From contig CAYNMC010000038.1 of the NCBI GenBank assembly GCA_964398365.1, forward strand, positions 25,727-89,726: a DNA stretch of 64,000 bases. The letters are read 5' to 3'. Positions 1-64,000 of the stretch are shown here, one piece after another. Numbering within the stretch: the first letter of the stretch is position 1; every line of letters starts with the position of its first letter. The notes under the pieces were generated by a model. It saw nothing but the letters and a program-made list of their open reading frames with translations, ran no database searches and was not told the DNA's origin. The translations under genes were made by a program, and so were the position numbers. Source of the stretch: an uncultured Pseudomonadales bacterium. Its GTDB lineage: Bacteria > Patescibacteriota > Microgenomatia > UBA1400 > CAYNMC01.

Positions 1-1577
1 TGGTTAATTCCTGCAACCTTAATATCCATTTGTAAGGCAGTAATGCCATCGGCGGTGCCAGCCACCTTAAAATCCATATCGCCAAGATGATCTTCTTCGC
101 CTAAAATATCGGTTAAAATCACAAATTCTTTTTCATTTTCTTCTTTTTTATTTTTGGCGTTTTGATTAATAATTAAACCCATGGCAATACCGGCCACCGG
201 TTTCTTAATTGGCACACCAGCGTCCATTAAAGAAAGGGTTGAACCACAAACACTAGCCATCGAGGTTGAACCATTGGAAGAGGTAATCTCGGAAACTACT
301 CTGATTGTATAAGGAAATTTATCTTCTGGGGGAATCATTGGCTCCAAAGCTCTTTCAGCCAAAGCTCCATGACCGACTTCGCGCCTTGAAGGCCAACCCA
401 AACGGCCGGTCTCTCCTACGGAATAAGGCGGCATAAAATAGTGATGAATGTAACGTTTACTTGCCTCGCCTTCCATGGTCTCCAGTAATTGTTCTTCAGA
501 GGGTGAACCAAGCGTGGTAATTGTTAAAGCTTGAGTAGAACCACGTTGAAAAATGGCTGAACCATGAGTACGCGGTAAAATTCCCACTTCAATTTTAAGT
601 GGTCGGATCTCTTCGGGCCTTCGGCCATCAGGCCGTCTGGCCTGCTTTAAGATCTGCTCCCGGCTCAGCTTATGCCAAAGTTCAAAAATAATCTCGCCAA
701 TTAAACTGCTACCTTCCTCGTGTTTTTCTTTTAAAACTGCTTCAAGTTCCCAAAGCGGACTGGCATCTAATTTTCCCTGTCGCCCTTCCTTAAGAATTTT
801 TTCGATCACCGGCTTTGCTTCTTTTTGGATCGCCTTAATAAATTGTGGACTGGCTGTTTTGGGTAAATATTTTTGTTTAGGCTTACCCGCTTTTTTTACC
901 AAAATTTCAATTGTTTCAATAATCTTGCTGATTCTCTCTTGAGCAAAACCAAAGGCTTTACTCATTGCTTCCTCACTTACTTCCTTAGCACCAGCTTCAA
1001 CCATCACTACCGTGTTTTTCTTCCCAGAAATTATCAAATCCAAGTCTGAAAACTCACGTTCGGCATAAACAGGGTTGGCAAATAAATGACCATCTTTTAA
1101 GCCCACTCTTAAAGCCGCTACCGGTCCCTGCCAAGGAATATCAGAAATGGCCAAGGCCGCCGAAGCAGCCAGTAAGGCCGGAATATCCGGATCATTCTCA
1201 CCATCAACCGATAAAACCGTCACAATAATTTGCACTTCCCTGCGATAATCTTTGGGGAAAAGAGGACGCAAAGAACGATCAATCAAACGGGCTGTTAAAA
1301 TTGCCTCGTCAGAAGGTCTACCCTCTCTTTTAACCCAACGACTGCCTTTAATCTTACCACCGGCATACAGCTTTTCTTGATACTCCACACTTAAAGGAAA
1401 ATAATCCAACGACGTCTCTCTTTTTGAAGAAACGGCCGTCGCTAAAACAATCGTATCACCTAAACGTACTTCAACCGCCCCATTGGCTTGAGTTGCCAAT
1501 CTACCGCTTTGGAAAGTAAAGGTTTTACCGTCAACCGTAACTCTTTCAGTAATAATCTCTGGTCTCAACCCATCCAT
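1..1577 (-). CDS. pnp: polynucleotide phosphorylase (PNPase), first ~525 codons; 3' end runs off the left edge
   Basis: Manual translation of the minus strand from the ATG at 1577 gives MDGLRPEIITERVTVDGKTFTFQSGRLATQANGAV... and reaches ...GEEDHLGDMDFKVAGTADGITALQMDIKVAGI at the window edge, a hallmark PNPase motif. Lies directly downstream of rpsO. Absent from the ORF track because it is open at the edge. Confidence 0.93.
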   Translation of the reverse strand, partial: MDGLRPEIITERVTVDGKTFTFQSGRLATQANGAVEVRLGDTIVLATAVSSKRETSLDYFPLSVEYQEKLYAGGKIKGSRWVKREGRPSDEAILTARLIDRSLRPLFPKDYRREVQIIVTVLSVDGENDPDIPALLAASAALAISDIPWQGPVAALRVGLKDGHLFANPVYAEREFSDLDLIISGKKNTVVMVEAGAKEVSEEAMSKAFGFAQERISKIIETIEILVKKAGKPKQKYLPKTASPQFIKAIQKEAKPVIEKILKEGRQGKLDASPLWELEAVLKEKHEEGSSLIGEIIFELWHKLSREQILKQARRPDGRRPEEIRPLKIEVGILPRTHGSAIFQRGSTQALTITTLGSPSEEQLLETMEGEASKRYIHHYFMPPYSVGETGRLGWPSRREVGHGALAERALEPMIPPEDKFPYTIRVVSEITSSNGSTSMASVCGSTLSLMDAGVPIKKPVAGIAMGLIINQNAKNKKEENEKEFVILTDILGEEDHLGDMDFKVAGTADGITALQMDIKVAGIN

Positions 1578-1623
1578 ATAAATCAATTTATTAAAGAAGT
1601 AGAAAGAAAAAGATAGCCTCTTA

Positions 1624-1893
1624 TTACTTTTTTAATTTTAATTTTTTAATTAAATTTTGATAACGTTTTTTATCTTTCTCTGCTAAATAATTTAAAAGTC
1701 TTCGTCTTTTTGCCACCATACCCAATAAACCTCGACGAGAATGGGTATCCTTTTTATGGCTTTTTAAGTGTTCTGCCAATTTTTTGATTTGTGCTGTCAA
1801 CAAAGCCGTCTGCACTTCCGGGCTGCCGGTATCATTTTTGCAGATTGCGTATTCTTCAATAATTTTTTTCTTTTCTGCAACGCTTAAAGACAT
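1624..1893 (-). CDS. rpsO: 30S ribosomal protein S15
   Basis: 89 aa. [48 protein letters not shown] matches the conserved S15 helices. Canonical rpsO-pnp pairing. Confidence 0.95.
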
Positions 1894-1940
1894 AAATTAA
1901 ATTTGATTTTATCAGATTTACTAACAAACTACAAGGATAA

Positions 1941-2324
1941 TTAATTAACTTTTTTAAATATTCCGTCTAAATGAAGATAATAAAGATTGATTTTTAAATC
2001 GGGGAACAAGGACAAAATTTTATTCCGCGCCTTTTTCAAATCCTGAAGATGACGTGCAAAACTGTCTTCCTTACCATAAGCACCACATTCCTCATGATGA
2101 ATTAAAATCACCTTCTTAATCTGATGGAGTTTTTTGGAAATTTCAATTTGTTTTAAAATTACGTCTAAGTCTCTAGTGGCACCGGCATAACCAATATAGT
2201 CGTATTTCTTTCCTTTCAGATTTTTATCGAGCCACGAACGAATATATTTTTGAAAACGAAAATCAATACAAGCAACCACTGCTGCCTCACAGCCATGTTG
2301 TTTCTGCTTTTTGGTTTTCTTCAT
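1941..2324 (-). CDS. small beta-carbonic-anhydrase-like protein (CxDxR / HxxC zinc-site pattern)
   Basis: Track ORF 1941..2519 trimmed to the internal ATG at 2324 (MKKTKKQKQH...), because the upstream 65 codons overlap the 3' end of the preceding gene. The 127-aa product contains CIDFR and HEECG, the Cys / Asp-x-Arg / His-x-x-Cys pattern of beta-class carbonic anhydrases. Family call is by motif only. Confidence 0.5.
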   Translation of the reverse strand: MKKTKKQKQHGCEAAVVACIDFRFQKYIRSWLDKNLKGKKYDYIGYAGATRDLDVILKQIEISKKLHQIKKVILIHHEECGAYGKEDSFARHLQDLKKARNKILSLFPDLKINLYYLHLDGIFKKVN

Positions 2325-2337
2325 TTTAAATTTATTT

Positions 2338-3483
2338 TTATACCTGACTTGAGCCTTTATAAATTTTGGGCTTGAGCCAATCCGGCGGTGCTGGTTCTGA
2401 CTCTTCGACAGTATCTTTTGGGGGCACCGCGCTTTTAACAACTTGTTTTCCAGCTTGATTAACCACCGACCCTCCAGTTTCACCGCTAAAAGCCTTTGAA
2501 GAAGAAGGTTTATTCTCAAAAGTAAATGGTGGTAAATTACTCGTCACTCCTGAATCCTCGGCTAAGCTTGCTGAAGTTTGGCTGTTTGCCGAAGAATAAT
2601 TTGCCTGAGGAAAATAATAAGATGGTAGGGGTATGTTTATTGGTTGATAAGTAGCGCCGCTAAAGGTTGGATCCTGACCAGACATTTCACTTGAAGAAGG
2701 ATAACTAAAAGGTTTTTTCTTTAAAACTTGAGGAGAGGAAACAGGTTGCATCTGTAAGCGTCGGCCGCCGGCATGCATTGCCCAGGCAATTAAATCAAAA
2801 GTCTCCGCCCGCGTTCTAAAATTAAAATTATTGGTGGCTGTTTCCATGCCTGCCAGAATATTGGTAGCAATATCAGGATTAACTGTCATATTTAAATTCT
2901 TGATCACCAAACCCGCCAATTCGCTACAAGAAGAACTTTGAGGATCAATAAAATTGGTCTTACCATAACCGCTATTAAAACGACTGATATCAAGATTGAG
3001 GCTTTCCGTCTCGGCAAAAAGTTTTTTTTCTTCTAAATAAAGCCGGCCAACTTCTTCGGGACGTTGACAACCAATGATTATCAGCATATCAGCCACTGCT
3101 CCGCTATATTTATAGGAAAGTTTTTGATAGTCTAGAGGTGGATAACCCTCTTTCGGTTGAATCACTAAGTTAAATTTTCCGTTGTTGATGTTGTAACTAA
3201 CTTTCTCAATAGAATCTTCAAGATATTCAAAAGAAATAACCAAATTCTGACCGCCAATTTGATTTTGGATTTTATCAACACCAATCAGTCTATTTAAGGC
3301 TACAGGAATGGGCTCTGAACAGACAATCGCCGCTCTTTTACCACTAGCTTTTAAAGAAAAATAAAGAGCCAAACCGGCAGCGGTAACATCAACCGAGGGA
3401 TTTACCGGCAGAAAAATCAAAATCTGTTTACTTTTAACCAAAAGCTTGCCAACTTTGCTAAAAATTTGAGGATCCATTTTCAT
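2338..3483 (-). CDS. DHH/DHHA1-like (NrnA-like) protein with degenerate catalytic motifs and a Ser/Pro-rich tail
   Basis: 381 aa, with a 4-nt ATGA overlap with infB. Length, position after infB and overall pattern resemble NrnA-type phosphoesterases. The motif positions read NPSVDVTAAG, IIIGCQRP, LDISRF and HAGGRR instead of DxD, D, DHH and GGGH. The C-terminal ~120 aa are low complexity. Confidence 0.55.
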   Translation of the reverse strand: MKMDPQIFSKVGKLLVKSKQILIFLPVNPSVDVTAAGLALYFSLKASGKRAAIVCSEPIPVALNRLIGVDKIQNQIGGQNLVISFEYLEDSIEKVSYNINNGKFNLVIQPKEGYPPLDYQKLSYKYSGAVADMLIIIGCQRPEEVGRLYLEEKKLFAETESLNLDISRFNSGYGKTNFIDPQSSSCSELAGLVIKNLNMTVNPDIATNILAGMETATNNFNFRTRAETFDLIAWAMHAGGRRLQMQPVSSPQVLKKKPFSYPSSSEMSGQDPTFSGATYQPINIPLPSYYFPQANYSSANSQTSASLAEDSGVTSNLPPFTFENKPSSSKAFSGETGGSVVNQAGKQVVKSAVPPKDTVEESEPAPPDWLKPKIYKGSSQV

Positions 3484-4958
3484 TCATAAATAACTTTATG
3501 AAATGATATTATATCATCTCCTATCTTAAAATCAACGTCAGGAACAAAAACTAAACCAACCTCATCGCCGGCTTTAACTGTTTTTACATCTTGTCGATTT
3601 TTCTGCATATTTTTAATCTTTGCCTCACCAATAAAATTTTCTGTACGCTTAAAACGTACCTGATCACCAAGATTTAAACTTCCCTTAACAACCCGACAAC
3701 CAGCAATGTGCGCCCCTTTAATTTTAAACTCTGCAATCACCGTGGCTTCACCTAAAATTGTTTCTTCAACCGTCGGTTCAATTAAATGTAAAACCTCTTT
3801 CTCAATATCTTCCAAAAGTTGATAAATAACTTGATAAGTTTTGACATTTACCTTTTCAAACTCCGCCAACTTCTTTACCGCTTGGGGGAAATTAACCCTA
3901 AAGGCTAAAATCGAAGCCTTTGCTGAAGCAGCCATCAACACATCAGATTCGCTCACATCGCCAAGCCCCTCGGAAATCAAAACTACTTCTTGAGGAAGAG
4001 AGCTTTTGATGGCTTCTAAACTGCCGTTAACATCTGCTTTTAAAATTAACTTGAAACATTTGTTTTTTTCTTTAATCTCCTCGATAACCGGCTTAAGTTT
4101 CTTGTGCGTAAAAGTAACTTTCTTTCGGTTAATAATCATTGAGTTGGAAAATTTAATCAAACTGCCTACTTCAGGTAATTCTTTAAAACCCAAAATTTCC
4201 ACTGGTTTTGCTGGTTCGGCTTCGCTCACTAAATAACCGTTTTCATCAAGCATGCTTTTGACTTTACCACCACTACCGCTCACAATAAAATCTCCGAGAT
4301 GAATTACACCTTTTTTGACAATGACCGTTGCCAGCGGGCCACGGCGGCAATCAAGTTTAGTCTCGATCACCACGGCTTCGGGCTGAACATTTAACTCTGC
4401 CTTCAACTCTTGAATTTCTGCCTGTAAAATAATCATTTCCAAAAGCTCGTCAACGCCCTTGCCTGTCTTTGCCGAGATGGGTACTAAAACTACCTGACCA
4501 CCGTAACCTTCTACCAAAACGCCTCTTTCTGCCAACTGAGCTTTAACTTTGTCAACAGAAGTCCCGGGTAAATCAATCTTGTTAGCAGCCACAATAAAAG
4601 GAATTTTGGCTTCTTCAAGAATCTGGAGTGATTCAAGAGTTTGAGGTTTAACTCCTTCGCTGGCATCAACTACCAAAACTGCTAAATCCGCAACTTTTAC
4701 ACCGCGACACCTAATTTTATTAAAAGCCGCGTGACCGGGAGTATCAATGAAGGTGATTGTTTTTCCCTGGCTTTTGAGTTTGATTTGGTAAGCACCAATA
4801 TGTTGGGTAATCCCTCCTGTTTCCGCTGCAGCCACATGGGTTTTGCGGATATAATCCAAAAGGGTAGTTTTCCCATGGTCAACATGGCCCAAGACACAAA
4901 CCACTGGGGGCCGAGAAATAAGAAAAGATTTAAGCTCACGCTTATTGCTTTTAACCAT
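3480..4958 (-). CDS. infB: translation initiation factor IF-2, short form (492 aa, no N-terminal extension)
   Basis: VLGHVDHGKTTLLD (G1), DTPGH (G3) and NKID (G4). The G domain starts near residue 20. nusA-infB gene order. Confidence 0.93.
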   Translation of the reverse strand: MVKSNKRELKSFLISRPPVVCVLGHVDHGKTTLLDYIRKTHVAAAETGGITQHIGAYQIKLKSQGKTITFIDTPGHAAFNKIRCRGVKVADLAVLVVDASEGVKPQTLESLQILEEAKIPFIVAANKIDLPGTSVDKVKAQLAERGVLVEGYGGQVVLVPISAKTGKGVDELLEMIILQAEIQELKAELNVQPEAVVIETKLDCRRGPLATVIVKKGVIHLGDFIVSGSGGKVKSMLDENGYLVSEAEPAKPVEILGFKELPEVGSLIKFSNSMIINRKKVTFTHKKLKPVIEEIKEKNKCFKLILKADVNGSLEAIKSSLPQEVVLISEGLGDVSESDVLMAASAKASILAFRVNFPQAVKKLAEFEKVNVKTYQVIYQLLEDIEKEVLHLIEPTVEETILGEATVIAEFKIKGAHIAGCRVVKGSLNLGDQVRFKRTENFIGEAKIKNMQKNRQDVKTVKAGDEVGLVFVPDVDFKIGDDIISFHKVIYE

Positions 4959-4974
4959 ATTTGTAAATGCAAGC

Positions 4975-6060
4975 TCATTTTGCTTCTTTAGCTTTAGTTT
5001 TGTTCTTGTTGCTTGTTTTCTGAATCACTTTTTTCTCTTTTGTCTTTTTGCTCTTAACCTTTTCCTTTTGCGTTTCAACCTGAGTTTTTTTTCCTTCCGG
5101 ACCAATGATATCAATTTTGTAACCCGTTAGTTTAGCCGCCAAACGAACGTTTTGGCCTTCTTTACCAATTGCCAAAGAAAGTTGATCCTCGTCAGCTGTC
5201 ACTAGAGCTGTTTTTTTCTCTTTATCTACATTAACTTTAAGGTGCTCTGCTGGTGATAAGGCAGCCGTAATAAACTTCACCGGATCTTCGCTATAAGGCA
5301 CAATGTCAAGTTTCTCACCCCCTAACTCTTCAATGACCGCACCCACTCTTACTCCTTTTTGACCAACACAAGAACCTACCGGATCTACACCTGGTTGTTT
5401 AGAGGCAACGGCGACTTTGGCGCGAATTCCCGGTTCGCGCGCCACCACCTTAATCTCCACCGCCCCTGAAGCCACTTCGGGCACTTCACGCTTAAATAAA
5501 GCGCTCACTAATTCCGGTGCCGCTCGGGAAATAATCACTTGTTTCCCTTTATTTGTCTCCCGAATTCCTGAAATATAAAAACTTAACCGACTATTCAAAC
5601 GATATTTCTCATGTGGAATTTGTTCGTGGGGCGGCATCACCCCCTGACCTCTACCAATATCACAAATGATATCTTGACCATCGAAACGCAAAATCATACC
5701 ATTAACTACGCCACCAACTTTTTTTTCGTACTCCGCCAGAATCACTGCTTTTTCTGCTTCCCTAATTTTTTGAATAATTACTTGTTTCGCAGTTTGAGCA
5801 GCAATGCGCCCAAAACCCGGCGGTGTTACTTCTTCCTTTTTCCCCTCGATAATTTTAAAAATTTTCGCACTGCCGCTTTCAGGAGAAACTTCTACCTCAT
5901 ATTCGGCATCTTCTTCTAATCCCTTATCTTTACGATAAGCCGCAAGAATGGCAGCTTTGATCGTCTCCATTACCGATTCCGCTGAAATCCCCCTTTCGTT
6001 ACAAATTTGATTTAAGGCTACGGCAAATTCGGTACGCAAAGTTAAACTTGGCATTTTCAT
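4975..6060 (-). CDS. nusA: transcription termination/antitermination factor NusA with Lys-rich C-terminal tail
   Basis: S1-like segment (GQDIICDIGRGQGVMP) and two KH GxxG motifs (VGQKGVRV, IGKEGQNVRLA). Start placed at ATG 6060 (MKMPSLT...); the track start at 6093 is an alternative. Confidence 0.9.
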   Translation of the reverse strand: MKMPSLTLRTEFAVALNQICNERGISAESVMETIKAAILAAYRKDKGLEEDAEYEVEVSPESGSAKIFKIIEGKKEEVTPPGFGRIAAQTAKQVIIQKIREAEKAVILAEYEKKVGGVVNGMILRFDGQDIICDIGRGQGVMPPHEQIPHEKYRLNSRLSFYISGIRETNKGKQVIISRAAPELVSALFKREVPEVASGAVEIKVVAREPGIRAKVAVASKQPGVDPVGSCVGQKGVRVGAVIEELGGEKLDIVPYSEDPVKFITAALSPAEHLKVNVDKEKKTALVTADEDQLSLAIGKEGQNVRLAAKLTGYKIDIIGPEGKKTQVETQKEKVKSKKTKEKKVIQKTSNKNKTKAKEAK

Positions 6061-6167
6061 CTCTTTAATGAAAAAGGTGGGAATTCCGCCCACCTTTCCA
6101 TTTTATTAAAATTCTTAGACTCTTATTATCCTAGCAAATTTTTGAGAAAAGTCAACGGTGAATTTAT

Positions 6168-7070
6168 TTAAAAATTAGCCTTAGCACCGCTAATCTTTTC
6201 AAATTCTTCCAGAAGCCGCCGTTGTTGGCCAGTTAATTTCTCGGGAATCTGAATCAGAAGACGAATGTATTGATCACCTTTATAAGGGGTGTTAGGACGG
6301 GGAAGCCCCTTGCCTCTAAGTCTAATCAAGGTGCCAGGTTGAGTCCCTGGTCTAATCTTGATTTTTAAAACGCCGTCTAAAGTTGGCACTTCTGTTTCCC
6401 CTCCCAGTGCTGCCAAGGTAAAGGGGATTCTTTTATCAACAAGGATATCTTGACCATCTCGTCGGAAAGTTTCATCGTTGGCTACTTCAATAGAAACATA
6501 AAAATCAGAAAATTTAATTCTGGTGCCGTCATCCACGCCGGCAGGAATCTTGATTTTTCTTGCTTTTCCTTGATGAACAATGGTTTTCGTACAACCCTTA
6601 GCGGCTTCCATAAAAGATAATTTAAGCGAATAACGGGTAAGTCGCTGACGCTGACGAAAGGGTGAGGCGCCGCCAAAAAAGGATTCAAAAACCTCAAAAG
6701 GATCAGAAAAGCCGCCAAAATCAAAACCCAAGTCTTCAAAGGGTGAACCGCCGCCAACATGAGTGTAGGTATAAGTAAAAGGTCCCTGCCGATAAGTCCG
6801 TGTAAAAGGTCCACCCTCAAAGCCCCCAAAACCAGCGGCGCCGGCTTCAAAAGCGGCATGACCAAATTGATCATAAGCTTCTCGCTTCTTGGGGTCAGAT
6901 AAAACTTCGTAAGCTTGGTTAATTTCCTTAAATTTCTCTGTCGCTTCAGGACTTTTATTTCGATCAGGATGCCAACGTAAAGCCAGCCGACGATAAGCCT
7001 GCTTTAGTTCCGCAGGCGAAGCATTCCTGTTCACTCCCAAAATATCATAATAATCCCTTTTAATTGCCAT
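6168..7070 (-). CDS. dnaJ: J-domain co-chaperone, DnaJ/CbpA-like, without the Cys-rich zinc-finger domain
   Basis: DYYDILGV...RWHPDRNK (HPD motif), a Gly/Phe-rich linker and C-terminal substrate-binding domains. No CxxCxGxG repeats anywhere. Last gene of the hrcA-grpE-dnaK-dnaJ cluster. Confidence 0.88.
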
Positions 7071-7109
7071 AATTTTCTTTATTGTAAGCTAAAATCGTCT
7101 AAGCTTAAA

Positions 7110-7132
7110 GGCCTCGCTGCCAAAGCGAGGCC
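7110..7132 (-). terminator. GC-rich hairpin between dnaK and dnaJ (possible partial terminator/attenuator)
   Basis: GGCCTCGC-TGCCAAA-GCGAGGCC: a perfect 8-bp stem in the 93-nt dnaK-dnaJ spacer, followed on the minus strand by TTTAAGCTT. Confidence 0.45.
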
Positions 7133-7163
7133 AATCTTAAAATTTTAACTGCCAGTCTTAATT

Positions 7164-9074
7164 TTATTCGACGACTTCTCCTTCTTCGGCTTTACTTTTG
7201 TCTTCGGTTTTTTTCTTATGCTTTGCCGCTTTCTCCTTTGAATCTTCTGTTTTCCCTTGTTCTGGAGTGGTTCCAGCCTGCTGATAGAGCTTTTCGCCAA
7301 TCTTTTGTAGTTTTTCGGAAAGATCTTTCGTCGCCACTTCAATTGTTTCTTTAGTCACATCCTCTTTTTTCAGTAACTCTCTTACTTTTTTTACCTCCTC
7401 TTCAACTTCTTTTTTTTCTTCCTCTTGGATCTTATCGCCTGCTTCTTTCAGGGTTTTTTCTGCCACAAAACATAGGTTGTCGGCTTGATTTTTGGCTTCA
7501 ATGGTTTCTTTTTTAATTCTATCTTCTTCAAGATGTTTCTCTGCTTCGGCAGTCATCCGCGCTACTTCCTCTTTGGATAAACCAGTAGAACCCTGAATGG
7601 TAATTTTTTGTTCCTTACCTGTTGCTTTATCTTTGGCGGTAACGTTTAAAATCCCGTTGGCATCTAAATCAAAAGTTACTTCAATCTGGGGTACCCCTCT
7701 CGGCGCCGGGGGAATCCCATCCAAAATAAACCGGCCCAATGATTTGTTATCCGCTGCCATCGGCCGCTCACCCTGTAAAACATTAATTTCTACCTGAGTT
7801 TGATTATCGGCCGCGGTAGAAAAAATTTGGCTTTTGGCCGTCGGAATGGTAGTATTGCGACTAATCATCGGAGTAGCTACCCCTCCCAAAGTCTCAATAG
7901 ATAAAGTAAGCGGTGTCACATCCAAAAGAAGAATATCCTTAACCTCGCCTGTTAAAACTCCTCCCTGAATAGCGGCACCCACCGCCACCACTTCATCAGG
8001 ATTGACACTTCGATTTGGTTCTTTGCCAAAAAAATCCTTAACCGTTTGATAAACTTTAGGCATGCGTGTCATACCACCTACCATAACCACCTCATCAACA
8101 TCTTTAATGGTAATCTTGGCATCTTTTAGACAAGCCTTAACAGGTAAAATGGTTTTCTCAATTAAATCATCTACCAGTTGCTCCAATTTAGAGCGAGTCA
8201 ATTTCATGGTTAAATGTAAAGGTCCTTCTCGGCCCTGAGTAATAAAAGGTTGATTAATTTCCGTTTCCATCGAAGAAGAAAGTTCAATTTTTGCTTTTTC
8301 CGCTGCATCTCTAATTCTTTGCAAAGCCTGAGAGTCTTTTCTTAAATCAATCCCTTGCTCTTTTTTAAACTCATCAGCAATATAATCAACTAAGCGCTTA
8401 TCAAAATCATCACCGCCCAAATGGGTATTGCCGTTGGTTGCCTTTACTTCATAAACGCCTTCTCCTAGCTCTAAAATAGAAATGTCAAAAGTCCCCCCAC
8501 CTAAATCATAAACAGCAATAGTTTTTGCACCCTTTTTATCCAGTCCGTAGGCTAAAGCCGCTGCCGTGGGTTCATTGATAATCCGTTTTACTTTTAAACC
8601 TGCGATTTCTCCTGCTTCTTTGGTGGCATTACGTTGGGAATCATCAAAATAAGCCGGTACTGTGATCACTGCTTCAGTTACCTTTTCACCCAAATAAGCT
8701 TCGGCATCAGCCTTGGCTTTTTGAAGAATTTTGGCAGAAATTTCTTGAGGGGTATAAACTTTTCCTGCTACCTCGACACAGGCCAAACCTTTATTGTTAG
8801 CAACAATCTTATAAGGTAACCACTTAATATCTTCCTGAACACTTGGGTCTTTAAATCTTTTACCCATCAACCTTTTAATACTAAAAATGGTATTTTTGGG
8901 ATTTAAAACCATTTGACGTTTGGCTACGTCACCAACTAAGTTTTTGACTGGCTCAACCACCGAAGGAATAACATTGCGACCTTCGGCCGAATGAATAACT
9001 TTGGCTTTACCACCTTCCATCACGGCCACACAAGAATTGGTTGTTCCAAGATCAATACCAACAATTTTATTCAT
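7164..9074 (-). CDS. dnaK: molecular chaperone DnaK (Hsp70)
   Basis: [17 protein letters not shown] and VGGMTRMP motifs with an acidic C-terminus. Start moved to ATG 9074, which is preceded by GGAGG; the track start at 9080 is the GTG inside that ribosome-binding site. Confidence 0.97.
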
Positions 9075-9112
9075 AAACACCTCCTATAAAATTCCAAAAT
9101 TTAAATTATTTT

Positions 9113-9580
9113 CTAAGCCTTTTTACCTACCACCACTTTGGCGGGTCTCAACAATCGTCCTTTCAGCTTATAACCATTTTCCACAACTTTTAAGATTTGA
9201 TTTTCTTGACCAGCTTGAGTTTCAACACACTCCATCAAGTGGGCGTCAAATTTTGTCTTTCCTGCTTCAATAGGAATTACTTCAACTCCTTCTTCGTTTA
9301 AAATTTTTTTAAACTGATTAACGCTTAAATCTAATCCTTGGTCTTTTAAGTGGGCTGCAGTCTTTTCTAAATTAGAAAATAAAGGTAATAACTTTAAAAT
9401 CAAATCGCTGTTTGCCCACTCCAGCCATTCTTTTTTTTGTTCAGCCGTCTTTTTTTCTAAATTTTGATAATCTGCTAAAGCCCGTTTCCATTTATTGGTT
9501 AAATCTGCCACTTCAGTTTTTAATTTCTCAATTTCTGAATTTTCCTTTTGGTTTTTAATTTTGATTTTTGATTTTTGCAT
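9113..9580 (-). CDS. grpE: nucleotide exchange factor GrpE
   Basis: 155 aa. N-terminal coiled coil (DLTNKWKRALADYQNLEKK) and a C-terminal FDAHLMECVE segment matching the GrpE FDPxxHEA region. Operon context. Confidence 0.88.
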   Translation of the reverse strand: MQKSKIKIKNQKENSEIEKLKTEVADLTNKWKRALADYQNLEKKTAEQKKEWLEWANSDLILKLLPLFSNLEKTAAHLKDQGLDLSVNQFKKILNEEGVEVIPIEAGKTKFDAHLMECVETQAGQENQILKVVENGYKLKGRLLRPAKVVVGKKA

Positions 9581-9598
9581 TTTTATCTCCTGTTTTCT

Positions 9599-10330
9599 CT
9601 ACCACTCTTTAAGAATATCATTAAGTAAAGTGCCAAAATATCTCACCGTCGGAATTACATAAGCAAAATTAAACCGGCACGAACCAATAACACCCAGCGA
9701 ACCCTTAAGACTTGAAGCTTGAAAGTCAGTAAACACTAAAGCACAGGAATTAAGAACTTCCAAACCCCAATCTTCACCCAGTAGAACATGAACACTTTCT
9801 TCTTCAGCAGCCTTCGCAAAAACTTTATGAATTGCCGAAAAATCCTCAATTAAACCCAGAACGGTTTTGGTAACATCGATATCAAAAAATTCAGGAAGAT
9901 CTAAAATATTCGCATAGCCGGCATGATAAAGATCCCCTTCGCTGGTTAAAGCCACCGCTAGGGCATCGGTTTTTTGAGCTAAAACCTGCGTAGTTTGACT
10001 TAGAAGTTTTTCTATCTTTGTCCGCGCATCCCAAATTTTTTCCTTGACGGCGACTTCGTCGGCTACCGAAAGCTGCTTTTCTTCCATCAATTGTTTGAGG
10101 TAAAACCTCAAAGCAGCAGTCGTGGGTAACCGCCCGCCGGAAATATGAGCTTTATGCAAAAAACCTTTCTTTTCTAGTTGAGCCATTTCATTGCGAATCG
10201 TGGCGGGTGAAACCCCTAAATTATATTTTTTATCCAACATCTCACTTCCCACTGCCTCACCGCTTTGAATATTTTCTTCAATGATGGTTTTTAAAATTTT
10301 TAATTGTCGAGGTGTCAGCTCTTCATTCAT
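9599..10330 (-). CDS. hrcA: heat-inducible transcriptional repressor HrcA (short, 243 aa)
   Basis: N-terminal winged helix LTPRQLKILKTIIEE...VGSEMLDKKYNLGVSPATIRNEMAQLEKKGFL. A CIRCE operator lies immediately upstream. Confidence 0.88.
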   Translation of the reverse strand: MNEELTPRQLKILKTIIEENIQSGEAVGSEMLDKKYNLGVSPATIRNEMAQLEKKGFLHKAHISGGRLPTTAALRFYLKQLMEEKQLSVADEVAVKEKIWDARTKIEKLLSQTTQVLAQKTDALAVALTSEGDLYHAGYANILDLPEFFDIDVTKTVLGLIEDFSAIHKVFAKAAEEESVHVLLGEDWGLEVLNSCALVFTDFQASSLKGSLGVIGSCRFNFAYVIPTVRYFGTLLNDILKEW

Positions 10331-10351
10331 GAGTTTTAAACCTCCCTTTAA

Positions 10352-10378
10352 TTAGCACTATCCTAACAAGACTGCTAA
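10352..10378 (-). promoter_or_regulatory. CIRCE operator (HrcA binding site) overlapping the hrcA promoter
   Basis: TTAGCACTA-N9-GACTGCTAA against the consensus TTAGCACTC-N9-GAGTGCTAA (8/9 per arm). A TTGACA -35 box (complement of 10383..10388) sits just upstream on the minus strand. AAGGGAGG ribosome-binding site lies before the hrcA ATG. Confidence 0.85.
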
Positions 10379-10435
10379 GAGTTGTCAAGAGGATAAAAAG
10401 AAACGAGAAAGACCATAAATTTCAAGAATCAGGAT

Positions 10436-11149
10436 TTAATAACAACCTTTTTTAATATAAAAGATAAAGGGTGGTTTTTGGGAATCATGAATTTTCTGGG
10501 CTAGAGCCAAACCCACATAACGCCAGTGCCAAGGTTCAAAATTATAGCCGGTCAAAACTTGATCCTCTTTACCATGAGACATCACAAAGCCATATTTATA
10601 GGCATTTTCTTGCAACCACTGCCATTCTTTATCTCCTTCCTTAATTGTTCTTTTGTCAGAAAAAGCCAAATCCACCGCGGTTCCCAACTGATGTTCGCTG
10701 TAACCAACTTCGGCAACTTGCCGGTGACCCTGCTGACCTAGCAACTTTAAAATTTTTTCTTTTAAAAAACGCTGTTGATCAGCGGAACGGTAAGCAGACA
10801 AAACATAAACTGAGCTCCCTAAATCTTGATGTAAAGCACTTAAGAGCAATTTAAGCTGTTGGGCCGCCTCCGCCCTTAAATATTGCCGACCAAAGACGGC
10901 AAAATTTTCTTCTTGAAACAAAACTAAATCTTGAGGTTGATAAGAAGGATCGATACTCGTATATTTGGTCACCGCGATGTTTAGGGAATCTTCATTAAAG
11001 CAAATTTTACCGGCTTTTTTTTCTGATTCTTCCAAGGCAGTCATTAAACCCAAAACCTTTCTAAAATCTTGATTTTTAGAAATCAAACACCAGCTGATAA
11101 TCCCTAAAAAAATGATCAATAAGCTGAAATTAATTTTATTTTCAATCAT
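10436..11149 (-). CDS. D-alanyl-D-alanine carboxypeptidase, VanY / peptidase M15B family, membrane anchored
   Basis: N-terminal TM segment, then SAYRSADQQ, GYSEHQLGTAVD and EPWHWRYVG, the zinc-ligand motif set of VanY-type enzymes. Confidence 0.8.
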   Translation of the reverse strand: MIENKINFSLLIIFLGIISWCLISKNQDFRKVLGLMTALEESEKKAGKICFNEDSLNIAVTKYTSIDPSYQPQDLVLFQEENFAVFGRQYLRAEAAQQLKLLLSALHQDLGSSVYVLSAYRSADQQRFLKEKILKLLGQQGHRQVAEVGYSEHQLGTAVDLAFSDKRTIKEGDKEWQWLQENAYKYGFVMSHGKEDQVLTGYNFEPWHWRYVGLALAQKIHDSQKPPFIFYIKKGCY

Positions 11150-11171
11150 TAAGTAAAGTATAATTAACTTT

Positions 11172-12506
11172 ATGAAAATTGTCGCCGATCTTCATCTCCA
11201 TTCTAAATATTCCCGCGCCGTCTCTCAACAAATGGATCTTTTTTATCTTGAAGAATGGGCTAAAAAAAAGGGGATTGACTTGCTGGGTACCGGCGATTTT
11301 ACCCATCCCTTGTGGTTTAGTGAACTTGAAACAAAGCTAAAAGAGGTTTCTGAAGGTATTTATGTCTTAAAAGATCATTCTTCGGCGGCGGTAAATTTTG
11401 TTTTAACTTGCGAGCTAAGTTCAATTTATTCTCAAGGTGGCCGCTTAAGACGTATTCACAATCTTGTTTTCGCACCTTCTCTGGCTACGGCAAAAAAAAT
11501 TAATCAAGAATTAACCAGAAGAGGGGTTAATCTTCTGGCTGATGGTCGACCAACCCTTGGTTTATCTGCCATCCACTTAGCAGAGTTAATTTGGTCGTTG
11601 GATGAAAATTGTTTAATTATCCCCGCTCATGTCTGGACACCATGGTTTTCTTTGTATGGTTCAAAATCAGGTTTTGATTCTCTTGAAGAATGCTTTGGTA
11701 ATTTTCAGAATAAAATTTACGCCATTGAAACTGGTTTATCGTCTGATCCGGCCATGAATTGGCGCATTGAAGAACTTAAAAATCGTTCAATTTTATCATT
11801 TTCCGATGCCCACTCACCAACAAAACTTGGTCGAGAAGCCACGGTTTTTAAAATTAAAAATAAAAGCCTGAAAAATCAAGTTAATTTCTCTTTTAAAGAT
11901 TTGGCAGCAGCCATCAAACAAGAAAAAGAAGCAGTTTGGGAAATCAGTCACACAATTGAGTTTTATCCCGAAGAAGGTAAATATCATTACACTGGCCATC
12001 GCCATTGCCAGATTAGTCAATCACCGCAGCAAACCAAAACTAAGGGTTTCATCTGTCCGGTTTGTGGTAAACCCCTAACTGTAGGGGTGATGTCCCGAGT
12101 AGAAGAACTTGCCAGCTTCAATTCCCAAATTTTAAAAAAAGAAAGTCATTATGGAGTCATTGTCAATTATTCTGCGCTTTCACCTAACCGCCCCCCTTAT
12201 ATTATGTTAGTCCCCCTTTTGGAAATTTTAACTGAAGCCTTGAAAACCAGCAGTCATCAAAAACTCCTCAAAGCTTACGAAAATTTGATTCAAAATTTCC
12301 AGTCTGAATTAACGGTCTTGATCAAAACACCCATTGAACAAATCGCTAAAGTAGCGGGTGAGAGAGTTGCGGAGGGGATAGATAAAGTCAGACATGGAAA
12401 AATTGTTATCAAGCCTGGTTTTGATGGTCTTTTTGGCTTGGTAAAAATTTGGCCGGAAAGGAATGAAAAAACGCCACTTGTCAAAGAGCAGATGAGTCTG
12501 TTTTAA
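11172..12506 (+). CDS. PHP-domain endonuclease Q-like protein (TIGR00375-type), copy 1
   Basis: ADLHLHSKYSRA, GTGDFTHPLW and the zinc ribbon ICPVCGKPLTVGVMSRVEEL. Paralogue of 51265..52563. Family assignment is from remembered motifs, not a search. Confidence 0.7.
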   Translation: MKIVADLHLHSKYSRAVSQQMDLFYLEEWAKKKGIDLLGTGDFTHPLWFSELETKLKEVSEGIYVLKDHSSAAVNFVLTCELSSIYSQGGRLRRIHNLVFAPSLATAKKINQELTRRGVNLLADGRPTLGLSAIHLAELIWSLDENCLIIPAHVWTPWFSLYGSKSGFDSLEECFGNFQNKIYAIETGLSSDPAMNWRIEELKNRSILSFSDAHSPTKLGREATVFKIKNKSLKNQVNFSFKDLAAAIKQEKEAVWEISHTIEFYPEEGKYHYTGHRHCQISQSPQQTKTKGFICPVCGKPLTVGVMSRVEELASFNSQILKKESHYGVIVNYSALSPNRPPYIMLVPLLEILTEALKTSSHQKLLKAYENLIQNFQSELTVLIKTPIEQIAKVAGERVAEGIDKVRHGKIVIKPGFDGLFGLVKIWPERNEKTPLVKEQMSLF

Positions 12507-12542
12507 TTAAATTGTTTAATAAAATTTAAAAAAGGAGGGGCT

Positions 12543-12869
12543 ATGGCTACCTCTCATAAACTCTCATCAGGTTTAAACCGGAATCTGGCTGCGGCTTTAA
12601 GCTATGCCGGAATTTGGATAACCGGACTTATCTTTTTTTTATGGGAAAAAGAAGATAAATTTGTTAGGTTTCATGCCCTCCAATCGCTTATCTTTTTTGG
12701 CGGTTTAACTATTATCACCATGGTTCCCTTTTTAGGCTGGTTACCCATTTGGTGGATTTTGGGTTTTGTTGTTTGGCTTATCTGCATTGTCAAGGCTTAC
12801 CAAGGGGAGGAATTTTTATTACCTTTTGTGGGCCAATTCGCCAAAAATAAGCTGGAAGAAATGAAATAA
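12543..12869 (+). CDS. small multi-TM membrane protein, DUF4870/Tic20-like, copy 1
   Basis: 108 aa. AAALSYAGIWITGLIFFLWEKEDKFVRFHALQS ... KAYQGEEFLLPFVGQFA. Paralogue of 50854..51183. GGAGG ribosome-binding site upstream. Confidence 0.7.
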   Translation: MATSHKLSSGLNRNLAAALSYAGIWITGLIFFLWEKEDKFVRFHALQSLIFFGGLTIITMVPFLGWLPIWWILGFVVWLICIVKAYQGEEFLLPFVGQFAKNKLEEMK

Positions 12870-12951
12870 TCATTCCTCTTAACTTCCTCCTCGATACCTT
12901 GAAATTGAAGGGGATTTAAAATATAATTTTAGTTTAGTTTAATGAAAGCTC

Positions 12952-13869
12952 GTGATGCACAAGTTTTTAGGATTTATTATCATCTTTTTTTTGTCTTTAG
13001 GTTTAGGGGGCTGTAACCTGCCTTTTCTAAAGCCAAAAAAAGCGGCCATTCAAGTGCTTGCTAACCCGACAGCGGCGGTTTTTCTCAATGATGAACGGGT
13101 TGGCACTACCCCATTTTTTGACGATAAAATTAAACCTGCGGATTATAAAGTCAAACTGGTCACCGAAAGTAGTCAACCGCCTTTAGTTTGGGAAGGTAGA
13201 GTTAACCTTATTGGTGGTGTTCTCACCGTGATTAACCGGGATCTCGGAGAAAATGAAGAAAAAAGCAGTGGTTATGTCTTATCATTAGAACCCCAGACCA
13301 ATAAAAAAACTGCAAGCATGGTAGTCCGTACCATTCCCGATGGTGCCGTCATTTCTTTAAATAATGAACCTAAGGGATTTGCCCCTTTAAGTGTGGATAA
13401 TTTAAACGAAGGAGAAGAATCGTTAGTCATCTCTTCACCAGGTTATATTGAGAAAAGTTTTAAAGCTAAATTTATCAAAGGTTATAAACTACTGGTTGAC
13501 GCCCAACTTGCCAAAATGCCTGAAGAACAACCAAAAGTGGAAGAAGAAAAAGAAGCAACCGCCTCGGCCCAGGCCTCACCAACGCCCAAAACCAGTCCCA
13601 GCCCAAGTCCTAAAAGCAGCGCTTCGCCCAGCGCCAGTCCTAAAGAAATTGATGAATCTTTCCCCAGACCTTACGTTGTGATCAAAAGCCCAAACTTCGG
13701 TTGGGTAAGGGTTAGAAGCGAACCGAATACCCAAAGCCAAGAATTAACAAAGGTGAATGACGGTGAACAATATAAATGGCTGGCAACCAGTGCCGGGTGG
13801 TATAAGATCGAATATGAAGAGGGTAAAGAAGGCTGGATTTCTGGCAAATACGCGGAATTATATAAATAA
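12952..13869 (+). CDS. lipoprotein with PEGA-like domains, Ser/Pro linker and C-terminal SH3b-like domain
   Basis: Lipobox LGLGGC; PEGA-like VRTIPDGAVISLNNEPKGFAPL; ASPTPKTSPSPSPKSSASPSASP linker; GWVRVRSEPN...GWISGKYAELY. ATG at 12955 is the likely start, since 12952 is a GTG. Confidence 0.7.
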   Translation: MMHKFLGFIIIFFLSLGLGGCNLPFLKPKKAAIQVLANPTAAVFLNDERVGTTPFFDDKIKPADYKVKLVTESSQPPLVWEGRVNLIGGVLTVINRDLGENEEKSSGYVLSLEPQTNKKTASMVVRTIPDGAVISLNNEPKGFAPLSVDNLNEGEESLVISSPGYIEKSFKAKFIKGYKLLVDAQLAKMPEEQPKVEEEKEATASAQASPTPKTSPSPSPKSSASPSASPKEIDESFPRPYVVIKSPNFGWVRVRSEPNTQSQELTKVNDGEQYKWLATSAGWYKIEYEEGKEGWISGKYAELYK

Positions 13870-14039
13870 ATAGCGAGTCGCTTAAGCTAAAAATTAGACT
13901 AAAGTAAACTAAGGCTAAATTTTAAACTTCCTTTAACTTTACAAACCAAAACTAAAATTGCGCAAACCCTTATAAACTTAAAAGAAACCTGCTTTTCTTT
14001 ATTTAATTCTAAAAGTGGGTTTAAAAAATTGATTTAAAC

Positions 14040-14960
14040 CTACCAATAAATTGTCAAAATTAAAAGGAAAATCCAAATAATTATCGTCACAATAAGCGGT
14101 TTATCTGAAAAGAAAACCTCTTCCGGTGATTCACCTTTACCCTCATAAATAAGTTGCACATAGCGCATCACACCATAAATAACAAAGGGAATGGTCAACA
14201 TTGTCCATTTTTGAGCAACTAAAGCCCGTGGTAAATCAGCCATAATCGGCAATGTTTTACCCAATTCTAAAGCTGTCGGTTGAGAAAAGGTAAACAAAGC
14301 GTAAGTCAACCAAGTCGCGGTAGCAAAAATTGAAGTATAAACGTCCAGTAATTTCTCCGAATAAAAAAGTAGGGCTTTACGGTGTTTAGCTGCCAGACCT
14401 GCCAATAAGGTCAATTCACAACGTCTTTTCCCTACTGCCAAGAATAAAGAAAAGGAAGTTACACAAAGTAAAAGCCAAACCCCGATATGGGCATTAACGG
14501 CAACCGCTCCAGCCCAAACCCTTAAAATAAAACCAACAGCAATCACTAAAACATCTAAAATGGCTTTTTGTTTAAAATAAAAGTTATAGCTTAAATGCAA
14601 AAGAAAATAACAAAAACAAATCATAAAAAAGAAAAAAGAAAGATTGAAGGCTAAAAGTAAAGTTATAAAAAAACCAGAAACAGCTAAAAAAATTGCCATG
14701 GGGAAAGGTAAGGTACCAGCAGCAATTGGCCGACGACACTTAACAGGATGCAACCTATCTTGTGGGGCATCAACTAAATCATTAAAAAAATAAACAGTGG
14801 AGGCAGCTAAACAAAAAATGGCAAAAGCGGCAATTGCTGCCAAAAGCTTTTCGGGGATGAACAACCAACCGGAAAGGGTTAAGCCTACAAATAAACTTAG
14901 GTTTTTAACCCATTGCTTTGGTCGAGCTGAGATGAGAATTGCTTTAAAAACTTTATCCAT
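14040..14960 (-). CDS. UbiA-family transferase, decaprenyl-phosphate phosphoribosyltransferase-like
   Basis: Multi-TM protein. N-terminal RPKQWVKNLSLF and NDLVDAPQDR (NDxxDxxxD). Overlaps the upstream gene by 64 nt; no alternative start retains the motif. Confidence 0.7.
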   Translation of the reverse strand: MDKVFKAILISARPKQWVKNLSLFVGLTLSGWLFIPEKLLAAIAAFAIFCLAASTVYFFNDLVDAPQDRLHPVKCRRPIAAGTLPFPMAIFLAVSGFFITLLLAFNLSFFFFMICFCYFLLHLSYNFYFKQKAILDVLVIAVGFILRVWAGAVAVNAHIGVWLLLCVTSFSLFLAVGKRRCELTLLAGLAAKHRKALLFYSEKLLDVYTSIFATATWLTYALFTFSQPTALELGKTLPIMADLPRALVAQKWTMLTIPFVIYGVMRYVQLIYEGKGESPEEVFFSDKPLIVTIIIWIFLLILTIYW

Positions 14961-15994
14961 ATTAAAAAACTTCCCAGAATCACCATTAGCATCATGATTG
15001 TATACAATTTCCCCCTAGAACTCAAACTAAGGGCCAAAATTCCTAAAATAAGGGTAGTTAGCCAGTAAAAAATTGCCACTTTTCTCTTACTCCAGCCTGC
15101 CCGCAAAAGATGATGGTGTAAATGCTGGGCATCTCCCCAAACCGGCGAGCGACCGGTAAACAATCGATAAAGGACCACAAAAAAAGCATCCACTAAGGGT
15201 AAACTTAAAACCATGATTGCGGTCCCTACTTTAGTGGTGGCGAGAATCGAAAGCACGGCTAACATAAAACCCGCAATTGTCCCACCACCATAGCCCGGCA
15301 TAATTTTCTGGGGATAAAAATTAAAAGGTAAAAAACCAAAGTAGGCGCCGGCGGTAATAAAAGCCAAAACCGCAACCGGCCATTGCGTAATGTCAGCCGA
15401 ATAGCGAAAACTGGCGATGCCCACGGTCACCGAAGCAATCACAACAATCCCTGGCAGTTGACCATCAACGCCCTTGGCCCAGTTAACAAAATTCATACAA
15501 GCTAATAACCAAATTACGGCAAAAAGGTCAGCTAAAAGCCAAAGATGGCGCACCTTCCCAAAAAGAAAAATTGATAACTGGGGCTGATCTAAGCGAATAA
15601 TCCCGCCTAAAGGATTGGTGATAAAAGGAATGCCAATACCGCCACCAACGACACACAAGCAAGCCAGAAATCCCAAAAAAAGACGAAGATAAGGATTAAG
15701 ATCAAAAAGATCGTCAAAGAAACCAATCACCGCCAGCATCAAAAGTCCCAATAAAATTGCCCATAAATGTTTATCTGTCGGTAAAAAAAATAGACTGCTT
15801 AAAAAAATGGCCAAAAAGATGACCAAGCCGCCTCCTCGAGGAACTGGATACCGATGAATTACTTTTGGATGTTTTTTCCCAGAAGGGTCATCTAACCAAC
15901 CAAAGCGACGGTAAATTTTTATTATAAGTGGCGTAAAAAGGAAGGCCAAAAGTGAAGAAAGTAAAAAAACTTTAATCAGTTGCAGCAAATCCAT
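14897..15994 (-). CDS. polyprenyl-phosphate N-acetylhexosamine-1-phosphate transferase (WecA/TagO/MraY superfamily)
   Basis: Multi-TM protein. VPRGGGL, FFDDLFD, NFVNWAKGVDGQ and the C-terminal DAQHLHHHLLRAGWS, which is WecA-like rather than MraY-like. Confidence 0.75.
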   Translation of the reverse strand: MDLLQLIKVFLLSSLLAFLFTPLIIKIYRRFGWLDDPSGKKHPKVIHRYPVPRGGGLVIFLAIFLSSLFFLPTDKHLWAILLGLLMLAVIGFFDDLFDLNPYLRLFLGFLACLCVVGGGIGIPFITNPLGGIIRLDQPQLSIFLFGKVRHLWLLADLFAVIWLLACMNFVNWAKGVDGQLPGIVVIASVTVGIASFRYSADITQWPVAVLAFITAGAYFGFLPFNFYPQKIMPGYGGGTIAGFMLAVLSILATTKVGTAIMVLSLPLVDAFFVVLYRLFTGRSPVWGDAQHLHHHLLRAGWSKRKVAIFYWLTTLILGILALSLSSRGKLYTIMMLMVILGSFLIWIKFLKQFSSQLDQSNGLKT

Positions 15995-16003
15995 AAAAAT
16001 AAT

Positions 16004-16354
16004 TTAAATCGCCAGCAAAAATAAAATCTTGAAAAAGGTGGTAATTAACAAAAATGTCAGCAAGATATTCGTCGCTAAAAAAATCTTGCTTAGCAATTTT
16101 TCTTTTTCAGTTTGTCGATAGGCTAAAAAGATATTAAATAATCCTAGAAATAAAAGTAGACTTGGCAATAAAAAGAGATTTTTTTTGTCAGCTAACTGTT
16201 CTTTCCCCCATGGTCGGCTGTAAAAAAGTGGCACCAATGGGGGTAAATGTTGCCAGAGCAAAACTAAAATCAATAAAATTAAAAAAACTGCCGCTAATAA
16301 GCTGTAACTGCTCCAAATAAAAAGTTTGTCTTTAAAAAACTCTGTCCACTTCAT
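16004..16354 (-). CDS. small integral membrane protein (hypothetical)
   Basis: 116 aa with three or four hydrophobic segments, co-directional within the glycosylation cluster. Confidence 0.55.
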   Translation of the reverse strand: MKWTEFFKDKLFIWSSYSLLAAVFLILLILVLLWQHLPPLVPLFYSRPWGKEQLADKKNLFLLPSLLLFLGLFNIFLAYRQTEKEKLLSKIFLATNILLTFLLITTFFKILFLLAI

Positions 16355-16427
16355 AGTCGTGCTTTTGCCACAAAAAGGCTTTAGGTAAAAAGGGCAAATA
16401 AAATTAATTTAATCACCTTCTCTAATT

Positions 16428-17879
16428 TTACCCCTTTTTTAAAAAAATTGTGGTTCTTGCCAATTCAGTCACTTTAAAATAATCAAGCTTAATAAATTCG
16501 TCTAATTCCTCAAAATTAGGACTGTTTTTGATTTTAACAATTAAGCGCGGCTGGTTTTCTTTAAGCGCAAGGAGGGTTTCCTGCCATCCCTTAAAATCTA
16601 CGACGTGATAAGCAACCGTGTAGCGACCCGGTGGTAGACGTTCACTCATGATATACAAACAAGGCTCATCTCCCCAAATAAAAATGTTTTCATAAGGATA
16701 ACTCAAACTTTTGATGATTTTAGCTACTTGATAAAGTTCATTCACCTGCTCACCAAAAAAGGCAAAATAAGCTTCCTTGCTTTTTTGGCCGGTTAAAAAT
16801 TGATAAAAATTTTGATAGTAGGGCCAAACTGGATAAGACCAAAATTGGTAATGCCAAAAGGCGAAAATCAGTAAAAAAATTGCACCCATAATCCAGACTT
16901 TTTCCAAAATTTTTCTCCCCTTAAAAAACCAAATTATTAAAAGCGAAAGAGCCGGACCAACTTGGAGTAAATAATGCGGGTATGGTCTACCAGAAAGCAG
17001 GGCAGCAAATAAATCAAAGAAGAACCACAAAATTAAAAAAAGAAAGTGTTTAGCTAAATGTTGCCGTGTCAAAAAAATCAGGATAAGGATTAAAGTTAAA
17101 ATTATGCCTCGATGGCTAAACCCTGAACTTAAAGAAAATAAAGGCTTCTGCCACTCACCAGCCCACGCAGAAAGATAACCAAGGTTTTGAAAAAAAATTG
17201 CTTTTAAATAAATAGCCAAAGCCCTTTGCCACCAGTAGTAAACCACCGTTAATAAAGGCAAGAAAGAAAATCCCGTGATTAAAAAGAAAAAATTTTTAAG
17301 CTTGGCACTTGTAAGTTTTAACTTTGGGGTTTTAAAAATTAAAAAAGTGAAAGCAGCTAAAAAAGTAAAACCGGCTGGAACTTTAAAAAGAAAACCTAAA
17401 CTAAACAAAACCCCAATTAAAAAATAGTTTTTAGTTTTAAATTTGGAAATCAAAAACAACATGGCGGCCGTGGTGGGCATAATCATAAAAATTTCACCAT
17501 TGGCAATATTCCCTTCCTGAGTCACACTAAAAATGGTAAAAAATAAAGCCGCAGCAAAAGCGCTCAGTTCATTTTTAAAAATTTTTTTTGCCAAAATAAA
17601 AATTAGCCAGACATTAATTAAGTGCCAAAAAAGTAAAAAATAACGAAACCAAAATTGATTACCGACTAAAGCAGCAACCAAGTAAATAAGAGGCGGCTTA
17701 TTATCATAAATATCTCTATAAAGAACCAGTCCCTGACGCAAACCTAAACCCAAAGTTAAATAAATACCTTCATCACCATAACGATAAGGTTCGAAAAGTG
17801 AAGGTAATTGCAAACAAAATGCCAAAAAAATGGCTATGCCTAAACCTTTGGAAATATTTAATCTTTTCTGACCATCCAT
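16428..17879 (-). CDS. GT-C fold membrane glycosyltransferase (ArnT/PMT, GT39/83-like)
   Basis: 483 aa with more than 10 TM segments. N-terminal loop YRYGDEGIYLTLG...YDNKPPLIY carries the DE(x) motif typical of polyprenyl-phosphate-sugar-dependent GT-C enzymes. Confidence 0.7.
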   Translation of the reverse strand: MDGQKRLNISKGLGIAIFLAFCLQLPSLFEPYRYGDEGIYLTLGLGLRQGLVLYRDIYDNKPPLIYLVAALVGNQFWFRYFLLFWHLINVWLIFILAKKIFKNELSAFAAALFFTIFSVTQEGNIANGEIFMIMPTTAAMLFLISKFKTKNYFLIGVLFSLGFLFKVPAGFTFLAAFTFLIFKTPKLKLTSAKLKNFFFLITGFSFLPLLTVVYYWWQRALAIYLKAIFFQNLGYLSAWAGEWQKPLFSLSSGFSHRGIILTLILILIFLTRQHLAKHFLFLILWFFFDLFAALLSGRPYPHYLLQVGPALSLLIIWFFKGRKILEKVWIMGAIFLLIFAFWHYQFWSYPVWPYYQNFYQFLTGQKSKEAYFAFFGEQVNELYQVAKIIKSLSYPYENIFIWGDEPCLYIMSERLPPGRYTVAYHVVDFKGWQETLLALKENQPRLIVKIKNSPNFEELDEFIKLDYFKVTELARTTIFLKKG

Positions 17880-19174
17880 AAAAACACTAAACCATCAAAT
17901 TTTTGACTAAAACTGACCACAAAATTTTCAATTTTGACATCTTGAGGTTCTTCACTGCTAATCACGCCAATTTTTTTAATTTCTCCTAAAGATTTAATTA
18001 TATCCTCTGGCTTCATTTGAGCAGTACCCACAAAAAAGGGTAAGTCGCCGCTGGGCACATAAAGCGGCGCCCTCAAACCATAGTATTTTGCTTCCCATAA
18101 ATGATGGGCTTTCCCCGGATAATTAATCAAAACATCGTTTGCCTGAATCTGGGTTTTAATATATTGAGCTAATTGAGAGAAAGGTCTGCGGGTAGGATAA
18201 AAAAAATACTGAAGATCAAACCAAAGCCAAATTAAAATCAGCGCAGAAATCAGGACCAAGCTAATTTTTCTTCTTTCCGAAGCCAATAAAAGCAACAAAG
18301 CTGGCAAGGTATAAAGTAAATAGCGGTCAAAAAAAATAGAACTCATCAGCTGGGAAATAATAAAAGTAAAAAAAATTGGCAAAAAAAACCATAAAAGTAA
18401 AAAATAATCAATTTTTCTTTTTGCCTTCTGCCAGCGACGCAAAAATAAAAGCAGGCTTGTTAAGAGTAAAACGAGAGTTTTAAAATTTTCCGTTAAATTT
18501 TGGGTTAAAAAACTCTTTCCTAAATTAAAAAGCGAGCTTAAATTCGGTTTTGCCAGCCAAAAACCACTTTTCACAAGCATTGTTTGATAATATAAAGGAA
18601 ATAACCAAGGCAGATAAAAAAGAAAAATAAAAAGGAAGGGTAAAATCAAGAAGAAATTTTTCTTAGGGCGCTGAATAAATTGAAAAAAATTCCAAGTAAA
18701 TTGCAAAATCAAGGCAAAAAGAGAAAAGTGGTGAGTATATAAAGCGGTAGTCGCCGTAAAAATATAGGCCGGCCATTGTTTTTTTAAAAAGAAATAAAAG
18801 GAAAGGCTGGTGGTGAAAGCCAACAAGGCATACATCCTTCCTTCAAAGGCATAGCTAAATAAAAATGGATTTAAAAAGGTTAAAACCGCTACCAGAAAAC
18901 CGGTTCGCTTTCCCCATAAATAACGACCTAAGAGAAAAAGCGTCACTACCGTTCCCAGATGAAAACTAAATGATAAAAAACGAATGGCTACTTCGCTGGC
19001 ACCAAAAAGTTTCAACCAAAAATGAAGGAGGAAATAATAAAGCGGTGGTGAGGTGTCATGGGCAACAATTTTAACAATCTCTCTCAAGCTTTCATGACTA
19101 GCCAAAACCGCCGCAAAGGCTTCATCACCCCACAGACTTACATTAAATTGATTCATATGACTTGAGTTTAACAA
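17858..19174 (-). CDS. GT-C fold membrane glycosyltransferase (ArnT/PMT, GT39/83-like)
   Basis: 438 aa, multi-TM. LWGDEAFAAV...DTSPPLYYFLLHFW. Overlaps the next gene by 22 nt. Confidence 0.7.
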   Translation of the reverse strand: MLNSSHMNQFNVSLWGDEAFAAVLASHESLREIVKIVAHDTSPPLYYFLLHFWLKLFGASEVAIRFLSFSFHLGTVVTLFLLGRYLWGKRTGFLVAVLTFLNPFLFSYAFEGRMYALLAFTTSLSFYFFLKKQWPAYIFTATTALYTHHFSLFALILQFTWNFFQFIQRPKKNFFLILPFLFIFLFYLPWLFPLYYQTMLVKSGFWLAKPNLSSLFNLGKSFLTQNLTENFKTLVLLLTSLLLFLRRWQKAKRKIDYFLLLWFFLPIFFTFIISQLMSSIFFDRYLLYTLPALLLLLASERRKISLVLISALILIWLWFDLQYFFYPTRRPFSQLAQYIKTQIQANDVLINYPGKAHHLWEAKYYGLRAPLYVPSGDLPFFVGTAQMKPEDIIKSLGEIKKIGVISSEEPQDVKIENFVVSFSQKFDGLVFLWMVRKD

Positions 19175-19189
19175 GATTTAAATTGGCAA

Positions 19190-20677
19190 TCAAACTTTTT
19201 CGGTAACCCGATATTCGATATATTTACCAAGCATTAAACGTGTATGAGCATCTAGACCTGGTAAAGCCCCAAATAAAAAGCCGACAACTGGTAAAAAAAT
19301 GAATTCTAATGGTGACAATAACTGGCGCCAACGGGAAACCTCCGTAGGTCTTTTTGGTCGCTGTTGCCAATCAATGATAATTAAAATTAAAATTGAAATT
19401 AAAGAAACAGTTAAAATTGCCGAAGAAACTTGAGGTAGGGTTTTTCCTAAAATGGTTCGGCTAAATTCCTTGTTTAAAAGCGGTGGCAAGGCCGCGCCAA
19501 TGGTAATCGCAAACCAATTAACCGGCCACAAAAAATGATCCTCAATCACTTTAAAAACCCTAAGGGTTTTTTGCCAAAAATTAATCTCTTTGCTAACCAA
19601 CCAATGCCAAATGATATAAGCATCATCGGAAACCCCCCAGGCCCAACGTTTCACCTGTTCATACTGATTAATAATGGTTTTCATAAAAGTTGTTGACTCG
19701 GCAGCATCTTGATAAACTGGTAAAAAAATTGGCTCAACCTGGACTTTGCCTTTAAGTTTAAAAAAGGCTTTAAAAAACAACCGATAATCTTCAGGAATCA
19801 CGTCTGTATCCCAAAACCCAATTTTTCTGAGGAGATTTAAAGATAGCGAATAAGTGGAGAAATTGATGAGTCTGTCTTTCCGCAACAAAAGCCCTAAGTG
19901 AACTACCGAAGCACTGGTATTAAAAACCCGAATTAAAATAGGCACCCGCCAGATATTGTTATAAAAATTAATTGCTGGTTGGAAAATTTTTAAGTGTCTT
20001 TTGGGATCATCAAGAAATTTGTAGGTCAAACAGGCAAAATAATTGGGATGTAAAATTGCATCGGCGTCATTGCTTGTAACAGTAAAATAATCAGGGTCTA
20101 ATTTTTTCTTATCAACCAGCTCCCGGCTGGCAAATTTGGCAGCCCAAGCGGTATTGGAAGATTTACCCTTAACTTCACCCGGTAAATCAGGATGAAAAGT
20201 GGTATAAAAAAAGCCAAAGCTCTCACCAAATTCTTTTTTTAAAATCCTTGCCTTTTTTCTACCAGCTGAACCTTCTCTTTCTTCAAAAGAAAGCACGACG
20301 CAAAGTTTCTTTTGAGGATAAGTTTGCTGCCGCAAACCATTTAAAGTACGTTTCAAAATATGAAGAGGCTCTTTATAAGTAGGAATAATAATTAAATGAT
20401 AAATTTTTTGCCAATCAGGAAAAATTTTCACATCCCCCAACCAGTCAAAACTCTGGTAAGCTTTAACTTTGTAATGACCAAGTAGCGCCAAAAAGGCGAT
20501 TGAAGTTGAACGGTAAAACCAATAAACATCAAAAGCAATAATATAATAAGCCACGATTTCCGGAATAATAAAAGAACCCCAAAAAGGAAAAAGAATCAAA
20601 GACCAAGAAAAAAAACCGGGCAGGATCTCTAATAAACGAAAAATGGTTTTTTTATTTTTAAATAACCATTTAAACAT
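19190..20677 (-). CDS. membrane-embedded family-2 glycosyltransferase, processive (cellulose/chitin-synthase-like)
   Basis: IIPTYKEP, SNDADA and QYEQVKRWAWG (QxxRW), flanked by TM segments. Confidence 0.75.
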   Translation of the reverse strand: MFKWLFKNKKTIFRLLEILPGFFSWSLILFPFWGSFIIPEIVAYYIIAFDVYWFYRSTSIAFLALLGHYKVKAYQSFDWLGDVKIFPDWQKIYHLIIIPTYKEPLHILKRTLNGLRQQTYPQKKLCVVLSFEEREGSAGRKKARILKKEFGESFGFFYTTFHPDLPGEVKGKSSNTAWAAKFASRELVDKKKLDPDYFTVTSNDADAILHPNYFACLTYKFLDDPKRHLKIFQPAINFYNNIWRVPILIRVFNTSASVVHLGLLLRKDRLINFSTYSLSLNLLRKIGFWDTDVIPEDYRLFFKAFFKLKGKVQVEPIFLPVYQDAAESTTFMKTIINQYEQVKRWAWGVSDDAYIIWHWLVSKEINFWQKTLRVFKVIEDHFLWPVNWFAITIGAALPPLLNKEFSRTILGKTLPQVSSAILTVSLISILILIIIDWQQRPKRPTEVSRWRQLLSPLEFIFLPVVGFLFGALPGLDAHTRLMLGKYIEYRVTEKV

Positions 20678-20679
20678 TT

Positions 20680-21486
20680 TTAATCAAGCTTAAATAATCT
20701 AGTAGTGTTTTGACTGGTACATTTAGCTATTTCAGCAAAGGAGTCACCTTTTATTTGGGCAACAAACTGAGTGATAATTTTAAGATTTTGAGGCCGGTTG
20801 GGAAAAATTTTTTGACTTCTGAGGGGTTCTGGCGTTAAAAAAGGAGCATCGGTTTCCAAAAGGATTTTCTGCTTTGGTACTATCTTGATAATTTTTTGCC
20901 ACTGAGGCTGATAGGTAATATTGCCATCAAAACCTACATAAAAACCTTTTTTTAAAACCCAAGTTAAAAATTTTTCATCTCCGGAAAAACAATGAAAAAC
21001 TCCCTTTAAATTTTTAAAATTTTTTAAAACTTTTTTTATCTCTTGCTGAGCTTCTCGACAATGAAAAATTATTGGCAGTTTCATTTCGCGGGCTAATTCA
21101 AGCTGAAGTAAAAAAATTTCTTGCTGAAGGTTTTTAAGTTTTTGGTCAATTTGGCAATTTTGAGACTTTATCTTTTCGTTTTGATGATAGTCTAAACCGC
21201 ACTCGCCAATCGCTACGACTTTGTTATTTTCCGCCAATTTCCTCAACTCATTTTTAATAATTTTTAGCTTTTGCTCTTCTTCCTGACAATGATGAGGGTG
21301 AATACCGACGGCCGCGTAAATGTTTTCATAACTCCTGGCCAGCTCCACGGCTCTTTTTGAAGAAACCAAATCAGCGCCGGGAACAATAATTTTTTGCACA
21401 CCCTCCTCTCTGGCTCTCCACAACACATCATCTAAATTTTTTCTAAAAGCCTTAAAATTTAAATGACAATGACTATCAATTAACAT
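20680..21486 (-). CDS. tatD: TatD-family metal-dependent hydrolase/DNase
   Basis: MLIDSHCHLNF start, IGECGLDY, FHCF and ETDAPFL motifs. Confidence 0.88.
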   Translation of the reverse strand: MLIDSHCHLNFKAFRKNLDDVLWRAREEGVQKIIVPGADLVSSKRAVELARSYENIYAAVGIHPHHCQEEEQKLKIIKNELRKLAENNKVVAIGECGLDYHQNEKIKSQNCQIDQKLKNLQQEIFLLQLELAREMKLPIIFHCREAQQEIKKVLKNFKNLKGVFHCFSGDEKFLTWVLKKGFYVGFDGNITYQPQWQKIIKIVPKQKILLETDAPFLTPEPLRSQKIFPNRPQNLKIITQFVAQIKGDSFAEIAKCTSQNTTRLFKLD

Positions 21487-21507
21487 CGCAAAAAAGTAAC
21501 CTGATTT

Positions 21508-22938
21508 TTATTTAATTCTTGGAAAAAGCGGTTTAACTGGCATGGTAATTTTCTTTTGTTTAAACAGTGAGTCTATTTTTTTTGCCGTTTTTGGTAAAAA
21601 GGGCTGGAGCAAAAAGACCACTTCCTGTAATTCCCTCACTGGTTTTTGTAAAACTCTCCTTAAATCCTCGTCAGTTTTCGTCCAGGGTTTTTCTTCGTTA
21701 AGATATTTATCTATTTTGGCAAGTTTCTCCCAGAGCAAAATAAGTACCTCATTAAACTTATAAGCCGCTAATAAATTCTTAATTTTTGGATAATTTTGAA
21801 TCTTAAAGGCTAAGTTTGAAATTTGAACGCTAAAATTGGCTCTCTCGGCAAGTTTTGCCAATCGTTGAACCAAATTGCCAAGACCGTTGGCTAAATCAGC
21901 ATTATAAACTTCTTGAAAATGTTTAAGATTAAAATCGGCATCATTAAAAGGAGGAAATTCTTTCAGTAAATAATAACGAAGAGCATCAACACCGTAATTC
22001 TCCACTAAAACAAAAGGATCAATCACGTTTCCTAAAGATTTGGAAATCTTCTGACCATCAATGGTAATAAAACCATGAATTAAAATCTGCCTTGAATTAG
22101 GCAAGCCTGCAGACATCAGCATTGCCTGCCACATGGCTGCTTGTTGTCTTAAGTTATCTTTACCAGCTATCTGAACGGCTGGCCACCATTTCTTAAAATT
22201 TCTTGCTTCTGTTGGCCAACCAACAGCAGTTACATAATTAACCAAAGCGTCAAACCAAACATACATCACTTGCTCAGGGTCGCCGGGCACCGGCACTCCC
22301 CAAGGCATCTTTTCCTTAATTCTTGAAATACTAAAATCTTGCAAACCGCTAGCCACGAAATTTTGAATCTCCTTAAAGCGGCTGGAGGGGATTATAAAAT
22401 TAGGGTGTTGGGTATAAAATTTCAAAAGAGGTTCCTGATATTTAGAAAATTTAAAAAAGTAATTCTCCTCTTCGATCATTTCCAAATTACGCTGGGGATG
22501 TAAAGGGCAACGACCTTCAATTAATTCCGAATCGGTTTTTGCGAGTTCACAACCAACACAATATTTAATTTTATATTTGGCTTTATAAATATCGCCCTTT
22601 TGAACACAACGCCGCCAGAATTCTTGTGCAGCCTTAAGATGGCGTTTTTCTGTAGTTCTAATAAAGCTGTTGTAGCTTAAGTTTAAAGCCCCTTTGAGTC
22701 TATTAAATTTTGTCGCCAGTTCATCAACATAAACTTGGGGTGGTTTTTTTGCCTCTTTTGCTTTTTGATAAATTTTTAAACCATGCTCATCTGTTCCCGT
22801 ATTAAAAAAAACCTCATCACCAAGCAAGCGGTGATATCTGGCAAGGACATCTGCCTGAATTAATTCAAGGGCAAAACCCAAATGAGGTTCGGCATTAACA
22901 TATGGCAAGGTAGTAGTAATGTAGAATTTTTTTCCCAT
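21508..22938 (-). CDS. metG: methionine--tRNA ligase (short form, no C-terminal tRNA-binding domain)
   Basis: TTTLPYVNAEPHLGFALE (HIGH-type), zinc knuckle CVGCE...CPLH and KISKSLGN (KMSKS). Confidence 0.95.
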   Translation of the reverse strand: MGKKFYITTTLPYVNAEPHLGFALELIQADVLARYHRLLGDEVFFNTGTDEHGLKIYQKAKEAKKPPQVYVDELATKFNRLKGALNLSYNSFIRTTEKRHLKAAQEFWRRCVQKGDIYKAKYKIKYCVGCELAKTDSELIEGRCPLHPQRNLEMIEEENYFFKFSKYQEPLLKFYTQHPNFIIPSSRFKEIQNFVASGLQDFSISRIKEKMPWGVPVPGDPEQVMYVWFDALVNYVTAVGWPTEARNFKKWWPAVQIAGKDNLRQQAAMWQAMLMSAGLPNSRQILIHGFITIDGQKISKSLGNVIDPFVLVENYGVDALRYYLLKEFPPFNDADFNLKHFQEVYNADLANGLGNLVQRLAKLAERANFSVQISNLAFKIQNYPKIKNLLAAYKFNEVLILLWEKLAKIDKYLNEEKPWTKTDEDLRRVLQKPVRELQEVVFLLQPFLPKTAKKIDSLFKQKKITMPVKPLFPRIK

Positions 22939-23061
22939 AAAAAACTTTCTTCTTGATTATAACAAAATTTATGCCAGAAATCTGGATTAAAATCTGCTAA
23001 AATTAAGCTTAGAAAAATAAAAAAATTTTCTTTTAAAAGGCTTTTGTTTCAGTTTAAAATT

Positions 23062-23133
23062 GGGCTGGTAGCTCAGTGGCAGAGCACTACTCTTATAAAG
23101 TAGGTGTCGATGGTTCGAATCCATCCCAGCCCA
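23062..23133 (+). tRNA. tRNA-Ile with UAU anticodon
   Basis: Hand-folded cloverleaf: GGGCTGG TA GCTC AGTGGCA GAGC A CTACT CTTATAA AGTAG GTGTC GATGG TTCGAAT CCATC CCAGCCC A. All stems are Watson-Crick and anticodon positions 34-36 read TAT. No encoded CCA. Confidence 0.85.
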
Positions 23134-23340
23134 CACTTTTGAAGAAAAAACCATCGGCGATGGCGCCCACCCTGTTTAAAAGCGGTAAAGCCCTTTTTAG
23201 ATAGAAAAGCCGCTAAATATTAATTAAATATTAATTAAATATAGGGAAGTCCAAGTCAAATCTTTTGAAAAAGAATGACTAACTTCCATCACTATGTTTC
23301 GCGCGCCCGATTTTTGCTCGGCTCCGCCGAAGTAATTAGG

Positions 23341-24411
23341 TTAAGCCATTACCTGATTGCGCATTGACGCAGGAAGAAACATCAGTCTAATGTCCCTCAA
23401 ATCTATGCTCCGTACACCACCAAATAATCTAGATACGAGTTGAGAATCAAAAGCATGAAGTTTTTGAAGCCATGAAGGCAATAGCTTAATATCCCAAGTT
23501 GGCAATCCTCGTGCAGCAAGCAATCTCACAAGATGACTTAAGCCTATTAGCGGCGCTTCTCTTAATACTTCTATTTGTTGTCTTTGCTCCTCTGTCAAGT
23601 CAAACTGATTTGGTTTTTCCAAAAGCTTACATAATTGTTGAAAGTGGTGTTTGATTTTTTTGATACGACCCAAAGGCTCCATCTTGGCATATTCTTCTCC
23701 CCCTTGGTTAACATGAAGCACTAAAATTTTATCTCCTGGGTTAACCGTATAAGGTTCAGGTAGCGCCCCACTGCTAATTATGTATGGCTCTCGCCCAATA
23801 TAAACGCATACCTTCGCAACCACACTCCCAACTCTTAATCTATTAACTCCTATTTCCGTTCTGTCGCCAGAAAAAGAGTTAAATTCTGTTTGTTTAACAG
23901 AAGCTAAAAGAGGAACAACCATCGCTTCTGTTTGGGATAGTGTAAATTCACATGAGTTACGTAAAATGTTTGCTAAACTCGGATTGGCTCCAGCCGAAAC
24001 TCCCAAAACAGAGGATAAAACTGCGATGGGCATATGGAATCGATCCTTCTTATCGCTCATCAGCGACAAAGCAAGTCCTGCAGAACTTAACGAAGCTGCT
24101 TGGGTTTGACCGGAAAAGGACAAGCCAAGCGCGCCGGCACTACTAACATCCCCTATTAATTTTCCAAGTTTACCTGGAGAAGTATCGAAGGAACTATTAA
24201 TTAGCAACGAAGACGAAACCATTCCTGAGGCGTCGAGCTGATAAGTTGTTGATCTGTCACCAACAGAAATTAAAGGTACCAACATCAAAAGCAATCCATA
24301 AGGGTGCTGTTTAGTCATTAGTTCTAACCGCAACTTCTCAATTGGATTGAGTTGATGTAATTTATCCACAAAATGATTTAATTTTGGTATACCTTGTTCA
24401 ACACTGGGCAT
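23341..24411 (-). CDS. hypothetical protein (356 aa), no recognisable family
   Basis: Long uninterrupted ORF with Ser/Gly/Leu-rich composition. Appears somewhat more GC-rich than its neighbours by eye. Isolated, with large non-coding flanks on both sides. Confidence 0.6.
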   Translation of the reverse strand: MPSVEQGIPKLNHFVDKLHQLNPIEKLRLELMTKQHPYGLLLMLVPLISVGDRSTTYQLDASGMVSSSLLINSSFDTSPGKLGKLIGDVSSAGALGLSFSGQTQAASLSSAGLALSLMSDKKDRFHMPIAVLSSVLGVSAGANPSLANILRNSCEFTLSQTEAMVVPLLASVKQTEFNSFSGDRTEIGVNRLRVGSVVAKVCVYIGREPYIISSGALPEPYTVNPGDKILVLHVNQGGEEYAKMEPLGRIKKIKHHFQQLCKLLEKPNQFDLTEEQRQQIEVLREAPLIGLSHLVRLLAARGLPTWDIKLLPSWLQKLHAFDSQLVSRLFGGVRSIDLRDIRLMFLPASMRNQVMA

Positions 24412-24947
24412 ATTTTGGGACTTAATGATGGTTGAAGTATATCAAATTTTTCACAGAAAGGCTAAAAAACGGCTTTGTTTTTTCATCTAACGAAATTGTT
24501 ATGTTTTTATCGGAAACAGATTTAAGGGGAGTGCTTTTTGATGGCGCAATCTGACAGAAGAAGTAATTCTTTCTGCATCCCAGAGCTTGCGTCATTTAAG
24601 TTTCCCTTCTTTAAATTTTTGCGTTTTTTGAACCCACTTTCATGGGGCGTCCGATTTTTTACGAGCTTGAAAATCAAGTTTGAAAATGGTGCGGCAAATG
24701 ACTGAAGTTACTCATCGCACTACCCTTGAAGTTCAGTCTGAATATTTTCGCAAAGTGTAAACTTGACAATTAAAGCGGTTAAACAAATAAAGAGAGACAG
24801 TCAAAATTTCTAAAATCCCTAAAACTAAAGAAATTCTTCCCTATATTTAAAATAAAAAGATTTAAAAAGAACAAAGTAATAAAAACTCCCAAGATAAACT
24901 TGTTTTCCCAAGTTGCCTTAAATTATAAAATCATTGACTAAAGCTGG

Positions 24948-25808
24948 TTATAAGGCTGGTGATGGCGTCGCACTGAACGTGGAAATTGGCGAAGGTGAAA
25001 AATTGGCGGGCAAAGAAGGTGAAGCTTTAGGTGAAGCTTGAAGTCTTAAATCCCTTAACTCTTGAATTATCCTTTTTAATTCCTGCCGTAAAGCTTGAAT
25101 TTCTTTATGAATCGTTTGTAGAGTGGCTCGGGCATTTTGTAGAGTGGTTTTATTATCAGGATAACCCTCTGGCGTGAGGGCCATTAAACTTGCCTGAAGG
25201 CTTTGAATTTGGGACTTAAGATTAGCAATTTTATTTTGAATAGTTAAAAGAGCGTCCTCCAAAGATTTTACATCTTTACCTGCAGTCTTGGCTTCCTCAA
25301 GCTTACTTTGTAATTTAGCGATCGTGTCTTTAATTTTTGTTTCTAGAAGATCCAAGGCGGTGTCGCTAGCGGCTAAAAGATGAATTTTAGGTATAAACAA
25401 AGCATAAATACGATAAGCCTTAATGATTGATTGACTGTCGGTTTTAAGCGTCGCTAAATCTGTATCCGCGTTAATTTTATTTTTTAAGTCTTGAAGTTTT
25501 TCAATCTCTGCTTCTACCTGATTAATTAAACTGGTTTTCTGTGTCTCGCTTAATTTTTTAAAAGTCTGAAGGCGTTCACGCAACTTATTTAAAGATTGAA
25601 TTCTGCGTTCAATTTCTTGAAGAGCTCGTTGCCGAAGACGATTCATTATCTGTTCCTGATTTTGAGTTCTCATTAATTCTCTTTCTGGACGTCTTTCTGC
25701 TCCTGACGTTGCCCCAAAAAAATTAACTTCTTGTGCCCACGCTTTTAAAGGGGCCAAAAAAAGCAAAATCAACCAACTCAAAAAAAATAATTTTAAAAAT
25801 TTTTTCAT
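24948..25808 (-). CDS. secreted coiled-coil protein (hypothetical)
   Basis: Signal peptide MKKFLKLFFLSWLILLFLAPLKAWA, then heptad-like Q/E/K/L-rich sequence and a Ser/Pro tail. Confidence 0.65.
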   Translation of the reverse strand: MKKFLKLFFLSWLILLFLAPLKAWAQEVNFFGATSGAERRPERELMRTQNQEQIMNRLRQRALQEIERRIQSLNKLRERLQTFKKLSETQKTSLINQVEAEIEKLQDLKNKINADTDLATLKTDSQSIIKAYRIYALFIPKIHLLAASDTALDLLETKIKDTIAKLQSKLEEAKTAGKDVKSLEDALLTIQNKIANLKSQIQSLQASLMALTPEGYPDNKTTLQNARATLQTIHKEIQALRQELKRIIQELRDLRLQASPKASPSLPANFSPSPISTFSATPSPAL

Positions 25809-25809
25809 T

Positions 25810-26244
25810 TTAAATACCTTCTAAAATCTCAATTTGCTGATCATTTAAACCCTGTCTCGCTTCCTCTTCATCTTTTGCTAACTGATTCAAGCCTTCATCG
25901 ATACCTTTTAAATAATAGTCAAAAACCGGATCGCCTGTTTCCGAAATTGGCGAAGGCGAAGGAGAAGGAAGAGGTAAAGTTAAACCAATCTTTGCCGAAG
26001 CCGAAGGTGACGGCGAGGGGACAACCGCTAATTCCAATTTTTTTTGAAAGTAAAAAAATCCCAAGATGGCACCAGTCAAAACAAAGAAACAAAGAACACC
26101 AATCACCAAAAATTTTCTTAAGGAAGAGGCTGGTTTTATTGATGAAGGCGGTAAAGGTTGAGAAAGAGAAGGGCGTAAAGGTACTTCCGGTGAAGAAGCA
26201 GGTGGTGGAGTATTTGCTGGTGTAAAATTCAGATTTTCTTCCAT
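25810..26244 (-). CDS. single-pass membrane protein with Pro/Ser-rich segments (hypothetical)
   Basis: 144 aa. TM segment FLVIGVLCFFVLTGAILGFFYF. One-nt spacer to the downstream gene. Confidence 0.6.
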   Translation of the reverse strand: MEENLNFTPANTPPPASSPEVPLRPSLSQPLPPSSIKPASSLRKFLVIGVLCFFVLTGAILGFFYFQKKLELAVVPSPSPSASAKIGLTLPLPSPSPSPISETGDPVFDYYLKGIDEGLNQLAKDEEEARQGLNDQQIEILEGI

Positions 26245-26474
26245 GGACTGTTTTAAAGATAATGAAATAATTTGCTTCCGTCAAGGGCGAAATTTTTATC
26301 ATTTTTCAAGTAATTAAGCTTAAGCCTCACTAAAACTTAATCAGTTGTTAATCATTTTAGAAATTATAAATTTTAGCTGAATCCTGACTTTAAATTCTCA
26401 GATAATTTATTTAAGGTGATTGTTATTCAACAGGATTGTGCCCAAGCTTACGAAAGGATATAATTAAACAAATC

Positions 26475-27293
26475 ATGAAGCTTAACAAACTTAAGGCACT
26501 GGCTCAAGAAATCCGCCTTAATCTTATTAAAATGTTGGCTGCGGCTGGTTCTGGACATCCGGCCGGTTCTTTGGGTATTGTCGAAATTTTAACTGCCCTT
26601 TATTTTGGTAATTTATTAAAATATCGGCCTAAAAATCCCCAATGGCCTCAACGTGATCGTTTTTTACTTTCCGCTGGTCATTTATGTCCAGCTTTATATG
26701 CCATTTTAGCCAAGGCTGGTTATTTTGCTCAAGAAGAGCTGTCAACTTTGCGCCAGCTTGGTAGCCGTCTCCAAGGCCACACTCATCGTCAAACACCACC
26801 AGGGGTTGAAATTAGTGCCGGGTCTTTGGGCCAAGGTTTATCCATGGCTTGCGGTATGGCTTTGGCGGCAAAAATGGATAAGCATAACTATCAAGTTGTT
26901 TGTTTAACTTCCGATGGTGAACATGATGAAGGTCAGCTTTGGGAAGCAGTAATGTTTGCTGCTAAATATAAACTAAATAATCTTCTTAATATCGTCGATC
27001 GCAATCATATCCAGATTGATGGCCAAACCGAAATAATTATGCCTCTTGAACCGCTAAGAGAGAAATATAAGGCTTTTAACTGGCGGGTGATTGAAATTAA
27101 CGGTCATAACTTCGGGCAAATCATTAACGCTTATCAAGAAGCTAAAAAAAACAAGAATAAACCCACAGTGATTATTGCTAAAACTATCCCAGGAAAAGGC
27201 GTTTCCTTTATGGAAAATAAGGCAGAGTGGCATGGTAAAACACCAACCGAGGAAGAAGCCAAGAAGGCTATCGAAGAATTAAAAAGTTCATAA
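26475..27293 (+). CDS. transketolase, N-terminal (TPP-binding) subunit
   Basis: GSGHPAGSLG, GSLGQGLSMACGMALA and DGEHDEGQLWEA. Start set at ATG 26475 (MKLNKLK); the track start at 26436 is a TTG. Confidence 0.9.
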   Translation: MKLNKLKALAQEIRLNLIKMLAAAGSGHPAGSLGIVEILTALYFGNLLKYRPKNPQWPQRDRFLLSAGHLCPALYAILAKAGYFAQEELSTLRQLGSRLQGHTHRQTPPGVEISAGSLGQGLSMACGMALAAKMDKHNYQVVCLTSDGEHDEGQLWEAVMFAAKYKLNNLLNIVDRNHIQIDGQTEIIMPLEPLREKYKAFNWRVIEINGHNFGQIINAYQEAKKNKNKPTVIIAKTIPGKGVSFMENKAEWHGKTPTEEEAKKAIEELKSS

Positions 27294-27295
27294 AA

Positions 27296-28282
27296 ATGAA
27301 CAGTCTAAAAGCGACGCGCGCTGGCTTTGGTGAAGCCCTAAACAAATTAGGGGAAATCAACCCTAATGTTGTTGTGGTTTCTGCTGACTTAGCCAGTAGT
27401 TTAAAACTCAGTAATTTCGCTAAAAACTACCCCGAACGCTTCTTTGAGTGTGGTGTGGCAGAAAATAATATGTTAGGGGTGGCTGCGGGCTTAGCTCTTG
27501 CTGGTAAAATTCCTTTTGCCTGTTCTTTTGCCGCTTTTTCTCCGGCTATCAATTGGGCGGTAATTCGTCAAAGCGTTTGTCTTAATCAAGCCAACGTCAA
27601 AATTGTTTCTTCACATGCCGGTTTACTTACCGGCGCGGATGGTGCCAGCCATCAAGCCCTGGAAGACCTGGCGCTCATGCAAGTATTACCTAAAATGACC
27701 GTGGTGGTTCCCGCAGATTTCAATCAAGCTTATACCGCTACCTTAGCCGCTGCCAAAATTAATGGACCTTTATATTTAAGATTAACGCGGCCGGATACAG
27801 AACAGTTAATTGATTTTTCTTTTAAAAAAACTAATCTTTCTCTCAAACCTCACAAATTTCAAATCGGTAAGTGCCAAATCCTTAAAGAAGGTAAAGATTT
27901 AACGATCATTAGCTGCGGGCCGATAATCTTTGAAGCCATTAAAGCAATCAAGCAGTTATCTAATCTAGACATTGAATTAATTAATTGTCATACCTTAAAA
28001 CCTTTGGATAAAAAAACCATCCTAAATTCTGTAAAAAAAACAAGAGCTTGTCTAACCCTTGAAGATCATCAAGTCTTTGGAGGTTTAGGCGCTAGTATTG
28101 CCATGTTCTTAGCGCAAAATTACCCCATACCTTTAAAAATTTTGGCTGTTGAGGACCGCTTTGGCGAGTCAGCAAGGAAAGAAACCGAACTCATCAAAAA
28201 ATTTAATTTAGATAACCAAGCAATTATTAGAGAAATTAAAAAATTCCTCCGCCTCTTTAAATCTAATGATTCGAATCATTAG
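27296..28282 (+). CDS. transketolase, C-terminal (pyrimidine-binding) subunit
   Basis: ERFFECGVAENNMLGVAAGLA and GASHQALEDLALM. Two-nt gap after the N-terminal subunit. Confidence 0.9.
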   Translation: MNSLKATRAGFGEALNKLGEINPNVVVVSADLASSLKLSNFAKNYPERFFECGVAENNMLGVAAGLALAGKIPFACSFAAFSPAINWAVIRQSVCLNQANVKIVSSHAGLLTGADGASHQALEDLALMQVLPKMTVVVPADFNQAYTATLAAAKINGPLYLRLTRPDTEQLIDFSFKKTNLSLKPHKFQIGKCQILKEGKDLTIISCGPIIFEAIKAIKQLSNLDIELINCHTLKPLDKKTILNSVKKTRACLTLEDHQVFGGLGASIAMFLAQNYPIPLKILAVEDRFGESARKETELIKKFNLDNQAIIREIKKFLRLFKSNDSNH

Positions 28283-28286
28283 ATTT
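28259..28286. terminator. 28-bp perfect palindrome shared by the convergent transketolase and ligase 3' ends (possible bidirectional terminator)
   Basis: AAATCTAATGATTCGAATCATTAGATTT is its own reverse complement. It contains both TAG stop codons and encodes KSNDSNH* on both strands. Confidence 0.5.
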
Positions 28287-30050
28287 TAAACTTTGGAGTT
28301 CTTTTAGAGAAGTAGCTTCATAAGGCTTCTTGTCATCCCGAAAGCGCTTCAAACGTGGGAAGCGCAAAGCCAAACCAGCAGTATGAATGGGTGAATAAGT
28401 AATATTGTCGGCTTCAATTTCAACTACTAAGCTGGAACGACACCAAACATCAGGAAAGAGATTTTTATGAACAAAATATTCTTTTGGTTTTTGGTTTATT
28501 TTGAGTTTTTCACAACGTTGATACATCTCTTGCCATTGTTTATCTGTCAAACCTGTACCGATTTTGGAAACAGTTAAAATTTTATTTTTATCAGGAATTC
28601 CTACCAAAAAAGCACCAATACCAAAACTCGCTCTTTTTCCCCGACCTTTATAATAACCCATCACCACACAATCAATCGTGTCCGCCAATTCTGATTTCAT
28701 ACCGGCTTTGTACTTCACCCAATTATAATTTCTCGCTCCTGCCTGATATCCCGCCTCGAGTTTTTTTGCCATCAAACCCTCCAAGCCTTCACTAACGACT
28801 TCCTGAAAAAATTTTTCAAAATCTTCAGCCTTGTCTACGATTTTCTGTTCGGTTAAAACAATATTTTTCGTTTGACTTTTTTGAAAGATCTCGGTCAGAA
28901 TTTTTCGGCGTTCCTGAAAAGGCAAATTTAACAAAGATCGATTTTGATAGTTCAAAATGTCAAAACAAAAAACTTTCAGGGGCAGGGCTGCTGCCTTCGC
29001 TCGAACGCCATGTTTACGCTTCCGTTGAATGGTCTCCTGAAAAGGGAGAAACTGACCGGTTTTGGGATGATAAGCAATCGCCTCTCCGTCTAAAATTACT
29101 GACTCTACGGGTAATTTCTGGGCTTCTTTAACGATATCGGGAAACATTGAGGTTAAATTATCCAAATTTCTGGAAAAAATTCTCACAAAGTACTGTTTTT
29201 GACTATCGAATAAATTTAAACTTGTCTCCTCTTGTGGACTAAATTTTCTTTTTTTATCAAGATGTACCTCGCAACGCAAACCATCATATTTGGGTTCAAG
29301 AGCGCAACGCCCCCCCATTTTTTCTAAAATTTCCTCTGGGTTTTTTAATCTTTCTGCCTTAGCCGGCAAAATAGGAATTCCCACTTCGCTTTTAATTTTC
29401 CTAATTCCCTTAAGGCCCTCTTTTTTAAAAATGCTGGCAATTTTACCAATATCTGCCAAAACATTAAAAGCTGCTTCTAAAGGCTGCCGAAGACTCTTAT
29501 TACCAGTCTGACTCCAAGAAAGTGCATCCAAAACTGTCATATCGGAAAAACCAAGACGTAATTTCTGCAACGAAATCCGTACCAAGTATTTTGCCGATAA
29601 AGGATCAATATTCCTCAAAAGTTCTGCCATTTTATTAATTTTTCTTTCTTGTGAACCTTCACCTGATTCCTGAGCAATTTCCACTAATTTTTGATAAACT
29701 TCCTTGACGTTAATTTGCAAATTTTGATGAGCATTTTTAATTTTTAATTTTTGTTTTTTTATCTTAAAAGCGACCTCACCAAGATCGCCCATTTCTTTGT
29801 AAGTCTTTGCAATAATTGTTGGTGTCACTTGAAGAGCAGTAGCCAGAACACGAATCATCATCTTCTCTGCCAACATCAGCTCAATACCAAGATATTTGGG
29901 AGCCAAACGACCTAAAACCAAGTAACAAATTTTATCAATCTCAGCCACCGTTGATTTTTTAAAAACCTCAGCTAATATCCGGGTCATCTCTAAGCGTGAA
30001 GCGGTCTTTTCTAAAAGATTTAAAAATTGAGAAAGTTCTCTAAAATCCAT
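28263..30050 (-). CDS. ATP-dependent DNA ligase, archaeal/eukaryal Lig1-type (DBD + adenylation + OB), copy 1
   Basis: 595 aa. EPKYDGLRCEVH (KxDG adenylation lysine), LDGEAIAY, EGLMAK, and WVKYK / LRFPRLKRFRDDK at the C-terminus. Paralogue of 53631..55349. Confidence 0.9.
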   Translation of the reverse strand: MDFRELSQFLNLLEKTASRLEMTRILAEVFKKSTVAEIDKICYLVLGRLAPKYLGIELMLAEKMMIRVLATALQVTPTIIAKTYKEMGDLGEVAFKIKKQKLKIKNAHQNLQINVKEVYQKLVEIAQESGEGSQERKINKMAELLRNIDPLSAKYLVRISLQKLRLGFSDMTVLDALSWSQTGNKSLRQPLEAAFNVLADIGKIASIFKKEGLKGIRKIKSEVGIPILPAKAERLKNPEEILEKMGGRCALEPKYDGLRCEVHLDKKRKFSPQEETSLNLFDSQKQYFVRIFSRNLDNLTSMFPDIVKEAQKLPVESVILDGEAIAYHPKTGQFLPFQETIQRKRKHGVRAKAAALPLKVFCFDILNYQNRSLLNLPFQERRKILTEIFQKSQTKNIVLTEQKIVDKAEDFEKFFQEVVSEGLEGLMAKKLEAGYQAGARNYNWVKYKAGMKSELADTIDCVVMGYYKGRGKRASFGIGAFLVGIPDKNKILTVSKIGTGLTDKQWQEMYQRCEKLKINQKPKEYFVHKNLFPDVWCRSSLVVEIEADNITYSPIHTAGLALRFPRLKRFRDDKKPYEATSLKELQSLKSNDSNH

Positions 30051-30059
30051 GGGTAGTTA

Positions 30060-31115
30060 TTATTGAACTAAACGGTATTTGACGCCTTTAGTCTTACCCT
30101 CCCTAACAATTAAGCCTTTTTTCAATAAATCTCTTAAATCTCTTAAAATTGTGTCTTCGGAAACCATTTTTAAAATTTGTTTGGCTTGAGCCATTTCTAA
30201 GGACTTATGTTCTTTTAGAAACTTTACTAACTTTATTTGTCTTGAAGAAAGAATTATCTGTTTACCCAAACGATCCTTTAAACTACTATCCAAAGATAAA
30301 CTCTCAACTTTTTCTTTGACTTTTTGCAATTCTACAGCCAAGCCATAAGTAAAATATTCTAACCAATTTGTAAGATCATTATTAAGGCTAACGCTTTGAA
30401 GATGCTGATAATAAGCGGCGGCATCTTGATCATAATATTCTTCTAAAGAAAAGAAGCGTTTAATGTCATAACCTTCACGGAAAAGAATCAAAGTTGCAAA
30501 AGCACGAGCTACGCGACCATTACCATCAATAAAGGGATGAATCCTCACAATTTCATAATGAGCAATTCCTGCTCGCAAAACTGGGTGAATATTCTTTGAT
30601 CGTGGTTCATGAGATAACCAAGCAAAGAATTCTTTAATTTGATAGGGAACCTCAATTGGTGGTGGCGGAATGAATTTTACCTCTTGAGTCTCACTATCTT
30701 TAACAACAACTTTAAGCTTCCGATAATGACCACATTCTTCAGGAGACAAAATTTTTTCTACGGTAAGACTGTGAATTTTTTTTAAATGTTCTTCCTTATA
30801 AACAAAATCTTTGTTTTCGCTACTTGAGAGCTTATCTAGGTAATCCAAAACCTTGCGGTAATTGAGCACTTCTTGAATATCACGGGGACGGCCAACTACT
30901 TTTTCTCCCTCAATTACCTTTTTGGCCTGATTGAAACTTAAATCATTTCCTTCAAGATGAGTGCCATGATGAACGGTTCTGGCGGTCGCTTCTTCCCGAA
31001 ATTGATTCTCCCAAGCTGGTAAAAGCGGCGCGTTATCGATTAAAGCTTTAGCGGCTTCGATCTGGGCAATATTTCTTAAGATTTCCTCACTTATCGTAAA
31101 CTTTGGCCAGTACAT
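30060..31115 (-). CDS. Fic-family protein (Fic_N + Fic + C-terminal winged-helix), copy 1
   Basis: HPFIDGNGRVARA matches the catalytic HxFx(D/E)GNGRxxR motif. C-terminal ...ILRDLRDLLKKGLIVREGKTKGVKYRL is wHTH-like. Nine-nt gap to the ligase. Confidence 0.88.
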   Translation of the reverse strand: MYWPKFTISEEILRNIAQIEAAKALIDNAPLLPAWENQFREEATARTVHHGTHLEGNDLSFNQAKKVIEGEKVVGRPRDIQEVLNYRKVLDYLDKLSSSENKDFVYKEEHLKKIHSLTVEKILSPEECGHYRKLKVVVKDSETQEVKFIPPPPIEVPYQIKEFFAWLSHEPRSKNIHPVLRAGIAHYEIVRIHPFIDGNGRVARAFATLILFREGYDIKRFFSLEEYYDQDAAAYYQHLQSVSLNNDLTNWLEYFTYGLAVELQKVKEKVESLSLDSSLKDRLGKQIILSSRQIKLVKFLKEHKSLEMAQAKQILKMVSEDTILRDLRDLLKKGLIVREGKTKGVKYRLVQ

Positions 31116-31295
31116 AACAATCTTATTTTAACGATTTGAGAAATTTTTTAAAGAGGGTCTTACCGCTGATTTTTTTCTCGTGACGGCGATTTTTGAAAAA
31201 CGCTTTTACAACCCAGTTTAAAGTTGGGTAGGAATAAAGGAAATATATTTATTTCTTCAAAGGAACTTTTAGGCTCAGCAGTCGGTCCATTTCTG

Positions 31296-31367
31296 TGGGC
31301 GAGGATGGGATCGAACCATCGACCTTCGTCTTATCAGGACGACGCTCTACCACTGAGCCACTCGCCC
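31296..31367 (-). tRNA. tRNA-Ile(GAU)
   Basis: Minus strand: GGGCGAG TG GCTC AGTGGTA GAGC G TCGTC CTGATAA GACGA AGGTC GATGG TTCGATC CCATC CTCGCCC A. About 200 nt downstream of the 16S 3' end. No encoded CCA. Confidence 0.9.
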
Positions 31368-32011
31368 CTTCCCTGTTAGTTTTCCTTGCCTAAAAATTAC
31401 CCTCTATTGGTAGGGGCTAAAGGATGATATCAATCTGAATAAGTGATAGGAATCCCCGATTTTCTAAGGTGTCGGCGGCACACCCGACTGTGACGATTTA
31501 CAGTCATGTTTTTCCTTTGACTTGCGCCAAAGAGGTAAAAACCCTGTGAGTGGGTAAACCTTTTATCCTTAAGAAAGGAGGTGATCCATCCGCTCCTTCC
31601 AGAACGGATACCTTGTTACGACTTACCGCTGATTACCGAGCTTGCCTTCACCCCGCCTAAAGGGCGGGGCTTCGGGCACTCCCGACTTTCCTCAGTTGAC
31701 GGGCAGTGTGTACAAGGAGCGAGAACGTATTCACCGCGGTCTGCTGACCCGCGATTACTACCAATTCCGCGTTCATGAGGGCGAGTTGCAGCCCTCAATC
31801 CCAACTGAGGGAAGGTTTGATGGGATTAGCTCCGCCTTACGGCTTGGCAACCCATTGTCCTTCCCATTGTAGGATGTGTGTGGCCCTGGGCATAAGCGCC
31901 GTGCTGACTTGACGTCATCCTCTCCTTCCTCCCCGCCAGTTGGCGGAGCAGTTCCCTAAGAACTTCTAACTTAGGGTAAGGGTTGCGCTCGTTACCGCAC
32001 TTAAGCGTACG

Positions 32012-32045
<34 letters not shown>

Positions 32046-32965
32046 GCTGTCCTAGTGTCCTTGCGGAAGCCTCGGTTTCCCGAAGATGTCACTAGGATGT
32101 CAAACCCAGGTAAGGTTCATCGCTTCGTATCGAATTGAACCACATGCTCCACTGGTTGTGCGCTCCCCCGTCAATTCTTTTGAGTTTTAGCCTTGCGGCC
32201 GTAGTTCCCAGGCGGCCTACTTAACGCGTTAGCTTACGTCACCCCCGCGAAAAACGGAGACAACTAGTAGGCATCGTTTACGGCTAAGACTACAGGGGTC
32301 TCTAATCCCTTTTGCTCCCTTAGCTTTCGTTCATCAGCGTCTGAAGGACCTAGGTGCCTGCCTTCGCTCTCGGTGTTCTTCCCAATCTCAACGGATTTCA
32401 CTCCTCCACTGGGAATTCCAGCACCTCCGATCCAACACAAGTTTTTCAGTATCAATCGCCTTTCTCCGATGAAGTCGGAGGCTTTAACGACTGACTTGAA
32501 AAACCGCCTACGAGACTCTTTACGCCCAGTAAATCCGGATAACGCTTGCACCCTACGTCTTACCGCAGCTGCTGGCACGTAGTTAGCGGGTGCTTATTCC
32601 CCCGATGGTCTCCCATCGGGGAAAAGTGGTTTACAACCCGAAGGCCTTCATCCCACACGCGGCGTCGCGGCGTCAGAGTTGCCTCCATTGCGCACGATTC
32701 CCGGTTGCTGCCACCCGTAGGTGTATGGGCCGTGTCTCAGTCCCATTCTGCCCGTATCCCCTCTCAGGGCGGGTACCCGTCGTAGCCTTGGTAGGCCATT
32801 ACCCTACCAACAAGCTGATGGGCCGCAGGCTCATCCCTCGGCGGACAGTTACGTCCTTTTCCCGATTAAATCGGGATTATGCGGTATTACCCCGCCTTTC
32901 GGCGAGCTATTCCCCACCAAGGGGTAGATTCCTACGTGTTACTCAGCCGTTCGCGGCTAGCGCAA

Positions 32966-33389
32966 CTCACAACACTCAACTACCAACTTTCAACTTTTTA
33001 GAAAAACCGCCAAGTTGATTTACAACGCTTTCACAAAGTTCAATTGACTCGTCAAATTCTTTAGAGTTAATCAGCTTTTCACTAAAAGCAACATCTAACG
33101 CGGATGCTGTTTCATTTGCTGAACCCATCGAATTTTCGAGATATCTGTTGAAATCTTTGTCTGAAGTTTTTGCTGAACCTTCTGCTATATTTAAGACTAT
33201 CGATAAAGAACTTCTTCTTATCTGATCTTTTAGATAATAGAAGTCTTTTGGAAATTTGGCAGACAATCTTACTATTTTTCGATGTAGATTCTTTGAGTCC
33301 TTATATACCTTAAAGTTCAAAAAACGGAAACTTATAATCTAATCATAGCAGAAAGTTGTGTGTTGTTTGTTGGAGGCTGAATGTTGTGA
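32966..33389 (-). other. intervening sequence (IVS) inside 16S rRNA helix 6 / V1, with basal stem
   Basis: After GCATGCAAGTGGAGCGAGCGTAGC the rRNA leaves the conserved core. CTCACAACA (33389..33381) pairs with TGTTGTGAG (32974..32966), after which the core resumes GCGAACGGCTGAGTAACACG. A second pairing, CAACTTTC / GAAAGTTG, lies inside. Confidence 0.8.
32976..33320 (-). CDS. four-helix-bundle protein (23S rRNA IVS protein / S23p / Avd-like family) encoded within the 16S IVS
   Basis: 114 aa. KFPKDFYYLKDQIRRSSLSIVLNIAEGSAKTSDKDFNRYLENSMGSANE matches the family core (QlrRAa.Si..NIAEG...s.kef..fl..A.GS..E). Same strand as the rRNA. Confidence 0.8.
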   Translation of the reverse strand: MNFKVYKDSKNLHRKIVRLSAKFPKDFYYLKDQIRRSSLSIVLNIAEGSAKTSDKDFNRYLENSMGSANETASALDVAFSEKLINSKEFDESIELCESVVNQLGGFSKKLKVGS

Positions 33390-33651
33390 GCTACGCTCGC
33401 TCCACTTGCATGCCTAAGGCGCGCCGCCAGCGTTCATCCTGGGCCAGGATCAAACCCTCAAAAATGCTCCCGATTCTGCATCGGGAAACGCTTCCCCTAG
33501 AAAACTTCGAAATTTTCTGTTTTCCGGCTTAAAATTGTCAAGGTGCCTGTGAACTTACCAAAATGGCCACCAGATGGTGGCCTTCCAAATCACACATCTG
33601 GTAATTTTTCTAATCCATATGCTCTCCTTGAATATCTCGGAGGCAGATATC

Positions 33652-33679
33652 ATTATATCAAATGAAAGCAAAAGGTCAA
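33652..33679 (-). promoter_or_regulatory. candidate sigma-70 promoter for the 16S rRNA gene
   Basis: Minus strand reads TTGACC - 16 nt - TGATATAAT (extended -10), about 190 nt upstream of the 16S 5' end. Confidence 0.45.
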
Positions 33680-33943
33680 CCGTCGAGGATATTTGCGACA
33701 GCTTCATATGGTGTTTTTAAATCTATTCCTAAGTGAAGTTTGAAAAAGTTGTATTCAAGCAATAAACAACCTCTTCTATACATCTTAGTTTTGGGTAATT
33801 CCTGAATCTGAAAAAGAATTCTTCTCAAGTGTGGATGTAATTGTTTCTAAATCATTATATCTTCTCTTTAGATATCTATAAAAAAAGTCCTTGTATGACA
33901 GGCAGGGTTTAAGTGTTTGGTAATCTTTTCTTAGGGGTTGGGA

Positions 33944-34306
33944 TTAAAATAGACTGAATCCTTGACGAAATACCCAGTCACTATCTGGTTCGGCTTGACC
34001 TTCTGGTTCAGGATTAATAATTCCCTCTGTAAAACCTCCTTCATCTTCCTGTGGAACTTCTCTGGAAAAATTTCGACAACCTACTGGGGGTCTTCTAATA
34101 AATTGTCTCTTCAAATTGTCGTAAGCCGCATTAATAGCTCTCATTACCCTTTCATCCCCTCCTGCATCAGGATGAAAACTTTTACTTAAAAAACGATAAA
34201 TTTCTTGGATTGAGTTAAGATCGCTACCATGGCTACTCAAAACCATCATCCAATACCCCACATTACTACTATGTCCTCCTTGTTCCTGACTCTGTTCCTG
34301 ACTCAT
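33944..34306 (-). CDS. small stand-alone J-domain protein
   Basis: SIQEIYRFLSKSFHPDAGGDERVMRAINAAYDNLK carries the HPD tripeptide in J-domain helix II/III context. Start set at ATG 34306 (MSQEQSQEQ); the track start is a TTG. Confidence 0.6.
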   Translation of the reverse strand: MSQEQSQEQGGHSSNVGYWMMVLSSHGSDLNSIQEIYRFLSKSFHPDAGGDERVMRAINAAYDNLKRQFIRRPPVGCRNFSREVPQEDEGGFTEGIINPEPEGQAEPDSDWVFRQGFSLF

Positions 34307-34565
34307 ATAATAAAGTTCTTTTTTAAGATAGCAGATAACCAAAAAATGTCAACTCTATTTTGTAGTATCAAGGTTTCATTGATAGCAGGTAGTATATTAA
34401 GCTTGTTGGTTAGTATCCTCTTTTCAACTTTTTGTTGTGTGGTTTTACCCTTCACTTTACAATCTCCGTTTGAGAGATACCTCAAAAAGTACTCTTTTGG
34501 CATTAATCTAGTGTATAATACAAAGAGTCGCTGTATTTGAAGCAGTGAAGAAGTACTTAAATTAT

Positions 34566-34637
34566 GGCCCCATCGTCTAACGGTTAGGACGACACCCCTT
34601 CAAGGTGTAAATTCGGGTTCGATTCCCGGTGGGGTCA
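34566..34637 (+). tRNA. tRNA-Glu(UUC)
   Basis: GGCCCCA TC GTCT AACGGTTA GGAC G ACACC CCTTCAA GGTGT AAAT TCGGG TTCGATT CCCGG TGGGGTC A. Anticodon TTC. No encoded CCA. Confidence 0.9.
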
Positions 34638-34832
34638 CAGATAGGGATTTTTGAGGGTCGGATTCTCTTTATAAGTTTCCTTTACGATATTCCTAATTGC
34701 CCTGGTCGCAACCCCTAAAGAATTATAGTTGTCTCCCAAAACCTTATTCCTGCTTTTTGCAAAGTTTAGATTGCTTGCCTCTTTTAATCTATTATATATA
34801 TAAACGGAAACTTTATTTTCTAAATTTACCAT
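34635..34832 (-). pseudogene. 65-codon remnant, possibly the N-terminus of a DNA alkylation repair (AlkD/HEAT-like) protein
   Basis: ...FAKSRNKVLGDNYNSLGVATRAIRNIVKE resembles the N-terminal region of that family. The ORF ends abruptly against the tRNA-Glu 3' end. Weak assignment. Confidence 0.3.
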
Positions 34833-35613
34833 AGATAGTTAGCCCCGATAATCCATTTATTCCTACCTCTTCCGATGAAGTTTTCATAACAGATATTCCA
34901 ACTTTATCTAATAATTCCTCTACGCTTCCCGGAGCAAAAAACCATAAAGTTCGGTTATTTACTTTCACATCTGGTCCTGTACCCCCTTGTTTTAAGAAAT
35001 ATACCTCTTGCCAATTATATTTATCTAAATCTACTGATCGTTCCATTTGATTTAATCTGACTATTTGGAGGCTATCTTCAGCGTAGCTATCTACGCTAGA
35101 TATACTTTCCTTCGGCTTTTCTGTCCTCTTTATAAGAAAATCAATTATTATTAGTTTTGGACCATCATCCTTCAAGGAGCTTCGCGCATAAATTAAAGCT
35201 TTTTCAGTATCCGTCAAGGACAAGCTTAAATGTTTAACCATAACTAAATCAAAACGATTTCTGATTCCCTCAGGAAACTCACCTAAAATATCGGCTACTA
35301 TAAATTTTATATCAACCCCACTGGTTAACTTTTTTGCATAATCTATAACTTCCCCGTCTTTATCTAAACCCATACAATCATAGCCATATTCTCTCAATAG
35401 CATTAAGTAACGCCCTGCTCCACAACCTAATTCTAATACGTTTCTTACTCCTGCAGCTTTTTCTCTAATCCACCTGTCAATTGTTTCAGCATCTCCTTTA
35501 TAATCAAAAAACTGGGTGTTAAAAACATCCCAAGCAAATTTCTATTTTAGGGAATCTCCAGAGTATACAGCTTTTTCTAAAGCTTTCTTATCCTCATGTT
35601 CAAACTCTTTCAT
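34813..35613 (-). pseudogene. class I SAM-dependent methyltransferase interrupted by an in-frame TAG
   Basis: ATG at 35613 overlaps the DinB-like stop (ATGA). It reads MKEFEHEDKKALEKAVYSGDSLK, then TAG (35544..35542), then KFAWDVFNTQFFDYKGDAETIDRWIREKAAGVRNVLELGCGAGRYLMLLREYGY... Motif I therefore lies upstream of the track ORF 34813..35403, in the same frame. Confidence 0.7.
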
Positions 35614-36021
35614 TTTGCATTGCGACTATTGTTAGGTAGAGCCCATGCTTCAATCCAACTCTGCGGAAAGCTAACGCCCAGAAGATACCCAAAAGCAATG
35701 AATTGTCCATGATGCAAGGTTTCATGCCTTATCATTATCTCAATGATTGCATATTTCGGCAGCTTTTTGCCAAAAAGTGGTACCTCCCGATCCCAATCGG
35801 TTATGCTTTCAACAACTTTAAAAAATTGATTGTTTACTGCTTCTAAACGATCCAACAATTCTTTTTTTTTTCACAATTATATCTTCAGAACCATCCGTAA
35901 CACTCGAGAAATCAAGTTCTTTTCCTTTTAAAACGTTGGTGTAAACTCTTTGGACATCTCCCAACTCCTCAATGTGTTTAGAAAAGGTATTAAGTCCTGG
36001 CCTGGGTAATCGCCGGTTCAA
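35610..36021 (-). pseudogene. DinB-like (DinB_2 four-helix bundle) gene split by a frameshift in an A10 run
   Basis: Track ORFs 35818..36021 and 35610..35858 join into ...DIIVKKKELLDRLEAVNNQFFKVV... if the run 35862..35871 is 9 nt rather than 10. C-terminal IRHETLHHGQ is DinB-like. Confidence 0.6.
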
Positions 36022-36133
36022 TAGTTCGAGAGGAAGCTCGTTTATCCAATCAAGAGTTAAAGCTCTTGTTTCTCACCATCCGTCTAGTAGTACTTTAATC
36101 TTACGAGACATTTCTTTTTCAATATTGTTTTTA

Positions 36134-36386
36134 TTATCGAGATACTCTTTTGCTATAATACTTCTCTGGTATAAAATTGTAAAGGTTTTTAAGCCACGGC
36201 TGTGTTGTACCTTGATTCTCCTCTGTATAGAAAAATTTTGAAATGTTATCAATAAAATAAAGTCCCTCTCTCGTAATTTCATAATTTTCTTCTTTTTCTA
36301 AAAGCCATCCCAAGGAAGTTAAAGTTTGGATTTGTTCTTTAAAAACTTCTCCTATCTCTCTACCAAAAATTTCTGAAAATTTATTT
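36134..36386 (-). pseudogene. C-terminal remnant of a HemN/HemW-type radical SAM protein (HemN_C domain only)
   Basis: KFSEIFGREIGEVFKEQIQTLTSLGWLLEKEENYEITREGLYFIDNISKFF fits the HemN_C pattern. The first 8-9 codons of track ORF 36134..36412 lie inside the IS left inverted repeat, so its start is an artefact. Confidence 0.55.
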
Positions 36387-37414
36387 TGACAGGTACCCCT
36401 TAAAGTAGACACAGATTCTAAAATGAATCTTACTGTTTAGGGGGTGATTAATTTGGCAGGAATATCAAAAGAAGTTAAAGAGGAGATCTTATCTAAAATC
36501 AAAGGTGGAGCAAAGGTTATGGATGTTTCCAAAGATTATGGAGTCTCTACAAAGAAGCCAGATATTCTAAAAAGTCTTATTGTGAGGTTTCTTGCTTTTG
36601 ACAAGAAGAAATTGAGCAGTGTTATTGGAGCATCGAGGGCCGGGGTTTACAAGGCTTCAAACAATCTTGCTTCAAAAGATGAGCTCTTGAAGCTTCAAAT
36701 ACTGTCTGTGTTATCAACCCACCCAAGCTATGGCCACAGAAGAATAGCTTTGGAGCTTAAAGTTGGCAAGAAAAGAGTTAGAAGGGTGATGAAATTGTAT
36801 GACATCAAGCCTTACAAAAGAAAAGCCAGGTGGAGAAAAAGGAGAGATGAACGTAGGCCAGAATCCCAGTACCAAAACCTTATTAAAGGGATCTGTCCAT
36901 TGAGGGCAGGAGTTGTTTTTGTTGGTGACTTCACTTACTTGAGGTGGAGAGGAAGGTTTGTTTATTTGGCCACTTTTATGGATTTATATACAAGAGAAAT
37001 AGTTGGCTGGAGCATTTCAACAAAACATACTAAAGAGGTTTGTACTTGAGGCTTTCTGGGACGCAGTCCTTACAGCAGGAATCCTTCAAATAGTTCATAC
37101 AGACCAAGGGACTGAATACTGCTCAAGAGAATACTCAGAGCTTATGAATACCCTAAATATCCAAATCTCAATGAGCAAGAAAAGCTCTCCTTGGGAGAAT
37201 GGATATCAGGAAAGTTTCTACAATAATTTCAAGACTGACTTGGGACTTGAGTTTGAGAGATTTAATACCTCCGGAGAGCTTATTGAAGGAGTACACCAAA
37301 CCATTAATTACTACAACAAGCAAAGAATCCACACCACCCTAAAAATGTCACCAATATCTTTCAAACACAAACACTTGTATTAGAATTCGTGTCTACCAAA
37401 AGGGGTACTTGACA
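36387..37414 (+). mobile_element. IS3-family-like insertion sequence (1,028 bp) with 34-bp imperfect terminal inverted repeats
   Basis: Left end TGACAGGTACCCCTTAAAGTAGACACAGATTCTA against the reverse complement of the right end TGTCAAGTACCCCTTTTGGTAGACACGAATTCTA (27/34 identical, TG...CA termini). Encloses the transposase ORFs. No clear target-site duplication seen. Confidence 0.8.
36444..37383 (+). pseudogene. IS3-family DDE (rve) transposase, frameshifted within the catalytic domain
   Basis: HPSYGHRRIALELK, VGDFTYLRW...YLATFMDLYTREIVGWSIS, then after a frame change near 37035..37045 VHTDQGTEYCS and PWENGYQESFY, ending YYNKQRIHTTL. Removing one nt in GAGGTTTG restores ...KEFVLEAFWDAV... Confidence 0.8.
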
Positions 37415-37497
37415 AACTTTTAAACCTTAAATTAAAGATTCAAGTATAAAACAACCCTAAGGGTTCAAAGGTAAAAGTTTAGAAATAATAACTTATC

Positions 37498-37971
37498 TTA
37501 TTTTAAATATCTTTTATATCTACCAAAACAAAGCCGGGGACCAAAACCTTTTGGATGAAGTTCTTCAATGGTTGTAATCATTACTTTTTTCTTCTCTGAG
37601 TCAGATACAAGGATTTCAAAATTTGTTTTATAAAGCTCGGCAAATTCCCAAAGCATTTGTCGACAAATCCCGCAAGGACCCGAGTGAATTTTTACTTTAA
37701 AATGATCACTTTTGGAGATGATTGCGATTTTTTTAATACCATACTCTCCCTGACTTACCATTGATGACAAAGCGGCTCTTTCCGCACAAATTCCTCCATA
37801 TGCGCAAGTATTGATATTAACACCTTTATAGATATTTCCTTTTGTTGTTAAAATAGTTGAGGCGACATAAAACTGAGAATAAGGATCATAGGCATAAGAA
37901 GTTATTCTTTCCGCTTCATTAATCAGATTTTGATCTTCTTTTGATAGTTTTTTAAAATAAATGATTTTCAT
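37498..37971 (-). CDS. cdd: cytidine deaminase
   Basis: CAERAAL (H/CAE zinc motif) and GPCGICRQ (PCxxC). 157 aa. The only clearly intact enzyme gene inside the island. Confidence 0.88.
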   Translation of the reverse strand: MKIIYFKKLSKEDQNLINEAERITSYAYDPYSQFYVASTILTTKGNIYKGVNINTCAYGGICAERAALSSMVSQGEYGIKKIAIISKSDHFKVKIHSGPCGICRQMLWEFAELYKTNFEILVSDSEKKKVMITTIEELHPKGFGPRLCFGRYKRYLK

Positions 37972-37977
37972 AAATTA

Positions 37978-39343
37978 TTAAAATTCTCTTCTAATTGGCT
38001 TCCTCTTTCTTTGTGTTTTTGATTTGCTTTTAAGCTCCTCTAATGGTTTAAAAACTATGTTTATATTTTCTCCAAATACAATTTGTAATAATTCTCTTAG
38101 ATGACCAAAAGAAATTTTTTGTTTTTCTAAATCACTAAATAAAGATGGTTCTTTTAATCTTACCTCAAATTTATTAATTCCAGTTTGAATTATCTCGAAT
38201 TCTTGAATATTAACTCCAACATCAAACATCCAACGATAAGTGATATCTAAAATTGTTCCTGCGGGAACAGCGCTTCCATCTTCTTTAATAAAAGCATCAT
38301 TCTGCCTGCCTTCAATTTTTTGAATTTGGCGCCATTTTACCACACAATCATTAGGTTCTCCCAAAGTAACATAATCACCTTGAACGTATTTTATAAAAGG
38401 CATTGCGGTATTAAGAAGATTTGTACCAATTACCAATCCTGTTCCTTTTTGAATAAGTCTTAAAGTTTGTGAATCAACAACATCTATCCTAGCTGTATCT
38501 TCACAAAGGTGATAATGACCGCATGGTAATTCTAACGCTATTCTTGTTAATTCCTCCGAACTATATTCATCTAAAACTGGTACCCCTAACCGCTGTGACA
38601 TTTCTCTTCTTTCTTCTAAAGAAGACATTTCTGAGTGTACTACAGCTAAGATAATTTTATTTTTTACTTCTTCTGGAAGAAAAGGAAGCAGTGACTGAAG
38701 ATTGGTCGGATATAAAGATAAGATATCTGGTTTAACTTCCTCCAAAATCTTAGCAATTTCTTTGGACTCAATCAAACTACTTATAAAAATACTTTGATAA
38801 TCACCACTACCTAATGAATCAACCCACCATGGTACCGTATATACATGGGCAACCACGTGATTTTTAGTGTATTGCCCCCCATCTGCAACCAAAATTGTCT
38901 AATAGTAAGGTATTAATAATAATTCTTAAGGTTTTTCCTGATGAACCACTAGACCTGGTTGGAAATAAATCGGTTATTTGATAGTTTGGATTTAAACAAT
39001 AATCAGGAAAAGCAGTTATTAATTCATCCTTAGTAATTACTGGTAATTTATAATAATCATCCCAACTTTTAAAATCTTTAGGATGAAATCCAACTTGCTC
39101 GTATTTTTCTCTATAAACTGGTATTTCATAAGCTAAAAATAAAAGCTGTCTGATTCTTTCGAATTGTTTTCTTTCTATTTCTTCAGGTGATAAAAAAGGT
39201 TCTTGAAATAATTGTGTCAAAACTCCTTCATTATAAGATAAATCTAACCTATTCCTAAATTCCGGTGAAGTTTTATGCATTTGAGGTAATCTTTGCGTTT
39301 CCCAATATTCAACTATTCTTTGATTAGGATTTTCAGAAGTCAT
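37978..39343 (-). pseudogene. PaaK / coenzyme F390 synthetase-like adenylate-forming enzyme, frameshifted in a G6 run
   Basis: N-terminal ORF 38864..39343 carries TRSSGSSGKTL (AMP-binding P-loop). C-terminal ORF 37978..38892 continues the fold. Deleting one G from the run (complement of 38875..38880) fuses them as ...NFGCRWGQYTKNHVVAH... Confidence 0.65.
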
Positions 39344-39656
39344 CGATGCTATAATAAAAATTATAACATTATTCTACTTAAAAAAATCAAATTAATAAAA
39401 AAAAGATGTTCAAAAATACTAAATTTTAAAAACAAAAAACATCAACAAAATCTATCAAAGACTTAGTAAACTTATCTACAACTAAGTTCGAAACAAGACA
39501 ACTGTAGCTCACTCGCTTGCGAGACTACACATTTTTTCAGACTTCTAAAAAGACATAAAACTTACTAAACTGGAAAAACAGACCATAAAGACATACGATA
39601 TTATTGCTTCTGATTGGGCTTCAAAACACTCTTCCCAAAGATTCTGGGGTAACGAG

Positions 39657-40202
39657 ATGGATCGGTTTGAGGAGCTACTCCCCAATGGTAATGTCCTTGA
39701 AACTGGTGCGGGTGGTGTTAGAGATGTAAAGGAATTAATTGCCAAGGGTTATGACTATACAGGCATAGATGTCTCACAAGCTTTGCTGAAGGTAGCTAAA
39801 AAGGTTAATCCAAAAGCCACTTTTTTACAGAAATCAGTTTATGACTTAGATTTTCCTGAAGATACCTTTGATGGTTTTTGGGCCTCAGCAGTTTTACTTC
39901 ATGTTCCCAGAGACAGAATTGATGAGGTTTTGAGCAATTTACATCGTGTTGTTAGAAATGGTGGCATTGGATTTATTTCAATAAAGCAGGGTAAGGGTCA
40001 AAAATTTGAAGAATACGAGCCCCAAAAACTCCCAAGACTCTTTGTTTATTGGCAAGATAGGAAGTTTCAAAAAGTTTTAAAAAGGAATAATTTTGAGCTG
40101 ATTGAAAAAAGGGTAATACCAATGAGCGAAAGAACCACTTGGCTGGTCTATTTTGTAAGAAATAAAAAAGATAGCCGAAATGGCAGCGTGTCCAAAAAGT
40201 AA
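39657..40202 (+). CDS. class I SAM-dependent methyltransferase (start uncertain)
   Basis: VLETGAGGVRD (motif I) and FDGFWASAVLLHVPRD. The frame is open from 39549 and encodes a typical N-terminal YDIIASDWASKH...FWGNE upstream of the first ATG, with no ATG/GTG/TTG there. Confidence 0.7.
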   Translation: MDRFEELLPNGNVLETGAGGVRDVKELIAKGYDYTGIDVSQALLKVAKKVNPKATFLQKSVYDLDFPEDTFDGFWASAVLLHVPRDRIDEVLSNLHRVVRNGGIGFISIKQGKGQKFEEYEPQKLPRLFVYWQDRKFQKVLKRNNFELIEKRVIPMSERTTWLVYFVRNKKDSRNGSVSKK

Positions 40203-40225
40203 TTGGGGGTGATAACAAGCCTTTC

Positions 40226-40300
40226 TGGTGATCCCGGAAGGACTCGAACCTTCAACCATCAGCTTAAAAGGCTGTTGCTCTGCCATTGAGCTACGGGACC
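40226..40300 (-). tRNA. tRNA-Lys(UUU), CCA encoded
   Basis: Minus strand: GGTCCCG TA GCTC AATGGCA GAGC A ACAGC CTTTTAA GCTGA TGGTT GAAGG TTCGAGT CCTTC CGGGATC A CCA. There is one A-A mismatch at the top of the anticodon stem. Confidence 0.85.
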
Positions 40301-40304
40301 AAGA

Positions 40305-40550
40305 TTATTTGTGGTCAATATACCACCGAATATACTTCTTATTTTTTGCCTTTTTTAACCGAATTTCCTCTTTTCTCGCTTCGGATTTAGAATTATACAA
40401 TTTTAAATATACTAATATCCAATCTCCTTTAACCCTGCCAGTAAAGCGTGATTGCGCACTGTTGTGTTCTTTCAGTCTTCGGTTTGGATCTTCGGATATT
40501 CCAATATAGTATTTATCAGCTTCCTTGTTAAATAAGATATAAAGGTACAT
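40305..40550 (-). CDS. GIY-YIG nuclease superfamily protein (small, YhbQ/UPF0213-like)
   Basis: 81 aa. YLYILFNKEADKYYIGISEDPNRRLKEHN carries the GIY...YIG-type motifs and a conserved Arg/Glu. Its stop lies 4 nt upstream of the tRNA-Lys 5' end. Confidence 0.8.
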   Translation of the reverse strand: MYLYILFNKEADKYYIGISEDPNRRLKEHNSAQSRFTGRVKGDWILVYLKLYNSKSEARKEEIRLKKAKNKKYIRWYIDHK

Positions 40551-40607
40551 TTTACCTTAACCATTCCCGACTAAGTCGGGATTGCTCTGCCATTGAGCTA
40601 CGGGACC
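40542..40607 (-). pseudogene. truncated tRNA-Lys-like copy (5' acceptor strand, D arm, altered anticodon arm, degenerate T arm; no 3' acceptor strand)
   Basis: 40582..40607 is identical (26/26) to tRNA-Lys positions 1-26 (40275..40300). A perfect hairpin TCCCG-ACTTAGT-CGGGA follows. TGGTTAAGGT then matches the TGGTTGAAGGT variable/T-stem segment of tRNA-Lys, and the would-be T loop contains the GIY-YIG ATG. Confidence 0.6.
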
Positions 40608-40845
40608 GCAAACACTGATATTTTAATTGAATCAACAGGGTAATGCAATCTTGGTCTAGATAATAGAAACCCCTGGTGGAAATTTACAGTTATCTTCATC
40701 CTTCTAAAATTTTTTAACGATCATCATTAGATGAACTAGAACAGCAGGGGTATATTGTTGATACTATAAACTTTTCTTTTGACATTATAAGTCAGAATAA
40801 TTCCTTAAAATCCAATTTTTTGCTAAAATACAACCTAATTCCTGT

Positions 40846-40919
40846 TGCGGGGTCGTCTAAGGGTAGGACAGTGGACTTTGGATCCATTAATCGGGGTTCG
40901 AATCCCTGCCCCGCAGCCA
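40846..40919 (+). tRNA. tRNA-Gln(UUG), CCA encoded
   Basis: TGCGGGG TC GTCT AAGGGTA GGAC A GTGGA CTTTGGA TCCAT TAAT CGGGG TTCGAAT CCCTG CCCCGCA G CCA. The U1-A72 pair is typical of bacterial tRNA-Gln. Confidence 0.88.
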
Positions 40920-40942
40920 AAAGAGAGTGAAAAAGCCTTGAG

Positions 40943-41476
40943 ATGATTAAACTTGGATCAAAAGACCTCAGAGTTTCCCAGCCTACTCCAAAAGAGCTTA
41001 ATAATATCAAACGAAATCCTATTTATTTTGTTTTAGACAATGTTATTGACACTTATAATATTGGGTCTTTATTCAGGCTGGCGGATGCAGTGGCAGCAGC
41101 TAAGATTTATCTTTGTGGAAAGATGGAATATCCCCCATCCTCAAGAATTCATAAAGCCGCAGTTGGAACAGAAAACTGGGTACCCTGGGAAAAAAAAGAC
41201 TCCACTTTGGAACTTGTACTTGAACTAAAATCCAAAGGTTTTCAGATTCTGGCCGTTGAGCAAGACAAAAGGGCAATTGACTACAAGTTATTAACTGCCG
41301 AAAGGTTGAAATTTCCCTGCGCTATCGTAGTTGGCAATGAGACAGAAGGAATTGGAAAAGACGTTCTTGACAACGCAGAGCTTATTGTTGAACTACCAAT
41401 GTTTGGTGTAAATAAATCCTTCAATGTCTGGGGATCGGCAGCGGTGATTGCCTATAAAATTCTCGAATCACTTTGA
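40943..41476 (+). CDS. SpoU/TrmH-family RNA 2'-O-methyltransferase
   Basis: YNIGSLFRLADA, IVVGNETEGI and LPMFGVNKSFNVWGSAAVIAY, the three SPOUT motifs. Confidence 0.85.
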   Translation: MIKLGSKDLRVSQPTPKELNNIKRNPIYFVLDNVIDTYNIGSLFRLADAVAAAKIYLCGKMEYPPSSRIHKAAVGTENWVPWEKKDSTLELVLELKSKGFQILAVEQDKRAIDYKLLTAERLKFPCAIVVGNETEGIGKDVLDNAELIVELPMFGVNKSFNVWGSAAVIAYKILESL

Positions 41477-41507
41477 GAAGGAGTATAAATCAAACGTTCT
41501 GAAATTT

Positions 41508-42491
41508 TTAATTTGTTTTTTGGAGCTCTCTGAGTTCATCAAGGTACTTTAATACATCAAGTGCTGCCATGCAACCAAAACCGGCTGCCGTTATCGCCTG
41601 TCTGTAGTGATAATCATGAACATCCCCTGCTACAAAGACCCCATTAACGCTTGTGGCCATCGAGAAACCTGAATCCGAATTTGAAAATTTTTTGATATAC
41701 CCTTTTTCATCTAGCTCTAATTGCCCTGCAAATATCTTAGAGGATGGCGAATGTCCAATGGCAATAAATACTCCATCCACAACCAGCTCACTAGTTGAAC
41801 CGTTTTTATTGTTTCTAAGCAAAATCTTTTCCAATTTTGTCTCCCCCACCACCTCTACCACCTCAGTATTCCAAAGAACTTTTATCTTGGGGTTGGCAAA
41901 AACTTTCTCTTGCATGATTGCTGAAGCTCGAAATTCATCTCTTCTGTGGATAACTGTAACCTCAAGGGCATATTTGCTCAAAACCAAAGCTTCTTCCATT
42001 GCCGAATCTCCTCCGCCGATAACCGCAACTTTTTTTTCTTTAAAAAAAGGTGCGTCACAAGGAGCACACGAGGAAACTCCACGGCCAATAAGTTTTTGTT
42101 CTCCGGGAACATTTAGCCACAAAGTTTCAGCTCCGGTTGCAACGATAACACTTTTGGTAAGAAAAGTTTTTGTGTCAGTTCTAACCTCAAAAGGTCTTTT
42201 CTTGAAATCAACCCCGGTTACGTTTTTTTCTATCCAGCTTGCGCCAAATGAAAGCGCGTGGTCTTTCATTTTTTGCATGAGTTCTGGGCCCATAATACCC
42301 GGCATTCCAGGGTAATTATCAACCACAGTGGTTAACATCAGCTGTCCTCCCCACTTTTCTCCGGCAAGAATCAAAGTTGAGGCTGCGCCCCGGCTGGTAT
42401 AAATTGCAGCCGTCAAAGATGCTGGTCCCGAACCAATTAGGATAACATCCCAAAGTCCAACCTCGGCAACTGGTTTTGCTTCAAAACTCAC
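41508..42491 (-). CDS. trxB: thioredoxin-disulfide reductase
   Basis: GSGPASLTAAIY (FAD), redox-active CAPCD and GGGDSAMEEA (NADPH). GTG start overlaps the stop of the upstream ORF by 1 nt. Confidence 0.92.
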   Translation of the reverse strand: MSFEAKPVAEVGLWDVILIGSGPASLTAAIYTSRGAASTLILAGEKWGGQLMLTTVVDNYPGMPGIMGPELMQKMKDHALSFGASWIEKNVTGVDFKKRPFEVRTDTKTFLTKSVIVATGAETLWLNVPGEQKLIGRGVSSCAPCDAPFFKEKKVAVIGGGDSAMEEALVLSKYALEVTVIHRRDEFRASAIMQEKVFANPKIKVLWNTEVVEVVGETKLEKILLRNNKNGSTSELVVDGVFIAIGHSPSSKIFAGQLELDEKGYIKKFSNSDSGFSMATSVNGVFVAGDVHDYHYRQAITAAGFGCMAALDVLKYLDELRELQKTN

Positions 42492-42817
42492 TATGTTGCA
42501 CCTCCTCCTGAAAACCCGCCTGTTCCTCCACCCATCTCTTCAGTTTCCTCCCGAGGCTGACTGGCCATTGTTTGTGGCTCTTCTTTTCCCTGAGGCTCTT
42601 CGGGCTGGGCCATTGTCTCCGGTTCTTCTGGTTCTTCTACCCCGGCTATACCAACTCCAGCTTGGGGTGGTTTAGGAGCAGGAGGAACTGTCGAGACTGG
42701 GGGTGTTGATAGGGGGGTAGTTGGCGTAGAAACTCCAACGGAAGCAGTTGTCTCATCCATTGGAGGTTGGGGCATTGTGCCACTCCCCGTCATTTTGTTA
42801 GTATCATCTGGATCCAA
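42491..42817 (-). CDS. Pro/Thr/Glu-rich low-complexity protein (hypothetical)
   Basis: 108 aa, no hydrophobic core, ends in a GGGTGGFSGGG tail. Its stop TAG overlaps the trxB GTG, which suggests it is translated. Confidence 0.5.
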   Translation of the reverse strand: MDPDDTNKMTGSGTMPQPPMDETTASVGVSTPTTPLSTPPVSTVPPAPKPPQAGVGIAGVEEPEEPETMAQPEEPQGKEEPQTMASQPREETEEMGGGTGGFSGGGAT

Positions 42818-42832
42818 AATTTATCACCTCCT

Positions 42833-43153
42833 TTATAATCCTTTTTTAATAATATCTTCAAATGCATTTTTTCCCGCAAAGCCAATTTGTCTTCCCACTT
42901 CCTTTCCGGACTTAAAAAGAATTGTTGTTGGGATTGACATTATTTGATATTTTGCTGCTGTCTGGGAATTTTCGTCAACATTAACTTTGGCAACTGTAAC
43001 TTTTCCCTGATATTCGTTTGAGAGTTCTTCCAAAATTGGTTCCGCCATCCTGCAAGGACCACACCAAGGAGCCCAGAAATCAACCAAAACCGGCAATTGC
43101 GATTTTAACACCTTCTCCTCAAAATCCTGATCAGTAACTACAGATAAAGCCAT
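42833..43153 (-). CDS. trxA: thioredoxin
   Basis: WAPWCGPC active site. Start set at ATG 43153 (MALSVVTDQDF), giving 106 aa. Confidence 0.93.
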   Translation of the reverse strand: MALSVVTDQDFEEKVLKSQLPVLVDFWAPWCGPCRMAEPILEELSNEYQGKVTVAKVNVDENSQTAAKYQIMSIPTTILFKSGKEVGRQIGFAGKNAFEDIIKKGL

Positions 43154-43197
43154 AATCTTTATACGTTTTTCACTATACCTACTCCACCTACACCAAG

Positions 43198-43998
43198 TCA
43201 AGAACCGAAAGACAAAGCAAGGGCTCCATAAAGACCACCTAATCCTTTTAGTGATGTTGTGGTAACAGCTGGGTATTGAGAAAAAATTTTAAGAAACTGT
43301 CCAAGATAAAATCTAATTTTTCCAAGGGAAATTTTATTCATCACTGCTCCACCCAAGATAACCACCTCGGGTGACCATGTGACAATGATGTTGTTTACTC
43401 CAATTGCTAGATATCTGGCAACCTCTTCCCAGACTTCTTCTTTTGCAATTTCTTCCGGTTTTTGAGAAAACCTTTTTTCCAAAGCCTTTCCTGAAACTAA
43501 ATCTTCCAAAGTAGTAAACTTGTCAATAATCTGGTGTCCCGGCTCAAACCCCAAGGCATTATTATCAATCTTGCCATTTACAATTCTTGCACCCCCAACT
43601 CCGGTACTTACGGTTAAATAGGCAACAATCGAAAAACCCTTACCCGCCCCCCAGACCGCCTCCCCTACCCCGGCCAAGGCAGCATCGTTTTCAAGAAAAA
43701 CTTTTGTCTTAAAAACACTCTCTAAATTCTTTTTAAGAGGTTTATTACTCCAGCCGGGCAGATTTGGAGCCCCAATTAAGCTTTCTTTTTCTTTATTCAA
43801 AGGACCGGGAACTCCGCCAAAAACTATATCCACCTGGTTAGATTCCAAAAGACCAGAAGCTTCTTTAACAAGAGTTTCAATTCCTTGACTGTAATCTTGG
43901 GGAGTGGCAAAAGTCTTTATCTTCCCCAAACTCCCACTTCTATCTGAAACTGCTATTCTGGTATTTGTTCCACCGATATCAAAAAGAAACGCTCTCAT
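43198..43998 (-). CDS. ROK-family glucokinase
   Basis: FDIGGTNTRIAV (phosphate-1) and ENDAALAGVGEA. Start ATG 43998 forms an ATGA overlap with the GH15 stop. Confidence 0.8.
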   Translation of the reverse strand: MRAFLFDIGGTNTRIAVSDRSGSLGKIKTFATPQDYSQGIETLVKEASGLLESNQVDIVFGGVPGPLNKEKESLIGAPNLPGWSNKPLKKNLESVFKTKVFLENDAALAGVGEAVWGAGKGFSIVAYLTVSTGVGGARIVNGKIDNNALGFEPGHQIIDKFTTLEDLVSGKALEKRFSQKPEEIAKEEVWEEVARYLAIGVNNIIVTWSPEVVILGGAVMNKISLGKIRFYLGQFLKIFSQYPAVTTTSLKGLGGLYGALALSFGS

Positions 43999-45977
43999 TT
44001 TACTGGATTGCAAGCAACACAAACTCCAAAATCCTCAAGTTTATTTAGGTAGCCAACAAGAGTTATCACAAATTGGGCATGACTCCAAGACAAAGGACTT
44101 GCCGAAAGTTGCCGGCCATCCAAGGCACTGATTTGTTCGGAAAGCATTCCCGAGGGTGTTGCATATTTGACAACCCAATTTAGTATCTCTTTTACTTTTT
44201 CCATTTCTTCTGGTTTTTTGGCTTTAAAGATAAAATACTGCGCCAGCCAAAGAGTTGTTACAAACCATGGGTTACTCAGATTGCTTGTCTCTTGGTGGTA
44301 AATATCTCCTTCAAAACGAATTACTCCTCCAACCTGATTTTTGTTTACAAGCTTTTCTTCCAGGGTTTTAAAAGAGCGCTCAATTCTCTCATCATCAATA
44401 TTAAACACTTCAAAAAGAACAGGCCCATAGAAACTGCTTGCGTCAATTGTTTTATCGTGCAAAATTTTGTCTTCTTTTAAATCCACAAGCTTGTAGAAAT
44501 AATTTTCTTCACTGTTGTAAAGATAGTTTGCTATCGCCTCTTTGACCTCATTTGCCCCGCTTGCGAATCTTACTTCATCATCTTCCTTACCAAGAAGTTT
44601 AGCAAACTTGGACGAAGCCACGAGGGCTCCATAGACAGCTGAGGCGGTAAAGGTGGAGATACCGTACTTCATTTCCCAAATATCAAAACTGGGTTTAGGG
44701 AGATGGGTCGACTGGTCTTTATAGGTAAGTAAAAAATCGGCAGCCTTTTTAATCAAAGAATTGTAATTTCTTTCAATAAACTCCAAATCTTTCGCCAATT
44801 CATAATGCTGCCAGAGAGCATATATAGGAAGTGCTGTTTCGTCTTCCTGAATTGGCAATTTCTTGTTGCCTTTATCATCCACCCAGGGATGCCAGGAACT
44901 GCCCATGGATTTGTCGCAGCGATATTTATGGAAAAAATAACCTTCTTCACTTATGGTCTCATTACAAAACTCAAAAAACTTTTCAGCCACTTCAAAATAT
45001 CCCGCCTGATCCAGGGCCATAGCAACAAAAGAGGCATCTCTTGGCCAGACATAACCATAAGTATCCCGACCGTACTGGAGCATATCGGAATCCCCAGAGG
45101 CAATTACAGCGCCTGTGTTATCAAAGTGGGTACGCATAATAAGAAGAGATTTTTTAAAAAGCCGGGTAACTGCCGCGTCAAGTCCGAAAAAACTGAAATT
45201 AAGTTTATTAACCCAAGCGTGCCAAAAATCCTGAGTCGTTTCAATAATATGCTCTGGTCTCCTCTCAAGAATATATTTATGAAGATCTTTGACCTCATTT
45301 ATCGTCTTGCCAAAACAAACCCACTGGGCAAAAGAGTACTCCTCACCCGCGTCCGGGGTTTTTATAAAAGCGATAGTCGAATCGACAGATCCGTGTTCAA
45401 TGGGGTTTTTAGATAAAACTCCATCCTCGGCATCCTTCCATGAACCTTCTTTTCCTTCAATGCGCAAAAGACCCACCGAGTAATCGCCAAAAGACTCACC
45501 ATCCAAAATTCCTCCGATGACGGCAATGCGTCGACCTTTATAATGGACGATAGTTTTGTCTTCGGGATCAAAATAGGCCGTGTCTCCTTTTGGTATTCCA
45601 TACATCCCAAATTGGTGATTGAAAAATATTCTTATCTCTCTTTTCCTGTTAGCCTGATTTTGAACTGTAACTTTTCTTACAAAGATATTCTTTTCGTTGT
45701 AGACAACGTCGTTGAAAATAAGCTTTAGCTGCTTATTTTTATTCTCTGCTGTTATCACTCCACTTAAAGTCTCCTCCATATAATCAATACTTACTTCCCA
45801 GGAAGGGTCATCAAGCCAAACAAAAGAACTGTCAACCCAAACTCCGACTTTATTTACCGCCGGATGGGTCATGTGATTTTCCAATCCCACATAGTCGTAG
45901 TAGAAATCTTTAACCTGTCCGTGTTGATCCAGACAGATCAAAACGCTTCCATTGCCGACAACTAGAGCTTTAGGCAT
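43995..45977 (-). CDS. glycoside hydrolase family 15 (glucoamylase/glucodextranase-like)
   Basis: 660 aa. YGYVWPRDASF and the (alpha/alpha)6-barrel C-terminal pattern with WLAQYF and LSWSHAQF. Confidence 0.85.
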   Translation of the reverse strand: MPKALVVGNGSVLICLDQHGQVKDFYYDYVGLENHMTHPAVNKVGVWVDSSFVWLDDPSWEVSIDYMEETLSGVITAENKNKQLKLIFNDVVYNEKNIFVRKVTVQNQANRKREIRIFFNHQFGMYGIPKGDTAYFDPEDKTIVHYKGRRIAVIGGILDGESFGDYSVGLLRIEGKEGSWKDAEDGVLSKNPIEHGSVDSTIAFIKTPDAGEEYSFAQWVCFGKTINEVKDLHKYILERRPEHIIETTQDFWHAWVNKLNFSFFGLDAAVTRLFKKSLLIMRTHFDNTGAVIASGDSDMLQYGRDTYGYVWPRDASFVAMALDQAGYFEVAEKFFEFCNETISEEGYFFHKYRCDKSMGSSWHPWVDDKGNKKLPIQEDETALPIYALWQHYELAKDLEFIERNYNSLIKKAADFLLTYKDQSTHLPKPSFDIWEMKYGISTFTASAVYGALVASSKFAKLLGKEDDEVRFASGANEVKEAIANYLYNSEENYFYKLVDLKEDKILHDKTIDASSFYGPVLFEVFNIDDERIERSFKTLEEKLVNKNQVGGVIRFEGDIYHQETSNLSNPWFVTTLWLAQYFIFKAKKPEEMEKVKEILNWVVKYATPSGMLSEQISALDGRQLSASPLSWSHAQFVITLVGYLNKLEDFGVCVACNPVK

Positions 45978-46278
45978 TTTGGTTTAACCACTTATCGTAG
46001 TAGGCAGCAAGGTGCCTGACAACTGTATCCAGTGCTTGTTTTCTTGTCCAACGGCGTCTTAATTTATCCTGAAGTTCATAATCCTTAAAAATATTCCAAA
46101 CCCAGTCAGCAAAATCATTTCGCCCCTCATTTACGTGTTGCCTAAACTGCTCATCTGTAATATTGGCAAGCGCGTCCCTTAAATCACGAAGGTTTCTAAG
46201 AGTTGGACCATCCTTAACATAAAAATATTTATCTTCTGGAGCATCGAAATACTCTCTGACAATCTTTCTTCTAGGCAC
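45970..46278 (-). CDS. small conserved hypothetical protein embedded in the glycogen cluster
   Basis: 102 aa, overlaps both neighbours by 8 nt each. Basic/aromatic composition, no TM segment. Confidence 0.55.
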   Translation of the reverse strand: MPRRKIVREYFDAPEDKYFYVKDGPTLRNLRDLRDALANITDEQFRQHVNEGRNDFADWVWNIFKDYELQDKLRRRWTRKQALDTVVRHLAAYYDKWLNQNA

Positions 46279-47494
46279 TTTCTTTTACCACCTCCTTTAC
46301 TCGATTATCAATTCTAAGTTTTAAATCATTCAAAACATTCATGTAATAAATAAATGCATCATAGGGAGAATTATAGGGATTAAAATATTTATGAACATCT
46401 CCGTCTGCAAACCACTTAGTGCACATGTAGTAAAAATGGTCAGACTCTTGAAGACGCCGCCAATCTTCAATCAGAGATTTATCTTTGGAATGTAGTACCT
46501 TTTCTTCCAGTTCATAGAGTTTATTTATCGCCTCGTGTTGCATGGGGTTGGAAAGCCAAGCGGAAAGATCCCGCTCGACATCTGCCCAGGAAATAAAGTC
46601 GGGAACGTCAAGTTCTGAAACTGGTTCATAAAGTCTCACTGCCTCTGAAGGAGTAACAAAAGTGCTGTCAGGATGCGCTAAAATTTTGCCCGGCAGATGC
46701 CTTAAGAATTCAAAAATTCCCGTATCTTCCCACTGATGTTCACCAAAGGTCTCAAAATCCATAAAAAGGTTGACAACTTGTCCAGATCCGTGAATAGCCG
46801 ATATCCAACTGGCAAATTTATCTGCAGTCAGAGGATATTCTTCCCACCATTTAGCCGAAAAACGAAACGCGATATCATCTGAGAGTTTGTAGTTTTTTAG
46901 AAGAAGCTTTATTTTTTTAGTACCCCTGGGTTTATAAACATAATTTGGACTTCTCCAGCCAAGTATATGGCTTGCTCCCTCTGCCAAAATTCCCAGATAA
47001 CCCAACTTTTCTACTTCAACCGCCAGGTCGTTGTTGTAAATAAGCTCAGTATTTCTAAAAACTTTTGGTCTTAATCCAAAAAGTTTTTTAATTTTCTTGC
47101 AATGCAGGGCAATTTGCCTTCTAAATTCCTCTTTTGAAAAAAGAAACGACAGTGAGTGATAGTAAGTCTCGGCCAAAATTTCAACCCGTCCTGTATCAAC
47201 CAATTTTTGAAAAGATTTTAAGGCTTCGGGACAAAATTCTTCTAACTGGTCCAAAAGAACTCCAGTAAAAGAAAAACTAACTTTGAATTTCGGGTATTTT
47301 TTAAGTAGTTCAAAAAGCACTTTATTGGTGGGTAGATAACTTTTTTTCGCTACCTTTGTAAGTACTTTTTTATTATTAAGGTTGCCTTCTCCGTCGTCGT
47401 TAAAATAAAAAGGATCAGTCCCCACATTCCAGATGCGGTACTTCTTAATTCTATATGGTTGATGGACGTGGAAATAAAAACAAATCGACATCAT
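46271..47494 (-). CDS. glycoside hydrolase family 57 (alpha-amylase / 4-alpha-glucanotransferase-like)
   Basis: FYFHVHQPYR N-terminus, with ...FMDFETFGEH and WSN-like segments typical of GH57. Confidence 0.85.
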   Translation of the reverse strand: MMSICFYFHVHQPYRIKKYRIWNVGTDPFYFNDDGEGNLNNKKVLTKVAKKSYLPTNKVLFELLKKYPKFKVSFSFTGVLLDQLEEFCPEALKSFQKLVDTGRVEILAETYYHSLSFLFSKEEFRRQIALHCKKIKKLFGLRPKVFRNTELIYNNDLAVEVEKLGYLGILAEGASHILGWRSPNYVYKPRGTKKIKLLLKNYKLSDDIAFRFSAKWWEEYPLTADKFASWISAIHGSGQVVNLFMDFETFGEHQWEDTGIFEFLRHLPGKILAHPDSTFVTPSEAVRLYEPVSELDVPDFISWADVERDLSAWLSNPMQHEAINKLYELEEKVLHSKDKSLIEDWRRLQESDHFYYMCTKWFADGDVHKYFNPYNSPYDAFIYYMNVLNDLKLRIDNRVKEVVKESA

Positions 47495-47503
47495 AAAAGT
47501 ACC

Positions 47504-48730
47504 TTATACAAAAGCAAAAGCAGGCCGCACTAAAACATTATAAATATCAATTACCTTTTTGGCAGCTTTATCCCAAGTGCACTGCCTTGCTTCAAGCTGA
47601 CCGTTGTCTCTTAGGGTATCATGCAAACTTTTATGATTTAAGACCCCCAAAACCTTATCCGCCATATCATCAACATCCCAAAAATCGGTTTTTAAGGCGT
47701 GAGATAAGACCTCGGAGACTCCCGACTGTTTTGAAACAAGAACAGGAGTTCCCTTCAAAAGAGATTCAAGAGGAACTATTCCAAAAGGCTCGGAAACAGA
47801 GGGCATAACCACAAGATCAGCCGCTTCATAAACTTTTCCTTTCTCATGATCTTTTAGCCAGCCTGTAAAGATAAATTTGTCTGAAATTCCAAGCCAGGCA
47901 GTTTCTTCTATCATCTGTCTTTCCATATCACCACTTCCCACAACCACAAAAATAACCTTGGGATAATACTCCAATACCTTTTTGGCCATTTTTACAAAAT
48001 AATCAGGTCCCTTTTGCAAAGTGATTCTACCCAAATACAAAACTATTTTATAGCCTGCCTTCTTCAGACTTTTAAGGTTGTTTTTGTCTGAACCCGAATC
48101 ATAAAGAGTATTAGCCTCAACTCCATTGTGGACAACTTCAACTTTGTTTGAATCGGCAAAATATTTCTCTGATAGAAGATTTTTGGTAAAGCTACTAACG
48201 GCAATAACCTTATCCGCGTTTTCAATTCCCTCTCGCTCTATCTCATAGACATCTGGGTTAACATTGTTACCCCCAGACCTGTCAAATTCAGTTGCATGAA
48301 AGTGCACAACCAAGGGCTTGCCACTGACTTTTTTAGCCTCTACCCCAGCGCCAAAACTTAACCAATCATGTGCGTGAATAATGTCAAATGTTTCAGTTTT
48401 GGCAATCTCAGCCGCCAGTCTCGCGTAACGGGCTACCTCTTCCAAAAGGCTTGCACCATAAATACCTTGAAAACAGTCTCTTGCGTGCTTTAAGTAGGAA
48501 GCCGAGGTGATATAGGGGTAAAGAAGGGAGTTTACGCCTTTTACATCTACGTTTGGTAAACCCGCAAAAACTAACCTGAGAAAATCTGCCCGGATATCAA
48601 GCTTTTTAGGAAGAACAAATATGATTTCAACGTTTTGATTTGCCAAAGCTCGCGCCAGCCCATAACAGGCAACACCCAAACCCCCACTGTTGTGTGGGGG
48701 AAACTCCCATCCAAACATTAAAACCCTCAT
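47504..48730 (-). CDS. glycogen(starch) synthase-like glycosyltransferase (GT-B, GT4/GT5)
   Basis: FGWEFPPHNSGGLGVACYGLA N-terminus, HAHDW and EPFGIVPLESLLKGTPVLV (E-x7-E). Confidence 0.8.
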   Translation of the reverse strand: MRVLMFGWEFPPHNSGGLGVACYGLARALANQNVEIIFVLPKKLDIRADFLRLVFAGLPNVDVKGVNSLLYPYITSASYLKHARDCFQGIYGASLLEEVARYARLAAEIAKTETFDIIHAHDWLSFGAGVEAKKVSGKPLVVHFHATEFDRSGGNNVNPDVYEIEREGIENADKVIAVSSFTKNLLSEKYFADSNKVEVVHNGVEANTLYDSGSDKNNLKSLKKAGYKIVLYLGRITLQKGPDYFVKMAKKVLEYYPKVIFVVVGSGDMERQMIEETAWLGISDKFIFTGWLKDHEKGKVYEAADLVVMPSVSEPFGIVPLESLLKGTPVLVSKQSGVSEVLSHALKTDFWDVDDMADKVLGVLNHKSLHDTLRDNGQLEARQCTWDKAAKKVIDIYNVLVRPAFAFV

Positions 48731-48762
48731 AATCTTTTAGATTAGGTCAGCATTTTACTGTC

Positions 48763-49296
48763 TTAGGCCATAAATGCCAGATATAACACAAACAAAAATG
48801 TTAAAAGCCAATAAAAAAGCGCTTTTTCGCGGGACAAACTAATTTTAAAGTCACTAAACCAGCTGTTAATCTGACCTTTTTCTAAAAGATCCCTGAATTG
48901 ATCGGTAGATAAAGAAAGGACTAATCCAACAACAAGCCCCTTCCCAAAAAGATTACCAGAGGAGCTTACCACCCAAAAGGCAAAAATCAAAAAAAATATC
49001 TGCATGAAAGCTGTGTGAAATATCAAATTATCTCTTTCTTTACTTGTTGCAAAAATAAACTCAATAGCCTTATAAACTTGCTTTTTAGCTAAAATCTCTC
49101 GAACCCTTAAAGAATCTAAATCTTGGGGACGCAAGAAAAAAACATAGACAAGCTGATCCAGAAAAGGAAGAAAAGTACCCAAAATACCTCCAGCCCAAAA
49201 AGCAAGATAGCCCAGTGAAAACCATCTTTTAATAAGAGTTACAACAGCAAAAACTACTATCAGAAAAATAAGGTGGGTGTAAAGATACTTTCTCAT
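48763..49296 (-). CDS. integral membrane protein (hypothetical)
   Basis: 177 aa with five or six hydrophobic segments. Confidence 0.55.
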   Translation of the reverse strand: MRKYLYTHLIFLIVVFAVVTLIKRWFSLGYLAFWAGGILGTFLPFLDQLVYVFFLRPQDLDSLRVREILAKKQVYKAIEFIFATSKERDNLIFHTAFMQIFFLIFAFWVVSSSGNLFGKGLVVGLVLSLSTDQFRDLLEKGQINSWFSDFKISLSREKALFYWLLTFLFVLYLAFMA

Positions 49297-49378
49297 TGTA
49301 GACTATAACATTTTTGCACTATTTAAGAAGAAAGTTCAAGAAGATATTCAAAAAGTGGTTGTACCTAACAAGAGACTC

Positions 49379-49687
49379 TCACTTCGTTCGACTCTTTTTG
49401 GGTGTTAACTTACTCTGCTCTTTAAGCTGCCTTAATTTCCACATAAAAAGGCGCGCCGGGGATTTGACGCTTGCAGCGTCTTTGACAAAATTGCGAGCTG
49501 CCTCCAATAAACCCCTTGGGGTCTCTTTGGCTAGTTTTATGTATAAAGCTTTATGTTTTAGGTCATCCAGTTCTTTTGCCAATTCATAGCCATATTTTTG
49601 AAATTCACGCGAAATGTATTTATCTTTGTCAGAGTTGAATTTTTTTAATATATCCCCAACTTTTGAGAAACCCAGTTGTTTATCCAT
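49379..49687 (-). CDS. hypothetical basic protein
   Basis: 102 aa, helical/charged. Preferred over the overlapping plus-strand ORF 49314..49589 because it is co-directional with pth and has a more protein-like composition. Confidence 0.5.
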   Translation of the reverse strand: MDKQLGFSKVGDILKKFNSDKDKYISREFQKYGYELAKELDDLKHKALYIKLAKETPRGLLEAARNFVKDAASVKSPARLFMWKLRQLKEQSKLTPKKSRTK

Positions 49688-49712
49688 AAAATAATTAAAA
49701 CACCATCGCCCG

Positions 49713-50198
49713 TTATTTTTTAATCCTCAAGACTAAATCTTTAACTGCCTTTTTGATTACATTAGTAATTACCAGTAACTCTTCGTCGTCAAAGTCTTGA
49801 AGCACATACTCCTCGCCTTTTATTCGTTTTTCTTTATCTGCTATTCTGTTATCTACTCCTATCCTTAAATGCCAAAAATCTTTAGTGCCCAAAGCCTCAT
49901 AAATAGAGTTTAGGCCCTTGTGCTCCTTGGGGCCTACTCCAAACTGAATTTTATATTTGCCCAATTTTATATCAAGATCATCATGAACTACATATAAGTC
50001 ACTAGGCACCAGGGAGTAGATACTAGTGAATTTTCTAACTGCATCGCCAGAGGAGTTCATGAATACGCCTGTTTTTTTGACTATTAGATCTTTTGGGAGC
50101 TTGGTGGAAAGAAGCTTATCAACAAAAAGGTAGCCAACATTGTGGCGGGTTTTTTTATATTCCTCACCGGGATTCCCAAGACCGATAACAAGCTTCAT
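49713..50198 (-). CDS. pth: peptidyl-tRNA hydrolase
   Basis: MKLVIGLGNPGEEYKKTRHNVGY, the canonical Pth N-terminus with catalytic His. 161 aa. Confidence 0.93.
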   Translation of the reverse strand: MKLVIGLGNPGEEYKKTRHNVGYLFVDKLLSTKLPKDLIVKKTGVFMNSSGDAVRKFTSIYSLVPSDLYVVHDDLDIKLGKYKIQFGVGPKEHKGLNSIYEALGTKDFWHLRIGVDNRIADKEKRIKGEEYVLQDFDDEELLVITNVIKKAVKDLVLRIKK

Positions 50199-50227
50199 AG
50201 AAACAATTCTATCAGTAAACCCCTACT

Positions 50228-50845
50228 TCATGAAACAAACGGGACGAAGTTGAAGATGCCGTGCTCAGACTTTCTTATGCCTTTTTTTGTCTTTTTATAT
50301 TTTGTCATTGTCTTGTCATAACCTTCCCCTACCGGCGCAACCAAAACTCCTCCCATTTTAAGTTGCTCAAACAAACTCGCTGGAACTTTTTTGGAAACTC
50401 CGGCTGTAATCAAAATTGCATCAAAAGGTGCCTTGCTTTTCCAGCCCAGCTCTCCTCTTCCCCACTTAACTTTTACATTTTTGTAACCCAGTTTCTTTAA
50501 TTTTTCTCTAGCTTGTTTGGCAAGCTGACTAATTATCTCTATCGTAAAAACTCTCTTTGCCAAAATAGATAAGATAGCAGCCTGATAGCCCGACCCCGTT
50601 CCAATTTCCAAAACCTTCTCCCCCCCTTTAAGACCCAGAAGGTGTGTCATAATGGCAACTGTATAAGGCTGAGACATTGTCTGGCCAAAACCAATTGGCA
50701 CCGGCCGGTCATCATAAGAAAGATGACGAAATTTAGAAGGGGCAAATTTATCTCGCGGAACCAAAAGCATTGCTGAGAGGACTTTGGGAGAATTTAAAGC
50801 ATACTTTGTTTTAATCTCCCAAACCATCCTCTCTGCGTCTGTCAT
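50228..50845 (-). CDS. pcm: protein-L-isoaspartate O-methyltransferase
   Basis: GFGQTMSQPYTVAIM and VLEIGTGSGYQAAILS. Confidence 0.9.
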   Translation of the reverse strand: MTDAERMVWEIKTKYALNSPKVLSAMLLVPRDKFAPSKFRHLSYDDRPVPIGFGQTMSQPYTVAIMTHLLGLKGGEKVLEIGTGSGYQAAILSILAKRVFTIEIISQLAKQAREKLKKLGYKNVKVKWGRGELGWKSKAPFDAILITAGVSKKVPASLFEQLKMGGVLVAPVGEGYDKTMTKYKKTKKGIRKSEHGIFNFVPFVS

Positions 50846-50853
50846 GGTTGAAC

Positions 50854-51183
50854 CTATAACTTTCCCAATAATTGCCTTACAAACTTACCAACAATAGGAA
50901 CCTCCCACTCTTCACCCTGCCAGGCTTTGTAAATAAGAAAAAGCCAAAGAATAAAACCTACAATCCCTACCAAAGGCACCAGAGCAACAAGAATTATTGT
51001 AAAGCCCATAATCATCTGTAAAACAAACAAACCCAAAAATACCACTATTGACTGCATTGCATGGAAACGCACATAGGAATCTTTTTCCAAAATTAGAAAA
51101 ATCACTCCTGTGATAGGACCCAAAACATAAGATAGTGCTGCCGCCGTGTTTTTACTAAGTCCAGTTCCAGAACTAACTGGCAT
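50854..51183 (-). CDS. small multi-TM membrane protein, DUF4870/Tic20-like, copy 2
   Basis: AAALSYVLGPITGVIFLILEKDSYVRFHAMQS ... KAWQGEEWEVPIVGKF. Paralogue of 12543..12869. Confidence 0.7.
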   Translation of the reverse strand: MPVSSGTGLSKNTAAALSYVLGPITGVIFLILEKDSYVRFHAMQSIVVFLGLFVLQMIMGFTIILVALVPLVGIVGFILWLFLIYKAWQGEEWEVPIVGKFVRQLLGKL

Positions 51184-51264
51184 AATTTCTCACCTCCTTA
51201 TACTCCCTTATATACATAATTTCAATTAGACTGGATTTTGTCAAGAAAAAATGGCAATCAAAGA

Positions 51265-52563
51265 CTAATCAAAAAGGTGTCCTTGGTCGAAAGGTACGGA
51301 CACATGTTCTTCCTCGCGCCAAATCTTGACAACTCCATAAACTCCATCATATCCCGGTAAAATTTGAATATCTCCCAAGCGAACTTTTTTGATTCCCTCA
51401 ACCACTTTTGGATAAGTAGCCTTTTCCAATTCAGACAAGGCAGTTTCAAGTAAGACCTTATATTCGCTCCCAAAATTATTAACAAGTTGGTCATAAATTT
51501 GCAGAACTTTTTGACTTGTTTCACCACTGGCTAAAGACTCGGAAATAATCTCCAAAAGAGGAACCATCATTACATATGGCGCACGATTTTGGTCTTTTGA
51601 TTTTATCCAACGAACCCCAAACTCATCAATAAAACTTTCTGTCTCAATTTCTTTTTTGGCAAGATGCTCCACCCTGCTCATAACACCCACTGTCAAGGGT
51701 TTCCCACAAACCGGGCAGGTGATTCCTCTCTTGCGCGTATCGTTTGGGGAATAAACTATTTTGCAATTTCTATGACCAGTGTAGTGGTATTTCCCTTCCT
51801 CAGGATAAAACTCTATGGTATGAGAAATACCTTGAGGATTCATAAGAGAGTTCCTTAAGTTTTCAAAACTTAAGCTTTCTAGATTAAAAATGGTCATCTC
51901 GCGCCCCAGTTTTGCGGGTGAGTGCGCATCAGAGAAAGAAACGATATTCTTACTATTAAGCTCTCCAATTCTCCAATTCATAGCCGGATCACTTGAAAGG
52001 CCAGTTTCTATTGCAAAAATATTTTCGGCAAACTCACCAAAACACTCCCTGATACTCTCAAAACCAGAAATACTGCCATATAAAGAAAACCATGGAGTCC
52101 AAGCATGGGCCGGGATAATAATTATTCTTTTGTCAATATTCCAAAGGACTTCTGCTACCACTTTTACTGACATACCCAGAATCGGTCTTCCGTCACTTAG
52201 TAAATTAACTCCCTTTTTTGTTAATTCTTTATTTACCTTTTCGATAACTTCAAAATTGGGGGCAAAGACAAGATAGTGTATTCTGTGGCTTTTACCTGAT
52301 TGTAAATAGACAGAACTAATCTCAGTTGAAAGAATAAATCCCGGCGAATTTTTATCCGAACCTTTCAGCCTGTAGATTCCCTCCTCATTCTCTTTGAGAT
52401 TTGCTTCAAGCTCGCGAAGCCATAAAGGATGCGTCCAATCTCCTGTTGCCACAAGGTCAATACCCTTCTTTACCGCCCAGTTGGCGATAGTCGAAACATT
52501 CATCTGCGAAGAAACAGCTCTGGAAAAGCGCGAATGCAAATGAAGATCAGCAGTAACCTTCAT
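51265..52563 (-). CDS. PHP-domain endonuclease Q-like protein, copy 2
   Basis: ADLHLHSRFSRA, ATGDWTHPLW and ITCPVCGKPLTVGVMSRVEHL. 38/60 identical to copy 1 over the first 60 residues (manual count). Confidence 0.7.
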   Translation of the reverse strand: MKVTADLHLHSRFSRAVSSQMNVSTIANWAVKKGIDLVATGDWTHPLWLRELEANLKENEEGIYRLKGSDKNSPGFILSTEISSVYLQSGKSHRIHYLVFAPNFEVIEKVNKELTKKGVNLLSDGRPILGMSVKVVAEVLWNIDKRIIIIPAHAWTPWFSLYGSISGFESIRECFGEFAENIFAIETGLSSDPAMNWRIGELNSKNIVSFSDAHSPAKLGREMTIFNLESLSFENLRNSLMNPQGISHTIEFYPEEGKYHYTGHRNCKIVYSPNDTRKRGITCPVCGKPLTVGVMSRVEHLAKKEIETESFIDEFGVRWIKSKDQNRAPYVMMVPLLEIISESLASGETSQKVLQIYDQLVNNFGSEYKVLLETALSELEKATYPKVVEGIKKVRLGDIQILPGYDGVYGVVKIWREEEHVSVPFDQGHLFD

Positions 52564-52584
52564 GGTGAAGGTATTTTAACCCAC

Positions 52585-53559
52585 CTAGCTAAACTCGGCA
52601 ACCAGAAAGAGAAGATACATCACAAGAAGTACTCCCGCCTCCCACCTATCAAGCCGGTGTTTGCTTCTTATAAAAAACCAAAAAGTGATAAAAATGATGA
52701 TAAACGCGACTGCCGCCAACGAATATTTCTCAACTGTCATCAAGCTAACCGGGGATATGACGGAAACTGTCCCCAGAATAAGAGTAGAGTTGGCAATTAT
52801 TGATCCAAAAAGATTGCCCAAAAACATACTGGGTTCTTTATTCCCAAGTGATTTGAATGAGAAAGCAAGTTCAGGAAGAGTCGTGCCCATCGACAAAATA
52901 ACAAGACCCACAATAAAAACTGGTACACCGGCCAGAGAAGCCAAAAAGGTACCCACTCGCACAATTACATCGGCTGAAAAAAGCAAAAGAGCAATACCGA
53001 TAAAAAGACTGCCCAAATCCTTTGATAAGACTGTTTCAGTATGAACGAACTCCCGCAAAAAACGATGCACAAATTTCTGATCCAGATTTTCCTGAGCGAT
53101 TTGCACAAACCGGTTTTTAAAAAAGCTTGACGCATAGCCAGCATAGACAGCCAAAAGGATAAGGCCATCAACTCTTGAAAGTTCTCTGTCTATTATTAGA
53201 AGAAGAGGTAAAAGTCCTGCCAAAAAGGCAAAAAAAAGATCTTTCTTGATTGCCTCGCCTTTTATATTTACCTTACCGAGAATAAAGGCACTTAGCCCTG
53301 CCACAAGTGAAATATTGGCAATATTAGCTCCCAAAACATTACCCAAGCTTAAGTTCGGACTACCCTCTAGAGCCGAGGTAATTCCTACAAAAAATTCCGG
53401 AAGCGAAGTTCCAACCGCCAAAATTATTGCAGACAAAACAAAAACCTTAGCTCCAACTTTTTTACTTATCCTTCTTATGGCAAGAATTACAAGGTCTGAA
53501 GATTTAATCAGAAAAAAGGAAAAAATAAAAAGTGATAAAAAAAGGGTAATGATTATCAT
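52585..53559 (-). CDS. Ca2+/cation antiporter (CaCA family, YrbG-like)
   Basis: Two alpha-repeats, AVGTSLPEFFVGITSA and SMGTTLPELAFSF. About 10 TM segments. Confidence 0.85.
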   Translation of the reverse strand: MIIITLFLSLFIFSFFLIKSSDLVILAIRRISKKVGAKVFVLSAIILAVGTSLPEFFVGITSALEGSPNLSLGNVLGANIANISLVAGLSAFILGKVNIKGEAIKKDLFFAFLAGLLPLLLIIDRELSRVDGLILLAVYAGYASSFFKNRFVQIAQENLDQKFVHRFLREFVHTETVLSKDLGSLFIGIALLLFSADVIVRVGTFLASLAGVPVFIVGLVILSMGTTLPELAFSFKSLGNKEPSMFLGNLFGSIIANSTLILGTVSVISPVSLMTVEKYSLAAVAFIIIFITFWFFIRSKHRLDRWEAGVLLVMYLLFLVAEFS

Positions 53560-53630
53560 TGTCTAAACTTTTTTAAAAAAACTTTAGAGAATTCTTTGAT
53601 AATAAACATTATAAACAATATCCTAACACA

Positions 53631-55349
53631 TTAAACTCCCTGAAGTTTAAAAAGTTTTTTAATCTCATCTAAAGTTGTTGCCTCTTCCGCCGATTTATCA
53701 TCACGAAAACGAATTAGCCGAGGAAATCTCAGAGCAAAACCCGTCGTATGTTTGGGACTAACTGTCAACTCATCGGCTGCAATTTCTACAACTACCTTTG
53801 GAGCTACCCAAAAATCAGGATAAAGGTCCTTATGAACTTCGTAGTTTTTCGGTTTTTCTTTAATTTGAATTTTAAGCAAACGTTTCTTCAACTCCCTAAA
53901 CTGCTCATCCGTTAGGCCAGTACCAACCTTTGTAATAGTTCTTATCATCTCTTTATCCAAGATACCAGCCAAAAACTGCCCAACTCCAAAGCTGGCTCTT
54001 TTACCCTTACCCAAGGTATAACCCATAATGATTGCATCTATTGTGTCTGCCAATTTTCCCTGAGCTTGTTCCTGTTCCTTCATCTTTACCCAGCGCCAAC
54101 CTGTTCTTCCGGGAACATAAGTTGAGTTGGCTTTTTTTACCATTACTCCTTCCAAGCCCTCAGCCACTTTTTGTTTATAGTATTTGTTTATTTCCTCGGG
54201 GTTGGAAGTTATCGCTTTTTCATCTACCACAAAAAGCTGGTTGGGTATAAAAAGTTTTTCCAAAATTTTTCTTCTTTTCAGATATGGAAGATTCATAAGA
54301 TTTTTTCCATCTTTATAGATAATGTCAAACACCTGAAACCTAAGAGGTATTTCTTTGGACTTTTCTTCAATTTTATATTTGCGCCTTCTTTGCATTGTCG
54401 TCTGAAAGTCGGCAAGTCGCTTCATTTCAGGATCCATTCCCACGGCTTCACTATCCAAAATTACCTCTTTGGCTTTTAAGTATTTTTTAATCTCATAAAT
54501 TTCGGGAAACATCCCCGCCACATCGTTTAAGTTCCTAGTAAAAGCCTTTATAAAATTTTTCTTTCCTCTTTTAAAATGAATAAGAACCCTCAAGCCATCA
54601 AACTTAGGCTCAACAACCACCTCGCCCATTTTTTTAATCATCTCTTGAGGACTTTTGAGTCTTTGAGCAAGCATGGGAAGAACTGGAATCCCAATTACTG
54701 GTTTGACATTTTTTGCGGCACTTGCGGCTCCACGCCTTTTTACCTCCTTTGCCAAAAGTCCAACATCTGGAACAACTTGATAAGCCTCCTCCAAGGTGGG
54801 CTTTAAACTTTTATCCCCCCTCTCCATCCAACTCAAGGCATCCAAAATTGTTTTTTCTGAAAAACCCAGCCTTAACCTTCCTACTGGGATTCTTGAAACA
54901 AAGCGGCAACTTAGCGGATCAAGTTCGGATAGGATTTGAGCCATTTTGCTGATTTTTCTTTCTTGACTTCCTTCACCTTGGTCTTCGGCAATTTCAAAAA
55001 GGCAGTTATAAATCCTCTCAACCGAATAGTCTTTGGTTTCTAAGTTTGACTTCTGGGCCAAATCCGCAGCAACATCACCCAAATCTCCGAGTTTTTTATA
55101 GATAGTTTTAACTTCTTTAACATCTTTTTTGAATGCTTTTGCCAAAACCAAAATCATCATCCTTTCTGCCAAATTAAAAACTATACCCTTGAAACTGGGA
55201 GCAAGAGTGCCCAAAGATAAATAAACTATCTTGTCTATTTCATCAGTCTCACTCCTAGAAAGAAGTTCGGCCAATATTTTGGTGATTTCTATCCTTGAGG
55301 AAGTTCTCTCCAGTTTATTAAGATAAAAAGCAAACTCCCTAAATTTCAT
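53631..55349 (-). CDS. ATP-dependent DNA ligase, archaeal/eukaryal Lig1-type, copy 2
   Basis: 572 aa. EPKFDGLRVLIH, LDSEAVGM, EGVMVK, WVKMK and LRFPRLIRFRDDK. 33/60 identical to copy 1 over the first 60 residues (manual count). Confidence 0.9.
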   Translation of the reverse strand: MKFREFAFYLNKLERTSSRIEITKILAELLSRSETDEIDKIVYLSLGTLAPSFKGIVFNLAERMMILVLAKAFKKDVKEVKTIYKKLGDLGDVAADLAQKSNLETKDYSVERIYNCLFEIAEDQGEGSQERKISKMAQILSELDPLSCRFVSRIPVGRLRLGFSEKTILDALSWMERGDKSLKPTLEEAYQVVPDVGLLAKEVKRRGAASAAKNVKPVIGIPVLPMLAQRLKSPQEMIKKMGEVVVEPKFDGLRVLIHFKRGKKNFIKAFTRNLNDVAGMFPEIYEIKKYLKAKEVILDSEAVGMDPEMKRLADFQTTMQRRRKYKIEEKSKEIPLRFQVFDIIYKDGKNLMNLPYLKRRKILEKLFIPNQLFVVDEKAITSNPEEINKYYKQKVAEGLEGVMVKKANSTYVPGRTGWRWVKMKEQEQAQGKLADTIDAIIMGYTLGKGKRASFGVGQFLAGILDKEMIRTITKVGTGLTDEQFRELKKRLLKIQIKEKPKNYEVHKDLYPDFWVAPKVVVEIAADELTVSPKHTTGFALRFPRLIRFRDDKSAEEATTLDEIKKLFKLQGV

Positions 55350-55356
55350 GAGTATA

Positions 55357-55560
55357 TTATACTCTTTGGGTGGCTAAGTAAGAAGAAAAGAAAAGATAGG
55401 CAAAAACAACCACTCCAATAAAAGCCAGTCCAAAAGCAATATTTATTAGACCATTCCATTCTTGGTGGAAAATCTTATTAAGCCCCTCTCCAACTAAAGT
55501 CAAGCCAAAAAGGGCTGGCAAAACCAATATCATATACAAAAATTGCGGGTCTTTTGCCAT
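55357..55560 (-). CDS. small two-TM membrane protein (hypothetical)
   Basis: 67 aa with two hydrophobic helices. Gaps of 4 nt and 7 nt to Fic and the ligase. Confidence 0.5.
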   Translation of the reverse strand: MAKDPQFLYMILVLPALFGLTLVGEGLNKIFHQEWNGLINIAFGLAFIGVVVFAYLFFSSYLATQRV

Positions 55561-55564
55561 AATT

Positions 55565-56632
55565 TTACTCCTGAGTTGCTAGAACATAGCGCGATCCTTT
55601 CGTACTTCCACGTTTCTTGACAATACCTTTTGCCATTAAATCCTTCAAGTCGCGCAAAATTGTATCCTCTGAAATCATAGGCAAAACTCCTGCTAAATCC
55701 TTCATTATTGCCCAACCCTTTTCCGACAAAAACTCCACAAGCTTTACCTGTCTTTCAGAAAGAGCAATCTGTGCACCTATGCGCACTTTTAGATGACTGT
55801 CAACAGATAATGTTTTAACCTTGTCTTTAATTTTGGTAAGCTCTATGGCTAAAACCTCTGAGAAATACTCTAGCCAAGGTGTTAAGTCTCTATCGGCTAT
55901 ATTCGGAGATTGACTGTCGACTTTAAAAAAGGCTTCATAGTAAGAACTTAAATCCTTATCAAAGTGCTCCTCAAGGGAAAAAAACCTTTTAATATCATAA
56001 CCCTCTTTTAAAAGAATAAGAACTGCAAAAGCTCTAGCAGTTCTACCGTTTCCCTCCACAAAAGGGTGAATGGCAACTAGTATGTAGTGGGCAATTCCAG
56101 CCCTTAAAACTGGGTGAATCTCTTTTCCTTCTGGTGAATTTAGCCAAGCTAGAAACTCTTCAAGTAAAAATGGTACCTCGACAAAAGGCGGTGGAGTAAA
56201 AATGACCCTACCCGTTCCCTCCTCTCTTATAAGGACTTGAGTGTTTCTTATTTTGCCTGCCTTTTCTTCGGGAACAATTTTATAAACGACAACAGCGTGA
56301 ATCTCTGTCAACATGTTTATGTCATACCAACCACGCTTGTTCACAAGATCATCCAAAAGCGCAACCACATTCCTGTAATTTATTACCTCTTGAATATCCC
56401 GCTGCCTGGCTGTAATTTCTTGCCCCTCAAGAACTTGCTTTGTCTGCGAAAAAGTTAAATCATTGCCTTCAATGTGAGTTCCGTGATAGACAGTCCTTGC
56501 TATCGCATCAGAAACAAAGTCTTTCTCGTAGGATGGAATAAGGGGTGCATTTTCAATTACCTCTTTAGCCGCTTCAATTTGACAAATGCTTTTAAGAATC
56601 TTGTTGGTAATACTAAAGCGAGGAGAATACAT
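55565..56632 (-). CDS. Fic-family protein (Fic_N + Fic + winged-helix), copy 2
   Basis: HPFVEGNGRTARA. 36/60 identical to copy 1 over the first 60 residues (manual count). C-terminal ILRDLKDLMAKGIVKKRGSTKGSRYVL. Confidence 0.88.
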   Translation of the reverse strand: MYSPRFSITNKILKSICQIEAAKEVIENAPLIPSYEKDFVSDAIARTVYHGTHIEGNDLTFSQTKQVLEGQEITARQRDIQEVINYRNVVALLDDLVNKRGWYDINMLTEIHAVVVYKIVPEEKAGKIRNTQVLIREEGTGRVIFTPPPFVEVPFLLEEFLAWLNSPEGKEIHPVLRAGIAHYILVAIHPFVEGNGRTARAFAVLILLKEGYDIKRFFSLEEHFDKDLSSYYEAFFKVDSQSPNIADRDLTPWLEYFSEVLAIELTKIKDKVKTLSVDSHLKVRIGAQIALSERQVKLVEFLSEKGWAIMKDLAGVLPMISEDTILRDLKDLMAKGIVKKRGSTKGSRYVLATQE

Positions 56633-56673
56633 ATTTTAAATATAACGCAATCTTTGCGGAAAAAACAAGACAG

Positions 56674-57516
56674 CTAACCCAGGCGTGCTAAGGTTTTTGG
56701 AACGTCATCTGCCAAGTCGTCTGCGTTAAAGTAAACTCCAACACTTTCTGCCAAATTTTCTGCTGTTTTTTTAATAATATAGGCTGCGGCTTGAGCTGCT
56801 AAAAAAGGCTCATTTTTGGCCAAAAGTGCAACAGTTAAGCCGGCATGAACGTCTCCTGTGCCGCCTTTGGTTAGTCCAGCGTTGCCACCGGAGATTTCAA
56901 CAACTTCCTGAGGTGAGGCGACTTTGGTTATTTCTCCCTTAAGGCAAATGATACAACTGTATTCTTTAGAAGCCTCGGCAATATCCATTTTGCCAAATAG
57001 CATAGAGTATTCTTTTTTGTTGGGTGTAAGAATTGAATTTTTTGGAATCCACTCGGGGTACATTGTTTGCAAACTTCCCGCATCAATCACCCACTTCTTA
57101 TAAGGATGTCTGAGAAGAAGTCTCTTGGTAATCAAGCGGGACATTCGACAGGCTTCGTCGCAGTAAGATAAATCACCACCTTTATGGCTTTCTTCAGTCT
57201 TGTAACGCATAAAGCCTGGGCCCAAAAGAGCCGCGTCGGATTTTTGAATATATTTATCAATCTCCTTCCAAGGAACCCAGATAAACGAGCCAAGTTTTGC
57301 CTTAATATAATTCGCAACTTTTCCAACTGATGGTTCGGGTGAAGAGAAAAAAACCATGTCCACAATTCTTGAGGCTACTTTTAATGATAAAAGTGGGGCG
57401 CCGTGGAAAAGCTTGGAGCCACCAATAATTGTCACTTGACCATTGTCTTCACCATCTGACGCAGGGGGTGGCTTGTATAAATCTTTGAGGATTTTGGGGT
57501 CGAATTTTGTGGTCAT
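56674..57516 (-). CDS. nnrD: ADP/ATP-dependent NAD(P)H-hydrate dehydratase (YjeF C-terminal type)
   Basis: GQVTIIGGSKLFHGAPLL and GNAGLTKGGTGDVHAGLTVALLA. Confidence 0.8.
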   Translation of the reverse strand: MTTKFDPKILKDLYKPPPASDGEDNGQVTIIGGSKLFHGAPLLSLKVASRIVDMVFFSSPEPSVGKVANYIKAKLGSFIWVPWKEIDKYIQKSDAALLGPGFMRYKTEESHKGGDLSYCDEACRMSRLITKRLLLRHPYKKWVIDAGSLQTMYPEWIPKNSILTPNKKEYSMLFGKMDIAEASKEYSCIICLKGEITKVASPQEVVEISGGNAGLTKGGTGDVHAGLTVALLAKNEPFLAAQAAAYIIKKTAENLAESVGVYFNADDLADDVPKTLARLG

Positions 57517-57546
57517 TTGATGTATTGTATACTTAATTTAATACTT

Positions 57547-57801
57547 ATGGCAAAAAAGTCCAAAAGACAACTTCATGAGGAAATAATAAGGCAAATGCTT
57601 CAGCTTGCAACCAGCGGATTTGGATTTGTGTCGGCTTTGGCTTGGAATGATTTTATAAAAGGGGCAATGGATAAATTTCTTAGCCCCATCGTTGGAAACA
57701 AATCAGAAGTTCTATCAATGTTTTTATACGCCGTGATTGTTACTGCTCTGGCAGTTCTGGTAACTTATAATCTGACAAAATTAATTAAAAGAAGATACTA
57801 A
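57547..57801 (+). CDS. small membrane protein (hypothetical)
   Basis: Start set at ATG 57547 (MAKKSKRQL). Amphipathic N-terminus and one C-terminal TM segment. Confidence 0.5.
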   Translation: MAKKSKRQLHEEIIRQMLQLATSGFGFVSALAWNDFIKGAMDKFLSPIVGNKSEVLSMFLYAVIVTALAVLVTYNLTKLIKRRY

Positions 57802-57810
57802 TTTTCCTTT

Positions 57811-58878
57811 TTATAGAATAATTTTCCTAACCTCGGCAAATTTTTTGACATATTGTAACTCTGTGGTTGTAATTACTGTCTGGTGGTGTTTGATTACCTT
57901 CATAACCACCTCTCTGTGAGCTTTATCTAATTCTGAAAAAATATCATCTAAAAGAAGTGTGGGTTTGTAACCGGTCTGCCTTTCAATATATTCAAGCTCC
58001 CGCAGTTTGAGCCACAAAACTGCCATTCTCTGCTCGCCCCGGGAACCAAAACGAGAAAGGTCTCTCTCAATTTTGAATTTTGAATTTTGAATTTTGAACT
58101 GAATATCATCTCTGTGGGGACCAACTAGAGTGGTTGCTGCTGCAACCTCTTCTGCCGCGTATTGCTCAAGACGGGAATGCGAAATTGCAGATTTATCATA
58201 AACGAGTGTGAATCTACAATTGTCAAAATTTGGTTCTTGGTTTACAAAATTAATAAATTCTTCCCTTTTGCGACTTATAAAATCTCCATTTTTTATTAAG
58301 AGTTGGTCCCAGAAAATAAGCTGTGAGCGCGATAGACCCTCCTCGCGGATACGATAAAGAAGCCTGTTGCGCTGACGTAGACCTTTTTCGTAAGAAAGGT
58401 TGCTGCGGCGATATTCGCGATCACTTTGAGATAAAACAGCATCGAGAAAACTTCTTCTTAAACTTGGTGATTGGGTCACCAATCCCAAGTCCCATGGCCC
58501 GAAGATAACCGTCTTGAAGCGTCCAGCAAAATCTATAAGTCTTTTATTTACCCCGTTTACCAAAAGTTTTTTGCGAACAAGATGTTTTTTAGGGGAAAGA
58601 TGAGCTTCTCTACCTAAATTCATTTCACCTCTCGTCAATACTACCTCTAATATCTCCTCTGTTTTTGCTTTTACGCGGGCAATTTCAGCATTTTCACTAA
58701 TCATTTCCTCTTCAATCTTGGCTCTAAAACTTTTGCCGCTTGCAACTAAATTTATTGCCTCAAGAATGTTTGTTTTGCCGCTGGCGTTAGGGCCAATTAT
58801 CAAAGTTACTTTTGGTGAAAACTCAATTAGCTTTTCTTTGAAATTTCTAAAGTCTGTAAGTTTGATTTTTTGGATCAT
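57811..58878 (-). CDS. recF: DNA replication/repair protein RecF
   Basis: KLTDFRNF, Walker A GPNASGKTN, GPHRDD, SRGEQR signature and LLLDDIFSELD Walker B. Start set at ATG 58878 (MIQKIKL); the 30 upstream codons of the track ORF look like the tail of a decayed gene. Confidence 0.9.
   Translation of the reverse strand: MIQKIKLTDFRNFKEKLIEFSPKVTLIIGPNASGKTNILEAINLVASGKSFRAKIEEEMISENAEIARVKAKTEEILEVVLTRGEMNLGREAHLSPKKHLVRKKLLVNGVNKRLIDFAGRFKTVIFGPWDLGLVTQSPSLRRSFLDAVLSQSDREYRRSNLSYEKGLRQRNRLLYRIREEGLSRSQLIFWDQLLIKNGDFISRKREEFINFVNQEPNFDNCRFTLVYDKSAISHSRLEQYAAEEVAAATTLVGPHRDDIQFKIQNSKFKIERDLSRFGSRGEQRMAVLWLKLRELEYIERQTGYKPTLLLDDIFSELDKAHREVVMKVIKHHQTVITTTELQYVKKFAEVRKIIL
58069..58098. repeat. 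heptanucleotide tandem repeat (AATTTTG x4 plus 2 nt) inside recF
   Basis: Read directly from the sequence. It encodes FKIQNSKFKI between the GPHRDD and SRGEQR motifs. Confidence 0.9.
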
Positions 58879-59204
58879 AATCTTCCAGAGCACTTTTCCA
58901 TAATTTTCTCGAATATGGCTAACTCTTTGATATTCCTTATTGCTAAGGTAACCGTTTCTGCAAGTCAACCAAAGGCTATTTTCAAAAATCTTCTGAATTC
59001 ATTTTGATTATTTCTTGCATGACCTTTGACAATCTTAAGAGGCACAGACAAAACGGCATATCTTAATTGAGAAGTCAATCCAAAAAGCTCATCTAGGGGA
59101 AATTTATCGGAAAGTTTATAAACACTCCACGCCAGCTTGTCCGCTATTTCCCAAGCGATCAGTTTTTTATAACCTGTTTTGTACAGTATCTTGTCACCTG
59201 TCAC
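58879..59204 (-). pseudogene. decayed four-helix-bundle (23S rRNA IVS protein / Avd-like) gene between mutM and recF
   Basis: YKKLIAWEIADKLAWSVYKLSDKFPLDELFGLTSQLRYAVLSVPLKIVKGHARNNQNEFRRFLKIAFG stops prematurely at 58965. The expected C-terminal segment (GYLSNKEYQRVSHIRENYGKVLWKI) continues in the recF frame. Possible GTG start at 59204. Confidence 0.6.
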
Positions 59205-60060
59205 TTGTCTTTTGTCTCTGACAATTCGGGCAAAAGTAGGTGCCGCGGCCACCCAACATTATTTTTATAAACTTAGCTTTTTTACACCTAGAACAAAACT
59301 TGCCCTCCTTACCATAAGCTAAAAAATAATTTTGATAATTACCCTCACCTCCATCTGGGGTAACAAAAGCCAGCTCACTTGCCCCGCCTCTTTTGATACC
59401 TTCTTTTAAAACTCTAATAATTGAATTGTAAAGAAGTTTTACTTCAGATTCTTTTAGAGAGTTTGCAGGACGAGTGGGATTGATACTTGCAAGCCACAGC
59501 GCATCATTGGCATAGATATTACCCACCCCACCCATCTTGGACTGATCCATAATTACTATTTTTACAGCACTTTTACTTGATTTTAAGATTTTAGAAAAAA
59601 GCTCCAAGGTTAAGCCATTTAGGGGTTCTGGTCCAAGTTTTTTAATAAAATCAATGTCAGTGACACTCTCGGTTTCAACTATCTTAATCCAGCCAAAGCG
59701 GCGAACGTCGTTATAGAAAAGTTTGCCATCGCGATCAAGATGGAATATTAAATGAGTATGGCGGCCACCTAAGCCACCAATAACTTTTTTTGATAGGTCC
59801 GGAGGATCTTTTAAGTTTGGGCCACGATAGATAAACTGGCCGGTAAGTTTAATATGAGCAACAAACGAATAGCTATTATCAAGATCAACTGATAATACTT
59901 TGCCAAAACGGCGGACCTTTTTGACTTTACCTCCTACGAGTTTATTAACATCTCCTGAAACAATTTTTGGAGTGTGAACACTCACTTTCTGGATCTTATG
60001 ACCCCTTAAATATTTATCAAGTTGACCCCTGATTGACTCTACTTCGGGTAGTTCAGGCAT
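59194..60060 (-). CDS. mutM: formamidopyrimidine-DNA glycosylase (Fpg/MutM)
   Basis: MPELPEVE N-terminus (catalytic Pro2/Glu3), H2TH region and C-terminal zinc finger CSRC...CPNCQ. Confidence 0.92.
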   Translation of the reverse strand: MPELPEVESIRGQLDKYLRGHKIQKVSVHTPKIVSGDVNKLVGGKVKKVRRFGKVLSVDLDNSYSFVAHIKLTGQFIYRGPNLKDPPDLSKKVIGGLGGRHTHLIFHLDRDGKLFYNDVRRFGWIKIVETESVTDIDFIKKLGPEPLNGLTLELFSKILKSSKSAVKIVIMDQSKMGGVGNIYANDALWLASINPTRPANSLKESEVKLLYNSIIRVLKEGIKRGGASELAFVTPDGGEGNYQNYFLAYGKEGKFCSRCKKAKFIKIMLGGRGTYFCPNCQRQKTSDR

Positions 60061-60064
60061 ATGT

Positions 60065-61177
60065 TTAATTTACAACTTTCAAATTATCAATAAAACTGGT
60101 CATTTGTTTTCTAAACCTCTCCTTTGAGAATTTTTGTGCGCAGGCTAATAAATCCTTTTTACAAAACTTTTTCTTCTCAAATTTTTTAATTGCTTTTACG
60201 AGAGAATCAACTGTTAGCTCATCAAAAAAAACACCGGTTTTATCAGTTACTGTCTCGGTATAGCCGCCGCCACGGAAAGCTATTACCGGCGTACCCGCTG
60301 CCATTGCCTCAACTGGAGTAATACCAAAATCTTCATCCTTTTGGGCAATAATAAAAGCCTTGGCATTTTGGTAAAGAGAGATTAATTTTTCGTCGTTCAC
60401 TCTTCCTAAAAATTCTATCTCTTTGCCCGCTAATTTTTCCAGCTCCGGCCTTAAAATTCCGTCACCATAGATTTTTAAATTGACTTTTGCCTTACGGCAG
60501 GCCTTGATGATTAGATCGAAGTTCTTGGCAGAAACTAATCTGCCACCAGACAGATAGTATGTAGTATTTTGAATATTGTATTTAGAGTTCTTGGGTTGAA
60601 ATTTCTCAACCTCAACGGGCGGGTAGACAACTTTATCGACTTTGCGGCGGTAGAATTTTTCGACCCGCCTGGCGACATTTAGCGAATTTGCAATAATAAA
60701 ATCTGGCTTTTGGGCTTTAGTAAAATCGTACATACGTATAAAGTGATTAACTATTAGGGCATAGGCTTTGATAATCCCTGAATACCATTTACCCTCCCAA
60801 TTTCTTGATGTGTCATAACCATATAAATACCTCGGCGGAGTATGAATGTAGCAAATCTCCAGCTTTGCGTTGGGCATACCTTTTGTTATCGCCCAACTGG
60901 CAGAGGTAATGACCAAATCATAATTTGAGAAATCAAAACTGGCCCAAATAAACGGAATCAGAAAACGCAGGGGCGAAATTAATCTATCACAAAAAGGCAA
61001 ATACGAAAACCAACTCTGGATTACTTTTTTATCTTTAAATTCCCTCCAGCAAGGAGAGTTCTTTTTGAAAAAAATCGCATAAATTGGAGCTTTGGGATAG
61101 ATCTCTGAAAGAGCCTTTAAGACCCTCTCGGCTCCTCCAAAATCACCAAGATAATCATGGACTAGAGCAATTTTCAT
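60065..61177 (-). CDS. family-4 glycosyltransferase (GT-B)
   Basis: EDFGITPVEAMAAGTPVIAFRGGG (E-x7-E). Confidence 0.8.
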   Translation of the reverse strand: MKIALVHDYLGDFGGAERVLKALSEIYPKAPIYAIFFKKNSPCWREFKDKKVIQSWFSYLPFCDRLISPLRFLIPFIWASFDFSNYDLVITSASWAITKGMPNAKLEICYIHTPPRYLYGYDTSRNWEGKWYSGIIKAYALIVNHFIRMYDFTKAQKPDFIIANSLNVARRVEKFYRRKVDKVVYPPVEVEKFQPKNSKYNIQNTTYYLSGGRLVSAKNFDLIIKACRKAKVNLKIYGDGILRPELEKLAGKEIEFLGRVNDEKLISLYQNAKAFIIAQKDEDFGITPVEAMAAGTPVIAFRGGGYTETVTDKTGVFFDELTVDSLVKAIKKFEKKKFCKKDLLACAQKFSKERFRKQMTSFIDNLKVVN

Positions 61178-61191
61178 GGCGTCCGCGGGCG

Positions 61192-62109
61192 TTAAAACAG
61201 TTGCATCTGTTTTTCCTTCTCTATCTTCTTTCCGACTTCCTGAACCCTTTTTGCCAAAGTTTTAAAACCAATTTTTGCAAAAACTTTCAAAACTTTCTCG
61301 CTTTTAATATCCCAAACTGCAGCCTCATCAAGATGAAAAGTGATAGGTGCGTCCGTGACTATGGTCGCAAGTTTTTTGGAAAGCCCAGCCTCTTCGGCTC
61401 CCTGAGCTAGTTTTTGAGATATTTTGGAAGGTATATCTCCCAAATGTTTATAGACACCCTCAAGGCTGCCAAATTGTTTGATTAAAGAAACTGCTGTTTT
61501 GGGACCAATTCCCAAAACCCCTTTGTAATTATCAGAAGCATCTCCCACCAAGGCCTTATAGTCAACTATCTGTGAAGGTTTAACTCCCATTTTTTCGATA
61601 ACCTCCTTTACTCCAAAAAGTTTCGCGTCCGTCAAACCCCGAATGGGCATATAAACTCTTATTCTATCGGTCACAAGCTGCAAGATATCCCTGTCTCCTG
61701 TGACTATCACAACTTCATCTACCTCAAAGTTTTTCTTGTCGTTATCAGTCGCTTGTTTTGCAATCGTTCCTATAATATCATCAGCCTCATAACCTTCTTG
61801 TCTGAAAATTGGAATTCCAATTGCCCCCAAGACCCGATAGACAAGATCAAACTGCTCGGATAGTTCTGAAGACATTCTGGGCCGCTGCGCCTGATAACCA
61901 ACATATTCCGCGTGTCGAAAAGTTGGTTTGGGGGTATCAAAAGCGCAAACTATGTGAGTTGGTGCTAGGTCCTGAATAATCTTCAGAAGCATTAAGGTAA
62001 AACCATAAACAGCATTGATTTGTTTACCATCCTTGGAAGTCAAAGGGGGCAGGGCATGATATGCCCGATGTAAAATCGCATTACCATCAATTAAAACGAG
62101 TTTGGTCAT
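61192..62109 (-). CDS. stand-alone 5'-3' exonuclease / flap endonuclease (Pol I N-terminal domain homologue)
   Basis: LVLIDGNAILHRAYHA, VTGDRDILQL and DNYKGVLGIGPKTA (H3TH). 305 aa with no polymerase domain. Confidence 0.88.
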   Translation of the reverse strand: MTKLVLIDGNAILHRAYHALPPLTSKDGKQINAVYGFTLMLLKIIQDLAPTHIVCAFDTPKPTFRHAEYVGYQAQRPRMSSELSEQFDLVYRVLGAIGIPIFRQEGYEADDIIGTIAKQATDNDKKNFEVDEVVIVTGDRDILQLVTDRIRVYMPIRGLTDAKLFGVKEVIEKMGVKPSQIVDYKALVGDASDNYKGVLGIGPKTAVSLIKQFGSLEGVYKHLGDIPSKISQKLAQGAEEAGLSKKLATIVTDAPITFHLDEAAVWDIKSEKVLKVFAKIGFKTLAKRVQEVGKKIEKEKQMQLF

Positions 62110-62339
62110 TTTTTTGATTTTAATATTTTGAAGTATTCTTTTCGAGAAATTTTGGCGGTTCGCAAGTTGTTTAAAATAATAAATTCTGGGATCTGTTTAT
62201 ACATTGGTATAACAACAGGTCTGACGAATCCTTCTTTTGTATAAACGAGGTGGTCTCCTTTTGCTCGAGAGTATTTCCAGCCAGACTTTTCAAAAATTTT
62301 TGAAAGTGTTCTCCAATCAACAGGAGTTATTTGAGGCAT
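62106..62339 (-). CDS. hicA: HicA-family (YcfA-like) toxin
   Basis: 77 aa. LSKIFEKSGWKYSRAKGDHLVYTKEG..VVIPMYKQIP fits the HicA pattern (G-S/D-H...iP.H). ATGA overlap with the exonuclease start. Confidence 0.7.
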   Translation of the reverse strand: MPQITPVDWRTLSKIFEKSGWKYSRAKGDHLVYTKEGFVRPVVIPMYKQIPEFIILNNLRTAKISRKEYFKILKSKK

Positions 62340-62341
62340 AA

Positions 62342-62623
62342 CTAAGAAAATGAGAAATAAAACGGCTCGAAACTAACTTTTGGTGGTTGCCAGAAATTTT
62401 TCTTCTTTTCAAAGCCCATCTCTCGTAGAAATTTATCAAGTTCTTTCTTTTTTTTTATTTCTTCTAACACTATCTGTACAGCTTCGCGAAGGTTTTCTCG
62501 AGCCTTTTCTTCGGTTGGCCCACAAGAGGAAATGTCAAGTTCGGGATTGTAAGCTACAAAAGGAGCGTCAGAAGACGCTTTATCCTTTGTGATCTTGATA
62601 GTTAATGGTAATGATATTCCCAT
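62342..62623 (-). CDS. hicB: HicB-like (UPF0150) antitoxin
   Basis: 93 aa. FVAYNPELDISSCGPTEEKARENLREAVQIVLEE matches the HicB N-terminal fold signature. Two-nt gap to hicA. Confidence 0.7.
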   Translation of the reverse strand: MGISLPLTIKITKDKASSDAPFVAYNPELDISSCGPTEEKARENLREAVQIVLEEIKKKKELDKFLREMGFEKKKNFWQPPKVSFEPFYFSFS

Positions 62624-62717
62624 GCTTATATTATATCAGATCACATTATCATCAACTAAAACAAGTTTAGTCATACAGTTGATGTATTTTAGCAAGATAT
62701 GCTAATCTAAGCCCACA

Positions 62718-63167
62718 TTGTCTATAGAAAGTTATCGCAAGAGCAGGAAAAAGTTTCTTCGAGACTCTCTAGTTGTGGCAGCTTGCACTATTGCTGGCAG
62801 CCAACTTGCAATTAACGATTACCTTGGTTTTCCTCCTCTCGAAACTAGCGTGGATAGAAAAATCAATGGCCTTAATTATCATATAGTCTTTTCTTCAGGC
62901 ACATCCATACCAAGAAGTCAAGTAATTCATAACCTGATTTTTGTCGAAGCCGGCCATGGAATTGCTATCTCGAATGATGCAGTCGCCACCACTAACCAAA
63001 TTCTTCGCAACCCAAACCACTCTCAGTACTATGTTATTTATGAAACTTTGGCCAGGGGCGGAACCGTTGTCTATCTAGATTTACCATTAGATCAAGCTAA
63101 TACCCTATTAAAAAGATGGCTATTAGAACAGCCGTTGATTTATCACCAGCCCCTTTTGCCTTTATAG
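62718..63167 (+). CDS. hypothetical protein with N-terminal Tat-like/signal-anchor segment
   Basis: TTG start. SRKKFLRDSLVVAACTIAGSQLA, then a ~120-aa domain of unknown family. Confidence 0.45.
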   Translation: MSIESYRKSRKKFLRDSLVVAACTIAGSQLAINDYLGFPPLETSVDRKINGLNYHIVFSSGTSIPRSQVIHNLIFVEAGHGIAISNDAVATTNQILRNPNHSQYYVIYETLARGGTVVYLDLPLDQANTLLKRWLLEQPLIYHQPLLPL

Positions 63168-63352
63168 CCGCTGGGGCGAATGAGGGGCTAGGTGCAGAAA
63201 CCAGAAAAACACGAAGAAGGTTTCTCAAACTATTGATGGGTGTGGGAACCATGGGTGCAGTCTGGGGATCAAGCTCGTTTGTACCTGATATCTATGCAGT
63301 TACCGACTCTGTATTTGAACTTGAAGATGATTTAACTGATAAAGTGTCATAA
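63116..63352 (+). CDS. hypothetical small protein carrying a canonical twin-arginine motif
   Basis: TRRRFLKLLMGVGTMGAVWGSSS matches (S/T)RRxFLK plus an h-region, followed by a short acidic tail. Overlaps the previous ORF by 52 nt in another frame. Confidence 0.4.
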   Translation: MAIRTAVDLSPAPFAFIAAGANEGLGAETRKTRRRFLKLLMGVGTMGAVWGSSSFVPDIYAVTDSVFELEDDLTDKVS

Positions 63353-63409
63353 TTTGCAGTTGTCAACGACCAGCTACATCTAGAAGTATTTAGATCTTTT
63401 CTCTATCCG

Positions 63410-63667
63410 ATGATAGCTGTGAAGATTTCTGATTTAAACTCAAACGCGAACGTCTTTGTAAAAAGATCTGGTTTGGGATTAATACAATACTTGGAAACAA
63501 ATAGATCTAAACCACTGGGACATATTTCAAGTTTTTATCGCTTAGGTTTAGATAATGGTATTAACTCTTATTTTTTATATAATTCAACAGCAGTAAGAAG
63601 GAGAGGAAACAACTTAAAATCTTACACAATCAGACATCCTGATTTGCATAAAATCTATCAGGATTGA
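63410..63667 (+). CDS. hypothetical protein
   Basis: 85-aa ORF, same strand as the two preceding orphans. No recognisable motif. Confidence 0.35.
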   Translation: MIAVKISDLNSNANVFVKRSGLGLIQYLETNRSKPLGHISSFYRLGLDNGINSYFLYNSTAVRRRGNNLKSYTIRHPDLHKIYQD

Positions 63668-63679
63668 AGATAACTATCC

Positions 63680-64000
63680 TTAATTAGAATTGCTTTCTGG
63701 CTTCTTGCCAACAATTCTTTCGAACTCATCTTTGTCAATCGTTTCTTTTTTTATCAAAACTGCCACGACTTCATCCAGCTTATCTTTATCCTTTTTGACA
63801 ATCTCCAAAGCCTCTTTATAACAGGTGTCTATGATTCTTTTTATCTCAGCATCCACTTTTTCTTGCATTGCCTGAGAAATTTCGCTTGGCTCCATCCAGT
63901 TGGGGGCGCCAAATTCGCTAAATTCTATCTGTGGCCCTAAATTAATCGGACCCAATTCACTCATTCCAAAATCAACTACCATTGCCCGGGCAAGCTGTGT
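63680..64000 (-). CDS. ftsH: ATP-dependent zinc metalloprotease FtsH, C-terminal end (5' part beyond the right edge)
   Basis: The reading frame is open to the window edge (...TQLARAMVVDFGMSELGPINLG...), matching the FtsH protease-domain tail. Confidence 0.8.
   Translation of the reverse strand, partial: TQLARAMVVDFGMSELGPINLGPQIEFSEFGAPNWMEPSEISQAMQEKVDAEIKRIIDTCYKEALEIVKKDKDKLDEVVAVLIKKETIDKDEFERIVGKKPESNSN

Follow-up and report, generated by a model that had tools for sequence, protein, structure and literature searches.

The window, by which we mean the whole 64,000-nucleotide stretch analysed here, contains two loci at which a Fic enzyme with a C-terminal winged helix is encoded ahead of an ATP-dependent DNA ligase on the same strand. 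Locus 1 is situated downstream of 16S and tRNA-Ile and upstream of transketolase, and comprises the following features:

31125..31152, minus strand: fic1 candidate promoter, weak and sigma-70-like, TTTAAA-16-TAAAAT (consensus scan)
30060..31115, minus strand: fic1, class II Fic, 351 aa, C-terminal DeoR-type winged helix (open reading frame, Pfam, AlphaFold model)
30051..30059, minus strand: fic1-lig1 spacer, 9 nt, without a Shine-Dalgarno-like sequence (sequence read)
28263..30050, minus strand: lig1, ATP-dependent DNA ligase of 595 aa built of three domains, DNA-binding, adenylation and OB (Pfam, TIGR00574)
28257..28292, no assigned strand: perfect palindrome where the converging lig1 and transketolase C-terminal genes end (ca. 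-17 kcal/mol on either strand)

Fic1 is matched by the Pfam families Fic (E = 9.5e-23) and HTH_DeoR (E = 4e-5), and carries the catalytic motif HPFIDGNGRVARA at residues 193-205 and its inhibitory glutamate at E55; its AlphaFold model has a mean pLDDT of 88. Lig1 matches DNA_ligase_A_N, _M and _C, scores 389.8 bits against TIGR00574 (cut-off 217.8) and places its catalytic lysine in KYDG, residues 254-257, with the S. solfataricus ligase 2HIV as its best solved relative (E = 1.4e-116). From the fic1 stop to the lig1 start the sequence reads TAA-taactaccc-ATG, a gap of exactly 9 nt. The consensus scan that yielded the fic1 candidate promoter returned sigma-70-like sites in numbers not above those of shuffled sequence. 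The palindrome is probably a bidirectional terminator hairpin. The lig1 and transketolase C-terminal reading frames both terminate in KSNDSNH.

Locus 2 lies within a repair-gene block:

59194..60060, minus strand: Fpg/MutM, upstream context (Pfam)
58965..59252, minus strand: IVP-like open reading frame, upstream context (listed with the Pfam-annotated upstream genes)
57811..58968, minus strand: RecF, upstream context (Pfam)
56674..57516, minus strand: NAD(P)HX dehydratase, upstream context (Pfam)
56640..56668, minus strand: fic2 promoter with an embedded box (sequence, motif search)
55565..56632, minus strand: fic2, paralogous class II Fic-winged-helix enzyme, 355 aa (open reading frame, Pfam, alignment)
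55357..55560, minus strand: two-helix membrane open reading frame, 67 aa, between fic2 and lig2 (open reading frame, hydrophobicity)
53631..55349, minus strand: lig2, the other ATP-dependent DNA ligase, 572 aa, likewise of three domains (open reading frame, Pfam, NCBIfam, alignment)
52585..53559, minus strand: Na/Ca exchanger, downstream context (Pfam)
51265..52563, minus strand: PHP-like protein, 432 aa, downstream context (homolog in L088)
50854..51183, minus strand: DUF4870 membrane protein, downstream context (Pfam)
50228..50845, minus strand: PCMT, downstream context (Pfam)

The catalytic motif of Fic2 is HPFVEGNGRTARA and the catalytic lysine of Lig2 lies in KFDG. Spacers of 4 nt (fic2 to the membrane reading frame) and 7 nt (membrane reading frame to lig2) separate the three genes. 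The PHP-like protein has no Pfam match here, and its homolog at L088 carries MJ0043_C. The initial annotation had described the Fic-ligase adjacency as occurring twice in the window, with a 9-nt gap at locus 1 and only a 67-aa membrane reading frame between the genes at locus 2, and these observations hold. It had also put the identity between copies at about 55–60% over the first 60 residues; the alignments give 60% for Fic and 55% for the ligase, with full-length values of 54% (Fic1 and Fic2) and 46% (Lig1 and Lig2). Fic2 groups with the Fic proteins of six other loci (L115, L116, L119, L121, L122 and L129) at 65–69% identity. Lig2 has diverged unusually far from the other ligases in its clade and retains every column that is invariant across the ligase alignment.

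Across 63 Fic sequences, H193, F195, G198, N199, G200, R201 and R204 are invariant, as is the inhibitory-helix glutamate E55 (GTHLEGN), and the enzyme is therefore a class II Fic, probably autoinhibited or bifunctional. The first description of the protein as catalytically competent thus stands as regards the intact motif, but is tempered by E55, with which the enzyme is probably autoinhibited. The best PDB sequence match of the Fic core is FICD, with the inhibitory helix aligned (E = 5e-30), while the full-length Fic1 model matches the folds of 4RGL, CbFic2, CccR and SoFic, with FICD also among the matches. The winged helix is basic (pI 9.5–10.3), with a subfamily-specific recognition helix, VS(E/D)DTILRDL.

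The pairing is clearly not restricted to this contig; such a restriction was what the initial annotation had proposed would refute a functional link. A Fic gene lies directly upstream in 51 of the 56 independent ligase-seeded metagenome loci (91%) that have at least 1.4 kb of upstream DNA, and in 13 further ligase-seeded loci, where the upstream stretch is shorter, all or part of a Fic is present. Seeding from Fic, the ligase is directly downstream in 8/8 informative genome loci at 48% identity or more and in 0/7 loci of paralogs at 33–40% identity; contig look-ups of close Fic relatives returned the order Fic, optional 60–67-aa reading frame, ligase in all seven cases. The pair spans at least five Microgenomates candidate phyla (Gottesman-, Levy-, Curtiss-, Beckwith- and Shapirobacteria). 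Among archaea, the one Fic locus recovered (L076) lacks a ligase, and no Fic-ligase fusion was present among the top 150 family representatives. An adjacent Fic is lacking in one ligase clade (L110, L113, L125, L130 and L143) and, separately, at L135, so that the ligase is not strictly dependent on a neighbouring fic gene. No paper describing a Fic-ligase pairing was found in the literature, and the best reading is that fic, the optional membrane gene and lig constitute a conserved, so far undescribed operon of Microgenomates (CPR) bacteria, whose biochemical logic is now open to experiment.

Fic and ligase have also diversified together. Their distance matrices correlate with a Mantel r of 0.68, a value reached in 0/999 permutations, their cluster memberships coincide, and the two pairs of the window fall into separate clades, each with orthologous pairs elsewhere. 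The gaps between fic and ligase genes are often -4 to 20 nt, some pairs overlapping by 4 nt. Fic-to-ligase is the best-kept immediate adjacency of its neighbourhood: CarbK directly precedes Fic in 6/40 loci, and any given gene immediately follows the ligase in at most 10% of loci. Because of this conservation across phyla, co-diversification, tight spacing and adjacency, the functional or regulatory link between Fic and ligase, as first proposed, is well supported.

One alternative is that the adjacency is inherited synteny, with Fic and ligase independent of one another, the block rearranging slowly and Fic acting on unrelated targets. A looser block, consisting of Fpg, RecF, (CarbK), Fic, (the membrane reading frame), ligase, (a cation ATPase or Na-Ca exchanger), PHP-like, DUF4870 and PCMT, does recur around the pair; the upstream gene order of locus 2 is found again in many related loci, its downstream context recurs as well, and 34/39 loci have some part of the downstream block no more than 4 kb away. 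In addition, where Fic has been lost in one ligase clade, RecF still directly precedes the ligase. Since the pair sits inside this wider conserved repair block, part of its persistence may be plain inheritance rather than selection. As an account of the pairing, however, synteny appears unlikely. The proteins average just 52–55% identity across the set, a level at which gene order not under selection is normally lost, and the immediate neighbours on either side vary while Fic-to-ligase is maintained. The two diverged pairs of the window occupy different contexts, 16S/tRNA-Ile/transketolase and the repair block, and the overlapping or near-abutting stop and start codons behind a single promoter before fic point to selected co-expression.

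The promoter of fic2 consists of a -35 element TTGTTT (56668..56663), an inverted repeat CGCAA-aga-TTGCG (56658..56646) and a -10 element TTATAT (56645..56640), and since the fic2 ATG lies only 7 nt past the -10 element the mRNA is probably leaderless. The repeat belongs to a partly palindromic CGCA-N3-5-TGCG box located between the -35 and an extended -10 element (TGn), the latter overlapped by the right half of the box. A 31-nt consensus is matched in 40/61 fic upstream regions (0.7 in shuffles); 28 of 35 regular-expression matches in 1.48 Mb sit 25–150 nt before fic, and the single exact match in the window precedes fic2. Roughly one locus in three lacks the box or has a degenerate form of it, fic1 and its closest relatives among them; the CCGCA/TGCG box is absent before fic1, and the locus was scored motif-negative. 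The recognition helix is equally conserved at loci without the box, and there is thus no covariation between helix and box. An alternative reading of the fic2 box is a weak 5-bp hairpin immediately past the CarbK stop codon. The suggestion that Fic acts as a winged-helix transcriptional controller gains some indirect support from the near-specificity of the box for fic upstream regions and from the precedent of CccR.

The mechanism we favour, tentatively and at somewhat short of an even chance, is an autoregulated operon in which Fic acts at its own promoter and sets ligase expression. Transcription of fic, the optional membrane gene and lig would start from the promoter immediately upstream of fic; the winged helix would bind DNA, most plausibly its own promoter box by analogy with CccR and CbFic2, and this binding would set the expression of fic and of the ligase behind it. 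In addition, dimerisation or DNA binding would gate the AMPylation and deAMPylation activity of Fic towards a DNA-associated target. We infer that Fic is the protein which binds the box and that it controls ligase output, and its enzymatic target may belong to DNA ligation or repair and could be the ligase.

Alternatively, Fic and the small reading frame could form a toxin or anti-phage module of the SoFic kind, the small reading frame serving as an AS1-like antitoxin; the module would have become fixed beside the ligase, which would merely share the transcript and have no mechanistic connection to Fic. The PADLOC SoFic model covers both Fic proteins over their full length (E = 1e-50 for Fic1, 2e-46 for Fic2), class II Fic proteins with winged helices include toxins such as CccR, acting on FtsZ (PMC9755527), and the 47-aa product of the next gene downstream neutralises the toxic EcSofic (PMC12249575), a position occupied here by the 60–67-aa reading frame. 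The product of this reading frame, on the other hand, is a two-helix membrane protein (GRAVY 0.99 at locus 2, where GGAG lies 9 nt ahead of its ATG; ca. 1.0–1.5 for intact copies elsewhere) without a match in Pfam, NCBIfam or PADLOC, and AS1 is not described as a membrane protein (PMC12249575). By tblastn, a homolog lies between fic and lig in 35/66 loci holding both complete genes and none was detected in the other 31, fic1 among them, although the Fic motif is intact there. The Fic proteins fall far short of the NCBIfam SoFic equivalog cut-off (58.7 against 550 bits), and catalogued phages and plasmids hold no close relatives (33% identity at most). Defence genes are patchy and found in variable islands, whereas this Fic almost always accompanies a housekeeping-type ligase and has diversified vertically with it, within core-gene synteny (Fpg, RecF, PCMT) and across several candidate phyla. 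A toxin or defence role is therefore considered improbable.

Direct enzymatic coupling, whereby Fic would AMPylate or deAMPylate the ligase as an on-off switch, or clear AMP from ligase-AMP or, following abortive ligation, from 5'-adenylylated DNA in an aprataxin-like manner, is more doubtful still. Fic retains the catalytic histidine motif and the glutamate that deAMPylation requires in FICD, EfFic and CbFic2 (PMC10628234). Both enzymes form AMP adducts from ATP, the basic winged helix would put Fic on DNA, the gene link is tight and co-evolving and several neighbouring genes (those for Fpg, RecF and the PHP-like protein) belong to repair, but the lack of fusions among those top representatives and of an adjacent Fic for some ligases of this family argues against it, and we know of no Fic acting on a lysyl-AMP phosphoramidate or an AppDNA pyrophosphate, a literature search likewise returning none.

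Several known systems resemble the autoregulated operon in part. The LigD-Ku NHEJ operon also couples an ATP-dependent ligase genetically to a DNA-binding partner; the loci here, however, lack Ku and polymerase or phosphoesterase domains, and NHEJ ligase models score below cut-off on these ligases (153–169 against 227.75 bits). Archaeal and eukaryotic Lig1-type ligases share the three-domain architecture (DNA-binding, adenylation, OB) and the catalytic motifs, KxDG included, but the ligase here is bacterial (CPR) and has a Fic gene in front, and we know of no archaeal Fic partner. Human FICD/HYPE and C. elegans Fic-1 superpose at 2.3–2.9 Å RMSD over ca. 260 residues and the deAMPylation glutamate of FICD is conserved, whereas FICD is anchored by a transmembrane segment, contains TPR repeats, lacks a winged helix and acts on BiP in the ER. 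The SoFic/EcSofic-AS1 anti-phage system has the same architecture with a small reading frame directly downstream (PMC12249575), but the Fic here lies outside defence islands as a conserved and vertically inherited companion of a ligase, and the small reading frame, absent from many loci, encodes a two-helix membrane protein. CbFic2 of Coxiella burnetii (8CIL), the second-best fold match, is likewise class II with an N-terminal inhibitory helix and a DeoR-type winged helix, and the sequence-profile match spans core and winged helix (E = 3e-26); it is a bifunctional AMPylase/deAMPylase in which binding of DNA by the winged helix toggles between the two activities (PMC10628234). It differs in being an effector on host histone H3 and in its N-terminal DUF4172 with TSAIEG, where the Fic here has GTHLEGN and a core closer to FICD. 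CccR of Yersinia pseudotuberculosis (7XUX) is a T6SS-secreted toxin whose AMPylation target is FtsZ, with no ligase link and only 17–19% sequence identity, and the loci here show no secretion context; it is nevertheless a class II Fic with a C-terminal HTH and a full-length fold match, and it represses its own promoter via palindromes near the -35 and -10 elements (PMC9755527), a parallel to the present fic promoter with its internal box.

The window is part of a 164-kb metagenome contig and holds two minus-strand loci, in each of which a Fic protein with a C-terminal winged helix (wHTH) precedes an archaeal-type ATP-dependent DNA ligase.

28263..30050, minus strand: Lig1, 595 aa, with DNA_ligase_A_N, _M and _C domains and a KYDG motif
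30060..31115, minus strand: Fic1, 351 aa, Pfam Fic domain and C-terminal HTH_DeoR
53631..55349, minus strand: Lig2, 572 aa, with DNA_ligase_A_N, _M and _C domains and a KFDG motif
55357..55560, minus strand: small ORF of locus 2, 67 aa, two hydrophobic helices
55565..56632, minus strand: Fic2, 355 aa, Pfam Fic domain and C-terminal HTH_DeoR

Fic1 and Lig1 are separated by exactly 9 nt, and at locus 2 the spacers are 4 nt from Fic2 to the small ORF and 7 nt from the small ORF to Lig2, reproducing the co-directional order, coordinates and gap given for locus 1 in the initial annotation, together with the 67-aa membrane ORF it placed between the genes of locus 2. Its count of roughly 55–60% identity over the first 60 residues likewise agrees with the values obtained here (Fic 60%, ligase 55%). 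Over their full length Fic1 and Fic2 are 54% and Lig1 and Lig2 46% identical by pairwise alignment; with such values, and with closer relatives present in other metagenomes, a recent tandem or segmental duplication is rejected. The two pairs belong to different clades, orthologous pairs of each being found elsewhere, which marks them as old units derived by paralogy or transfer. Both proteins have named relatives in Beckwith-, Shapiro-, Gottesman-, Levy- and Curtissbacteria, all of the Microgenomates group of Patescibacteria/CPR. Four related loci (L002, L006, L007 and L012; 48–56% to Fic1) are typical Microgenomates fic-lig loci from assemblies labelled ‘uncultured Gammaproteobacteria’ or ‘Pseudomonadales’; these labels are probably wrong, or the bins contaminated.

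The pairing recurs when approached from either protein. A Fic-seeded scan with one genome per species gave eight informative loci with a Fic at least 48% identical to Fic1, a ninth being left out as it ends at a contig edge, and the ligase lies directly downstream on the same strand in all eight. The order Fic, optional 60–67-aa ORF, ligase was also seen in 7/7 contig look-ups (Fic homologs 57–100% identical), and the ligase is absent at 7/7 loci of Fic paralogs of 33–40% identity, a Beckwithbacteria paralog among them. From the other side, 80 metagenome loci were collected with the ligase alone as seed (45–68% identity to Lig1); Fic lies directly upstream on the same strand in 51 of the 56 whose upstream DNA extends over 1.4 kb or more (91%), and 13 more hold a partial or complete Fic inside a shorter upstream stretch. 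Loci without an adjacent Fic are L110, L113, L125, L130 and L143, which form one higher-GC clade where RecF directly precedes the ligase, and L135, where the ligase occupies an unrelated context; three shorter ligase-seeded contigs carry no trace of Fic. The pairing, recurring from the Fic and the ligase side, is therefore clearly not restricted to this contig; such a restriction is what the initial annotation had named as speaking against the functional link it proposed.

Across the set, mean identity is 55% for Fic and 52% for the ligase, the clusters of the two proteins coincide, and their distance matrices correlate with r = 0.68, a value reached by 0/999 permutations. Many pairs overlap by 4 nt or are spaced by 1–20 nt. 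No fusion of the two proteins appeared among the top 120 matches for either of them or among the best 150 family representatives, the longest of which has 446 aa. Two loci carry other insertions between fic and lig, namely a 132-aa ORF with a PIN/VapC look by eye (L157) and a 150-aa acidic ORF (L015).

The pair sits in a loose block consisting of Fpg, RecF, (NAD(P)HX dehydratase), Fic, (the small membrane ORF), ligase, (cation ATPase / Na-Ca exchanger), PHP-like protein, DUF4870 and PCMT, of which locus 2 of the window is a member. Plain inherited synteny could explain the adjacency, a reading that the wider conserved block and the ligase clade lacking Fic would favour, but the junctions within the block are far from equally constant. 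CarbK directly precedes Fic in 6/40 loci, RecF lies within 1.5 kb of Fic in 16/29 and any one particular gene directly follows the ligase in at most 10%, so that Fic-to-ligase, at 91%, is by far the most constant immediate adjacency. Furthermore, the packing is operon-like and the pair occurs in two contexts within one genome, all of which makes inherited synteny an unlikely explanation. It is very probable that selection maintains fic and lig as a co-expressed unit. Locus 1 lies in the second of these contexts, between 16S rRNA plus tRNA-Ile and a convergent transketolase gene; in its closest relatives the order is Fic, ligase, ATPase, exchanger and then transketolase or transaldolase.

27296..28282, plus strand: transketolase C-terminal gene, convergent with lig1
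31295..31367, minus strand: tRNA-Ile(GAT), between the 16S rRNA and fic1
31574..33022, minus strand: 16S rRNA, upstream of fic1-lig1
32976..33320, minus strand: 23S_rRNA_IVP-family ORF, 114 aa, four-helix bundle, abutting or overlapping the 5' end of the 16S match
58965..59252: second 23S_rRNA_IVP-like ORF, 95 aa, Pfam E = 5e-18, between Fpg and RecF

The 16S rRNA and tRNA-Ile lead into fic1-lig1 without tRNA-Ala, 23S or 5S, and the 64-kb window contains no 23S or 5S gene at all, which makes the rRNA genes appear unlinked. The 95-aa IVP-like ORF and the 3' end of the Fpg ORF overlap. Where the transketolase C-terminal gene and lig1 converge with their 3' ends, their ORFs overlapping by 20 nt and sharing the terminal peptide KSNDSNH, lies a perfect palindrome of ca. 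36 bp (TTTAAATCTAATGATTCGAATCATTAGATTTTAAA, 28257..28292) with a fold energy of about -17 kcal/mol on either strand. It has the appearance of a bidirectional terminator hairpin common to the two genes, into which both reading frames extend. Beyond lig2, a conserved 432-aa protein of PHP-like look (51265..52563, N-terminus MKVTADLHLHSRFS) has homologs downstream of lig in many loci; the window protein has no Pfam match and its homolog in locus L088 has MJ0043_C. Since it accompanies Fpg, RecF and the ligase in the block, a role as a phosphoesterase that processes DNA ends is conceivable.

Both Fic and the ligase are members of known families. The two ligases score 389.8 and 398.4 bits against TIGR00574 (cut-off 217.8), their best PDB match is 2HIV, and invariant residues include K254, D256, G257, R259, E323, F363, K446, K448, R563, R566 and K574. 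With DNA-binding, adenylation and OB domains, the KxDG lysine and motifs III–VI, both are assigned by sequence to the Lig1 type (archaeal/eukaryotic). A LigD/NHEJ ligase is rejected, TIGR02779 giving 153.4 and 169.1 bits against 227.75 and TIGR02776 also remaining below its cut-off; no Ku was found among the neighbours scanned against or listed with Pfam, and no LigA among ten large window ORFs scanned, including both of LigA-like size (>600 aa). Fic2 shares 65–69% identity with the Fic proteins of one clade, but Lig2 only 48–51% with the ligases there, compared with 76% (Fic) and 69% (ligase) within that clade; the second ligase copy has therefore diverged faster, and it keeps every column invariant in the ligase alignment. 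In one close ligase homolog of 937 aa (P0170), a LAGLIDADG_3 (PF14528) domain separates the ligase domains, pointing to an inserted intein.

Fic1 and Fic2 score above the Pfam Fic cut-off and carry the motif HxFx(D/E)GNGRxxR (HPFIDGNGRVAR and HPFVEGNGRTAR, respectively), of which H193, F195, G198, N199, G200, R201 and R204 are invariant among 63 family sequences. A putative inhibitory motif, G51-T52-H53-L54-E55-G56-N57, aligns with TVAIEGN of FICD; its E-G-N is invariant, E55 being present in all 63 members. The S/T position of (S/T)xxxE(G/N) is Gly in the ligase-linked subfamily, with Thr one residue later, and Fic paralogs without ligase linkage have the canonical STAIEGN. In FICD and CbFic2 the Glu of this motif blocks AMPylation and is needed for deAMPylation (PMC10628234). 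From the invariant catalytic residues together with E55, the ligase-linked Fic is therefore classed, on its sequence, as a class II Fic in which both the active site and the inhibitory glutamate are intact. The description ‘catalytically competent’ in the initial annotation thus holds for the motif and needs qualifying for the equally invariant inhibitory residue. Because the inhibitory helix lies in cis, a class I FicT/FicA (VbhT/VbhA) toxin-antitoxin module is rejected; the only small ORF is located downstream of fic, and the listed copies of it, hydrophobic two-helix membrane peptides, show no visible (S/T)xxxE(G/N) stretch.

The best solved relative of the Fic family profile is human FICD (E = 5e-30), followed by CbFic2, 4RGL, a Bordetella Fic, CccR and SoFic. 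An AlphaFold model (pLDDT 88) comprises an N-terminal helical part, the Fic core and the winged helix; Foldseek gives probability 1.00 for the Fic fold to 4RGL, 8CIL, 7XUX, 3EQX and FICD, the latter superposing on the core at 2.3–2.9 Å, and the best full-length matches are 4RGL, CbFic2 (8CIL), CccR (7XUX), an M. marinum Fic and SoFic. The winged helix, modelled as three helices and a two-strand wing (residues 291–349), is basic (pI 9.5–10.3) and matches HTH_DeoR with E = 4e-5 in Fic1 and 2.6e-3 in Fic2. Within it, the recognition helix reads VS(E/D)DTILRDL, a sequence particular to the ligase-linked subfamily.

One alternative is that this Fic is a toxin or defence module of the SoFic kind which came to be fixed at the ligase gene. 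Against the full-length Fic the PADLOC SoFic model gives E = 1e-50, but the NCBIfam SoFic equivalog reaches only 58.7 bits against a cut-off of 550. A membrane peptide of 60–67 aa lies between fic and lig in 35 of the 66 loci with both genes complete, in the position of the 47-aa AS1 antitoxin gene directly downstream of EcSofic (PMC12249575), yet position is the one link between them and the peptide went undetected in nearly half of the pairs. It is well conserved where found (window locus 2, L083, L087, L093, L112, L115 and others; pattern xDPQFLYMILVLPxLFGLTLVGEGLNK...FAYLFFS), and has no family match. Nor is the distribution patchy, as it would be for genes of defence islands or mobile elements; the context is one of conserved chromosomal core genes, atypical of a defence gene, Fic has diversified vertically with the ligase, and the phage and plasmid collections held distant Fic relatives only and no close ones. 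A defence role is accordingly rather improbable.

The fic genes have, in addition, a promoter element of their own. Alignment of 200 nt upstream of fic from 61 loci revealed the shared sequence cTTGttTTTTyCCGCAAAAAgTGCGATAATta, made up of a -35-like TTG, a 17-nt spacer and an extended -10 (TGcGATAAT), with a CCGCA..TGCG box within the promoter spacer that is an inverted repeat in most loci and has its left half flipped to GCGG in some clades. At least 19 of the 31 consensus positions are matched in 40 of the 61 upstream regions, against 0.7 in shuffles, and a stricter regular expression finds matches in 39 of the 61, against 1.7. The motif is rejected as the standard promoter of the lineage: 732 kb of Microgenomates loci contain 271 extended -10-like sites, and only 31 of them have the box, while 28 of the 35 matches to box plus extended -10 in all loci and the window (1.48 Mb) sit 25–150 nt before fic on the same strand. 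The single exact site in the window (56641..56659) precedes fic2, where the box is also readable as a weak 5-bp hairpin directly behind the stop codon of the preceding gene. About one third of all loci, fic1 and its closest relatives among them, lack the element or have a degenerate form of it. In most loci that carry it the -10 ends 6–11 nt before the start codon (7 nt for fic2, 56632..56645), so the fic mRNA is probably leaderless or nearly so; a leaderless start would give several fic orthologs a GTG start.

Taken together, a model in four parts is proposed, which as a whole stands somewhat short of an even chance. The genes fic, (small membrane ORF) and lig would be transcribed together from a regulated promoter dedicated to them. 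The DeoR-type winged helix would attach Fic to DNA, the box in the fic promoter being the most plausible site, as CccR represses its own promoter via palindromes near the -35 and -10 elements (PMC9755527). Loci with and without the box do not differ in how well the recognition helix is conserved, so box presence and helix do not covary across the loci compared. Binding at the box would, we infer, set ligase expression, and DNA binding or dimerisation may gate AMPylase/deAMPylase activity as it does in CbFic2 (PMC10628234), the target presumably being DNA-associated. Gene anatomy and its conservation, joint diversification, the fold, the conserved residues and the motif specificity are results of the analysis, whereas box binding by Fic, its control over the ligase and the nature of its target belong to the model.

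A bolder alternative is that Fic might act directly on ligation chemistry, (de)AMPylating the ligase or stripping AMP from ligase-AMP or AppDNA, for which we know of no precedent. As a DNA-bound AMP-transferase/deAMPylase with its physiological substrate within the ligation reaction itself, it would AMPylate a ligase side chain as an on/off switch, or clear ligase-AMP or abortive 5'-AppDNA, aprataxin-like, in bacteria without a HIT-type aprataxin; this is very unlikely, and if true would for the first time connect a Fic protein and a DNA ligase as enzyme and substrate and assign a class II Fic-wHTH protein to a housekeeping function.

The data single out the ligase or DNA ends as candidate partner or target, and a candidate operator, both testable with recombinant proteins and without cultivation, which offers a cultivation-independent test case for a large, poorly understood enzyme class. 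The locus is informative, too, about the use and regulation of an archaeal-type ligase in CPR bacteria; this genome has two diverged copies. Literature on Fic together with DNA ligase, Patescibacteria, Microgenomates or gene neighbourhood, in a search covering part of the journals, yielded nothing relevant, and no description was found of a conserved Fic-ligase operon, of its promoter element or of a housekeeping-like class II Fic-wHTH protein. In overall architecture the Fic is that of CccR, CbFic2 and SoFic. Fic-wHTH proteins characterised so far act, to our knowledge, as toxins, as effectors or in defence; the ligase-linked subfamily, with its DNA-repair neighbourhood and its own conserved promoter element, acts like a core gene, tied to an ATP-dependent ligase across a superphylum-level uncultivated group.

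Follow-up and report, generated by a model that had tools for sequence, protein, structure and literature searches.

The window, i.e. the whole stretch of 64,000 nucleotides that was analyzed, carries a 16S rRNA gene on its minus strand. This gene has a length of ~1.89 kb, as given in the initial annotation, and would have ~1.47 kb without the insert that is the subject of this report. The insert takes the place of the loop of helix 6 (V1, also called the "spur") and is enclosed by two complementary arms. No other large insertion is present in the 16S gene of the window. The features at the RNA level are:

31574-33465, minus strand: 16S rRNA gene including the insert, ~1.89 kb, ~1.47 kb minus the insert (Rfam SSU_rRNA_bacteria)
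32967-33389, minus strand: candidate intervening sequence (IVS) of 423 nt in place of the helix 6 loop (read directly; SSU model)
33369-33397, minus strand: 5' arm of the closing stem, with 33397-33390 being native-like helix 6 and the remainder belonging to the insert (pairs from the MFE fold)
32959-32987, minus strand: 3' arm of the closing stem, which contains the stop codon of the ORF (pairs from the MFE fold)

The 3' end of the 16S gene (31574) was obtained by alignment of the whole window to the Rfam model SSU_rRNA_bacteria (1271.8 bits). The 5' end suggested by this alignment (33022) is false because the SSU model was forced across the foreign insert, which misplaced the 5' end by ~440 nt. 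The 5' piece was located by a local SSU covariance-model search with 33370-33480 as the query. In this search, 33465-33370 matches model positions 1-102 (57.4 bits, E 1.8e-16), and the high-posterior part of the match extends from 33465 to ~33398 (model positions 1 to ~68). The gene thus starts at 33465.

Upon direct reading, the 16S core is left after ...GCATGCAAGTGGAGCGAGCGTAGC (33390) and is re-entered at GTTGCGCTAGCCGCGAACGGCTGAGTAACACG (32966). These are the exit and resume points that had been claimed initially. The covariance model puts the insert between SSU positions ~70 and ~93, which is the tip of helix 6 (V1). The insert thus lies within the rRNA gene in place of the loop of a peripheral hairpin, as expected for an IVS. 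Its location had been described correctly, and its size (given as ~0.4 kb or ~405 nt) is 423 nt. We confirm that this gene-carrying insert in the 16S gene of a CPR bacterium is real and that all of its parts are found at the positions listed here.

A tRNA-Ile(GAU) gene (31296-31367, minus strand) is the sole gene that follows the 16S gene. The 23S gene is encoded on another contig of the same genome bin (G000:C31:11338-14275) and does not contain a large insertion. The rRNA genes of this genome thus appear to be unlinked.

The flanks of the insert are complementary. An outer pairing of TCACAACA (33389-33382) with TGTTGTGA (32974-32967) had been proposed and was borne out. In the MFE fold of 33415-32940, there is a continuous helix of 22 bp (33397-33376 with 32959-32980), which is made up of 8 native-like helix 6 pairs and 14 pairs from the insert. 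Beyond a 2x2 internal loop, another 5 pairs follow (33373-33369 with 32983-32987). The fold z-score is -7.3, and none of 100 shuffles folds as well. Thus, the insert has the extended double-stranded stem that is expected for an IVS (22+5 bp), and this stem shows covariation in 13 homologues (see below). For the inner pairing that had also been proposed (CAACTTTC/GAAAGTTG), the situation is less clear. It is possible, but AAGTTG is repeated in the 3' arm, so that the register is ambiguous and may shift by one repeat.

Both arms are composed of short repeats. With 2 G in 42 nt, the 5' arm is rich in A and C and represents a degenerate heptamer array of the type NNNNCAA, with a period-7 self-match of 0.54 compared to 0.31 in shuffles (p ~0.004). 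The 3' arm, in contrast, is rich in G and U, with 2 C in 42 nt, and represents a heptamer array of the type TTGNNNN, with a period-7 self-match of 0.66 (p<0.0005). Part of it (32976-32997) was also assigned a period of 7 by TRF. According to the period-7 test and TRF, the ORF of the window is bracketed by inverted arrays of ~7-base repeats. The 22-bp stem contains four G.U pairs. Together with the scarcity of G in the 5' arm and of C in the 3' arm, this means that the sense RNA forms a better hairpin than the antisense strand does.

Most of the insert is occupied by an open reading frame on the sense strand. The features at the coding level are:

32976-33338, minus strand: four-helix-bundle ORF (23S_rRNA_IVP / S23p family), stop-to-stop frame of 120 codons that ends with TGA at 32976-32978
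33333-33335, minus strand: ATA codon in place of the start codon of the relatives (from the protein alignment, the sequences of the relatives and the DNA of loci L071 and L075)
33318-33320, minus strand: TTG, first conventional in-frame start, 7 codons into the frame (start of database entry P0001)
33332-33346, minus strand: mini-ORF ATG ATT AGA TTA TAA, five codons, with a stop codon that overlaps the ATA (read from the sequence)

A length of 345 nt had been attributed to the ORF. This is valid only when counting from the TTG at 33320, while the stop-to-stop frame covers 363 of the 423 nt. The core of the ORF (RRSSLSIVLNIAEGS...GSANE) was found in the translated frame, and the proposed membership in the four-helix-bundle family was verified by HMM searches. 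The matches are to PF05635 (23S_rRNA_IVP; E 1.7e-27; 96.2 bits with a cut-off of 33.8; profile positions 2-105 of 106) and to TIGR02436 (E 2.6e-26; 91.9 bits with a cut-off of 24). The nearest solved relatives of the ORF protein are 2GSC (E 7e-10) and 2RLD, with five chains each in the PDB entry.

Because the frame is open across 363 nt, only 60 nt of the 423-nt insert are non-ORF RNA. This agrees with the initial estimate (~60 nt) and is too little for a group I or II intron. The insert does not match an intron model or another Rfam family, neither at the gathering score (window) nor at E<=10 (insert alone). These results bear on the possibility that the insert is spliced, with the 16S halves being rejoined through intron self-splicing or a protein-dependent splicing or ligation system. 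There are precedents for introns: 380 CPR 16S genes were surveyed by Tsurumaki et al. 2024 (J Bacteriol, PMC11270868), and group I or II introns account for many of the other insertions in CPR 16S genes. The same survey reports, however, 18 PF05635 ORFs in 16S insertions, 15 of which are without an intron match. With 60 nt of non-ORF RNA and no intron family detected, we consider it very unlikely that the insert of the window is spliced.

The start codon of the ORF is problematic. The N-terminus reads IISFRFL in the window and MSFRFL in close relatives (55-80% identical, ~119 aa). Thirteen aligned relatives start with ATG or GTG at the position where the window has ATA. A usable start codon, as expected for an intact PF05635 gene, is thus missing from the window copy, the frame of which is otherwise open. 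Database entry P0001 (114 aa), which is an ORF call inside the rRNA gene, begins at the TTG (33320) and reads LNFKVY. A start at this codon would remove the conserved N-terminal FRF residues (R5 and F6 are invariant in the alignment). As to the mini-ORF, its equivalents in the two nearest relatives (L071 and L075) end with ATGA and overlap the main start. This arrangement might indicate translational coupling of the mini-ORF and the main ORF.

A search of protein databases with the ORF of the window resulted in 414 homologues at E<=1e-10. One of these (P0005, 80% identical) is from Candidatus Woesebacteria RIFOXYD1_FULL_40_21. On the corresponding contig (locus L071), the insertion is at the identical position in the 16S gene, and its leader and arms are the same as in the window. 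A scan restricted to one genome per species, with an alignment of the close homologues as the query, provided 30 loci. In half of them (15 of 30), the ORF directly follows 16S positions ~60-68, after which 16S sequence is encountered again. The records of the 16S-resident loci are labelled as Shapirobacteria, Liptonbacteria, Sungiibacteriota, Parcubacteria group, Minisyncoccia or as a Saccharibacteria-labelled MAG, and some of the homologue-locus records are labelled "uncultured Gammaproteobacteria". For nine further database proteins, the called N-terminus is translated 16S 5' sequence (e.g., MNAGGVDKACKS... or LAACLRHAS...).

It might be argued that a free-standing four-helix-bundle gene was misjoined into the 16S gene upon assembly, given that metagenome bins are error-prone near rRNA genes and that two 16S genes are found in this bin (see below). 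The same insert, with the same architecture, nucleotide position and matching arms, recurs, however, in at least 16 assemblies, which are independent and come from different studies. In addition, the junctions fall within one continuous covarying helix. Because of the recurrence at the same site, we regard an assembly artefact as practically ruled out.

Covariation was analyzed with 13 homologous inserts, each reduced to its leader, a GAAA linker and its tail. The consensus stem of this alignment has 28 pairs. Among the stem cells, 88.7% are paired, compared to 26-49% after shifting the partner by 1-3 columns. Double-sided changes were encountered in 19 of the 28 pairs, and none of 500 shuffles reached the observed values. 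An AAC/GUU triplet in the stem is (nearly) invariant; its first base pair is unpaired in one of the 13 inserts.

The ORF is conserved as well. Where dS is not saturated, pairs of 16S-resident ORFs show dN/dS values of 0.08-0.15; these values are rough since dS is near saturation. They indicate that the protein is under purifying selection even within an rRNA gene. ORF distances correlate with the distances of the adjoining 16S sequences (Mantel r 0.43, with none of 5000 permutations being as high), and L071 and L075 are nearest to the window in the 16S gene and in the ORF alike. These sequence comparisons fit a mainly vertical descent of the 16S-resident ORFs within clades.

It is less obvious if the copy in the window still codes for a protein. 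It may be a decaying relic, with the cassette RNA still being processed and the ORF being a pseudogene that does not give rise to a protein in this organism. This is suggested by the replacement of ATG by ATA and by the end branch of the window (0.27, compared to 0.11 and 0.18 in two sisters). Other helix-6 copies are also broken: at L076, from a MAG with the label Candidatus Shapirobacteria, an in-frame TAA interrupts the ORF after ...SIVL, and the copy at L080 is devoid of an in-frame ATG. Coding capacity thus seems to have been lost recurrently, with the hairpin being kept. Furthermore, the ORF of the S23p IVS from Coxiella was reported to be untranslated and decaying (PMC4990558). On the other hand, the remaining 119 codons of the window copy are open, every invariant column of the 14-sequence protein alignment is kept, and dN/dS of the window versus its sisters is still 0.13-0.15. 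Also, translation could still be initiated at ATA or ATT, or by re-initiation after the mini-ORF. Overall, we attribute to a decayed ORF a substantial probability that falls somewhat short of an even chance. This estimate is for the ORF alone. A relic is compatible with the main explanation, which is given in the following, and its probability does not have to sum to one with those of the main and the other explanations.

The insert is likely an RNase III-type IVS of the S23p/PF05635 cassette family that resides in the loop of 16S helix 6. We envisage the following series of events. The insert would be transcribed within the pre-16S rRNA. The inverted degenerate heptamer arms, together with the native helix 6 pairs, would form a helix of ~27 bp. 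This helix would be cut by a double-strand-specific RNase, most likely the RNase III of this genome (rnc, G000:C15:27320-27709, PF14622 E 2.1e-44), so that an insert RNA of ~0.4 kb would be set free. Ligation is not expected, and the mature 16S rRNA would thus consist of a 5' piece of ~70 nt and a 3' piece of ~1.39 kb, presumably held together by the remainder of helix 6 and by contacts of the 5' domain. Family-wide, the released RNA or its precursor would serve as the mRNA for the selected four-helix-bundle protein. That the insert is excised, which enzyme cuts it and that the ends are not rejoined is inferred by analogy with the IVSs of 23S rRNA; the fragmentation of the 16S rRNA and the translation of the ORF are inferred likewise. 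For the window copy, either poor translation (from ATA/ATT, by re-initiation after the mini-ORF, or from TTG) or a gene at the onset of decay would be expected because its ATG became ATA. In the genome of the window, the steps that involve the protein may not take place.

Alternatively, the insert might stay in the mature 16S rRNA as a retained expansion segment by which the spur (helix 6) is lengthened considerably. The helix 6 tip of E. coli 16S rRNA tolerates insertions, and it coincides with the eukaryotic expansion segment es1 (PMC2441807). However, a near-perfect helix of 22-27 bp is a standard RNase III substrate, and the rnc gene is present. CPR rRNA insertions have been reported to be removed from transcripts (PMC11270868, citing Brown et al. 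2015). Moreover, purifying selection on the ORF is hard to square with an RNA that is locked in the ribosome. A retained insert is thus unlikely. If the RNase III-type IVS, which we prefer, is cut out without religation, these CPR ribosomes would run on a split 16S rRNA, which has been demonstrated in very few bacteria.

The genome bin of the window (G000) has a size of 1.01 Mb and consists of 39 contigs, with a contamination of 5.9%. The contig of the window is C38. A second, different 16S gene is found at a contig end (G000:C14:60313-60915; locus L038, 413-1016). It is 77% identical to the 16S gene of the window over 475 nt, and it has a short helix 6 without an insert. C14 and C38 cannot be told apart by GC content or tetranucleotide composition. 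Probably, two organisms are mixed in the bin, or one of the contigs is a contaminant. Due to the two 16S genes, the comparison with genomes of the same order, and the link to the rnc gene (contig C15), which could stem from an organism other than that of C38, are less certain.

With this proviso, 60 relatives were searched at the DNA level, and there was no match to the arms or junctions of the insert. The sole match to the DNA of the insert among these relatives was weak and internal to the ORF, on a contig other than that carrying the 16S gene of that genome. PF05635 homologues are encoded in 73 of 286 genomes from the GTDB order of the bin, the best other match being 39% identical, and the 29 best loci from this order are all outside rRNA genes. 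Judged from these comparisons, the near relatives of the insert lie outside the GTDB order of the bin.

In most relatives from the same order, helix 6 is short, the exceptions being G004 and G017. G004 has an insert of ~290 nt at the same helix-6 tip (L037; G004:C2, ~398-712). This insert carries a GIY-YIG ORF (PF01541, E 2.3e-12) and has a closing stem of ~26 bp (z -5.2). G017 has an extended helix-6 hairpin of ~140 nt without an ORF (L008; G017:C35, ~1568-1735; z -7.0), in which CACAGAT-like units are repeated. This hairpin may derive from an armed cassette that lost its ORF. The tip of helix 6 is thus a repeated landing place, in line with the insertions that it tolerates in E. coli (PMC2441807).

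Non-coding IVSs of bacterial 16S genes occupy variable hairpins and do not remain in the rRNA. To our knowledge, those from Helicobacter canis, Campylobacter helveticus and Rickettsiales endosymbionts do not carry a four-helix-bundle ORF. The 16S inserts of Helicobacter canis, Campylobacter helveticus and Rickettsiales endosymbionts are cited as intervening sequences in reference lists. Another known system is the S23p IVS in helix 45 of Coxiella burnetii 23S rRNA (also in Leptospira), which resembles the insert in several aspects. It also has ~0.4 kb, replaces a hairpin loop, has complementary flanks and contains one PF05635-family ORF. It is excised by RNase III and not religated (PMC4990558). 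The two differ in their host, which is helix 45 of 23S rRNA in Coxiella and helix 6 of 16S rRNA in the window. They also differ with respect to the ORF, which is reportedly untranslated and decaying in Coxiella, whereas the CPR helix-6 copies have a dN/dS of ~0.1. The DGR accessory protein Avd has a related small four-helix-bundle fold. In contrast to the gene for Avd, the gene in the window is enclosed in a 16S gene, and it is the only ORF in the IVS.

The PF05635-carrying 16S insertions reported by Tsurumaki et al. share with the insert the organism group (CPR), the host gene (16S), the protein family and the lack of an intron signature. That paper also notes possible RNase III-type IVSs in CPR. 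PF05635 ORFs in CPR 16S insertions are thus of a kind that is already published (PMC11270868). The ORFs are described there as scattered over several insertion sites. Position figures aside, four aspects are undescribed in the accessible text: the conserved helix-6 site, the covarying stem built from heptamer arrays, the purifying selection on the ORF and the kinship with free cassettes (see below). We consider site, stem, selection and kinship to be modest additions and not a new system. The helix-6 copies provide, nevertheless, a clean natural case of a selected protein gene within the small-subunit rRNA precursor. In practical terms, a V1 amplicon from the lineage of the window would be ~0.4 kb too long.

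The other 15 of the 30 loci do not have a blastn match to the 16S or 23S gene of the window genome, and they lack Rfam families at gathering score except for tRNAs. When 14 non-rRNA homologues were examined, similar complementary arms were found, with up to 61 pairs spanning the ORF. In most of the 14, the arms are A/C-rich upstream and G/U-rich downstream. Because close homologues from outside rRNA genes lie between similar complementary arms, the 16S insert represents one version of a family of hairpin-armed cassettes that is not confined to rRNA genes. Common to both is a PF05635 gene that is flanked by complementary arms. They differ in context, as the free cassettes are located between protein or tRNA genes while the window copy is in an rRNA helix loop. 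Unlike in free cassettes, cutting the arms of the insert would also split the host RNA.

Two close homologues with similar arms are located in tRNA clusters, between tRNA genes (L100, 701-1045, from Buchananbacteria; L101, 701-1042, from another Patescibacteria genome). Transcription units of other stable RNAs thus harbour such cassettes as well. When 29 proteins were placed in a tree, 16S-resident and free copies were interleaved, and at least five changes of context are needed. A single change fits none of 200 bootstrap trees. Strongly supported branches alone would, however, allow for a single change, and we therefore do not claim a direction of movement.

It is conceivable, but rather doubtful, that the helix-6 IVS and the free copies constitute one mobile cassette family, consisting of a four-helix-bundle gene and inverted heptamer arms. 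Such a family would move between stable-RNA hairpin loops (16S helix 6, tRNA clusters) and intergenic sites in CPR genomes, and its protein, which is selected even within the 16S gene, would act on the arms of the cassette (e.g., in processing, protection or spread). If true, the orphan S23p family would thereby obtain a function, and its presence in rRNA IVSs would be explained. In any case, the link between rRNA-resident and free hairpin-armed copies is a testable handle on the function of S23p/PF05635.

Additional PF05635 copies are encoded in the bin of the window. One of them (G000:C31:23806-24045; L003) lies between long complementary heptamer arms of the type GTGAGTN (~60 bp by eye). 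Another one (G000:C35:8646-8924; L001) has an internal TAA and is preceded by GTTAG-rich repeats. A known structured RNA was not found around L001, L003 and L005; RNase P RNA and tmRNA are located elsewhere. The window itself contains a decayed PF05635 copy (58965-59252, minus strand), which has an in-frame TGA and in which NIAEG has degenerated to KIVKG. This copy is located between an fpg/mutM-like gene (59194-60060) and a recF-like gene (57811-58968).

Follow-up and report, generated by a model that had tools for sequence, protein, structure and literature searches.

The locus described here lies on the minus strand of the window, the 64,000-nt stretch of DNA that was analysed, and it combines part of a tRNA-Lys gene, a small nuclease gene and a complete tRNA-Lys gene in the following order:

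40620..40625, minus strand: TAAAAT, a candidate -10-like hexamer, 12 nt 5' of the tRNA remnant
40582..40607, minus strand: 5' tRNA-Lys remnant, positions 1-26 (5' acceptor strand and D arm)
40565..40581, no strand assigned: the palindrome TCCCGACT-T-AGTCGGGA, called H* here, in the exact place of the anticodon arm
40554..40564, minus strand: remnant, ATGGTTAAGGT, of the variable loop and 5' strand of the T stem (ATGGTTGAAGGT in the tRNA)
40305..40550, minus strand: GIY-YIG nuclease gene, 81 aa plus stop, catalytic domain only
40226..40300, minus strand: intact tRNA-Lys(UUU), called by ARAGORN and matched over the full model by Rfam RF00005 (71.4 bits)

A preliminary description of this DNA had noted that the 5' remnant (40607..40582) repeats the first 26 nt of the tRNA-Lys(UUU) gene (40300..40275), and the two are indeed identical at 26/26 positions. 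Just these 2 matches to the 26-mer are found in the window even with 3 mismatches permitted (chance expectation 0), and no other tRNA within the window shares it. The segment ATGGTTAAGGT aligns to ATGGTTGAAGGT of the tRNA with one base deleted, also as described, which extends the tRNA homology to about position 54, so that the 5' module (40607-40554) is a copy of tRNA-Lys positions 1 to ~54 with the anticodon arm swapped for H*. The module has no 3' acceptor strand and little of the T arm; ARAGORN does not call it as a tRNA, and no Rfam family, RF00005 included, matches it at E <= 10 or, in the window-wide search, at gathering score. The GIY-YIG reading frame stops 4 nt before the intact tRNA, as first observed, and is the sole content between the two tRNA-Lys 5' repeats, which lie 307 nt apart. 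A simple promoter scan flagged no consensus promoter 5' of the window remnant, TAAAAT included; a sequence resembling this hexamer, TTAAAATAT, sits 5' of the remnant in loci L004, L054 and L007. The hairpin AAGGTA-AAATG-TACCTT, which the preliminary description had listed, does enclose the nuclease ATG in the window; it is absent from the homologous loci compared, was rejected as a family feature because the window copy alone has it, and is probably incidental.

The 81-aa protein matches PF01541 with 61.8 bits (curated cut-off 22.6 bits, E = 7.6e-17) over residues 1-73, and a separate DNA-binding region is absent. Among 19 cassette proteins, residues Y4, Y15, G17, H29 and E62 do not vary and R25 and N70 hardly do, and the window protein has all of them. 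An AF2 model (pLDDT 89) contains strands at residues 2-8, 13-19 and 44-51 together with three helices, and its top PDB neighbours are all GIY-YIG domains (UPF0213 proteins, Slx1, I-TevI and UvrC), with modest scores (best E = 3.9e-3, TM 0.62). The group I intron endonuclease model TIGR01453 remained below threshold (17 bits against a 56-bit cut-off). By sequence and model, the window protein is of the UPF0213 type, and metal-dependent DNA cleavage is its predicted activity. Gene callers run the nuclease frame on through the remnant in some cases, as in the 110-aa P0007.

Minimal UPF0213/YhbQ proteins such as EF2693 (PDB 1YWL; E = 8e-7, Foldseek rank 1) and BH0048 (PDB 1ZG2; E = 8e-5, Foldseek rank 3) are the best matches in both sequence and fold and are likewise catalytic domains of the same size, but they share only ~30% identity with the window protein and are structural-genomics proteins without assigned function; no report linking them to tRNA genes was found in the literature. 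The nearest characterised structural neighbour is SLX1 (6seh), a likeness confined to the nuclease core, as SLX1 is eukaryotic, carries an additional RING domain, has SLX4 as its partner and is not a mobile element. SLX1 processes branched DNA, and by analogy the nuclease might act on structures like H*, a possible hairpin or cruciform.

The preliminary description had read the segment between the two remnant parts as an anticodon-arm-like hairpin with a 5-bp stem and a 7-nt loop. The sequence is there as stated, but instead of a degenerate arm it is a fixed, conserved element, better described as a perfect 8+1+8 palindrome of the general form TCCCGACT-N-AGTCGGGA (in the window TCCCGACTTAGTCGGGA, 40581..40565), and what looks like a UUA anticodon combines the free central base with bases of the palindrome arms; RNAfold gives the window copy a 7-bp stem and a 3-nt loop. 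Of the 38 genome loci, 34 have the same 17-mer in place of the anticodon arm, as do most loci found through the protein, and it stays constant while the tRNA-derived flanks follow the adjoining tRNA: at Lys loci, the remnant matches the acceptor 7-mer of its neighbour in 16/21 cases, with 16 distinct 7-mers, compared with 1 match in 408 across loci. In loci outside the genome palindrome scan, the detected H* sites were perfectly palindromic in 21/21 cases, a count from a detection pattern that demanded a near-palindrome and that sites decayed further would escape, and the adjacent 5' part showed 79/555 ungapped mismatches to the neighbour tRNA. Symmetric variants follow the protein clades (CCCCGACTNAGTCGGGG in the Arg clade, TCCCGATTAAATCGGGA in the Leu clade).

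Imperfect copies of H* contain 8 G-T pairs on the sense strand and 7 on the antisense strand, and this lack of wobble bias, in a small sample, does not support H* as a selected sense-strand RNA hairpin. Where two copies in one locus have differing central bases, these are always complementary (5/5 loci). Both observations suggest that the symmetry of H* acts at the level of DNA rather than RNA; quasi-palindrome correction by template switching could maintain it without selection. A near-match at 32860-32876 lies inside the 16S rRNA gene and was taken as chance, and a search of viral contigs for the bare palindrome returned two GC-rich, chance-like matches only.

Protein-led and palindrome-led searches alike recover this layout, at more than 100 loci. 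The palindrome-first genome scan yielded 38 loci, 34 of them in a tRNA-like context (~0.5 chance matches expected), and the protein-first metagenome scan yielded 66, using the Lys-clade alignment, as the all-clade protein alignment was too divergent for the locus finder. An intact tRNA on the same strand lies <=150 nt away from 56 of the 65 non-redundant homologues; homologues at 47-74% identity have the order remnant-H*-ORF-tRNA with differing tRNA-Lys sequences, and in relatives two ordinary tRNAs separated by an unrelated ORF are not seen. None of the three refuting conditions named in the preliminary description was borne out, with the 26-mer compared within the window. Around positions 50-65, within the T stem or T loop and frequently after GGTT, the 5' remnant ceases to resemble the tRNA. 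This recurrence, independent in dozens of loci, and these end points support the original proposal that a tRNA gene was invaded or duplicated by a cassette near its T loop, with an intact copy preserved. Many copies add a tRNA remnant on the 3' side, likewise with H*; the window copy does not.

Four tRNA identities are involved (Lys, Asp, Arg(TCT) and Leu(TAA)), and protein clade, tRNA identity and H* variant correspond to one another. The hosts are Patescibacteria, Bacteroidota and MAGs labelled Gammaproteobacteria, in a patchy distribution. With the protein as query, phage records gave two weak Listeria phage matches at 33% identity and plasmid records none; these searches found no evidence for a phage or plasmid vehicle. 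The Bacteroidota loci L017, L019 and L023 contain H* remnants with no nuclease gene within the fetched 8 kb. A search for empty sites by way of the neighbouring SpoU methylase recovered no clean pair of empty and occupied alleles; the contig of the nearest relative (84% identity) begins inside tRNA-Gln and the other relatives are not syntenic.

Decayed ORFs, nested copies, tandem arrays and tRNA genes disabled by H* are common among the loci. The ORF is deleted in L051 and full in L026 in the same context, truncated in L046 and missing from several remnant-tRNA loci, and 3' ends of old ORFs precede the remnants in L060 (40/40), L084 and L105. Tandem arrays occur in L023, L050 and L038. The two remnants of L070, 5' and 3', together make up a single tRNA-Arg allele (7/7 acceptor pairs) and flank an intact tRNA of a different allele, and L021 has a second H*-killed tRNA-Lys 5 kb distant. 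From the sequences, these states look like signs of a mobile, decaying element.

The nearest precedent is SegB of the T4/T6 phages, a free-standing GIY-YIG homing endonuclease whose gene lies in a tRNA gene cluster and is statistically enriched beside tRNA genes. Its cleavage motif, RAWTSGAAC, falls within tRNA genes, and cutting there leads to tandem amplification, dependent on recombination, of a segment that contains a tRNA (PMC13096335). In our reading, this motif is the reverse complement of the T-loop consensus GTTCSAWTY. Both systems place a GIY-YIG gene among tRNA genes, but SegB is much larger than the window protein, with an extra DNA-binding region, and is phage-borne, whereas the window family is chromosomal and nearly missing from phage records, and tRNA remnants with a palindrome in place of an arm are not described for SegB. 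tRNA genes also serve as landing sites for integrative elements, which duplicate part of the tRNA and leave a working copy. Those elements span kilobases, depend on an integrase and repeat the 3' part of the tRNA, in contrast to a cassette with no integrase, with 5' (or both) parts duplicated, an arm overwritten by H* and a 246-nt ORF as its sole payload. Group I introns that carry homing endonuclease genes also colonise the anticodon loops of bacterial tRNA genes without killing tRNA function. There, function is rescued by RNA splicing, as opposed to the duplicate gene of the window cassette. Intron families gave no Rfam match in the region at E <= 10 or window-wide at gathering score, and the group I intron reading was rejected on anatomy.

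No description of the architecture was found in the literature searched or in Rfam, in agreement with the preliminary description, and the comparisons point to an undescribed selfish element resident in tRNA genes. That the locus is an intact member of a widespread selfish homing-type cassette family living in bacterial tRNA genes is an explanation for which the chances appear about even. Such a cassette comprises a disabled 5' tRNA copy (positions 1 to ~54) with the anticodon arm replaced by the 17-bp H*, a GIY-YIG gene for 80-90 aa, which stops at the following intact tRNA or no more than 10 nt inside it, this tRNA itself, whose identity is that of the remnant, and often a 3' tRNA remnant also with H*. 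The nuclease would introduce breaks, these would be repaired as the tRNA-derived arms recombine with cognate tRNA genes, and gene conversion, as in homing, would copy the nuclease gene and the tRNA into these genes, with dead, H*-bearing tRNA pieces remaining. The duplicated working tRNA would let the host survive and make the cassette hard to lose. As the conserved cis site of this system, H* would most likely be recognised by the nuclease, either by a dimer on symmetric DNA or as an extruded hairpin, and might serve as operator, break point or both. Against this explanation, a domain of 81 aa is small for reading an 8-bp half-site, and as a cut site H* would mean that the element carries its own target. 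A further difficulty is how the occupied locus would escape a tRNA-directed cut, as the intact tRNA keeps all tRNA-internal sequence. Also to be set against it are the nuclease-free H* remnants of L017, L019 and L023, the failure of the SpoU-based search to yield an empty and occupied allele pair, and template switching as a selection-free route to the symmetry of H*.

An alternative closer to SegB, rather unlikely on balance, is that the anticodon arm or T loop of native tRNA genes is the cleavage site of the nuclease, that repair from a cassette-bearing donor copies the cassette in, and that H* is the uncuttable arm of an immune allele, which would protect leftover tRNA copies and shorten their homology to the working tRNA. 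This would account for a replacement limited exactly to the anticodon arm, for remnant ends in the T loop, where SegB cuts, and for the match between tRNA identity and protein clade; synthesis-dependent repair from one donor with varied annealing points would predict every layout seen (remnant-ORF-tRNA, remnant-ORF-tRNA-remnant and, in L018 and L028, tRNA-remnant without ORF). An immune arm need only differ from the target, however, which leaves unexplained why the Lys and Asp clades, with proteins ~40% identical, retain one 17-mer in common, and the intact tRNA of the cassette would stay a target.

It is less probable still that remnant and H* work at the RNA level as a transcribed leader of the nuclease mRNA under a captured tRNA promoter, acting as stabiliser, translational operator or antitoxin-like decoy that restrains the nuclease (cf. 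type III toxin-antitoxin systems). A kindred alternative of the preliminary description, in which the 5' module is a signal for expression or processing of the nuclease mRNA, may still hold. In the commonest gene order, H* lies 10-55 nt 5' of the start codon, the tRNA leader is often within the remnants (L047, L031, L051), and the tandem arrays of H* units look like antitoxin repeat arrays. The Arg-clade remnant of 66 nt is nearly identical in three loci against only ~70% identity of the ORF DNA, a pattern that would also fit either the remnants or the intact tRNA as the transferred part. On the other side, the complementarity of H* reaches into the would-be loop, its sense strand has no G-U bias, and it also occurs in 3' remnants past the tRNA and, in the Leu clade, at the T-arm position. 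In the alternative gene order of L031 and L109 a tRNA and a terminator-like hairpin part H* from the ORF, and in L004 and L036 the D arm of the remnant decays beside an intact ORF.

The tRNA-like module might instead be the specificity device of an otherwise non-specific 81-aa nuclease, a reading that must be considered a long shot. H* would then be the handle for the protein, and the tRNA-derived arms would pair with the cognate tRNA gene, either as DNA in recombination or as guide-like RNA, so that resident anticodon arms would be overwritten with H* while a replacement tRNA is supplied. If true, this would amount to a programmable minimal drive that kills and replaces genes and is retargeted by swapping arms (Lys, Asp, Arg, Leu).

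A non-mobile reading, in which a small nuclease gene with a housekeeping role is co-transcribed with tRNAs and the remnants are ordinary decaying tandem tRNA duplicates, is very improbable. Genes for UPF0213-type proteins are common on chromosomes, in single copy, the family is essentially missing from phage and plasmid records, and the window copy was found identical in three samples; yet ordinary pseudogenes would not all gain one 17-mer in one arm, and the patchy distribution across phyla, the several tRNA identities, the nested copies and the foreign tRNA alleles also speak against it. A scar of an integrase-inserted island in tRNA-Lys, with the partial tRNA as duplicated attachment site, hardly merits consideration and was rejected on anatomy, even though an rve-type integrase fragment is present ~3 kb away and the preliminary description had taken the locus for an island border, because integrase-mediated insertion classically repeats the 3' part of the tRNA and here the 5' part is repeated at a distance of 307 nt, the 'island' between the repeats is the 246-nt GIY-YIG ORF alone, and the layout recurs in unrelated contexts from which integrases are missing.

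Returning to the homing-type cassette, its remnants bear on how tRNA genes are annotated. Full-length pseudo-tRNAs with H* are called 'tRNA-Stop(tta)' or 'tRNA-Leu(taa)' by ARAGORN (L021, L052, L032), and such calls could pass for suppressor tRNAs or codon reassignment in candidate-phyla genomes. The tRNA genes disabled by H* and the tandem remnant arrays suggest that in small genomes the tRNA gene complement is reshaped by such cassettes. For the question of how an 80-aa catalytic domain without a DNA-binding region achieves specificity, one 17-bp candidate site is now in hand, and Niastella vici DJ57 (L038) is a cultured carrier of remnants in which experiments are possible. If the reading is true, a homing-type nuclease gene would have found a different route into an essential gene, neither intron nor intein, through duplication of the gene and overwriting of the spare copy by a fixed palindrome.

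On the minus strand of the window, a small nuclease gene lies between a partial and a complete tRNA-Lys gene, and the anticodon arm of the partial copy is replaced by a 17-base perfect palindrome (hereafter, the palindrome). The locus consists of the following features:

40607..40582, minus strand: 5' tRNA-Lys remnant, matching tRNA-Lys(UUU) positions 1-26 at 26/26 bases
40581..40565, minus-strand reading: copy of the palindrome, TCCCGACTTAGTCGGGA, directly 3' of the 26-nt remnant
40564..40554, minus strand: ATGGTTAAGGT, counterpart of the tRNA variable loop and the 5' strand of the T stem, minus one base
40550 (start) to 40305 (end), minus strand: GIY-YIG ORF of 81 codons (Pfam E = 7.6e-17)
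40300..40226, minus strand: intact tRNA-Lys(UUU), called by ARAGORN

The ORF begins 3 bases past ATGGTTAAGGT and ends four bases before the intact tRNA. The preliminary description had reported the shared tRNA-Lys 5' end and the GIY-YIG nature of the ORF, and both are borne out, the former by the 26/26 identity, with a third copy absent from the window at up to 3 mismatches and none expected by chance, the latter by the Pfam match. The short hairpin that it placed around the ATG does exist in the window, but it is without a counterpart in related loci. ARAGORN and Rfam searches return no tRNA call for the 5' module, for which Rfam holds no model.

The same cassette occurs in other genomes. A word-indexed protein search yielded ten relatives of the window protein, whose contigs were then inspected. 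Loci L004 (69% identity), L007 (58%) and L012 (47%) share the order of the window cassette: a 5' fragment of the local tRNA-Lys, then the 17-mer, the beginning of the T stem, the ORF and finally an intact tRNA-Lys. L010 (the same contig as L036; 59%) carries an additional copy of the palindrome between ORF and tRNA. The acceptor stems of these four all differ (GGCCCCG, GAGCTCG, GGGCGCG, GGCCCCA), and both Lys anticodons, UUU and CUU, are represented. Scanning one genome per prokaryotic species with the pattern GAGCA(N)TCCCGACTNAGTCGGGA recovered 38 loci with 55 sites, against about 0.5 hits expected by chance, in Patescibacteria (Magasanik-, Ames- and Gottesmanbacteria, Paceibacterota), in Bacteroidota (Bacteroidales, Crocinitomicaceae and Chitinophagaceae, including the isolate Niastella vici) and in MAGs labelled Gammaproteobacteria. 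In 34/38 of these loci the palindrome takes exactly the place of the anticodon arm within a tRNA-like sequence, and many of them use tRNA-Asp(GTC) rather than tRNA-Lys as scaffold. Maps of palindromes, ARAGORN tRNAs and GIY-YIG ORFs reveal a recurrent full layout (L021, L024, L027, L030, L033, L034, L039), in which a 5' remnant with the palindrome, the ORF and the intact tRNA are followed by a 3' remnant that spans the D loop to the 3' end and carries the palindrome again; the window cassette is a shorter form without the 3' remnant. A metagenome scan with the Lys-clade protein alignment, in which the palindrome was not used, gave 66 loci. When these were pooled with the earlier loci, 56 of the 65 non-redundant GIY-YIG cores had an intact tRNA on the same strand no more than 150 nt away, and most of the others lie at contig ends. 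In at least six loci (L007, L012, L021, L030, L034, L046) the ORF stop coincides with the tRNA's own T8-A9-G10, and here ORF and tRNA are tightly coupled.

In the window and its Lys relatives the palindrome reads TCCCGACT-N-AGTCGGGA, a perfect 8+1+8 arrangement that varies at the central base only; shuffling predicts 0.08 17-mers within 3 mismatches of it per window. Clustering of the 65 protein cores coincides with both tRNA identity and palindrome variant, which is TCCCGACTNAGTCGGGA in the Lys and Asp clades, CCCCGACTNAGTCGGGG in the Arg(TCT) clade, TCCCGATTAAATCGGGA or CCCCGATTYAATCGGGG in the Leu(TAA) clade, where the ORF lies downstream of the tRNA, and TCCAGACTTAGTCTGGA in one Lys sub-lineage. 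Every clade-specific variant alters both arms symmetrically. At Val, Glu and Ala loci, which are more distant, the disrupted anticodon arm holds other palindromes rich in GC, and in the 3' remnants of the Leu clade and of L035 a second hairpin like the palindrome stands in place of the T arm. TCCCGATTAAATCGGGA is also found at 32860-32876 within the window's 16S rRNA gene (31574-33022, minus strand), where a variable-region helix probably matches by chance. The segment 31295-33022 comprises this gene followed by tRNA-Ile(GAT), and since no 23S rRNA match occurs anywhere within the 64-kb window, the rRNA operon looks unlinked. Another tRNA-Ile, at 23062-23134, has the anticodon TAT (UAU), which is uncommon in bacteria, AUA usually being read by a modified CAU tRNA.

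The remnant acceptor 7-mer equals that of the adjacent intact tRNA in 16/21 Lys loci, although these loci have 16 different 7-mers between them and a remnant matches that of another locus in only 1/408 comparisons; in more than 25 loci the 5' part is identical to the tRNA at 26/26 or 27/27 positions. Among loci outside the genome palindrome scan, the palindrome is perfect at 21/21 detected sites, a count made with a pattern that demanded a near-palindrome and would thus miss sites decayed further, whereas the 26-28 tRNA-derived nt beside these sites show 79/555 ungapped mismatches, and in L004 and L036 the D arms are badly decayed next to an intact palindrome and ORF. Judged from these comparisons, the palindrome is better preserved than the pseudo-tRNA around it, and also better than the protein, whose Lys and Asp clades share about 40% identity. 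Some palindrome-bearing remnants (L028 3131-3210; L052, flipped coordinates ~1242-1300) contain an extra short T-loop hairpin, e.g. gtccactccagtcgaatgactggac, which could be a footprint or a further palindrome insertion. Full-length pseudo-tRNAs with the palindrome are called tRNA-Stop(tta) or tRNA-Leu(taa) by ARAGORN (L021 526-600, L052 6936-7010, L032 3651-3727) and could be misread as suppressor tRNAs or codon reassignment.

Several features point to symmetry at the DNA level: complementarity extends over all eight arm positions, including the would-be loop bases of an anticodon-like hairpin, the central base is free to vary, imperfect copies show no sense-strand excess of G-T pairs (8 versus 7), and where two copies of one locus differ at the centre they do so by complement (5/5 loci: L024, L078, L105, L052, L016), as do the syntenic loci L026 and L051. 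Template switching at palindromes likewise yields centre flips and symmetric arm changes, so symmetry alone is no proof of selection. What does argue for sequence-specific recognition is the constancy of the sequence itself across diverged protein clades, and because the nuclease is the only protein that the cassette encodes, the palindrome is favoured as its putative site, whether as operator, break point or both.

Membership of the window protein in the GIY-YIG superfamily is established. Among proteins of solved structure, its closest relatives in sequence are EF2693 and BH0048, two UPF0213 proteins of unknown function, and its AlphaFold model (pLDDT 89), with the expected sheet and helices, has as PDB neighbours BH0048, Slx1 bound to branched DNA, EF2693, the I-TevI catalytic domain and the UvrC N-terminal domain. 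A SegB/I-TevI architecture was considered and rejected: enzymes of the I-TevI type have a separate DNA-binding region, whereas the GIY-YIG domain fills the entire window protein and leaves no room for one. In an exhaustive search 63 representative clusters pass E <= 1e-10, a number that rises to 2176 at E <= 1e-3, and many of the representatives have apparent N-terminal extensions of 25-50 aa; that of P0007, a homologue of 110 aa as called, is a gene call running upstream through the remnant.

The cassette shows signs, in its sequence arrangements, of being a mobile, decaying and re-invading element. Only the first ~15 ORF codons are left in L051 while the ORF of syntenic L026 is complete, L046 is truncated at the N terminus, and in L047, L049, L017 and L019 the ORF is missing between or beside remnant and tRNA. 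In L060 (40/40 identical), L084, L105 and L026/L051 an earlier ORF copy is represented by its 3' end just ahead of the remnant, and tandem arrays occur in L023 (74-nt unit, three copies), L050 (99-nt unit, three copies) and L038. In L070 the 5' and 3' remnants jointly form one tRNA-Arg allele (GAGCCCA...TGGGCTC, 7/7 acceptor pairs) that flanks the ORF and a different intact allele (GAGTCTA...TAGACTC); the same remnant allele stands beside other intact alleles in L082 and L106, with unrelated upstream DNA. Local flanks are duplicated as well (leaders in L047, L031 and L051, trailer and terminator in L045). In the L021 genome a second tRNA-Lys, adjoining tRNA-Arg, is disabled by a D-arm deletion together with the palindrome; in its 3' half it is the same as the intact tRNA of the nuclease locus 5 kb away, and it bears the signs of collateral damage. 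A search via the neighbouring SpoU methylase gene of relatives recovered no clean empty site. The nearest relative (L120 1-450, SpoU methylase 84% identical to the window's) has a different small GIY-YIG-type ORF (MKFYYVYVLKS...) between tRNA-Gln and the methylase gene, where the window has just 23 nt (40920-40942), and small GIY-YIG genes seem to be gained and lost beside tRNA genes in this lineage. Elsewhere in the window, two overlapping same-strand ORFs of 159 and 304 aa (37978-39343) may represent a single frameshifted gene, which would fit the decaying island of the preliminary description. The L038 array (positions 1-176), tandem tRNA 5' fragments with intact or decayed palindromes at a period of ~95 nt at the end of a contig, belongs to a cultured isolate, Niastella vici DJ57, and is a possible experimental handle.

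In full-text literature searches no account turned up of GIY-YIG genes that accompany tRNA remnants with a substituted palindrome, and phage and plasmid collections contain next to no members of the protein family; the cassette is filed with the free-standing homing-type nuclease genes at tRNA loci. A precedent is the phage GIY-YIG homing endonuclease SegB, which is located in tRNA clusters, cuts within tRNA genes at RAWTSGAAC, causes recombination-dependent tandem amplification and is enriched beside tRNA genes (PMC13096335). Its motif would correspond to the T-loop consensus in reverse complement; in the cassettes, similarity between remnant and tRNA ends at positions ~50-65, often directly after GGTT in the T loop. 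Given SegB, nuclease-stimulated recombination at tRNA genes is by analogy a reasonable mechanism. If a break fell between the D and T arms of a resident tRNA, its repair from a cassette donor through synthesis-dependent annealing would account for every layout observed. As the intact tRNA keeps every tRNA-internal sequence, a nuclease directed at tRNA genes would have no evident protection for its own cassette; if the palindrome is the target, the cassette would carry its own.
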